Below are positions 1-32,019 of a stretch of 32,019 bases of DNA, one piece after another; the stretch's first letter is position 1; each line of letters starts with the position of its first letter. The notes beneath the pieces were generated by a model. The model saw nothing but the letters and a program-made list of their open reading frames with translations. It made no database searches and was not told where the DNA came from. The translations under genes and the position numbers were made by a program. This DNA comes from Patescibacteria group bacterium. Its GTDB lineage: Bacteria; Patescibacteriota; Minisyncoccia; UBA6257; WO2-44-18. The stretch is from the NCBI GenBank assembly GCA_038065375.1, contig JBBTRE010000069.1, positions 1-32,019 on the forward strand. The letters are read 5' to 3'.

Positions 1-1678
1 CGCCACCACCTAAAAGTTTCTCCGCTCCCGCCATATCCAGAATTGTCCTTGAATCTACCTGGCTTCCTACTTGCATAGCCATCCGAGCGGTGATATTTGC
101 CTTGATCAGGCCGGTGACAACTTCTACTGACGGCCGTTGAGTAGCTACTACGAGATGAATGCCGGTGGCGCGAGCCATTTGAGCTAGCCGGACAATGGAG
201 CCCTCAATCTCTTTTCCGTAGGCCGCCATCAAGTCGGCCAATTCATCAATAATCATTACCAAATATGGCAAAGGCGGGGATTTCTTTTGATTATAAGATC
301 GAATATCACGCGCCCCGGCCTCCAGCAGGATTTCATAGCGCCGCTCCATTTCTTTGATCGCCCAGCGGAACAAACCGACTGCCTTTTTGCCCTCGACGAT
401 GACCGGAGAAATAAGATGGGGGATGCCGCCATAAACCGAAAGTTCCACCCGTTTTGGATCTACCATCGCCAGCCTCAAAGTAGCCGGGGAATTTTTATAG
501 AGAAGAGACATAATCAGAGCGTGAATGGCGACACTCTTGCCGCTACCGGTGGCTCCAGCAACTAAAAGGTGGGGCATCTTCTCAATATCAGCCATAATCG
601 GTTCGCCGCTGACGCCGCGTCCAACGATAAAGGCCAACGGTCCGGATTCCTTGAATTCCGGATAAGAAATCAGACTGCCCAATCGGACGATAGCGGCGGA
701 TTTATTCGGCACCTCAATACCAACCAGGGATTTTCCCGGGATCGGAGCTTCTATGCGGATCGGGTGAGCGGCTAAGGCCAGTGACAGATCGGAGTTGAGA
801 GCGAGGATTTTTGCTATCTTCACGCCTTCGGCCGGCTTCAGAGTGTAGCGGGTAACTTTGGGGCCGATGTTAATCTCGCCCATTTCTACCGGAATTCCAA
901 AACTATCCAGGGTTCTTTTTATTATATTAGCGTTGGCGCGCAGATCCCCGGATGTGGGTTTCTCTACCGATGATTTTAATAAGGAAGCGGGCGGGGCCAC
1001 GTAATTGCCGTATTCTTTGATTTTTAATTCCACTTTCTTTTTCTCCGGCAGAGCGGCTTCAATTTCCGGGATGTCCTCTTCTTCACCATCCTCCTCATCC
1101 ATTCCCTCTTTTTCCTCGTCTTCATCAATCTCATCATCTTCTTTGGCGCCACTATTCACTATCCGGTTTTCTCTGGTGGTTTCCTCCGATTTTTTAGTAA
1201 GCCGTTCCACCCTTTCTTCTTCCGAAAGACGGCGGAATTTTATTGAGGCATTAAAGGTTAACAGAAGCGAGGCGGCTAAAAGAAGAAAGGCCACTATAAT
1301 AGAAGCGGTATATCCAAAAGGCACTTCCAGGAAACCGACGATTTTGCCGGCCATGCCACCTCGGCCGTCCAGCAAGATATCTAATAGCCCTAACCCGGAC
1401 ACAATAAACATCACTGATCCGATTACGCTGGTGGTGATAAACATCCTTTGCCTGGAAAGGAAAAGGGTGGCGGCGACGATAATCGCGATGGTCGGCAGCA
1501 GGTAATAACCCCAGCCAAATATTTTATCCAGAACTAAATAGGCGAATTCACCAACCGGCCCGGCTTTGTGAAACGATGAAAGCAATAGTAGCGCCGCTAC
1601 GCCAAGCAGAAAAATAGCGATGATGCTATTTTTTGTTTCCGGGCTGATTCGAGAGGTTTTTTTATCGCGTTTAGCCAT
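1..1678 (-). CDS. ftsK: DNA translocase FtsK/SpoIIIE (partial, runs off the left end)
   Basis: Not in the ORF track. Manual minus-strand translation from ATG at 1678 gives MAKRDKKTSRISPETKNSIIAIFLLGVAALLLLSS (TM N-terminus). The same frame gives the Walker A region KMPHLLVAGATGSGKSV from 580, plus YLVMIIDELADLM and RLAQMARATGIHLVVATQRPSVEV. Confidence 0.95.
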   Translation of the reverse strand, partial: MAKRDKKTSRISPETKNSIIAIFLLGVAALLLLSSFHKAGPVGEFAYLVLDKIFGWGYYLLPTIAIIVAATLFLSRQRMFITTSVIGSVMFIVSGLGLLDILLDGRGGMAGKIVGFLEVPFGYTASIIVAFLLLAASLLLTFNASIKFRRLSEEERVERLTKKSEETTRENRIVNSGAKEDDEIDEDEEKEGMDEEDGEEEDIPEIEAALPEKKKVELKIKEYGNYVAPPASLLKSSVEKPTSGDLRANANIIKRTLDSFGIPVEMGEINIGPKVTRYTLKPAEGVKIAKILALNSDLSLALAAHPIRIEAPIPGKSLVGIEVPNKSAAIVRLGSLISYPEFKESGPLAFIVGRGVSGEPIMADIEKMPHLLVAGATGSGKSVAIHALIMSLLYKNSPATLRLAMVDPKRVELSVYGGIPHLISPVIVEGKKAVGLFRWAIKEMERRYEILLEAGARDIRSYNQKKSPPLPYLVMIIDELADLMAAYGKEIEGSIVRLAQMARATGIHLVVATQRPSVEVVTGLIKANITARMAMQVGSQVDSRTILDMAGAEKLLGGG

Positions 1679-1732
1679 TGTTTACATTATAATAGTTTTG
1701 CAAAGTTTCCGACATCCTTTAGTATAGAAAAT
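1679..1732. promoter_or_regulatory. Divergent sigma70-type promoters for ftsK and the HAD gene
   Basis: Minus strand: TATAAT (1691-1686) 7 nt before the ftsK ATG. Plus strand: TTGCAA(1698-1703)-16 nt-TAGTAT(1720-1725), 7 nt before ATG 1733. Confidence 0.55.
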
Positions 1733-2308
1733 ATGGCTCTTACTCCCAAAGACTTAGTTATCGGTTTTGATATGGACGGCGTTATTCTGGATAACTCCCG
1801 TAATAAAATTGCTCTCGCGGAGAAGTTTGGGTTCAGTTTGAAACTGGAGGACACGCCGTCTGAACGATTTCATTCTGTGGTGCCCGAGGTTATCCTCAAC
1901 CAGATGCGTCCTTTGCTGTATGACGATCCGGAAATGGCGTTAAAAGCAGAGACGATACGAGGGGCGATTGATGGGCTCAATAAAGTCCGGGAGGCGGGGA
2001 TATCCTATTTTTTGATCTCTCGGCGGAGGAATTGGTCGATGGCGGTCCGGTCGCTTGAACATCACGACCTTTGGCCGAAGTTTTTCAATCAGCAAAATGC
2101 CTTTTTCGTTTTTGAACCGGAAGACAAGGATGAGCGGGCGAAGGCCCTGGGCGTAAACCTCTACATTGATGATCAACCGACCGTTTTGGAAAAATTAATT
2201 TCGGTAGAGAACCGGATTTTGTTTGATCAATTCAACTTGTTCGGTAAGCCGAGCTTTCCTCACAAAAAGGTTTCTTCCTGGGAGGAGTTATTACCACATC
2301 TTTTATAA
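1733..2308 (+). CDS. HAD-superfamily hydrolase (5'(3')-nucleotidase-like)
   Basis: Motif I FDMDGV, motif II LISRR, motif III/IV K...LYIDDQ. Confidence 0.75.
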   Translation: MALTPKDLVIGFDMDGVILDNSRNKIALAEKFGFSLKLEDTPSERFHSVVPEVILNQMRPLLYDDPEMALKAETIRGAIDGLNKVREAGISYFLISRRRNWSMAVRSLEHHDLWPKFFNQQNAFFVFEPEDKDERAKALGVNLYIDDQPTVLEKLISVENRILFDQFNLFGKPSFPHKKVSSWEELLPHLL

Positions 2309-2358
2309 GGACTGCAAAAGACCGCATACGAAATTACTAAAAATACGAAAGTACGAAA

Positions 2359-2742
2359 ATGAAAAAAAAGATCTTCCAAGCTTACGACATTCGCGGTCGT
2401 TATCCAGACGAAATCAATACCGGGGCAGTCGCGGAGATTGCTGTTGTTTTAGCGAAAAAATTCGGCAAGAAAAAAGTGGTTGTTGGTCAGGACGCGCGCC
2501 TCAGCTCTCCCATGCTCAGCGCGGCAGTGATAGAGGCTCTAGTCCTTAGTCGTAAGTCGTCAAAAGTTGTTTCTCTGGGGCTCTGCACTACGCCGATGTT
2601 TTATTTTTGGTGCCATAAGTTAAAATTGCCCGGCATTATGGTGACAGCTTCCCACAATCCGAAAGATTTTAACGGCCTGAAAGTTGTCGGACCCAGCGGA
2701 GAAATAATCAGTGGGACGGAGATTAAACAATGGATTATTTAA
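2359..2742 (+). CDS. Phosphomannomutase/phosphoglucomutase, N-terminal part (domain 1)
   Basis: IFQAYDIRG, GQDARLSS, LGLCTTP and the phosphoserine loop TASHNP..FNGLK. Confidence 0.85.
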   Translation: MKKKIFQAYDIRGRYPDEINTGAVAEIAVVLAKKFGKKKVVVGQDARLSSPMLSAAVIEALVLSRKSSKVVSLGLCTTPMFYFWCHKLKLPGIMVTASHNPKDFNGLKVVGPSGEIISGTEIKQWII

Positions 2743-3647
2743 AACCTTACGTCGGATTTTTAAAAAATAAAATTAAACTAGCCGGGCCGCTAAGTGTGGT
2801 CTTTGATTGTTCCAATGGGACCACGGGAAAAGTTCTCAAAGAACTTTTCAGTATTAAGTATTCAGTATTAAGTATTAAGTATAAATTGATTAACGAAAAA
2901 CCTGATGGGAATTTCCCGGCCCACGGGCCGAACCCGATGTTGCCCGGCGCCCTGAATCAACTGAAGAGCGAGGTCAAAAAACAAAAAGCTGATTTCGGGG
3001 CGGCTTTTGATGCTGATGGAGATAGGGTATTTTTCGTGGATGATCGGGGGCGGGAGGTTCCAGGCGACGCGGTATTGGGATTGATTTGCCAGGCCTTCAA
3101 GGGACCAATCGCGGTTGATGTGCGAGCCGGCTATTTGGCCAAGGAGTTAATAAAAGCCGGTGGTAAAAGGATGGTTGAGTCCCGAGTCGGCCATTCTTTC
3201 TTTAAGAAATTGATGAAGGTTAAAAAATCTGATTTCGGCGGTGAAATTTCCGGGCATTACTATTCACCTTTGGCGACTGGTAAATCTTTTGATTCTGGCC
3301 TTGCGGCGGCGGTTTATTTCGCCAATGCGGTTTCTGAGCTAAAAAAGTTAGGCGGCAAACTCTCGGAGTGGCTGGACAGTTTGCCGAAATATTACCGTTC
3401 CGGCGAATTGAATTTTTCCGTTTCAGACAAAGATCGGATAATGAAGGGGGTTGAGAGGCATTATTCCAGACTGGCCAGAAAAGTTTCTAAAAAAGACGGA
3501 TTGAAAATGGAATTTGCTTCGCCGGCCGGCGAATGGTGGTTCATTGTCCGTCTGTCGCAAACCGAAGATTTCCTCCGGCTGTGTTTGGAGGCAAAAGATA
3601 AAAAAGTTTTTGACCGGCGGCTTGCCGAATTAAAAGCGCTACTTTAA
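2730..3647 (+). CDS. Phosphomannomutase/phosphoglucomutase, C-terminal part (domains 2-4)
   Basis: DCSNGT, PDGNFPAHGPNP, metal loop FDADGDR, sugar loop GGEISGH, and DGLK...VRLSQTE. Confidence 0.85.
   Translation: MDYLKPYVGFLKNKIKLAGPLSVVFDCSNGTTGKVLKELFSIKYSVLSIKYKLINEKPDGNFPAHGPNPMLPGALNQLKSEVKKQKADFGAAFDADGDRVFFVDDRGREVPGDAVLGLICQAFKGPIAVDVRAGYLAKELIKAGGKRMVESRVGHSFFKKLMKVKKSDFGGEISGHYYSPLATGKSFDSGLAAAVYFANAVSELKKLGGKLSEWLDSLPKYYRSGELNFSVSDKDRIMKGVERHYSRLARKVSKKDGLKMEFASPAGEWWFIVRLSQTEDFLRLCLEAKDKKVFDRRLAELKALL
2849..2883 (+). repeat. Heptamer tandem array (C/A)AGTATT x5 inside the PMM C-terminal gene
   Basis: cagtatt aagtatt cagtatt aagtatt aagtata; encodes SIKYSVLSIKY. Confidence 0.9.
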
Positions 3648-3673
3648 AATCAATTCAGAACTTTTAGAGGTCA

Positions 3674-3943
3674 GCCTCCTCCTTCTCTGTAAACTCTCTT
3701 CGCGTTGCGAGGAGAAATTACCGGGAACAAGGAGTGAGGAGGCAGCTGTATACCCTACAGCCACGACGAACGACACAGTTAACCGGGAATTTCTCCCGCA
3801 ACCCGCTCACGGGACAGGCAAATTTTATCTGATAGCTTTGTTGCCCGGATTGGAGATAGATTTCTATTCTCCAATCCGGGCGCCTCGCTCTAAGAATAAA
3901 ATTTCGCCGTGTCGCGATAGAGCTTTACAGAGAAGGAGGAGGC
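3674..3943. repeat. ~270-bp cruciform/palindromic element with 20-bp perfect terminal inverted repeats
   Basis: gcctcctccttctctgtaaa (3674-3693) is the exact reverse complement of 3924-3943. Inner stems: 3705-3724/3783-3801, and a perfect 14-bp stem 3843-3856/3868-3881. Confidence 0.85.
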
Positions 3944-3946
3944 CAA

Positions 3947-4738
3947 GTGAAGATCCTTGACGGACGCGTTCTTGCGAAGAAGATTTTTGATAGATTGATG
4001 ACTTGTCCGAAACCCGCCAAGCAATTAGCAATCTTGGTTCCGGCGAATAATGATAAAGCGAGCGAGGGATTTATCGCGGAGATCCGTGATGCCGCTCAGT
4101 CCTTAGCCGTTGCCACCAGAATTTTGTATCGGGCTGATGGCGCGACTACTAAAGATTTTGCTGAAGATCTTCGGCGTTGGGGATCCGACCCTTCAATCGG
4201 GGGGATAGTGCTGATTTTGCCGTTGCCGTCGGGTATTGATCGGGAAAGCGTTTTGTCCGCTATGCCGATAGATAAGGATATTGACTGCCTGAATCCCGCG
4301 AATAATTTCACCGTTCCTCCGGCCAGTCTGGCGGTTTATCACATCTGGCATGAGATTGTTCCGAAAGAGCTTCGTTGTATTGGCGATCCATGCAAAGTTG
4401 CGATGGTCGGGCGCGGTCTGCTGATTGGCAAGCCGATTGCTGATTCCTTGCGGGCTTATGGCCACCCCGTCTCGGTTTTCGGCAGAAATAGTGATCTGGC
4501 CGGACTGGCAGAGGCAGAGTTGGTAATTTTGGGTACCGGCGTTCCCAAGTTAATCTCGCCAACCATAGTGAAACAGGGAGCGATAGTTGTTGATTTCGGG
4601 TATCCGGGCGATTTTGACCACACCCACCCGGAAGCGGACAAGATTGCTTGGTACGTCCCCGCAAAGGGCGGCACTGGCCCGTTGCTGGTTGCCTGTCTGC
4701 TGGAAACTTTTTATCAGTTGACAGAAAGTCTCAAATAG
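3947..4738 (+). CDS. folD: FolD-family protein (methylene-THF dehydrogenase/cyclohydrolase fold), divergent paralog
   Basis: MKILDGRVLA, GGIVLILPLP, DKDIDCL, GRGLLIGKP, VVDFG, GGTGPLLVA. GTG start follows AAGGAGGAGG. Confidence 0.8.
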   Translation: MKILDGRVLAKKIFDRLMTCPKPAKQLAILVPANNDKASEGFIAEIRDAAQSLAVATRILYRADGATTKDFAEDLRRWGSDPSIGGIVLILPLPSGIDRESVLSAMPIDKDIDCLNPANNFTVPPASLAVYHIWHEIVPKELRCIGDPCKVAMVGRGLLIGKPIADSLRAYGHPVSVFGRNSDLAGLAEAELVILGTGVPKLISPTIVKQGAIVVDFGYPGDFDHTHPEADKIAWYVPAKGGTGPLLVACLLETFYQLTESLK

Positions 4739-4825
4739 TTTATTATCTTCTCGGTTCGTTAATAGGCCTTCAGTCCATTGTGGATTGATTGCCCGATTCA
4801 AGGACGTTGATTCAAGGAGGAAGAA

Positions 4826-5302
4826 ATGGGCACCGGTAAGAAACTTTGGAAGCTCGTCGCCGTTCTCGTCATTGTTTGCTCTCTCTCAGGATGCATGGGT
4901 GGTGGCGGTGGTATCGGCTGGAGTTTGACTCCTTATGGAGGTATCGGCGGCAACACCGATCGCGACCATCAGAAGGGCTTGAGTTGGCAAGCTGGTTTCT
5001 CGGTCACTCTGTTCAACCAGTTCCCGGGCGCCCCGGCGGTTCCGAACTTCCCCGGCTATTACCGCAATGATGTGCGCGTGGAAAATAACAATAACAACAG
5101 CAACACCCAGAGTCAGACGCAAAATCAAAGTCAGTCGCAGTCCCAGGAGCAGGGCCAGAGTCAGGCGGCGCCTCCCACATCTCCTCCGCCTTCGGGTGGC
5201 GATGATGACGATGGCTGCAAAGGTAAGGGCCACGGCCACGATCATCACGATGACGACCATCCTGGTGATGGACACGGTCATGATTGTGACGACGACGACT
5301 AG
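4826..5302 (+). CDS. Putative lipoprotein with Gly-, Asn/Gln- and His/Asp-rich low-complexity segments
   Basis: AAGGAGG SD upstream; signal peptide ending in lipobox LSGC; C-terminus KGHGHDHHDDDHPGDGHGHDCDDDD. Confidence 0.7.
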   Translation: MGTGKKLWKLVAVLVIVCSLSGCMGGGGGIGWSLTPYGGIGGNTDRDHQKGLSWQAGFSVTLFNQFPGAPAVPNFPGYYRNDVRVENNNNNSNTQSQTQNQSQSQSQEQGQSQAAPPTSPPPSGGDDDDGCKGKGHGHDHHDDDHPGDGHGHDCDDDD

Positions 5303-5335
5303 AAATAGCGATTAGGGATTAGTAGTTAGGAAATC

Positions 5336-5362
5336 AAAGGCCCCGAGCAATCGGGGCCTTTT
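5336..5362. terminator. Intrinsic terminator between convergent genes (possibly bidirectional)
   Basis: aaaggccccga-gcaa-tcggggccttt followed by T-rich sequence. Confidence 0.85.
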
Positions 5363-5374
5363 CATTTTCAGAAA

Positions 5375-5941
5375 TTAGAAAAGAGTCGCGGGTAAAATTT
5401 CTTCTGTCCAATTAAATTGCGCTTTCGCCGGTTGATCAGAATTCCTCTGTGGAACCATTAAATGCCCCTGTTTTTTCGCTAAGTCGTACAATTCTTTGGT
5501 TATTTTTACATCATTCAGGCAATAAGCCGCTAACTCATCCAGCTTCCCTTCATTATATAGGCGAATTGCTTCCAGGCCGCTGGAGTGAGTTTTTCCGACC
5601 CCGAGATTAGTTTTTGCTAATGAGTCCAAGCTGACGCGGTGGCCCAGCGCCAATTCTATTTCATCAAGCAAATCCAAGCGGGGCAGGGCGAAGATATTAA
5701 ATTTACAATGTTTCTCCAGAACCGGCAGGTCAAAGCGGTTCATGCTGAAGCCAATTAAAAGCCCCGCTTTTTGAATGAGCGAGGCGAGTTTGTCCATTTC
5801 ATTTTCGGCAAACGAAAGGTACTTGTCTTGGTTATAGGAATAGACACCAACAAAGGAGACTTCTAGTTTACCAACGTTGTATTGACCGCCGACATCAGCG
5901 AAGCTGTTTTTTGTTTCAATATCAATTACCAGCTTATCCAT
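5375..5941 (-). CDS. RNase H-like/DEDD 3'-5' exonuclease-domain protein (YprB-like)
   Basis: ExoI VIDIETK, ExoII GFSMNRFDLP, SLDSLA, ExoIII YCLNDV. Confidence 0.8.
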   Translation of the reverse strand: MDKLVIDIETKNSFADVGGQYNVGKLEVSFVGVYSYNQDKYLSFAENEMDKLASLIQKAGLLIGFSMNRFDLPVLEKHCKFNIFALPRLDLLDEIELALGHRVSLDSLAKTNLGVGKTHSSGLEAIRLYNEGKLDELAAYCLNDVKITKELYDLAKKQGHLMVPQRNSDQPAKAQFNWTEEILPATLF

Positions 5942-6427
5942 TTAAACGTGCTTATCCGCCACGTTGGAAGCAGCATAGCTGTCCGGCTTGGTCTTGACTT
6001 CAAAATTGTTGGCGCGGATCATTCCGACCAATTCCTGAATCATCTTTCTGGTTTCGCCATTCTGGCCGATATCAACGTGAATCGCGAAATCAAATTTAGG
6101 GGCGTCTGTAAAAGCCGCCAGTCCCTCCGAAAATTTATGAGCGGAATCCAGGGAAATTAGAACTTCCCGAGTAATGCGTTCCCGAAGGGTGTGAAACTTT
6201 ATCGTCTCACCGCTTCTGGTCCAGAAATAGCGGGCTCCTTTACCGATCCGATGCACAACGATAGCGGTAACGAAATCAGCCCTCTGGTCGGCATTGGCTT
6301 GAGAGTCGGTGCCGATTGTAACCCGGTAATCCGAAAGGCGATCCTGCTTCATAAAGTCCACAATTTGCTGGAGCACCTGATCGGCGCTAAGCGGGAACGG
6401 GATGCTGCTATTGAAGTATTTATCCAT
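5942..6427 (-). CDS. RNase H-like YkuK family protein
   Basis: IGTDSQ, TAIVVHRIGKGARYF, LRERITRE, IHVDIGQNGET, KPDSYAASNVADKH. Confidence 0.85.
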   Translation of the reverse strand: MDKYFNSSIPFPLSADQVLQQIVDFMKQDRLSDYRVTIGTDSQANADQRADFVTAIVVHRIGKGARYFWTRSGETIKFHTLRERITREVLISLDSAHKFSEGLAAFTDAPKFDFAIHVDIGQNGETRKMIQELVGMIRANNFEVKTKPDSYAASNVADKHV

Positions 6428-6486
6428 CGGTTATAAACTACCCCTTTCTGCGCGCTTTGTAAAGAAGCTGTATATAATATATATGT

Positions 6487-7665
6487 ATGCGTAAAGTTTA
6501 TCTAGACCACGCCGCTTCCACTCCGGTTGATCCAAAAGTGGAGTCGGCCATCCGGCCCTATTTTGGTAAATACTTCGGCAATCCTCACTCTATGCATCAA
6601 TTTGGTCAGGCCACCTCCCGGGCGGTCTTTGAATCTCGCAGGACTTTGGCCGAGGCAGTCGGCGCTTCACATGAAGAAATCGTCTTCACCGGGTCAGCCA
6701 CCGAAGCCAACAACCTCGCGATCCGGGGAATTTGGAAGGGCTTAAAAAGGGATGGTGGTTTGAAGAAGCCCAGGATCGTCACTTTTTCTCTGGAACATGA
6801 ATCCATTCTTAATACCTGCAAAGATTTAGCGGATGAAGGAGTGGAGACGGTGATTATTCCTTCCGACCGGCAGGGGCTCATTAATATGGAGAAATTTAAG
6901 AAAGCTCTAAACGCTGACACTATCCTGGTATCAGTGATGCACGCCAATAATGAAGTGGGTACCATTCAGCCAATTGCAAAAATAGCGGAAATCATAAAAA
7001 GGTTTAAGGCCGCCCTAATCCCTAATGGCTATACCCTATACCCTATTTTCCACACCGATGCCGTTCAGTCCTTTCAATATTTGGATTGCGATGCGGCGAA
7101 GCTAGGCGTTGATCTGATGACGCTCTCCGCTCACAAAATTTATGGCCCGAAGGGTATTGGAGCTTTGTATATTAAAAAATCGGTTCGAGGGATGATGGCG
7201 CCAATCATCACAGGTACCGGACAGGAGGGCGGTTTGCGATCCGGCACTGACAACGTGCCTTATATGGCGGGGTTTGCTAAGGCGGTTGAGTTGGTTATGA
7301 GTTCCCGCATAAAAGAATCTAAGCGAGTGGGTGATTTGAGAGATTATTTTTGGCAGCAGCTAAAGAAGTTTGCTCCAAAAGTTTTAGTGAATGGATCGCT
7401 AGAAGATCGCTTGCCTAACAATTTGAGTCTCTACTTCCCGGGTTACAAAGCGCACGACTTATTGATTAGGCTTGATCTGTCGGGCGTCGGTGTTTCTCCC
7501 GGGGCCGCTTGCTCATCCAGAGTTTCTAAGGCGTCTTACGTGCTGGAAGAGATGGGATTTCCAATTGAAAGGGCTTCCGGAAGTTTGAGATTCAGTTTGG
7601 GGCGGGCGACAAAGAAAGCTGATATTGATTACGCAATTTCTGTTATAATGAAGGTATTGGGATAG
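6487..7665 (+). CDS. iscS: Cysteine desulfurase (IscS/NifS, class I)
   Basis: YLDHAASTP, FTGSATEANN, HTDAVQ, PLP lysine SAHKIYGPKG, catalytic GAACSS. Confidence 0.92.
   Translation: MRKVYLDHAASTPVDPKVESAIRPYFGKYFGNPHSMHQFGQATSRAVFESRRTLAEAVGASHEEIVFTGSATEANNLAIRGIWKGLKRDGGLKKPRIVTFSLEHESILNTCKDLADEGVETVIIPSDRQGLINMEKFKKALNADTILVSVMHANNEVGTIQPIAKIAEIIKRFKAALIPNGYTLYPIFHTDAVQSFQYLDCDAAKLGVDLMTLSAHKIYGPKGIGALYIKKSVRGMMAPIITGTGQEGGLRSGTDNVPYMAGFAKAVELVMSSRIKESKRVGDLRDYFWQQLKKFAPKVLVNGSLEDRLPNNLSLYFPGYKAHDLLIRLDLSGVGVSPGAACSSRVSKASYVLEEMGFPIERASGSLRFSLGRATKKADIDYAISVIMKVLG
7013..7047 (+). repeat. Degenerate heptamer array CCCTA(A/T)(T/A) x5 inside the cysteine desulfurase gene
   Basis: ccctaat ccctaat ggctata ccctata ccctatt; encodes LIPNGYTLYPI just before the HTDAVQ motif. 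Confidence 0.8.
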
Positions 7666-7674
7666 CGGGGGTCA

Positions 7675-7703
7675 TTGCAGTCAGCTCTTTTTAGTGGTAT
7701 AAT
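7675..7703 (+). promoter_or_regulatory. Sigma70 promoter of clpB
   Basis: TTGCAG(7675-7680)-17 nt-TATAAT(7698-7703), with an extended -10 TG. Confidence 0.7.
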
Positions 7704-7711
7704 GCAACCGC

Positions 7712-7746
7712 TTTTAGTTTTTAACTTTTTACTTTAAACTTTTAAC
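7712..7746 (+). repeat. Heptamer array TTTTAAC-like x5 in the clpB leader
   Basis: ttttagt ttttaac tttttac tttaaac ttttaac. Confidence 0.75.
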
Positions 7747-7755
7747 TTATTGTAT

Positions 7756-10380
7756 ATGCCATCATTTAACCGTTTCACTATCCGAGCTCAAGAAGCGCTT
7801 CAAAGCGCTCAAGAATTAGCCGCGCAGAGAAGCCATGGAGAGTTTCGGGTCCTCCATCTTTTGCACGCGTTATTACAAGACGAACAAACGCTCGTCCGCC
7901 CTATTTTAATTAAAGCGGGAATTAATGTTGAGACCTTACAGCGGGAAATAGAGTCCGAGATGAAGAAAATGCCGAAAATAGTTACCGCCGCCAGCGTCGG
8001 TCAGCTTTATCTTTCACCGGAATTGATGCAGGTGCTGGAAAAAGCCGGAAAGATAGCTATTTCCCAGAAAGATGAGTTCATTTCTTGCGAGCATCTGCTT
8101 TTAAGCATCATGGATGCTTCTTCTGCCGCTCAAAAACTTCTGGAGAAATTCGGTTTGAAGCGGGATTTGGCTTTCCGGGTGCTGGCGCAACTACGCGGGT
8201 CCACCCGGATTACCGATGAAACTCCGGAAAGCAAATTTCAGGTTTTGGAGAAATACGCGGTTAACTTAACCGAAAGGGCCCGCGACGGGAAGTTGGATCC
8301 GGTAATCGGGCGGCAAGAGGAATTGAAGCGTTTAATCCAAGTTTTAAGCCGTCGCACCAAAAACAATCCGGTTTTAATCGGCGAGTCCGGTGTGGGCAAG
8401 ACGGCGATCGTTGAAGGTCTGGCTCAAAGGATTGTGACGGGCGACGTTCCGGAGACTTTGAAAGATAAGGAGATTATTATGCTTGATCTGGGATCATTGA
8501 TCGCAGGCACAAAGTTTCGTGGAGAATTTGAAGATCGTCTGAAAGCTTTCGTAAAAGAGATTCAGAATGCCGCAGGCCGGCTAATCTTATTCATAGACGA
8601 GATACATATGATAGTAGGCGCCGGCGCGGCCGAGGGCGCGATTGATGCCTCAAATCTCTTAAAGCCGGCTTTGGCGCGCGGAGAGTTGCACGCGATCGGA
8701 GCGACCACGATTCGGGAGTATCAGCGGCATATTGAGAAGGATCCGGCTTTAGAGCGGCGCTTCCAGCCGATTATGGTGGAGGAGCCGAATACTGATGACG
8801 CCGTGGCTATTTTGCGCGGCCTGAAAGAGAAATATGAAATGCATCATGGATTGCAAATAAGCGATGAAGCCATCACCGCCGCCGTAAATTTGTCCGCCCG
8901 CTATATTACCGATCGGTTTTTGCCCGATAAAGCCGTAGATTTAATAGATGAAGCGGCGGCGGCTCGCCGGCTGGAGACGGAGAGCTTACCTTCCGAGTTG
9001 GATAAAGTCCGACGGGAGATCACCAAGTTGGAAATAGAGCAATCAGCCATATCCCAGGAGTCATCGCCTAAGACTAAGAGCCGTATAAAGGCGATTAACT
9101 CGGCAATCGCTAAATTAAAAGAGAAGAACGATGATTTGTCCGCGTCTTGGCACGCGGAGAAGCTGGCGTTTGAAGGTTTGCACAATCTACGCAAAAAAAT
9201 AGATGATCTTAAGCGTCAAGCGGAATTAGCCGAGAGAGAGGGGGATTTGGAGGCCGTAGCCCAAATTATATACGGCAGCTTGCCTCAAGCGGAGAAAGAT
9301 TATAAGAATTTTACCAGGAGGCATTCAAAATCTTCCAAGAACGCGGGATTTATTAAAGAAATTGTGGATGCGGAAGACATTGCCGCTGTGGTTTCCCGTT
9401 GGACCGGGATCCCCGTCAGTCGGATGTTAGAGTCCGAAGCCAGGAAGCTTTCTAGGATTGAAGATGCTCTGACTAAGCGGGTTGTAGGTCAGGAAGACGC
9501 GATCGGAGCGGTTTCTAATGCTTTGCGCAGGGCTCGGGCCGGATTATCCGATGAAAATCGTCCATTCGGTTCCTTTATGTTTCTTGGTCCGACCGGTGTC
9601 GGCAAGACCGAGCTGGCCAAGGCATTGGCCGAATTTATGTTTAATGATGATAAGGCGCTTATCCGGATTGATATGTCGGAATATATGGAGAAGCATTCCG
9701 TGGCCCGCCTAATCGGTTCTCCTCCGGGCTATGTTGGCTTTGAGGATGGCGGGCAGTTAACGGAGTTGGTCCGGCATCGCCCATATAGCTTGATTTTGTT
9801 TGATGAAATTGAGAAGGCCCACCCCGAAGTTTTCAACATCCTGCTTCAAATCCTGGACAATGGGCGTCTGACTGACAGCAAGGGGAAGGTGATCAATTTC
9901 AAGAATTCTATTATTTTACTGACCTCCAATGTCGGCAGCCAGTATTTTAAAGCAATGGCCGGAATGGGTTTTTCCGGAGCGTCTGACTCAAAAGAAGGCC
10001 CCCAAGAAGAGGATTTCAGAGGCAAGGTCTTAGATTCCTTAAAGCGGACTTTTAAGCCGGAGTTTTTGAATCGGTTGGATGAAGCTATCATTTTCCATCC
10101 ATTAACCAGGAAGGATATCGCGAAGATTGTGGATTTGCAGATTGAGAAAGTCAGGGAGCGTTTGAAGGATAGGAGTATCGTCCTGAATGTCGAGCCGGCA
10201 GCCCGCCAGTATATAGTAGAGAACGGATTTGATTCGGAATATGGAGCTAGGCCCATTAAACGGCTTATTCAGAAGGTGATTTTGGATAAATTGGCCGACA
10301 AAATTATTGGCGGTGAGATTAAAGATGGAGACAAAGTTAAAATCGATTTTTCTCAATCCACAATTAAGGTTAGCGTTTAA
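7756..10380 (+). CDS. clpB: ATP-dependent chaperone ClpB
   Basis: Clp N-domain, two AAA+ modules ([14 protein letters not shown]; [18 protein letters not shown]), long coiled-coil M domain, GARPIKR. ATG 7756 preferred over TTG 7750. Confidence 0.95.
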
Positions 10381-11035
10381 AGCTACCCTATTCTTGGGAT
10401 TTTTGATTCTGGCCCGGTTGGGCGGTTTTTCTCTGATCTCAACCACGATCTTTATTGCCGGCGCCGGTGTTTTGTATGCTCGGCCGCTTTTCCGGACAGT
10501 GGAGAAGTTAGGAGATTTCCTGGTGTTGGTATTTAGCGCGGTGGTCTTCAACTTGGTTTTCATTGACTCTCTGGACTTCTTCTTTTCCGCCGTCTACTAC
10601 TCATTACTTTTTTTCCTTCTCGTCGGTGTTAAAGACCTGATTTTGATAAATCGGGGTTTTTGGTCGCTCGTCTTGAATTTCGGCTTGGCTTACCCGATTT
10701 TTCTGATCTTCTTTCAAGGCAATTTTGCAGGAGTCTGGTGGAAGCCGCTAGTTCTGTTTTTGCTGACTATCTTGTTAATTAAAGATGCCCTAAAAAAGAA
10801 TGGGTTAGCGGCTCCTTTTTCCTTGTTGGTTACCGAGGTCGCTTGGGCGAGCAGTTTTTTGCCAATCGGTTTTATCGGGTTGGCAAATTTAAATTTTCTT
10901 TTTTACGCCACCACCCTCTCACTGCTAGAAGCTAATGAGCGAGGGTTGTTGGATCGAAAAAAGATTCTTTCGCTCCTGTCAGTTTTTACAGTTCTACTGC
11001 TTGCCATACTCGGTCTTTCCGGCTGGAGCTTCTAA
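10325..11035 (+). CDS. Multi-pass membrane protein of unknown function
   Basis: About 8 hydrophobic segments. The first ATG (10325) overlaps the clpB 3' end by 56 nt, so the start is uncertain. Confidence 0.7.
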   Translation: METKLKSIFLNPQLRLAFKATLFLGFLILARLGGFSLISTTIFIAGAGVLYARPLFRTVEKLGDFLVLVFSAVVFNLVFIDSLDFFFSAVYYSLLFFLLVGVKDLILINRGFWSLVLNFGLAYPIFLIFFQGNFAGVWWKPLVLFLLTILLIKDALKKNGLAAPFSLLVTEVAWASSFLPIGFIGLANLNFLFYATTLSLLEANERGLLDRKKILSLLSVFTVLLLAILGLSGWSF

Positions 11036-11047
11036 CAAAGCGAGCCC

Positions 11048-11076
11048 TTGATACTTATTAATCGGTTCGCTAAACT
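11048..11076 (+). promoter_or_regulatory. Sigma70 promoter of the wHTH gene
   Basis: TTGATA(11048-11053)-17 nt-TAAACT(11071-11076), 10 nt before ATG 11087. Confidence 0.55.
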
Positions 11077-11086
11077 GGGTATCATT

Positions 11087-11788
11087 ATGTCGTTGGACCA
11101 AAAATCAGTAGAAATTTGTTACGCATTGGTTCGGATTGCGGCGCAGATTCGCCGAGTAGAATTACGGAGCCGAATTGAAAAGCAGGCCTTCGCTTTTTTG
11201 GAGAATGTATCATCCGGAGACTTTCACCATGCCCTAGAAAACAGCTCCGCCATATCCGCGCTTCTTAAGATGGGCCAAGCTTTATATGAGATTGAGTCCG
11301 TAAATTCCTCTGTTATCGGCGGAGAGCTAGAATTCGTTAATGCGGCAATGCGGCAATCGCTCGGGTTGGACGGTTTGCCGGATTGGCAAAAAATATTTCC
11401 GGAAAGCGGCAATTCAAAGAATCAACCTGGCAATGCGGCAAATAATTCGGCAATGACTAGATCTATGAGCGATCTTCGCCCACCTAGACCAGCTGTTCCG
11501 ATGGTTTCAGGCGGCAATGGGCATCAAGCTCTGACTGATGCTGTCTCTACAGAGATCAACGGCTCTAATGGCAATGGCTTTGCGGCAACAATGCGGCAAT
11601 CGGCAATTTTAGAAAAAATCCGGCAATCTCCTGATGGCCAGACCCAGTTGAAAGACATCATTGCCGCATTCCCGGAAACCAGCGAAAGAACGATGCGTTA
11701 CGACCTACAAAAACTGTGTAGCCAAGGTCTGGTTGATCGGGTGGGAAGTGGGGGCCCAGGAAGCTATTACGCGCTGCGTAATAAATAA
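11087..11788 (+). CDS. Protein with N-terminal helical-bundle region, disordered linker and C-terminal DeoR-type winged HTH
   Basis: C-terminus RQSAILEKIRQ...LKDIIAAFPETSERTMRYDLQKLCSQGLVDRVG matches the DeoR-like pattern (SxxTxRRDL). Start set at ATG 11087 because a promoter lies over the TTG at 11048. Confidence 0.75.
   Translation: MSLDQKSVEICYALVRIAAQIRRVELRSRIEKQAFAFLENVSSGDFHHALENSSAISALLKMGQALYEIESVNSSVIGGELEFVNAAMRQSLGLDGLPDWQKIFPESGNSKNQPGNAANNSAMTRSMSDLRPPRPAVPMVSGGNGHQALTDAVSTEINGSNGNGFAATMRQSAILEKIRQSPDGQTQLKDIIAAFPETSERTMRYDLQKLCSQGLVDRVGSGGPGSYYALRNK
11342..11667. repeat. Cluster of YGGCAA(T) motifs inside the wHTH gene
   Basis: CGGCAA at 11343, 11351, 11407, 11436, 11448, 11512, 11583, 11594, 11601, 11621. 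Reverse TTGCCG at 11375 and 11661. TGGCAA at 11384, 11428, 11569. Confidence 0.85.
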
Positions 11789-11885
11789 GAATTAGCCTCG
11801 TTATACCCTATGTAATGACTTTGTGTGAGGCTCAGTCATTCCAGGGTTAATTAGGGTTATTTTAGTAGTATCCACCTGGATAAGC

Positions 11886-11910
11886 CTCCCACAATTGGGA
11901 GAGTTTTTTT
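11886..11910 (+). terminator. Intrinsic terminator-like hairpin between the wHTH and S-layer-like genes
   Basis: ctccca-caat-tgggag followed by agttttttt. Confidence 0.6.
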
Positions 11911-12080
11911 ATTCCTCACGATAAAGAACTCAAACTCGTTACATAGTAGTAGTTCGTAATAAAGATTGGTTTTCTGTTCTTGGTCGACTCTTCTTTGCGA
12001 AAGCATGGGGGAATGAATGGGGAACAATTTAGTAGATAAAATAATAAATAATAAATAATAAATTAATTGTTAGTAAAAAA

Positions 12081-15000
12081 ATGGGAAATAATATAACAAA
12101 GAAAATTGCTTCAATCGCCGTTTCCGCGGCTACCGTTGCATGGCTTTCGGGCTTTTCTATGTTGGTTCCTGTCGCTCACGCGCAGACCAGCTTGCAAGCC
12201 CAAATAGATGCTTTGTTAGCTCAGATCGCCGCACTACAAGCCCAGTTGGCTACTCCAAGTGCTAGCTCTTCCGCCGCCTGCAGTTTTACTAAGGACCTCA
12301 CCCTTGGTTCCACTGGAGATGACGTAAAGTGCTTGCAGCAATACTTGAATGGCGCTGGTCATCAAGTGTCGGCTAGTGGCGCTGGTTCTCCTGGTAGCGA
12401 GAGCACTTATTTTGGTGCAAAAACCCAAGCTGCGGTTGCCAAATGGCAGGCCGCTAATGGCGTTGCTCCGGCTGCTGGATACTTCGGCAAAATTTCTAGA
12501 GCTAAATATTCATCGTTAGCAGCTGCGGCTCCTGCCCCAGCTCCTGCCCCAGCTCCTGGGACTCCAGCTCCGGTTCCTGCCGGCTCTGGTTTAACTGTTA
12601 CTTTGGCTGCTGATCAGCCAGCTTCCGGTCTTTTTGGCGAATCATTCTCTAGCCGGCCGTTCACGAAGTTAACTCTTCGCGCTTCAGCTGACGGAGATGT
12701 TATCGTTAAGGCTTTAGTGGTTGAGCGTCAGGGTCAAGGCGCTGATGCTGCTTTCTCCGGCGCAATTGGCCTGGATGAAGATAGTATCCGCATGGGTGTT
12801 GCTAAAACTTTTGGCTCTGATCATCGTTTGAGACTAGCCGAGAAGTTCACTGTTAAAGCTGGTCAATCTCGTACCGTCACCCTAGCTGGTGATTCCGACA
12901 GCGACCAAGATGCTTACAATGGACAATTGGTTAGCTTGGCTTTGGTTGGCGTAGAAGTTGAAGGTAGCACCGCGGTCAACGCATCTTTCCCTCTAGCGGG
13001 AAATTTGATGACCGTTAACTCTACTTTGGCTATCGGCAGTATGACTTTGGCTCGTGGCGCGTTAGATCCCGGATCCAGTCAGACAAAAGAAATCGGATCC
13101 GTTAACTACCGCTTCTCCGGTTTGAGGTTAACTGCTGGCGCTAATGAAGATGTGTTAGTTCGCTCCATCAAGTGGAATCAATCCGGTTCTGCTGGTGTTA
13201 GCGACCTAAAAAATGTCAAAGTTGTATTGGATGGTGTAACTTACGAAACCACTCTTAGCAGTGATAATAAGTATTACATCGCTAAGTTTGGCGACGGCGT
13301 TAAAATCTTGAAGGGTCTCAACAAAGAGATGCACCTTTCGGGTGATGTAGCCGACGGTTCTGCCAGAACAGCCGACTTTGATCTGTACCGTTATGCTGAT
13401 TTACGCGCGACTGGTTTGACTTATGGATATGACATCCTGCCTTCAGCTACTGAAGTAGCTGCTAGCGCGGATGATGGTAATTTCCATTCTGCCGAACCGA
13501 ACTTTGATGCTTTCCAAGTCACAATTGGCTCGGGAACTATTGACGCGCAAAACGCTCCGTCCGTTGGAGCGCAGAACGTAGCCGTCAACTTGGCTAACCA
13601 GCCTCTTGGTGGATTTATCGTTGATGTTAAAGGTGAAGACGTTACTGTCGCCGCCATTAACTTTGATGCATCTACCATAGAAAGCGCTGGTACTGGTGGC
13701 ACTATTGACACCAATGACATCACCAATATCACTTTGGTTGATGAAGATGGCAAGGTAGTCGCCGGTCCGGTTGATGGCGTGGCTGGTGGCAATAATGCTA
13801 TCCGCTTCTCCGATACCATTACTTTCAAAGTTGGTCGCAAGGTTTACTCCTTAAAGGGTAAGCTAGGCACTGATTTTGCTAGCAATGATACGGTCGCCGC
13901 TTCTACGACTCCTGGCTCTGATTGGACAACTGTTAAAGGCGTAACCTCGGGTGTAACTATTACCCCGACTCCCGCTAGCGCGGTTACTGGTAGCACGATG
14001 ACTATCAAGGCAGCTTCCTTGACACTCACCGTCAGCCCGGAAACCAACGCTGGTGGTAGCGATGCTAGCTCTACCGCTCAAAACGTGGTGGCTGGTACTT
14101 CCGGTTATGTATTTAGCAAGTATGTGTTAGATGCTAGCGGTTCGGGCGAGGACATTAAGATTACAAGTATGGCTCCTCGTTTGGGTATCAGCGCTGTTAA
14201 TACAGCCGATGATATAACCAATTGCCAAATATTGGATGGCGCTGTTGCTCTCAACACCGGCACTAATATTGTCAATCCGACCAACTCCGCGGCTAGCGCG
14301 GACAACGTTTCTTTTGTCTTTGACACTCCAATGGTCATGGCTAAGGGAACGATCAAGATCTTGTCTATGAAGTGCAACTTGATTTCCGGCGCGGATGCTG
14401 GCCAGCAATGGCGCTGGGGTATCGCTGACGCGGCGGGTAATATGGTTAGCACTGGATCTGTTTCCGGTCAGAGCGTGACCGAAACGATTACCGCTGACAA
14501 CGGTCGCATTATCACTGGTGTTTCTGGTGGAACCTTGACATTAGCTCTTGATTCCTCCAGTCCGTCTGTGAAGCTGGTTACTTCCGGCGCGACAGAGCAG
14601 ACCTTAGCGGTCTTCCGCTTGAATGCGACCAATGAGGATATCCGATTGGATACCATTGGTTTGCAGTTAGCTACTTCAACTACCAACGCTGCCGATGCTA
14701 CCATTGGCAATGCTTCTAACTCTCCGAGCGACTTAAGTAAAATTACTTTGTGGGTCGGAGCCCTGAAGGTTGGTGAAGCGACATTTAGCTCAAGCGATTA
14801 CGCTACCGGTACCTTGTCTGGCGTTACAGTGCCGAAAGATGGTCAAATCCTCCTGACTGTTAAAGGAGATATGGCCAACATCGGTACTAATTTGACTGCC
14901 CGACCTGGTCATTTGGTCGTCATCAACTATGATTCTCAATCTAGCTCTGATGAAACCAATCTTGGCGCTGTTGGTGTGGGTATTTCCTCCGGCACTACGA

Positions 15001-15887
15001 TTGCCGCCGCTGGATCGGACACTGCTTCTTCCGGTGGTCGCTTGGTGAGAACCGTTCCGACCGTTGAAAGAATTGCATTGGCTAGCGCTACGTTGGCTAA
15101 CGGCGCGAAAGACCTGTTCAAGTTCAAAGTTACCGCCCCCGCGGGTGGCAACGGTGTGGGCTTGTACAAGTTCACTTTCGATGTCGCTACTTCGACTGGC
15201 GTCGCCTTGGATAACAGCCAGGACAACGTGTCCGGCTTCCGAATCAATGACTTCATCGTCAAATGTTACTCGGATGCCGCTTTCAGCTCTGCCTCTTGTG
15301 GCTCGGCTGATGGTTCTGGTCAGTTGAACAGTGGTACTTTCGCTACTTCTTCACCGCATGAAGATTCGGCAGGTAGCCGTTCCGGATTGGATCTAACAAA
15401 CGATACTGATCAGCCTAGTATTGTTGAGGTTTACTTCAACCCGGCGAACACCGCTGATACCACCCAAGACGAGACCGCTGATCCTTCTGAAGCGATCCGC
15501 GTCCCGGCTGGTGATTCTCGTTGGTTCGTCTTGAGCGCGACGATCATTGGTTCCGGTACGACTTCTCCGCAGGTCAGCACCAAACTTCTTGGTGATGGTC
15601 AGTGGTTGAAGGTTCGGTACACTCCGAATGATCTGTCCACCACGGGCGACAGCGATGATGGCACCACTGACGAAGATGTAACAAGCGCCGGTAACAACTG
15701 GACGACTGGCAGGTATGTCTTCGCGACTACCGCCACTCGGGTTGACACTGGTGATGACGACAACTTCATCTGGTCTCCGAATTCCACGAATACTAGCCAG
15801 AGCAATGCAGACTATGATTGGCTCAACGGCTTCTTGATTCCTGGATTGCCGACCGGTGGAACCTCGGCTCAAACGTTAACTCTCTAA
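12081..15887 (+). CDS. Large secreted S-layer-like surface protein with a peptidoglycan-binding domain
   Basis: Signal peptide ending AHA, short coiled coil (LQAQIDALLAQIAALQAQL), PG_binding_1-like domain (DLTLGSTGDDVKCLQQYLN...YFGAKTQAAVAKWQ...GYFGKISR), Ala-Pro linker, then ~1100 aa of S/T/G/A/D-rich beta-type sequence. Heavy GCT/GGT/ACT/GTT codon use suggests high expression. Confidence 0.75.
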   Translation: MGNNITKKIASIAVSAATVAWLSGFSMLVPVAHAQTSLQAQIDALLAQIAALQAQLATPSASSSAACSFTKDLTLGSTGDDVKCLQQYLNGAGHQVSASGAGSPGSESTYFGAKTQAAVAKWQAANGVAPAAGYFGKISRAKYSSLAAAAPAPAPAPAPGTPAPVPAGSGLTVTLAADQPASGLFGESFSSRPFTKLTLRASADGDVIVKALVVERQGQGADAAFSGAIGLDEDSIRMGVAKTFGSDHRLRLAEKFTVKAGQSRTVTLAGDSDSDQDAYNGQLVSLALVGVEVEGSTAVNASFPLAGNLMTVNSTLAIGSMTLARGALDPGSSQTKEIGSVNYRFSGLRLTAGANEDVLVRSIKWNQSGSAGVSDLKNVKVVLDGVTYETTLSSDNKYYIAKFGDGVKILKGLNKEMHLSGDVADGSARTADFDLYRYADLRATGLTYGYDILPSATEVAASADDGNFHSAEPNFDAFQVTIGSGTIDAQNAPSVGAQNVAVNLANQPLGGFIVDVKGEDVTVAAINFDASTIESAGTGGTIDTNDITNITLVDEDGKVVAGPVDGVAGGNNAIRFSDTITFKVGRKVYSLKGKLGTDFASNDTVAASTTPGSDWTTVKGVTSGVTITPTPASAVTGSTMTIKAASLTLTVSPETNAGGSDASSTAQNVVAGTSGYVFSKYVLDASGSGEDIKITSMAPRLGISAVNTADDITNCQILDGAVALNTGTNIVNPTNSAASADNVSFVFDTPMVMAKGTIKILSMKCNLISGADAGQQWRWGIADAAGNMVSTGSVSGQSVTETITADNGRIITGVSGGTLTLALDSSSPSVKLVTSGATEQTLAVFRLNATNEDIRLDTIGLQLATSTTNAADATIGNASNSPSDLSKITLWVGALKVGEATFSSSDYATGTLSGVTVPKDGQILLTVKGDMANIGTNLTARPGHLVVINYDSQSSSDETNLGAVGVGISSGTTIAAAGSDTASSGGRLVRTVPTVERIALASATLANGAKDLFKFKVTAPAGGNGVGLYKFTFDVATSTGVALDNSQDNVSGFRINDFIVKCYSDAAFSSASCGSADGSGQLNSGTFATSSPHEDSAGSRSGLDLTNDTDQPSIVEVYFNPANTADTTQDETADPSEAIRVPAGDSRWFVLSATIIGSGTTSPQVSTKLLGDGQWLKVRYTPNDLSTTGDSDDGTTDEDVTSAGNNWTTGRYVFATTATRVDTGDDDNFIWSPNSTNTSQSNADYDWLNGFLIPGLPTGGTSAQTLTL
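12528..12558 (+). repeat. 12-nt tandem repeat encoding the Ala-Pro linker
   Basis: gctcctgcccca x2 plus a partial copy. Confidence 0.8.
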
Positions 15888-15909
15888 GACTTGAGACTTA
15901 GAAGGTTAG

Positions 15910-15947
15910 GCAAATCCCCCCGCTTGAAAAAGCGGGGGTTTTGCTTT
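15910..15947 (+). terminator. Intrinsic terminator after the S-layer-like gene
   Basis: gcaaatccccccgct-tgaaaa-agcgggggttttgcttt. Confidence 0.8.
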
Positions 15948-15952
15948 AGAAT
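15924..15952 (+). promoter_or_regulatory. Sigma70 promoter of the TPR gene, overlapping the terminator
   Basis: TTGAAA(15924-15929)-17 nt-TAGAAT(15947-15952), 8 nt before ATG 15961. Confidence 0.6.
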
Positions 15953-15960
15953 AGGTAATT

Positions 15961-16761
15961 ATGAGAAAGCAAATCTTTCTGATTGGTCTGAGCGTCATCG
16001 CAATTATTGGAGGAGGAACGGGAATTTATTTCGGGATTTTTAATGGCTATCAAGAACCAGAGCCAATCGCCGATAACTTACCGATTGCTTCAAGTACGCC
16101 AGTAAATACTGAAAATCCTGCCGGCAGTCAGACAGTAGAAAATAAGACACCCAAATATAAAGGCCAGGCCTTGCGGGCTATTGGCAATGACCAGGCAATT
16201 AAAGATTTTACCCCTGAAGTTGTCGCTATGAAAAAGGCGGAATTGCAGAAATTTGCCGCGCTTGCCGAAAAAGATTCTTCCGATACTCTTGCCTGGTTGA
16301 AAATTTCGGAGATCAAAAAGTTCTTCAATAATTATCAGGGATCAGCTGATGCCCTGGAGTATCTGAAGTTGCTCGCTCCGGATGACTTCATTGTCAATCT
16401 TAATCTCGGCAATTTATATGGTTTTTATCTTAAGGACTACAAAAAAGCGGAAGATAATTTCCAAAATGCCATGAATCACAGCGGCGGCGCCCAACTGGCG
16501 ACGGCCATTTCTTCGTTAGCGGACATGTATAAAGATTTTTATAAAGTAAAATATGATCAAGTTGATAATTTGTTGTTGCTTGGCATAGAAACCATGCCCG
16601 ATGATACGAATCTAGTTATAAAATTGGCTTTTTACTACAAGGAGGCCGGCAACAAAGAGGGAGCGATCCAGTCTTTTGAACGGCTTTTATCTATGCAGGG
16701 TTTAACCGGGGCGCAACAGAAGGCCTTTGAAGACGAAATAGCAGCGCTCAAACAATCCTAA
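15961..16761 (+). CDS. Membrane-anchored TPR-repeat protein
   Basis: N-terminal TM helix; TPR-like units (NLNLGNLYGFYLKDYKKAEDNFQNAM; KLAFYYKEAGNKEGAIQSFERLL). Confidence 0.8.
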   Translation: MRKQIFLIGLSVIAIIGGGTGIYFGIFNGYQEPEPIADNLPIASSTPVNTENPAGSQTVENKTPKYKGQALRAIGNDQAIKDFTPEVVAMKKAELQKFAALAEKDSSDTLAWLKISEIKKFFNNYQGSADALEYLKLLAPDDFIVNLNLGNLYGFYLKDYKKAEDNFQNAMNHSGGAQLATAISSLADMYKDFYKVKYDQVDNLLLLGIETMPDDTNLVIKLAFYYKEAGNKEGAIQSFERLLSMQGLTGAQQKAFEDEIAALKQS

Positions 16762-16818
16762 GAACTTCGAAATCTCCGCCATAACTCAAAATTGGTCTTA
16801 TCCCCCTTCTTTCCTTTC

Positions 16819-16862
16819 CCTACTCCAGTAATATACGCCATGGCGTATATTACTGGAGTAGG
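16819..16862. repeat. 44-bp perfect palindrome with no spacer
   Basis: cctactccagtaatatacgcca|tggcgtatattactggagtagg is its own reverse complement. Confidence 0.95.
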
Positions 16863-16886
16863 TGGGGGTCTGCAACATCTCCCGAT

Positions 16887-17034
16887 CGTCATTGCGAGTA
16901 TTGATTACGTCCGTCATTGCGAGCGAAGCGCGGCAATCTAACCGAAAAGCTATTTATAGATAGCGCTAATGTATGATTGTCTCGCTATGCGAGATCTGGC
17001 GTAGCCATGACCACGAGATTACCCTCGCAATTAC
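16887..17034. repeat. Degenerate REP-like palindromic element (gtcattgcgag...gcaatc / gattg...ctcgcaat family)
   Basis: cgtcattgcgag occurs twice (16887-16898, 16912-16923), followed by cgaagcgcggcaatc. The complementary end ctcgcaattac is at 17024-17034. Confidence 0.6.
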
Positions 17035-17061
17035 AGAATAGCGGGTTTTATAATTCAGAGC

Positions 17062-18159
17062 TTAAGACAGATAGACGGCCTTGGTTTGTTCAACCATATT
17101 CGCCAGGTTCAGCTGATCTTTAAGAAACTGTCGGCCGCTTTTGGCGAAGTAGGCGGCCTTATCTTGGTTTTTTAGATAAAAATTAATTGCTCTTGCCAGT
17201 TCTTCGGGTTGTTGCGGGGGCATCACTAGGCCGCGTCCATCCATGACCTCCGGCATTCCTCCGACTCTGGTTGTGATAATCGGCAGACCGGCGGCCATCG
17301 CCTCCAGCATCGTATAAGGAAGGCCTTCTTTGATGGATGAAAGCAGGAAGATATCAAAGGCGCTTAGATAGGGAGCGGCCGGGGCTAGCCCGCTAAGGAT
17401 GAAAAATTTATTTTCTAACTCACGTTTTTTTATTAACCTGTCCAGTTTTACCTTTAAGTAGCCATCGCCAATGATAAAAAACTTTGCCTCCGGATTTTTT
17501 ACTAAAGCCGAGGCATTAATGAAGTCGTGGTAACTTTTTTCGGTGACCAGCCGGCCGATGGATCCGATCCAGACACCCTTGTCAGTCCCGGTTTTGGCGA
17601 GGGTGCTGATGGTTTTTCGCGCGGTGCGGCGATCCAGGAAATTAAGATTTTTCCAATCTAGGCCGACGTAGATTGTATTCAACTTTTTTTCATCGGCGAT
17701 TTTATGCCGGATCGCCAAACTTTTATCATATTCGGAGACGTTAATTATTTTATCCTGGAATCTGGCGGCGATTTTATGCAATAAAATATAAAACCAGCGT
17801 TTTCCTAATCCCAAATCATTATCCGGATTAAATACCCAGCCGTGAGCGGTGAAGACGACTTTTTTCACTCCGGCGAGTTTGGCGGCTATTGCTCCGATTA
17901 CCCCAGCTTTTGAGCTATTGAGATGGACTAGGTCGGGGCGCTCTTTTTTGAACAAAAAGAACAGTTCAATCATAGCCAGCCAATCATTAGCGAACAAAAA
18001 ATAGGGCCTTAGCTTGTTGGAAAGGAATTTTATTTCCTGGCTGCCGCCGGTGACTATCTTCGTCTCAAAACCGGCTTTCTTTATTTCCGAAGAAAGATCG
18101 CGGACGTACTTTTGGGCTCCGCCGACATCGTCTTTGGTAATCAGGTAAAGAATTTTCAT
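17062..18159 (-). CDS. Glycosyltransferase family 4
   Basis: MKILYLITKDDVGGAQ, HLNSSKAG, FTAHGW, GRLVTEK, EGLPYTMLEAMAAGLP. Start set at ATG 18159, 8 nt after an extended -10 TGGTAGAAT. Confidence 0.9.
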   Translation of the reverse strand: MKILYLITKDDVGGAQKYVRDLSSEIKKAGFETKIVTGGSQEIKFLSNKLRPYFLFANDWLAMIELFFLFKKERPDLVHLNSSKAGVIGAIAAKLAGVKKVVFTAHGWVFNPDNDLGLGKRWFYILLHKIAARFQDKIINVSEYDKSLAIRHKIADEKKLNTIYVGLDWKNLNFLDRRTARKTISTLAKTGTDKGVWIGSIGRLVTEKSYHDFINASALVKNPEAKFFIIGDGYLKVKLDRLIKKRELENKFFILSGLAPAAPYLSAFDIFLLSSIKEGLPYTMLEAMAAGLPIITTRVGGMPEVMDGRGLVMPPQQPEELARAINFYLKNQDKAAYFAKSGRQFLKDQLNLANMVEQTKAVYLS

Positions 18160-18199
18160 CCCCTTTAATTCTACCAATTTATAAGATAATATGAGACCA

Positions 18200-19345
18200 A
18201 TGTCAAAGCTACGCCCCCAGGTTGCCGTTTTTAGCTTAGCCTATGACCCGTTTGTGGGTGGGGCGGAGATTGCGGTTCGTGAAATTATCCGGCGTCTACC
18301 CGATACAGATTTCACTGTTTTGACGCGTAAGTTTGACCGAAGTTGGCCTCCGATTGAATCCTCGGGTAATTATTCGGTTGTCCGTTTGGGGCGTGGCAGG
18401 TCTGATGGGAATTATTATGGCGGCTTCTTTGGAAAAATCTCCTATATTTTTTCGGCTTATCGTTTCGCGGCGCGAACTCACAAAGCCAATCCATTTTCGG
18501 CAGTTTGGGCGGTAATGGCGTCCTACGCGGGGATCGCAGCGTTGTTTTTTAAACTACGCCATCCCGGCGTGCCTTTGTTGCTCACTTTGCAGGAGGGAGA
18601 TTCAGAGGTCCACATACTTAACCGGGTCGGGATTTTCTATCCTTTGTGGAAATTAATTTTTAAAAAAGCGGACTATATTCAGGCCATCAGTAATTTTTTG
18701 GCCGATTTCGCCAAGCGTCACGGCGCCCATTGCCCGGTTGAGGTAGTGCCCAACGGTGTTGATTTGGAAGCTTACGAAAATACAAAAAAATACGAAAGTA
18801 CGAAAAATAAGAAATTAATTATTACTACCTCAAGACTAGTTGAGAAGAACGGCATTGATATTTTAATCGCTGCATTGTCGTTGCTGTATACCGCTGACTG
18901 CAGACTGCTGATTTTAGGCGATGGTCCGGATAAAGAAAAATTGAAGGATTTTGCGGCTAAACTCGGCGTCGCGGATAAAATAGAATTCCTCGGCCACGTA
19001 GAGCCGGACCAAATACCCCACTACTTGCTACAAGCTACTATTTTCGCGCGTGCATCCCGTTCTGAAGGTTTGGGAAATTCTTTTTTGGAAGCAATGGCGG
19101 CGGGTTTGCCGGTGATCGGCACTCCGGTTGGTGGCATTCCCGACTTTTTAAAAGATGGTGAAACCGGAATTTTCTGTAAGGTTGATGATCCAAAAGATTT
19201 AGCGGAAAAAATCAAATTATTAATTAATGATGATCCGTTGCGGCGGCGAGTTGCCCTTAATGGGCGTCGTCTTGTTGAGGAAAAATACTCTTGGGATAAG
19301 ATTGCTGTTCAGATGAAAAATATTTTCCAAAAATTATGCGTATAG
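18200..19345 (+). CDS. Glycosyltransferase family 4
   Basis: GGAE, PNGVD, SRLVEKNG, SEGLGNSFLEAMAAGLPVIGTPVGGI. Start is either 18191 or 18200. Confidence 0.9.
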   Translation: MSKLRPQVAVFSLAYDPFVGGAEIAVREIIRRLPDTDFTVLTRKFDRSWPPIESSGNYSVVRLGRGRSDGNYYGGFFGKISYIFSAYRFAARTHKANPFSAVWAVMASYAGIAALFFKLRHPGVPLLLTLQEGDSEVHILNRVGIFYPLWKLIFKKADYIQAISNFLADFAKRHGAHCPVEVVPNGVDLEAYENTKKYESTKNKKLIITTSRLVEKNGIDILIAALSLLYTADCRLLILGDGPDKEKLKDFAAKLGVADKIEFLGHVEPDQIPHYLLQATIFARASRSEGLGNSFLEAMAAGLPVIGTPVGGIPDFLKDGETGIFCKVDDPKDLAEKIKLLINDDPLRRRVALNGRRLVEEKYSWDKIAVQMKNIFQKLCV

Positions 19346-20454
19346 CCATCGCTACCGGAATTTATCCTCCCGATTTGGGCGGGCCAGCCAAGCACGCTGA
19401 AGCGATGCGGGATTTTTTGGAATCCAAGAACTGTAGGGTAACCGTAATTACTTTCGGTTCTAGTCGGACTGGTGGAGTATGGGGAGTGCCGCGTTTTTTA
19501 CCCTTTGGTTTACGCCATTTTGTCTATTTCTTACGGTGTTTGATGACGGCTTTAGTTTCCGATTTGATTTACACTCAAGACGCGGCGGGTGTTGGCCTAC
19601 CCGCTTTGGTAGCGGCTAAATTGTTACGCCGCAAATTGGTGGTGAGGGTCGGCGGTGATTTAGCTTGGGAGCGCGTAAATGAAAAAACTAAGAAGCCCAT
19701 CTCTTTGAAAGAGTTCTATTCCAGCCGGCAGTACCTTTGGAAAGCCCCCATTTACTATTGGTTAACCCGTTGCGTGCTGAATTTTGCGGATGCAGTGATT
19801 GTTCCGGCAGCAATGCTAAAAGATTTATATACTCAGAAGTATTACATTGATTCAAGAAAGATTTTCCATTTTCCAAATCCTGAGTTGACTCCGGAATTGA
19901 CGGACACATCTATGCGCGCTGATACCGACCGTATTTTATTCGCCGGAAGATTCGTGGCTTATAAAAACTTGGACGTGCTAATGCGGGCTTTTGACCAGGC
20001 GCGGCAACGATCCGGGCGAGGCCAATTGGTTCTAGTTGGCGATGGTCCGGAACGGCATCATCTGGAGGCCGTTAAGAAGCAATTGGCATCCCAAGACTCT
20101 ATAGAAATCCGGTTCCCGATCTCCCGCGAAGATCTAGCCGCGCTGATCAGTGATTCTGGAGTTTGCGTCGGTCCGGCGTTAACTGAATTTAATCCTAATT
20201 TTATTTTGGAGTGCCTGGCAATGCAAAAACCGGTTCTAATCAGCGCCGAGAATGGTTTGTCAGTACAGCTACCCAGGCAGTGGCTTTTTAACGCGCGTAG
20301 CGAGTCTGAGCTAGCTCAGAAACTTGAACAGATACTTGACCCCAATCACTATCAAAACGCGATCAATGAGTTAGAGAAAATTATTCCGGCGCCAACATGG
20401 GAGAAAACAGCCGAAAACATTCACTCATTATTCTCAAAATTATGCGGATATTAA
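19336..20454 (+). CDS. Glycosyltransferase family 4
   Basis: IYPPDLGGPA, FAGRFVAYKN, VGDGPE, EFNPNFILECLAMQKPV. Confidence 0.88.
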   Translation: MRIAIATGIYPPDLGGPAKHAEAMRDFLESKNCRVTVITFGSSRTGGVWGVPRFLPFGLRHFVYFLRCLMTALVSDLIYTQDAAGVGLPALVAAKLLRRKLVVRVGGDLAWERVNEKTKKPISLKEFYSSRQYLWKAPIYYWLTRCVLNFADAVIVPAAMLKDLYTQKYYIDSRKIFHFPNPELTPELTDTSMRADTDRILFAGRFVAYKNLDVLMRAFDQARQRSGRGQLVLVGDGPERHHLEAVKKQLASQDSIEIRFPISREDLAALISDSGVCVGPALTEFNPNFILECLAMQKPVLISAENGLSVQLPRQWLFNARSESELAQKLEQILDPNHYQNAINELEKIIPAPTWEKTAENIHSLFSKLCGY

Positions 20455-21455
20455 TGCTTTCCACAGACAGTCAGATTTTTAATGTAGCTAGCCAAGTGCG
20501 CGCTCGAATTTTAGAATACGGGAAATTGTTCGAGGAATTACGGGTAATCGTTTATACGAAACCGGGACAAAAAGAAGAAGCGATCGGCAATGTTTCTTTA
20601 ATGCCGACCAATAATCGTTTCCGGCTGGGATATTTTTTTCGGGCGATTGAGTTGGGAAAAAGAGTAGTGAGAGACGGGGTGGGTTGGGTAGTTTCCTCAC
20701 AAGACCCATTCGAGACCGGTTGGGTGGCTTATCGGTTGAAGAGAATTTTTAATATACCCTTCCAGGCGCAGATCCATACCGATTTTCTTAGTCCTTATTT
20801 TGCTTCCGGTTCTCTTAAAAATCGGCTTCGAGTTTTTCTTGCGAAGTGGTTAGTGAGGCGCGCTGACCGCATCCGCGTCGTGTCAACGAGAATTAAAGAA
20901 TCTCTGATCGCTTTTGACTCTTCTTTGGAGAAAAAAATCACGGTACTACCGATATTTGTAAATGTGGAGAGGATTCGTTCTGCTGTTTCCGATTTAGAGT
21001 TACAAAAGAAATACAAATTCAATGGTGAATTTCTGGTTTTAACTGTTGCCCGAAACGCGCCGGAAAAGAATTTAAGCTTGGCTAATAAAATTGTCAGTGA
21101 ACTGAAAAATAAGTACCCGAAGCTGAGCTGGTTGCCGGTCAGCAATGCATCCTCAGCCCTTCCTTACTACAAAATCGCTGATTTATTTTTGTTGACCTCC
21201 AATTATGAAGGGTATGGAATGGCGGCCGTAGAAGCGGCGGCCGCTGGGGTTCCGGTAGTGATGACCGATGTTGGAGTGGCTTTGGGCGCTACCTTTCCGG
21301 TAGGTGATCAGGATGCAGCCGTGAAGATTATTGAGGATTTAATTAAAAATCCCGCCAGGAGACAGGAACTTGTAAATAAGCAGAACGAGTTTTTCCGAAA
21401 TTGGCCGACCAAAGAGCAATATTTGGCGGAATATAAACAAATTCTAACTTTCTAG
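20442..21455 (+). CDS. Glycosyltransferase family 4
   Basis: MRILMLSTD, VARNAPEKN, SNYEGYGMAAVEAAAAGVPVVMTDVG. Confidence 0.85.
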   Translation: MRILMLSTDSQIFNVASQVRARILEYGKLFEELRVIVYTKPGQKEEAIGNVSLMPTNNRFRLGYFFRAIELGKRVVRDGVGWVVSSQDPFETGWVAYRLKRIFNIPFQAQIHTDFLSPYFASGSLKNRLRVFLAKWLVRRADRIRVVSTRIKESLIAFDSSLEKKITVLPIFVNVERIRSAVSDLELQKKYKFNGEFLVLTVARNAPEKNLSLANKIVSELKNKYPKLSWLPVSNASSALPYYKIADLFLLTSNYEGYGMAAVEAAAAGVPVVMTDVGVALGATFPVGDQDAAVKIIEDLIKNPARRQELVNKQNEFFRNWPTKEQYLAEYKQILTF

Positions 21456-21457
21456 AT

Positions 21458-22525
21458 ATGAAAATTCTATTTATTACTCAAAAAGTAGATAAAAATGATG
21501 ATGTACTCGGGGTGTACCATCGTTGGATAGATGGACTTTCCAAACATTTTGAGAGGATTTCTGTTATTTGTCTGCAAAAAGGGCAGATAGATCTCCCCAG
21601 CAACGTTTCGGTTTATTCTTTGGGGAAAGAATTAATGGTTGGTTCTAGATGGGTGTACGCGGTCCGCTTTTTGCGATTAATTTGGCAGCTACGTCACGAC
21701 TACGATCTGGTTTTTGTTCATATGAACCCCGAGTACATAATTTTAGGTGGGTTATTCTGGAGGATTTCAAGAAAGAAAATTATTCTCTGGTATGCCCACT
21801 ATCTGAGTAATTTAAAATTAAGGATTGCTGTTTGGTTTTCAGATAGAGTGATCACGTCAATCCGATTGGCCTTTCCTTTTCCAACAAGAAAGTTACAAGT
21901 TCTGCAACAGGGAATTGATACAATACTTTTTAGTCCCGCGAAAACTTTCCGCTCGCCATCCGACGCCCTCGGAATTTTATTTCTAGGTCGGATTGCTCCG
22001 GTTAAGAACCTGGACATTTTAGTGAGAGCCGTGCAGCTTGTTCGCCAACGAGCCCCGGTTAGACTTACGATTGTCGGCGCGCCAACTTTGGGACGTTCGG
22101 TAGAGCGTGGCTATTACGAGCAGGTAAAGCTGTTAGCCAACGATTTGGGGTTGACCGGTTTAGTGGATTTTCAGAGCCCTGTAGCTAACAAAGATACACC
22201 CGCGATTTATCGGAAGCATGATTTATTTGTTAATCTTACGGTAACCGGTAGCTTTGATAAGAGCACTCTGGAGGCGATGGCCTGCGGGATTCCCGTGTTG
22301 GTAAGCAATCTGGCCTTCCGTGATATTCTCGGACCGGCGTTGGCTAATCAACTGATGTTTAAAGAAGGCGACCATCGGGATCTGGCGGACAAGATTTCTC
22401 AGCTGGCCTCTTTGAGTTCAGCGGATCGGCAGAAATTGGGTGAGAAGTTGAGAGATATCATAGCGCGCCAACACGATTTACGTCGGTTAGTGATTCGTCT
22501 CGCTGAGACTGTTAGGGCCATTTAA
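21458..22525 (+). CDS. Glycosyltransferase family 4
   Basis: MKILFITQKVD, GIDT, LGRIAPVKN, GSFDKSTLEAMACGIPV. Confidence 0.88.
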   Translation: MKILFITQKVDKNDDVLGVYHRWIDGLSKHFERISVICLQKGQIDLPSNVSVYSLGKELMVGSRWVYAVRFLRLIWQLRHDYDLVFVHMNPEYIILGGLFWRISRKKIILWYAHYLSNLKLRIAVWFSDRVITSIRLAFPFPTRKLQVLQQGIDTILFSPAKTFRSPSDALGILFLGRIAPVKNLDILVRAVQLVRQRAPVRLTIVGAPTLGRSVERGYYEQVKLLANDLGLTGLVDFQSPVANKDTPAIYRKHDLFVNLTVTGSFDKSTLEAMACGIPVLVSNLAFRDILGPALANQLMFKEGDHRDLADKISQLASLSSADRQKLGEKLRDIIARQHDLRRLVIRLAETVRAI

Positions 22526-22531
22526 TCAAAA

Positions 22532-23929
22532 ATGATTATTGATGAATCGGATCGCAAACATAGCTTCCTCCACTATTTTTTGAAGGGAGAGGCAACTAAA
22601 AGGGTTTTTGACGGCATCGCTACCGCGGTCGGTTTGGTTAACTCCTATTTCATCATTTCTAATCTTTCAATTTTTCACTTTGGTTTGTATCAATTAATGC
22701 TGTCACTGGTGTCACTTTTAGACGGTTTTAATTTAGATGTGATTGACGGAGTGGTGCAGGTAGACATGCGGCGGAGTTTCAATGTTGGCAAGCGATCGGT
22801 TGCTAAGCGGTTATATTGGGGATACGCGAAATTGAAATTAAGCATTGCCCTGGTATTTTCTGTGTCCGTTTTTTTCGGCGCCTCCTTTATCGCTAAGCAC
22901 TACGGTGAAGACCTAGGCCTTTTTATCAGAATTTCCAGCTTCCTTTTGATTTTTCGAGCCCTTCAATCTTTGGAGATAATGCTTCTAAAGTCCCTACTCA
23001 CCTTTTCGTATTGGTCTTATCCGGCTATTAGGGAATCGGCTAAATTGATTTTTGTGCTTGGGTTTTTGTTCTTTTCCGGGCAATTCACTATCACCCAGGT
23101 AATCACTGCTCATGTAATAGCCGATGGTATAGCGGTGGTGGTGATGACGCTAGCCCTTTTTATCAACAAATATCATCGGGCTTTTTCCGGCGTAGTTATG
23201 GAGTCCAAATCATTAATTTGGGGAGTCATCCGCACTTATGGGAAATGGGCGATGTTGCGTTATCTGTTTTCTAAAGTCAGTAAAAATTCCACTCCCTGGC
23301 TGATTAAATATTTTATTAATACAGAGGCAGTCGCCTTCTATGCCCTGGCGGTTAATCTGATGGCATTCATCGAAAACTTTTTCCCAATGGATGGTCTGGC
23401 GCAAATCTTAGCTTTCAAGGCGGATAATCTGGGGCAGATTTCCTTCATATTTAAAAAAGCGGTTAAGTATGCGTTTTGGCTCGGGGTTGTGTTTATGGTC
23501 GGCGGAGCGGTGGTTGCCGCCCCCGCTGTCTTATTCATCTTTCCAAAATACGAACCCGCGATGTCGGTTTTTTATGTAATGCTTTTGGCTTTGCCGGTAT
23601 TCGGAATCTATAAAATATTAAAAAGCACCCTGACGGTTTTGCGGGAGCAGAAAACCCTCACCATGAGGGTCTTTAATGAAGCCGTCCTGATTCCCGCCAC
23701 CCTAGTCGTTTTCGTTCCAATCTTTAGATTGGTCGGGGCTGGGTTTACCTACGTGCTGCTGTATTTGGAGAGATCGTGGTTTTTTTATAGCCAGTTGGTT
23801 AAAAAATATCCGGATTTTAAAATTAGCATTTGGCAATTTTTCAAATTTGACCGCACTGATCGGGATTTGCTAAAAAGAGTTGTCATCAATCCCTGGAACA
23901 AAGCCAAGGGTCTAATCACTAAAAATTAA
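22532..23929 (+). CDS. Wzx-like oligosaccharide flippase
   Basis: 465 aa with many TM segments, FGLYQL and VAFYALA patterns typical of the MOP/Wzx family, and location in a glycan operon. Confidence 0.75.
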   Translation: MIIDESDRKHSFLHYFLKGEATKRVFDGIATAVGLVNSYFIISNLSIFHFGLYQLMLSLVSLLDGFNLDVIDGVVQVDMRRSFNVGKRSVAKRLYWGYAKLKLSIALVFSVSVFFGASFIAKHYGEDLGLFIRISSFLLIFRALQSLEIMLLKSLLTFSYWSYPAIRESAKLIFVLGFLFFSGQFTITQVITAHVIADGIAVVVMTLALFINKYHRAFSGVVMESKSLIWGVIRTYGKWAMLRYLFSKVSKNSTPWLIKYFINTEAVAFYALAVNLMAFIENFFPMDGLAQILAFKADNLGQISFIFKKAVKYAFWLGVVFMVGGAVVAAPAVLFIFPKYEPAMSVFYVMLLALPVFGIYKILKSTLTVLREQKTLTMRVFNEAVLIPATLVVFVPIFRLVGAGFTYVLLYLERSWFFYSQLVKKYPDFKISIWQFFKFDRTDRDLLKRVVINPWNKAKGLITKN

Positions 23930-23931
23930 TC

Positions 23932-25092
23932 ATGAGCCAAAAAAGAAAGATTTGTTTATTTTCAGGAAAGCGTGGTGGCTTCGGCGCTTATTTGCCACTG
24001 ATGCAATTAATCGCGGCCGATCCCAATTTAGAATTGCAAATTTTACTCGGCGATATGCATGCTTCTAAGGAATTTGGTCAAACTAGCGATGAGGCCAGGA
24101 AGTTTTTCCCAAACGCCAAGATTGAAGTAATTGAAATGGGAGCGGGGCGTGGCGACAGCCCTGTAATTCGGGCGGAAAATTTAGGAGTATGTCTGCAAAA
24201 AACCCCGGCGATTTTGGAGAAGTTGAAACCCGATTTAGTGATGGTTCACGGAGACCGCGCCGAACATATGATGGTGGCTTTAGCGGCTTTAAATTTAGGC
24301 ATTCCGGTCGGACATACTCAAGGCGGAGAAGTTTCCGGTAACATTGACGATGTCCAGCGTCATGCCATTACCAAGCTGGCTCATCTGCATTTTCCGGAAA
24401 CAGAATCGGCCGCGGAGCGGATCAAAAAACTTGGCGAAGAAGGATGGCGGATTCACGTCGTCGGCTCTACCTATATTGATAGAATTGTTAAGAAAATGTA
24501 TGTACCTAATCCCGAAGCTAGGGCGAAGTATGGCTTAACAGCTGAAGAGAAATATTTTTTGATCATTTTTCACCCTGATACCTACCTTTCCCAGGAGAAA
24601 AATTACCAAGCGGCTAAAAATCTTTTGGCGGCGGTGAAAAACACTGGGCTTAAAGCGGTCATGACTTACCCCTGCTCTGATCCCGGCTATCAGGGTGTTT
24701 TGGACGCGATGGCGGAAATTAAAGATGATTCACAATTTTCGATTCACCAAAACATAGATAATTTAGATTTTTTGGGACTGATGTCCGACGCTCAGGCAAT
24801 CATCGGTAACTCATCTTCAGCTGTTGTAGAGGCGCCCTATTTTCAATTAGCGGCGGTGAACGTGGGGAGACGGCAGGAAGGACGTGACCGGGAGGAAAAT
24901 GTGGTGGACTGCGAGGCGACCGCTGAAGATATCTCGGCAAAAATAAAATTCGTCCTGGAAGACGTCGGTTTCCGGGAGAAACTGAAAAAGCGCGGCCACC
25001 GTTTAGGTAATGGCCAAGCCGCCGAGAAGATTCTTGGGGTTTTGAAAAACGTTAATATTGACGAAAAACTGATGAAAAAGCACATTGCTTAA
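23932..25092 (+). CDS. neuC: UDP-N-acetylglucosamine 2-epimerase (hydrolysing), NeuC/LegG family
   Basis: HGDRAE, HTQGGEVSGNIDDVQRHAITKLAHLHF, FHPDT, IGNSSS, NVGRRQEGR. Confidence 0.85.
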   Translation: MSQKRKICLFSGKRGGFGAYLPLMQLIAADPNLELQILLGDMHASKEFGQTSDEARKFFPNAKIEVIEMGAGRGDSPVIRAENLGVCLQKTPAILEKLKPDLVMVHGDRAEHMMVALAALNLGIPVGHTQGGEVSGNIDDVQRHAITKLAHLHFPETESAAERIKKLGEEGWRIHVVGSTYIDRIVKKMYVPNPEARAKYGLTAEEKYFLIIFHPDTYLSQEKNYQAAKNLLAAVKNTGLKAVMTYPCSDPGYQGVLDAMAEIKDDSQFSIHQNIDNLDFLGLMSDAQAIIGNSSSAVVEAPYFQLAAVNVGRRQEGRDREENVVDCEATAEDISAKIKFVLEDVGFREKLKKRGHRLGNGQAAEKILGVLKNVNIDEKLMKKHIA

Positions 25093-25121
25093 ATGTGTTT
25101 TTCTTGTTAATTTATTAACTA

Positions 25122-26288
25122 ATGAATTCAAAGCCAAAAGTTTTGATCTTGGGGGGCGATGGTTATCTGGGCTGGCCGACAGCCATGCATTTTACCCGCC
25201 AGGGTTACCAGGTGGCGATCGCGGATAACATGTCTAAGCGTGTTTGGGAGGCCGAGCTGGGCACCGCGCCGCTCTGGAGTATTCCTTTGGTGCACAAACG
25301 GGTTCGTCTTTGGAAAGACAAAGCCGGCCACGAAATCAAACTCTATGTGGGAGACATCGCGCAAAACCACCGCTTTGTTTATAAAATGTTTGAAGAATTC
25401 CGTCCGGATGCTGTTGTCCATTATGCTGAACAGCCGTCCGCTCCTTATTCCATGCATAGCCGTGAAAAGGCGGCGAATACGCAGATTAATAATGTCGCGG
25501 GTAATTTGAATGTTCTCTTTGCGATGCGGAAATATACTCCCGACGCGCATTTAGTGAAGCTGGGGACGATGGGTGAATATGGAACGCCCAACATTGATAT
25601 TGAGGAGGGCTGGCTGGACATTGAACACAAAGGAAGAAAGGACCGGGTGCTATTTCCTAAAAAGCCGGGCTCTTTTTATCACTTAAGTAAGGTGCATGAC
25701 AGTCACAACATTGAATTCGCCTGCCGCATTTGGGGATTACGCGCCACTGATCTGAACCAGGGGGTGGTTTATGGCATTGAAACCGAGGAAACAAAAATGC
25801 ATCCCGAACTTTTGACCAGCTTCCATTATGATGACGTATTCGGCACGGCGCTGAATAGATTTTGCGTGCAGGCGGTAGCCGGTGTTCCTCTGACGGTGTA
25901 TGGCCAGGGCGGACAAAAGCGCGGCTTTTTAAACATTCGTGACACCTTGCAATGTGTCCAAATCGCCGTTGATAACCCGGCGAAATCCGGAGAGTTCCGC
26001 GTTTTTAACCAGTTTACGGAAGTATTTTCAGTATTGGATTTAGCCAAAACCGTCCAGAAAGCCGGGGAAGCTCTGGGAATGAAGGTGGCTATCAATAATA
26101 TTCCTAATCCTCGGGTAGAGGCAGAACAGCATTATTACAATCCGAAAAATGATTCTTTGTTGGCGCTCGGATTGAAACCGCGTCAGCTGTCCGGTGAGCT
26201 GGTTAATTCTATGTTGGTGAGTATTCAAAAATCCAAGGATCAGATTGAGCATCACACGATTTTGCCGAAGATTACCTGGAAGCAATAA
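25122..26288 (+). CDS. sqdB: UDP-sulfoquinovose synthase (SqdB/SQD1/Agl3 family)
   Basis: GGDGYLGWPTA, EQPSAPYSM, HLVKLGTMGEYGTPNIDIEEG, PGSFYHLSKVHDSHNI, WGLRATDLNQGVVYG, GTALNRF, NPRVEAEQHYY: family-diagnostic SQD1 motifs. Confidence 0.92.
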   Translation: MNSKPKVLILGGDGYLGWPTAMHFTRQGYQVAIADNMSKRVWEAELGTAPLWSIPLVHKRVRLWKDKAGHEIKLYVGDIAQNHRFVYKMFEEFRPDAVVHYAEQPSAPYSMHSREKAANTQINNVAGNLNVLFAMRKYTPDAHLVKLGTMGEYGTPNIDIEEGWLDIEHKGRKDRVLFPKKPGSFYHLSKVHDSHNIEFACRIWGLRATDLNQGVVYGIETEETKMHPELLTSFHYDDVFGTALNRFCVQAVAGVPLTVYGQGGQKRGFLNIRDTLQCVQIAVDNPAKSGEFRVFNQFTEVFSVLDLAKTVQKAGEALGMKVAINNIPNPRVEAEQHYYNPKNDSLLALGLKPRQLSGELVNSMLVSIQKSKDQIEHHTILPKITWKQ

Positions 26289-27019
26289 TGGTGAATAAAT
26301 TAGAAGTTTTGGCAATCGTTCCGGCGCGCGGCGGTTCTAAAAGCATTCCTAAGAAGAACATTATTGATCTTAGCGGCAAGCCGCTGATCAGCTATGCGTT
26401 GGCCGCGATTAAAAACAGCAAAAGCGTGAATCGGGTAATTGTTTCTACCGACGATCAAGAAATCGCCGGTGTTGCCAAAAAATATGGCGCGGAAGTGCCT
26501 TTTCTGCGCCCGGCCGAGCTGGCTACTGATACAGCGCCGACCATGCCTGTTTTGCGGCATGTCTTGGATCAGTTGAAGCAAAGCGAGGGTTACGAGCCAA
26601 GCTGGGTTTTATTGGTCCAGCCAACCTCTCCATTTATAAAAACTGAGGAAATTGATGCCGCAATTGAGTTGATTAAGAAAAATTCCGAAGCCGATTCGGT
26701 TACCAGCGTCATTGAAGTGCCGAACAATTTTCATCCGATTAATTCTAGACTGATCACCGAGGATGGCTGGCTGCAATTCGTGGACCCGGTTGAGCGCGCG
26801 AAATATAATCAGCGACAGTCAAAGCCAAGGCGGTATGCGATAGGCAATCTTTGGGTATTCACTCTGGAGGTTATTCAAAAAAAAGATATTCCCATCGGAG
26901 ACCGCTGTCTGCCTCTGGTTATTACATCGATGAGCGCGTTCGATATCGATACCCTAGAAGACTTAGAGATTGCCGAAGCGCTTTTGCCGATTGCCTTGCG
27001 AGGCGATAGCATTAAGTAA
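26288..27019 (+). CDS. neuA: Acylneuraminate cytidylyltransferase (CMP-nonulosonate synthetase)
   Basis: IVPARGGSKSIPKKNI, STDD, PFLRPAELATD, QPTSPF, DIDTLEDL. Confidence 0.9.
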   Translation: MVNKLEVLAIVPARGGSKSIPKKNIIDLSGKPLISYALAAIKNSKSVNRVIVSTDDQEIAGVAKKYGAEVPFLRPAELATDTAPTMPVLRHVLDQLKQSEGYEPSWVLLVQPTSPFIKTEEIDAAIELIKKNSEADSVTSVIEVPNNFHPINSRLITEDGWLQFVDPVERAKYNQRQSKPRRYAIGNLWVFTLEVIQKKDIPIGDRCLPLVITSMSAFDIDTLEDLEIAEALLPIALRGDSIK

Positions 27020-27023
27020 TCAA

Positions 27024-28397
27024 ATGAAGACCATTTTTCTAACGGCTTTTACCAACTTTGTTGTCCGCAACATTTTAGACACTGAGGTTCTGCGGATTTT
27101 GAAGTCCGATCCGAATTTGAAAATAGTAATTTTGGCTCCCGATGAAGAAAGGGATTATCTTACTAAACATTTTTCTTCCGGCAATGTAGTGGTTGAAGGA
27201 GTCAGAATGCTGCCGGTTGGGACCACTAAGGCCCTGATCAGTTTTATTTGTCGCTCGCTTGTAAAAACCTATACCACCGAAATGTTTGCCAAACTCCGCT
27301 ATGGTCGCCTGGAATATTTTTGGTATCGTTTTTTTCTGAATTTATTCGCCGGCAGGGAGTGGTTTATGAAACTGATGCGCTTTCTGGATAATTTTTTGCT
27401 TAATAAAAATCGCTTTATTTTCTATATTGAAAAATATCAACCCTCTCTAGTTTTTTCTACCGACATCACCGATCGTAGCACCGGCGAGAGCGATATTGAT
27501 CTGATTAGAGAGGCGCGGCACCGCGGCATTCCAGTTATTGGCATGGTCCGTTCCTGGGACAACCTCACCTCTCGTGGGATTATCCGGCAGGTTCCGGATA
27601 AGATCCTCTTGCATAATGAAATCTTGAAAAATGAATGTGTGAAATATCACGGCATCTCGCCGGAAAAGATCATCGTCACTGGCATCCCGCACTACGACAA
27701 CTATCTGAAAGTTGAAAAGCTCTCCAGAGAAGAATTCTATCAACCCCTGGGTCTCGATCCGCGGAAGAAGACTGTGTTTTTTGTGGTAACTGCTGATGGT
27801 TTTTTAGAGAAACAATTTGGCGGGCGCAAACCCACTATTAATCGGCACATTTTGGAGTTATTAACTAAGCTGAATCCCGACAAATATCAAATTCTCGTTC
27901 GGTTTCCTCTAATCGGAACGGTAGATCTGGGTGATTTCCGGACACCGGCGAATATGGTCTTTGATCATCCCGGTAAGCTCTTCGGTAAGGGAGAGCTGGA
28001 CCGCGATGCCGACTATCATTTGATCAATTCCTTGTATCACTGTGATGTCGGGATTCCCGGCCCATCAACTATCGCTGCTGACACTTTAATTTTTGATAAG
28101 CCGCTGGTTGTGGTTGGTTTTGATAAAGAAAAAGATTTGCCGATTGAGGCGAGTATGCGTAAATTCCTGGCCTTAGAGCACCTCCGGCCGCTTACTGATC
28201 TTGGCGCGGCCAGAATTGCTGATAGCGAATCGGAATTACTCGTTATGCTTAATCAGTATCTGGAGAGTCCCGGTCTAGACGCAGAGAACCGCCGAAAAGC
28301 TATTGTGGCCATTTGTTGGAAACTAGATGGGCAGGCGAGCAAGAGGGTGGCCGATGTTATTTTGTCGGCGGCGCAGATGGATTCTCCTTTTGAATAA
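27024..28397 (+). CDS. Putative GT-B transferase (CDP-glycerol glycerophosphotransferase/sialyltransferase-like)
   Basis: VRSWDNLTSRG, VTGIPHYD, STIAAD..IFDKP, DGQASKRV; directly follows neuA. Start ATG 27024. Confidence 0.6.
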   Translation: MKTIFLTAFTNFVVRNILDTEVLRILKSDPNLKIVILAPDEERDYLTKHFSSGNVVVEGVRMLPVGTTKALISFICRSLVKTYTTEMFAKLRYGRLEYFWYRFFLNLFAGREWFMKLMRFLDNFLLNKNRFIFYIEKYQPSLVFSTDITDRSTGESDIDLIREARHRGIPVIGMVRSWDNLTSRGIIRQVPDKILLHNEILKNECVKYHGISPEKIIVTGIPHYDNYLKVEKLSREEFYQPLGLDPRKKTVFFVVTADGFLEKQFGGRKPTINRHILELLTKLNPDKYQILVRFPLIGTVDLGDFRTPANMVFDHPGKLFGKGELDRDADYHLINSLYHCDVGIPGPSTIAADTLIFDKPLVVVGFDKEKDLPIEASMRKFLALEHLRPLTDLGAARIADSESELLVMLNQYLESPGLDAENRRKAIVAICWKLDGQASKRVADVILSAAQMDSPFE

Positions 28398-29124
28398 CGT
28401 AACAAACGTTGTATGCCCAGCGATATTTTAATGCCTGTTCAAACTTCGGGAGATGTTTTGATAAACGGAAAACCAATTCTCTTAATTTTCCTTTCCAACC
28501 ACGAAAAACTTTTGGAGTGACTAGGTACTCTGTACCCAAGACTTTAAATCCTCGGAAAATAGTTTTTTCCAGAATCCCCTTTGGCAGCAGGGCAATGTGG
28601 TTATTTTCCGGACGATAACTGGCAAAATATCCCTTACGCATAAGGAAGTCTATGCTGGGACGGGATAAGACATGAGGGGTGGTAAACAGGAAGATGCCCC
28701 CTGTTTTCAAAACTCTATTGACCTCTCGGGACGCGTGAAATGGATTCTCCAGATGGGGGATTACACACCAAGCAGTTACCGCGTCGAAAGTATTATCTGG
28801 CCATGGGAGTTTTTCCGTGCTTAATTCGGCAAGTTTATATTCTTTTACCAGCGGCTTAACTTCTGCTGGCAAGTATTCTAAAATATCGTGCGCGTATAAG
28901 TTTTTGAAACCTGCATCGTTCAGTTGTTGCAGGAAGAGTCCGCTGGCAGTTCCTAAGTCCAAAACTTTTGCATCTTCTTTCCGCCAGCCCAGGTTTTTCG
29001 CATAAGAGTTCAGAACATCAATTCCAAAATTGTATCGCACATTTTTGCCGGCGCAATTTTTAAGTTTTCCCGCAACTTCATCTTTATGGCTGCCTCTCAA
29101 TTCTTCAGCTGTAAAGTATTTCAT
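28357..29124 (-). CDS. Class I SAM-dependent methyltransferase
   Basis: VLDLGTASG, LPWPDNTFDAV, HLENP, RVLKTGG. Confidence 0.88.
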   Translation of the reverse strand: MKYFTAEELRGSHKDEVAGKLKNCAGKNVRYNFGIDVLNSYAKNLGWRKEDAKVLDLGTASGLFLQQLNDAGFKNLYAHDILEYLPAEVKPLVKEYKLAELSTEKLPWPDNTFDAVTAWCVIPHLENPFHASREVNRVLKTGGIFLFTTPHVLSRPSIDFLMRKGYFASYRPENNHIALLPKGILEKTIFRGFKVLGTEYLVTPKVFRGWKGKLRELVFRLSKHLPKFEQALKYRWAYNVCYVIQKENPSAPPTK

Positions 29125-29147
29125 ATTTGTGTTAATTTTAACAAAAA

Positions 29148-30359
29148 ATGGCTAAAGATAAAGCCCTATCCAACCTGATTAATCAGGAAATCAGGCGGCA
29201 GAAGGAGACCATTAACCTGATCCCTTCGGAAAACTATATTTCTCCGGAGATGTTGGCGGTTTTAGGCTCCCCATTAACTAACAAGTATTCGGAGGGCTAT
29301 CCCGGTAAGCGCTATTATCCCGGCAATCAGTTTTATGATGAGATTGAGATGTTGGCCCAAGAGCGGGCATTAAAGTTTTTTGGTTTGAAACCGGCCGAGT
29401 GGCGAGCTAATGTCCAGCCCTATTCCGGTTCTCCGGCAAATTTGGCGATCTATGCCGCTTTACTTGAGAAAAATGAGGTAATTTTGAGTTTGCGATTGGA
29501 TGCCGGCGGCCATTTGAGTCACGGACATAAAGTCAGCGCTTCAGGAAAATTTTTTAAAGTCGTGCACTATAACGTCGGAGATGATGGGCTTATTGATTAC
29601 GAACGGTTAGCGGAAATTGCCCGAGAAAGCAGCGCCAAGATAATTGTTTCCGGGTTTACTGCCTATCCTAGAAAAGTTGATTTTGCCAAAATCGGTAAAA
29701 TTGCCACTGCCGTTGGCGCCTACCATCTCGCCGATATTTCTCACATTGCCGGTTTAGTTGGCGCCGGTCTCCATCCTTCACCATTCGCGCACAGCGACGT
29801 GGTGATGACCACTACTCATAAAACTCTACGGGGACCGCGGGGAGCGGTGATTTTTTCCCGCATGGAGTTGGCTGATCGAATTGATCGGGCAGTTTTTCCG
29901 GGAATGCAAGGCGGCCCGCATAATAATATTATTGCCGCCAAGGCATTGATGTTTTTTGAAGATTCTACCCCGGCCTTTAAAAAATATCAGCAGCAAATTG
30001 TAAAAAACGCCCTGATGCTCGCCAAGTCATTGGTGAAAAATGGTTTTAAGTTGTTGACCGGCGGAACCGACACCCATCTGATGCTGATTGATTTAAGGAA
30101 TGCCGGGCTGACCGGGATGGAAGCTGAAAAGCTATTGGAAAAAAATAACATCAACGCCAATCGCAACTCCCTGCCCGGCGATCCTTCGCCGTTCAATCCG
30201 ACTGGTATTAGATTAGGAACTCCGGCTGTGACCACTCGTGGTATGAAAGAAAAGGAGATGGTGAAAATCGCCGATTTTATCTATCGCGCCTTGGTGAAGA
30301 AAGAAAATGTCGCTAAAGAAGCGTTGGTCTTGTGTAAAAAGTTCCCACTGCCCTATTAA
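29148..30359 (+). CDS. glyA: Serine hydroxymethyltransferase
   Basis: LIPSENY, NKYSEGYPGKRYY, VQPYSGSPAN, GGHLSHG, TTTHKTLRGPRG, FPGMQGGP, GIRLGTPAVTTRG. Confidence 0.97.
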   Translation: MAKDKALSNLINQEIRRQKETINLIPSENYISPEMLAVLGSPLTNKYSEGYPGKRYYPGNQFYDEIEMLAQERALKFFGLKPAEWRANVQPYSGSPANLAIYAALLEKNEVILSLRLDAGGHLSHGHKVSASGKFFKVVHYNVGDDGLIDYERLAEIARESSAKIIVSGFTAYPRKVDFAKIGKIATAVGAYHLADISHIAGLVGAGLHPSPFAHSDVVMTTTHKTLRGPRGAVIFSRMELADRIDRAVFPGMQGGPHNNIIAAKALMFFEDSTPAFKKYQQQIVKNALMLAKSLVKNGFKLLTGGTDTHLMLIDLRNAGLTGMEAEKLLEKNNINANRNSLPGDPSPFNPTGIRLGTPAVTTRGMKEKEMVKIADFIYRALVKKENVAKEALVLCKKFPLPY

Positions 30360-31169
30360 ATGATTGTTATTGATGGAAAGAAAATAGCCGGAGAGATTAT
30401 TGCCGATCTGAAAAAACGACCAGCTCCGCAAAAAGAATTGGCGGCGATTTTAGTCGGCGAAAATTCCGCCTCAGCCAGTTTTCTTCGTCAGAAAGAAAAG
30501 ATTGCCAAAGAGCTGGGAGTGAGCTTCCGACTTTATAACCTAAGCTCCGATTTTTCCGAGGGAGAGCTGATTGCCGAACTAACCAAATTAATTTCCGGCG
30601 ATCAGGTGGGTGGTTTTATTTTGCAATTACCACTGCCAGTCAAGTATGATCGCGCTAGTGTTTTAGCCGCTTTGTCATCCGGAAAAGACGTTGACGCGTT
30701 GACTGGCAAGAGTAAGGCGGTTCCCCCGGCGGTTTTAGCTGTTCAGGATGTTTTGAAAGAAGTTAATTATTCAGTAACCGACAAAGTTGTTGGTGTAGTC
30801 GGCCGGGGATTATTGGTAGGGCGACCGATTGCTGAGTATTTCACCGGGAAGTGTCGCGAGGTGATAATTTTTCACACCAAGACCGATTTGAGCCGGATTG
30901 CGGACTGCGACTTGGTGATTTGCGGCGCCGGTAAAGCTGGTTTAATAAAGCCGGAGATGCTGAAAGCCGGAGCTGAGGTAATTGATTTCGGTTTTGCTGT
31001 GGTTGATGGCAAAATCTCCGGTGACTTCGATGCGAAGGCATTAGAAGCTGGTCACTGGTCACTAGGGTTCTACACGCCAACGCCGGGGGGAACCGGTCCA
31101 ATTCTGGTTGCTGAATTGTTCAAAAATTTCTACAATATGGTATCGGATGGAATATCTAACGCCAGATGA
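30360..31169 (+). CDS. folD: Bifunctional methylene-THF dehydrogenase/cyclohydrolase
   Basis: IDGKKIA, SFLRQK, GFILQLPLP, KDVDAL, GRGLLVGRP, TPTPGGTGP; directly follows glyA. Confidence 0.9.
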   Translation: MIVIDGKKIAGEIIADLKKRPAPQKELAAILVGENSASASFLRQKEKIAKELGVSFRLYNLSSDFSEGELIAELTKLISGDQVGGFILQLPLPVKYDRASVLAALSSGKDVDALTGKSKAVPPAVLAVQDVLKEVNYSVTDKVVGVVGRGLLVGRPIAEYFTGKCREVIIFHTKTDLSRIADCDLVICGAGKAGLIKPEMLKAGAEVIDFGFAVVDGKISGDFDAKALEAGHWSLGFYTPTPGGTGPILVAELFKNFYNMVSDGISNAR

Positions 31170-31836
31170 AATTAAGGCCAATAAACAGGGCCTACAAGGC
31201 AAGTTTAAGCTTAAAGAGGCCCAACACCCCGGTACGATCAAGGGTCGTAGCGCGGGCATATTTTTTGGCGCAGTAAACGATAAAAACGCGAAAATCCTGG
31301 ATTTCGGAGTTGGATCCGGCGCCTTCCTCAAATCAATTCACGAACAAGGTTATCAAAACCTGTATGGTTGCGATATTGATAACTATCTTGCCACTGAAGT
31401 TAAACCGATGGTAAAAGAATTTCAAACTTTTGATGCCAGCTTCGGAAAGTTTCCCTGGCCCGATCAATCTTTTGACGTAGTTACCGCCTGGGAGGTTTTT
31501 GAGCACTTGGAAAACCCACATCAGGCGCTTCGGGAAGTGAACCGGATTTTGAAGGCGAACGGTTTGCTGGTAATTTCCTTACCGAACATTTTTCATATCG
31601 TCTCCCGGTTAATTTTTCTGAAGCGTGGTCTTTTCCCGCGTTGGAATGAAACTAATAATCATATTTCTATGTTTCCGCATGGAATCTTTGAGAAAACATT
31701 TTTGAAATACTTCAATCTGGAAAAAGAGGGGTACGTTTTTTCTAAAGTAAATCTACCGTTAATAAGCTCCATCAAGTGGTTGCCAGAGAATCAGTGGTTC
31801 GGTAATTGGGTTTACTACGTTCTCAAGAAGAAATAA
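31147..31836 (+). CDS. Class I SAM-dependent methyltransferase (paralog of 28357-29124)
   Basis: ILDFGVGSG, FPWPDQSFDVV, EHLENP, RILKANG. Start ATG 31147 (MEYLTPDEI) matches the paralog N-terminus MKYFTAEEL. Confidence 0.88.
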   Translation: MEYLTPDEIKANKQGLQGKFKLKEAQHPGTIKGRSAGIFFGAVNDKNAKILDFGVGSGAFLKSIHEQGYQNLYGCDIDNYLATEVKPMVKEFQTFDASFGKFPWPDQSFDVVTAWEVFEHLENPHQALREVNRILKANGLLVISLPNIFHIVSRLIFLKRGLFPRWNETNNHISMFPHGIFEKTFLKYFNLEKEGYVFSKVNLPLISSIKWLPENQWFGNWVYYVLKKK

Positions 31837-32019
31837 ATGAGGATCTTATTTTTAAATCATGATTTGAGCCCATACACCGGCGCTGGTCGGTTTTTTATTT
31901 TTCTGACTTCAACGCTGAAACATCTGATGCCAGATGTTTCTATTAAAGTTGCTACTTCGGAGGATTTGATCTCGCCGAATAAATTCCGCCTTTTATTAAA
32001 CTTTCCTAAAATCTTGAAG
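31837..32019 (+). CDS. Probable glycosyltransferase family 4 (partial, runs off the right end)
   Basis: Manual translation MRILFLNHDLSPYTGAGRF... is a typical GT4 N-terminus; the frame stays open to the window end. Confidence 0.6.
   Translation, partial: MRILFLNHDLSPYTGAGRFFIFLTSTLKHLMPDVSIKVATSEDLISPNKFRLLLNFPKILK

Follow-up and report, generated by a model that had tools for sequence, protein, structure and literature searches.

A gene cassette carried in at least four bacterial phyla appears to pair a specialised, SFH-type subfamily of SqdB with the synthesis of nonulosonic acids (NulO). The window, by which we mean the whole stretch of 32,019 nucleotides from a Patescibacteria group bacterium, holds a four-gene block that we lean towards regarding as a reduced member of this cassette; judged from its sequence, it would convert UDP-GlcNAc and sulfite via UDP-6-sulfo-QuiNAc and 6-sulfo-ManNAc into CMP-9-deoxy-9-sulfo-nonulosonate. 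For the horizontally spread cassette as a whole (SFH SqdB, NeuC, a dedicated NeuB and NeuA, often with CysH and a 2-hydroxyacid dehydrogenase, 2HADH), we see evenly balanced grounds for and against its making a C-sulfonated nonulosonic acid of the 9-deoxy-9-sulfo-Neu5Ac type. Such a compound would represent a class of surface sugar that is doubly acidic and new, and its synthesis would extend the sulfoquinovose-synthase reaction to an N-acetylhexosamine for the first time; our literature search found no published description of such a system.

In the proposed route, SqdB would oxidise UDP-GlcNAc at C4, eliminate water across C5-C6, add sulfite onto C6 and re-reduce C4 to give UDP-6-deoxy-6-sulfo-GlcNAc, from which NeuC, by elimination of UDP and hydration of the resulting glycal, would release 6-deoxy-6-sulfo-ManNAc. 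NeuB would condense this sugar with PEP, so that C6 becomes C9, and NeuA would form the CMP-9-deoxy-9-sulfo-nonulosonate. The TagB/BFO_1060-like enzyme is predicted to move the nonulosonate onto a glycan made by the upstream GT4 enzymes and exported by the Wzx-like protein. Fuller cassettes would obtain their sulfite from a PAPS reductase and use a dedicated NeuB, and they also carry a 2HADH; in the window's own genome the NeuB step would fall to one of two non-dedicated copies. NeuC chemistry passes through 2-acetamidoglucal, and the sugar fed to NeuC should therefore be a HexNAc. The legionaminic acid route (LegB, LegC, LegH, LegG, LegI, LegF) likewise has an SDR acting first and a NeuC-like enzyme second: the SDR remodels C4-C6 of a nucleotide-GlcNAc, a NeuC-like hydrolysing 2-epimerase sets free a ManNAc-type sugar modified at C6, and homologues of NeuB and NeuA then extend and activate it. 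The order proposed here is the same and would also lead to a C9-modified NulO, and pseudaminic acid synthesis that starts with Pen/Pal offers a parallel: according to one report, SQD1 and Agl3 form a 5,6-ene, and Pen uses such an ene to begin its pseudaminic acid route (PMC8987622). Unlike in these routes, C6 would bear a sulfonate, not hydrogen, and the conserved cassette core has neither an aminotransferase nor an N-acetyltransferase but does have CysH and 2HADH.

Table 1. Features of the window in and around the four-gene block, with the evidence for each assignment
Feature	Position	Strand	Evidence
GT4 glycosyltransferase, divergent from the remaining cluster	17062..18177	-	PF00534 110 bits, PF13439 73 bits
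Four GT4 glycosyltransferase genes in a row	18191-19345, 19336-20454, 20397-21455, 21458-22525 (18191..22525)	+	PF00534/PF13692 matches in all four
Probable Wzx-type flippase (a lead); membrane protein with multiple passes	22532..23929	+	Language-model features, conserved position
NeuC-type hydrolysing UDP-HexNAc 2-epimerase	23932..25092	+	TIGR03568 334.8 bits
SQD1/SqdB-family SDR, SFH subtype	25122..26288	+	515 bits to SQD1; NAD and catalytic motifs; signature residues
NeuA-type CMP-nonulosonate synthetase	26288..27019	+	PF02348 105.7 bits
TagB/BFO_1060-like GT-B transferase, candidate nonulosonate transferase	27024..28397	+	PF04464 25.4 bits; NF046086 43 bits
SAM methyltransferase, convergent with the transferase	28357..29124	-	PF08241 59 bits

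The NeuC-SqdB-NeuA-transferase block sits 3' of five GT4 genes and the Wzx-like protein (Table 1). All four reading frames of the block lie where the original prediction had placed them, and the base that it described as shared at 26288 was seen in a TAATG overlap, the last A of the SqdB stop codon TAA (26286-26288) being the first base of the NeuA ATG. The gene that it called a flippase, before the block, and the putative transferase at its end are also there, but the former has no Pfam match even at E 0.05 and no NCBIfam match; its Wzx-type identity is a lead from language-model features (feature-atlas score 0.99 to Wzx-type clusters, PF01943/PF13440), and the gene lies directly 5' of NeuC in relatives G003 and G005 and at loci L113 and L114 as well. 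The transferase start has shifted: the listed frame begins at TTG 26970, and the ATG at 27024, 4 nt past the NeuA stop, is likelier. None of the four GT4 genes in a row reaches a curated NCBIfam cut-off; a counterpart of the last precedes flippase and NeuC at L113, L114 and L110 too, and G003 and G005 each carry an orthologue of the divergent GT4 gene at the corresponding position. The SAM methyltransferase occupies the same post-transferase position in G003, G005 and L114 and is a putative member of the pathway.

The transferase exceeds the PF04464 cut-off of 22.1 bits, lies below the cut-off of 200 for NF046086 (the BFO_1060 family), and has a feature-atlas score of 0.98 to PF04464 clusters, in a record beginning at residue 19. 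Its place resembles that of the Pse/Leg-derivative transferases of Tannerella forsythia (Tanf_01245, TFUB4_00887; BFO_1060 family), where a TagB-like GT-B protein also comes right after CMP-NulO genes; in the report on these enzymes, knock-outs lose the terminal NulO and D/E-D/E-G and HP motifs are named (PMC5420450). In contrast, the window protein has no [DE][DE]G motif, and its single HP (residues 333-334) is unconserved in a 20-row alignment of cassette transferases. It may work like BFO_1060 and the T. forsythia nonulosonate transferases.

Among relatives, SqdB was found in 5/20 genomes of the same family, in none of 80 other relatives searched and in 1/400 sampled genomes of the phylum. 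The NeuC-SqdB-NeuA order is retained in four of the five SqdB-bearing relatives (G003, G005, G008 and G012) and is nearly adjacent in the fifth (G002, NeuC-NeuA-x-x-SqdB-2HADH). A survey of the best 80 SqdB loci of at least 589 relatives in species-genome contigs placed NeuA, NeuB or NeuC within 6 kb of SqdB in 28. Because it recurs both among relatives and in these other genomes, the adjacency is more than chance. The synteny to which the original prediction had pointed is shared by Patescibacteria, Actinomycetota, Pseudomonadota and Thermodesulfobacteriota and takes at least eight different gene orders, among them a compact proteobacterial operon, NeuB-NeuC-2HADH-NeuA-SqdB. When the search was reversed, starting from the window NeuC on metagenome contigs (nine loci), SqdB or CysH stood alongside in five and was absent from two, the remaining two being too short. 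The cassette spreads by horizontal transfer, and its loci are therefore not independent events.

The window SqdB aligns over residues 6-388 with A. thaliana SQD1 (1QRR/1I24; 515 bits, E 1e-153). Its 475.7 bits to the NCBIfam equivalog NF041015 fall under a cut-off (575) that is narrow, as only one of two matching control genomes, Synechococcus elongatus and Sulfolobus acidocaldarius, passes it. The NAD motif G-x-x-G-x-x-G is present (GGDGYLG, residues 11-17), and the catalytic residues T149, Y186, H187 and K190 (Y186-H187-x-x-K190), which align with T145, Y182, H183 and K186 of SQD1, are invariant in our alignment A1, including the SqdBs of S. meliloti and Marinovum. The [ST]MG signature of sulfoquinovose synthases after the catalytic Thr, tabulated in PMC8987622, is found as TMGEYG (residues 149-154). 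These features are shared with SQD1, SqdB and Agl3, and C6 sulfite addition on a UDP-hexose is the presumed chemistry of the window enzyme also.

It differs from these enzymes in its SFH signature, Lys39, Glu43, Pro50, Ser233 and His235. At these five sites SQD1, the S. meliloti and Marinovum enzymes and a further 37 loci have, in order, Arg, His or Asp, Ser or Thr, Arg, and Asp. The Arg229/Asp231 pair of SQD1, absent from the window SqdB, defines the RFD type of plant SQD1 and of the sulfolipid SqdBs of S. meliloti and Marinovum; Ser233/His235 is carried by all NulO-linked SqdBs. RxD occurs in 63/95 superfamily representatives and every sulfolipid-context SqdB seen, [S/A/G]xH in 120/120 closest homologues. 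Neighbours differ too: the SFH genes of the cassettes adjoin NeuC, NeuA, NeuB and CysH, as against a sulfolipid or N-glycan sulfoquinovosyltransferase, and in RFD genomes the S. meliloti sqdB adjoins a glycosyl transferase and that of Marinovum glycogenin-like and GalE-like genes. At the site of Agl3 Arg101, whose mutation to Ala inactivates that enzyme, the window SqdB has Pro105, which is not diagnostic, since Pro is the majority state (73/95 representatives). That linked SqdBs form their own clade holds with weak tree support: they cluster and share the signature, and a tree in which all 46 SFH rows were kept together had a higher likelihood than the unconstrained one (p-AU 0.70), so that a single clade is not rejected, but the main linked group has an SH-aLRT of only 85. 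The signature residues fall within two SQD1-specific inserts and may co-vary simply as a structural lid.

The partner enzymes bear on an alternative already raised in the original prediction, which we consider unlikely: SqdB would make UDP-sulfoquinovose from UDP-glucose for transfer by a GT4 enzyme, NeuC, NeuB and NeuA would make an ordinary nonulosonate, and the genes would be neighbours because both sugars enter the same glycan. The similarity to SQD1, a UDP-glucose enzyme, with the catalytic set intact, speaks for this, as do the upstream GT4 genes, the sulfoquinovose transferases SQD2 and SqdX being GT4 enzymes, and a GalU-like gene in the genome (206 bits, under its cut-off). The window NeuC passes the curated NeuC/NnaA model TIGR03568 (cut-off 235.9), matches PF02350 at 241 bits and the non-hydrolysing WecB model TIGR00236 at 98, and lies in a clade with most SqdB-adjacent NeuCs (24/31); these are nevertheless not monophyletic but form two deep lineages (14 label changes versus 15.6 in shuffles), which again suits two sugars. 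So does the fact that 8/13 SFH-type genomes lacking adjacent NulO genes have no NeuC whatever; membership of the subfamily thus does not strictly imply NulO synthesis. Against it, an HMM re-scan found NulO genes within 10 kb at 0/37 RFD-type loci and at 30/41 SFH-type loci (2 of the 30 doubtful), the compact proteobacterial operons contain no glycosyltransferase for sulfoquinovose, and of transferase families only the TagB/BFO_1060-like one is found repeatedly in the cassettes (11 loci). A distinct set of partners also travels with SqdB: 22/26 NeuBs beside SqdB belong to a single 25-member clade (SH-aLRT 94), separate from the NeuBs that these genomes carry in a second NulO cluster, and 28/34 SqdB-adjacent NeuAs, the window's included, share one side of the NeuA tree. 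By its sequence, the window NeuA is a member of the CTP_transf_3 CMP-nonulosonate synthetase family, above the PF02348 cut-off and, at 172.1 bits, under that of TIGR03584 (PseF, 205.7). The five upstream GT4 genes keep the two-sugar alternative alive for the window's own genome.

Compared with the Neu5Ac pathway (NeuC-NeuB-NeuA), the curated NeuC match and the NeuA and NeuB homologues of the genome are points of likeness; the additional SDR gene between neuC and neuA, the want of a NeuB in the cluster, and NeuB and NeuA scores under both the Neu5Ac and Pse equivalog cut-offs are points of difference. As the original prediction stated, the window has neither NeuB nor a sulfite-generating gene. 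NeuB is present elsewhere in the genome, in two copies (C6 and C12) on other contigs, neither of them within the SqdB-linked clade; the well-assembled relatives G002 and G005 have one NeuB each, of the other cluster's type, and in a sister genome the nearer non-dedicated copy lies about 26 kb downstream.

The window thus combines an SFH-type SqdB adjoining NeuC and NeuA of the SqdB-linked group with the lack of a linked-clade NeuB, an embedded CysH and a 2HADH, the only 2HADH of the genome being in the C6 cluster. This composition could also reflect decay of the cassette in its own lineage, which we judge quite improbable: with CysH, 2HADH and the dedicated NeuB lost, an unextended sulfo-hexosamine would be made, or nothing in the absence of sulfite, and NeuC and NeuA would serve other NulO clusters. 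Locus L114 keeps a fuller order, GT4-flippase-NeuC-CysH-SqdB-NeuA-2HADH-NeuB-TF-MT, which the window matches apart from the three missing genes, and the unlinked position of the genome's own NeuBs fits decay as well. So does sulfite supply, as PAPS reductase (PF01507), APS kinase and ATP sulfurylase were not found in this genome (94.6% complete), where sulfite must come from outside. However, the four genes are all intact, the SqdBs of G000 and G003 share 96% identity, the other clusters of the genome already have their own NeuC and NeuA copies, and different genera of the family retain the reduced order (G003 and G005; with 2HADH in G008 and G012), which argues for continued selection.

The reading of the block as a route to a sulfonated nonulosonate, as originally predicted, has accordingly gained from the NeuB copies, the linkage, the SqdB signature and sulfite genes elsewhere, and has lost ground through the divided NeuC lineages and the missing linked NeuB, CysH and 2HADH. 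Those sulfite genes comprise a CysH (PAPS reductase) directly 5' of SqdB in seven cassettes, with 184-198 bits to NF002537 in the four tested (cut-off 154), a CysD (442 bits) in addition at L045, and, at L026, a member of the TauE/SafE family encoded between SqdB and NeuA; with 7/28 genome loci, CysH is not universal. It is highly improbable that the SqdB-like enzyme does not sulfonate at all but acts as a UDP-GlcNAc 5,6-dehydratase or forms a 6-deoxy sugar, like Pen/LegB, for a 9-deoxy nonulosonate: the release of the 5,6-ene by SQD1 and Agl3 without sulfite and the start of the pseudaminic acid pathway from such an ene by Pen (PMC8987622 and PMC4388408) would agree with this, as would the lack of a sulfite source found in the window's own genome, but these CysH, CysD and TauE genes oppose it, and no aminotransferase or acetyltransferase, which Leg/Pse routes require, recurs near SqdB, DegT occurring in only five loci and distant from SqdB.

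The window is contig C69 in full (32 kb), taken from a genome of 0.85 Mb (97 contigs, 94.6% complete), and ORF and profile searches locate a glycan cluster between 17 and 29 kb of it. The original prediction that a UDP-sulfoquinovose synthase gene (SqdB) sits between neuC and neuA and shares a base with the latter is correct: ORFs and profiles give this order, and the SqdB stop overlaps the NeuA start as TAATG. The encoded protein aligns end to end with SQD1 of A. thaliana (515 bits, E 1e-153) and retains the NAD motif, the residues Thr149, Tyr186, His187 and Lys190, and the TMG signature (a table in PMC8987622). Its NCBIfam equivalog score of 475.7 bits does not reach the cut-off of 575, which is a narrow one, and its nearest homologues carry the labels Parcubacteria, Patescibacteria or Saccharibacteria. 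Language-model features of the membrane protein upstream serve as a lead only towards a Wzx-type flippase.

Genes and loci of the window, of contigs C12 and C6 of the same genome, and of nonulosonic acid (NulO) cassettes elsewhere (2HADH, 2-hydroxyacid dehydrogenase)
Location	Coordinates (strand)	Feature	Description
Window cluster		GT4 genes	1 divergent, 4 co-directional
Window cluster		Candidate Wzx-type flippase	465-aa membrane protein; no Pfam match at E 0.05; language-model likeness
Window cluster		NeuC	TIGR03568, 334.8 bits vs cut-off 235.9
Window cluster		SQD1/SqdB homologue	Between NeuC and NeuA
Window cluster		NeuA-type cytidylyltransferase	PF02348, 105.7 bits
Window cluster	27024 (ATG, most likely start)	TagB/BFO_1060-like transferase	PF04464, 25.4 bits; NF046086, 43 bits vs cut-off 200
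Window cluster		Methyltransferase	Convergent
Window	2359-2742 and 2730-3647 (+)	Phosphoglucomutase/phosphomannomutase	Two overlapping ORFs: domain I; domains II-IV
Window	3947-4738	Second FolD-like gene	Weaker match
Window	12081-15887 (+)	1268-aa protein	Sole Pfam match a peptidoglycan-binding domain near the N-terminus; TPR protein next
Window	29148-31836	SHMT, FolD, second methyltransferase	After the glycan cluster; same order in relatives G003, G002 and G005
C12 (L003)	11727-12605	NeuB	292 aa; neighbours rmlB/rmlD, methyltransferase, third NeuA, another TagB-like transferase
C6 (L004)	3164-11765	Second complete NulO cluster	NeuC-NeuA-2HADH-x-x-DMT-DMT-NeuB; DMTs EamA/DMT-type; NeuB 376 aa
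L033 (proteobacterial cassette)	7684-9878	Sulfotransferase-domain protein, radical SAM/SPASM protein	Between NulO genes; ABC exporters and Capsule_synth protein near
L061 (proteobacterial cassette)	7040-9181	B12-binding radical SAM protein	Between NulO genes; ABC exporters and Capsule_synth protein near
L045 (Falkowbacteria)	7051-9900	CysH, CysD, 418-aa gene	Inside NulO cassette; CysD 442 bits; 418-aa gene may be CysN

SqdB occurs in 5/20 genomes of the same family, in 0/80 other relatives and in 1/400 genomes sampled across the phylum. The neuC-sqdB-neuA synteny recurs among these relatives, in the same order in the sister genome G003 and in G005, G008 and G012, and rearranged as NeuC-NeuA-x-x-SqdB-2HADH in G002. 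The linkage also extends beyond the family: in a scan that took a single genome for each species, NeuA, NeuB or NeuC lies within 6 kb of SqdB in 28 of the best 80 loci out of at least 589 relatives, with linked loci labelled as Patescibacteria of several classes, Gaiellaceae and other Actinomycetes, Alpha-, Beta- and Gammaproteobacteria, and Desulfarculales. Cassette orders comprise NeuC-CysH-SqdB-NeuA-2HADH-NeuB-TF (TF, TagB/BFO_1060-like transferase; CysH, PAPS reductase), NeuC-MT-NeuA-CysH-SqdB-NeuB (MT, methyltransferase), NeuC-CysH-SqdB-MT-TauE-NeuA-NeuB, NeuB-NeuC-2HADH-NeuA-SqdB, NeuC-2HADH-NeuA-SqdB-NeuB, SqdB-NeuA-2HADH-NeuB-TF-NeuC and the reduced NeuC-SqdB-NeuA-TF of the window. Because the linkage survives such wide rearrangement and transfer, it argues for a shared function of the NulO genes and SqdB. 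When the window NeuC was used as query on metagenome contigs, nine loci matched; three read NeuC-(CysH)-SqdB-NeuA-2HADH, one has NeuC-CysH where its contig ends, and one reads SqdB-NeuB-NeuC. Of the other four, two are without SqdB over 5 kb and two give no information.

The NulO-linked SqdB proteins carry a signature of their own. Ser233 and His235 (SFH type) are present in 33/33 linked rows, while 37/46 other rows have Arg and Asp (RFD type; R229 and D231 of SQD1), a state shared by plant SQD1, the sqdB products of S. meliloti and Marinovum, and 63/95 superfamily representatives. In S. meliloti a glycosyl transferase follows sqdB, and in Marinovum glycogenin-like and GalE-like genes do, the Marinovum order being the classical sqdBDC sulfolipid arrangement. 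With rows re-sorted by motif, Lys39, Glu43 and Pro50 also split the two types without or nearly without overlap, and [S/A/G]xH occurs in all 120 closest database homologues. HMMs built from cassette genes placed a NulO gene within 10 kb of 0/37 RFD-type vs 30/41 SFH-type loci, two of the 30 being doubtful (a 40-bit NeuA match and a NeuB match overlapping the SqdB frame). The change of Arg101 to Pro is striking against SQD1 and Agl3, an R101A variant being inactive (PMC4388408), but was rejected as a specificity marker: Pro, being the majority state of the superfamily (73/95 representatives) and found in RFD-type proteins too, is uninformative on specificity. SqdB homologues at E 1e-40 number at least 8000. 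Further SqdB-like subfamilies with SxY, NxY, AxY or FxY in place of RxD (about 16/95 representatives, P0132-P0264) may represent other specificities of the SQD1 fold.

The trees give weak support to a clade of linked SqdBs, the existence of which the original prediction proposed to test. A quick ML tree unites 28 of the 33 linked rows in one group, with an SH-aLRT of just 85, and label changes number 6 vs 27.3 in shuffles. A tree keeping all 46 SFH rows together reaches a likelihood above that of the free tree (p-AU 0.70), with the caveat that this alignment also supplied the columns by which the SFH group was delimited.

In the proposed mechanism, SqdB would act on UDP-GlcNAc rather than UDP-Glc, since NeuC chemistry requires a 2-acetamido sugar and SqdB must precede the loss of UDP. 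Through NeuC, NeuB and NeuA, the sulfonate at C6 would next end up at C9 of a CMP-nonulosonate, which the TagB-like enzyme would transfer. The scheme resembles the legionaminic acid route, in which an SDR precedes a NeuC-like hydrolysing epimerase. We give the sulfonated-NulO chemistry roughly an even chance. Alternatively, the five GT4 genes of the window could include a sulfoquinovosyltransferase; these genes weaken the case for a sulfonated NulO in this genome. The case is weakened too by SFH-type genomes that have no adjacent NulO genes, of which 8/13 have no NeuC and 5/13 have it elsewhere (NeuC is found in 1/13 RFD-type genomes), and by the signature residues, which sit in two SQD1-specific inserts and may form a co-varying lid. 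Among the NulO-free SFH loci L043, L054 and L097 no common context theme was found; a WecA-like transferase and a nucleotide-sugar dehydrogenase occur there alongside unrelated genes. A weak hint comes from L054, where an SDR neighbour scores best as the UDP-GlcNAcA epimerase TviC (233 bits vs GalE 187, both below cut-off); for the remaining SDRs beside SFH-type SqdB, the best score is to GalE, RmlB or PseB. Precursor supply was discarded as a discriminator of the SqdB substrate, as GalU-like (206 bits) and GlmU-N-terminal-like (192 bits) genes both occur in the genome, each below its cut-off.

Sulfite supply is encoded within several cassettes. A PAPS reductase gene lies immediately 5' of SqdB in seven of them (L024, L025, L026, L029, L034, L040 and L045), the four CysH scored against NF002537 (cut-off 154) reaching 184-198 bits, and in the gammaproteobacterial L026 a TauE/SafE-family membrane protein separates SqdB from NeuA. 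These embedded genes argue for sulfite consumption in the clusters, and a sulfite-free dehydratase role of SqdB is therefore disfavoured. To our knowledge, Falkowbacteria are usually thought to be without sulfur assimilation, and L045 represents sulfate activation in this group.

A NeuB elsewhere in the genome, on which the original prediction depends, exists in two copies, on C6 and C12. In the NeuB model, which has 329 positions, the C12 protein matches 1-276, so that it seems to be missing the C-terminal domain found in classical NeuB; the G003 orthologue is 96% identical. On a single contig of G003, a window-like stretch runs straight into a C12-like one, at 79-96% identity and in unchanged order. 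C69 and C12 therefore probably adjoin, with the C12 NeuB about 26 kb downstream of SqdB. Across genomes, 22/26 SqdB-adjacent NeuBs fall in one clade of 25 (SH-aLRT 94), completed by a pair of same-operon copies with the label 'far' and a copy on a cut contig; the NeuBs encoded in second NulO clusters of these genomes group apart from it. On the NeuA tree, 28/34 SqdB-adjacent copies, the window's included, lie on one side (SH-aLRT 88). A dedicated NeuC lineage was rejected: SqdB-adjacent copies are split between two deep clades with labels unclustered. The 2HADH gene also accompanies NeuA in SqdB-free NulO clusters (C6 and other genomes) and is thus not specific to the sulfonate. TagB-like proteins are the only transferase family to recur in the cassettes (11 loci), and relatives in T. 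forsythia are needed to attach Pse and Leg derivatives (PMC5420450). The window transferase fails the T. forsythia family cut-off and motifs, and sialyltransferase motifs are absent from it or unconserved.

The metagenome locus L114 reads GT4-flippase-NeuC-CysH-SqdB-NeuA-2HADH-NeuB-TF-MT, and the window cluster is a trimmed version of it, identical in order minus CysH, 2HADH and NeuB. For this genome the case is weaker on account of this trimming, because searches of the genome for PAPS reductase, APS kinase and ATP sulfurylase were negative, because both own NeuBs lie outside the SqdB-linked clade, and because the one NeuB of well-assembled relatives is of the type that belongs to the other cluster.

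As far as we know, carbon-bound sulfonate sugars are represented almost solely by sulfoquinovose (sulfolipids and a few archaeal N-glycans). Known NulO decorations comprise amino, acyl, methyl and O-sulfate groups. A biosynthetic C9-sulfonate, if real, would be a new permanently charged sugar on bacterial surfaces that, lacking an ester bond, resists sulfatases; it would extend the SQD1 reaction to a further substrate, add an unrecognised sink to the organosulfur cycle and bear on envelope decoration in ultra-small episymbiotic bacteria. It would also bear on mass-spectrometric surveys of NulOs and nucleotide sugars, of which at least one current pipeline drops sugar formulas with both N and S (bioRxiv 10.64898/2026.04.20.719630). 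In literature taken without supplements we found no published link between sulfoquinovose synthase and nonulosonate synthesis and no named sulfonated NulO; searches naming sulfo-NulO or sulfoquinovosamine found nothing relevant. The records retrieved for UDP-sulfoquinovose synthase and sialic acid treat these topics separately, no such pathway is apparent from title or start of abstract among the matches listed for sulfoquinovose and sialic, and sqdB is absent from the matches listed in a further search. The hypothesis, NulO biosynthesis with an added SQD1-type sulfonation step, is specific and widespread, and the compact five-gene proteobacterial operons, such as NeuB-NeuC-2HADH-NeuA-SqdB in L048, make it directly testable in E. 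coli.

Outside the glycan cluster, the division of the phosphoglucomutase/phosphomannomutase into two ORFs may stem from a frameshift or a sequencing error, or the gene may genuinely be split. The SHMT and FolD genes could be a one-carbon supply beside the glycan methyltransferases.
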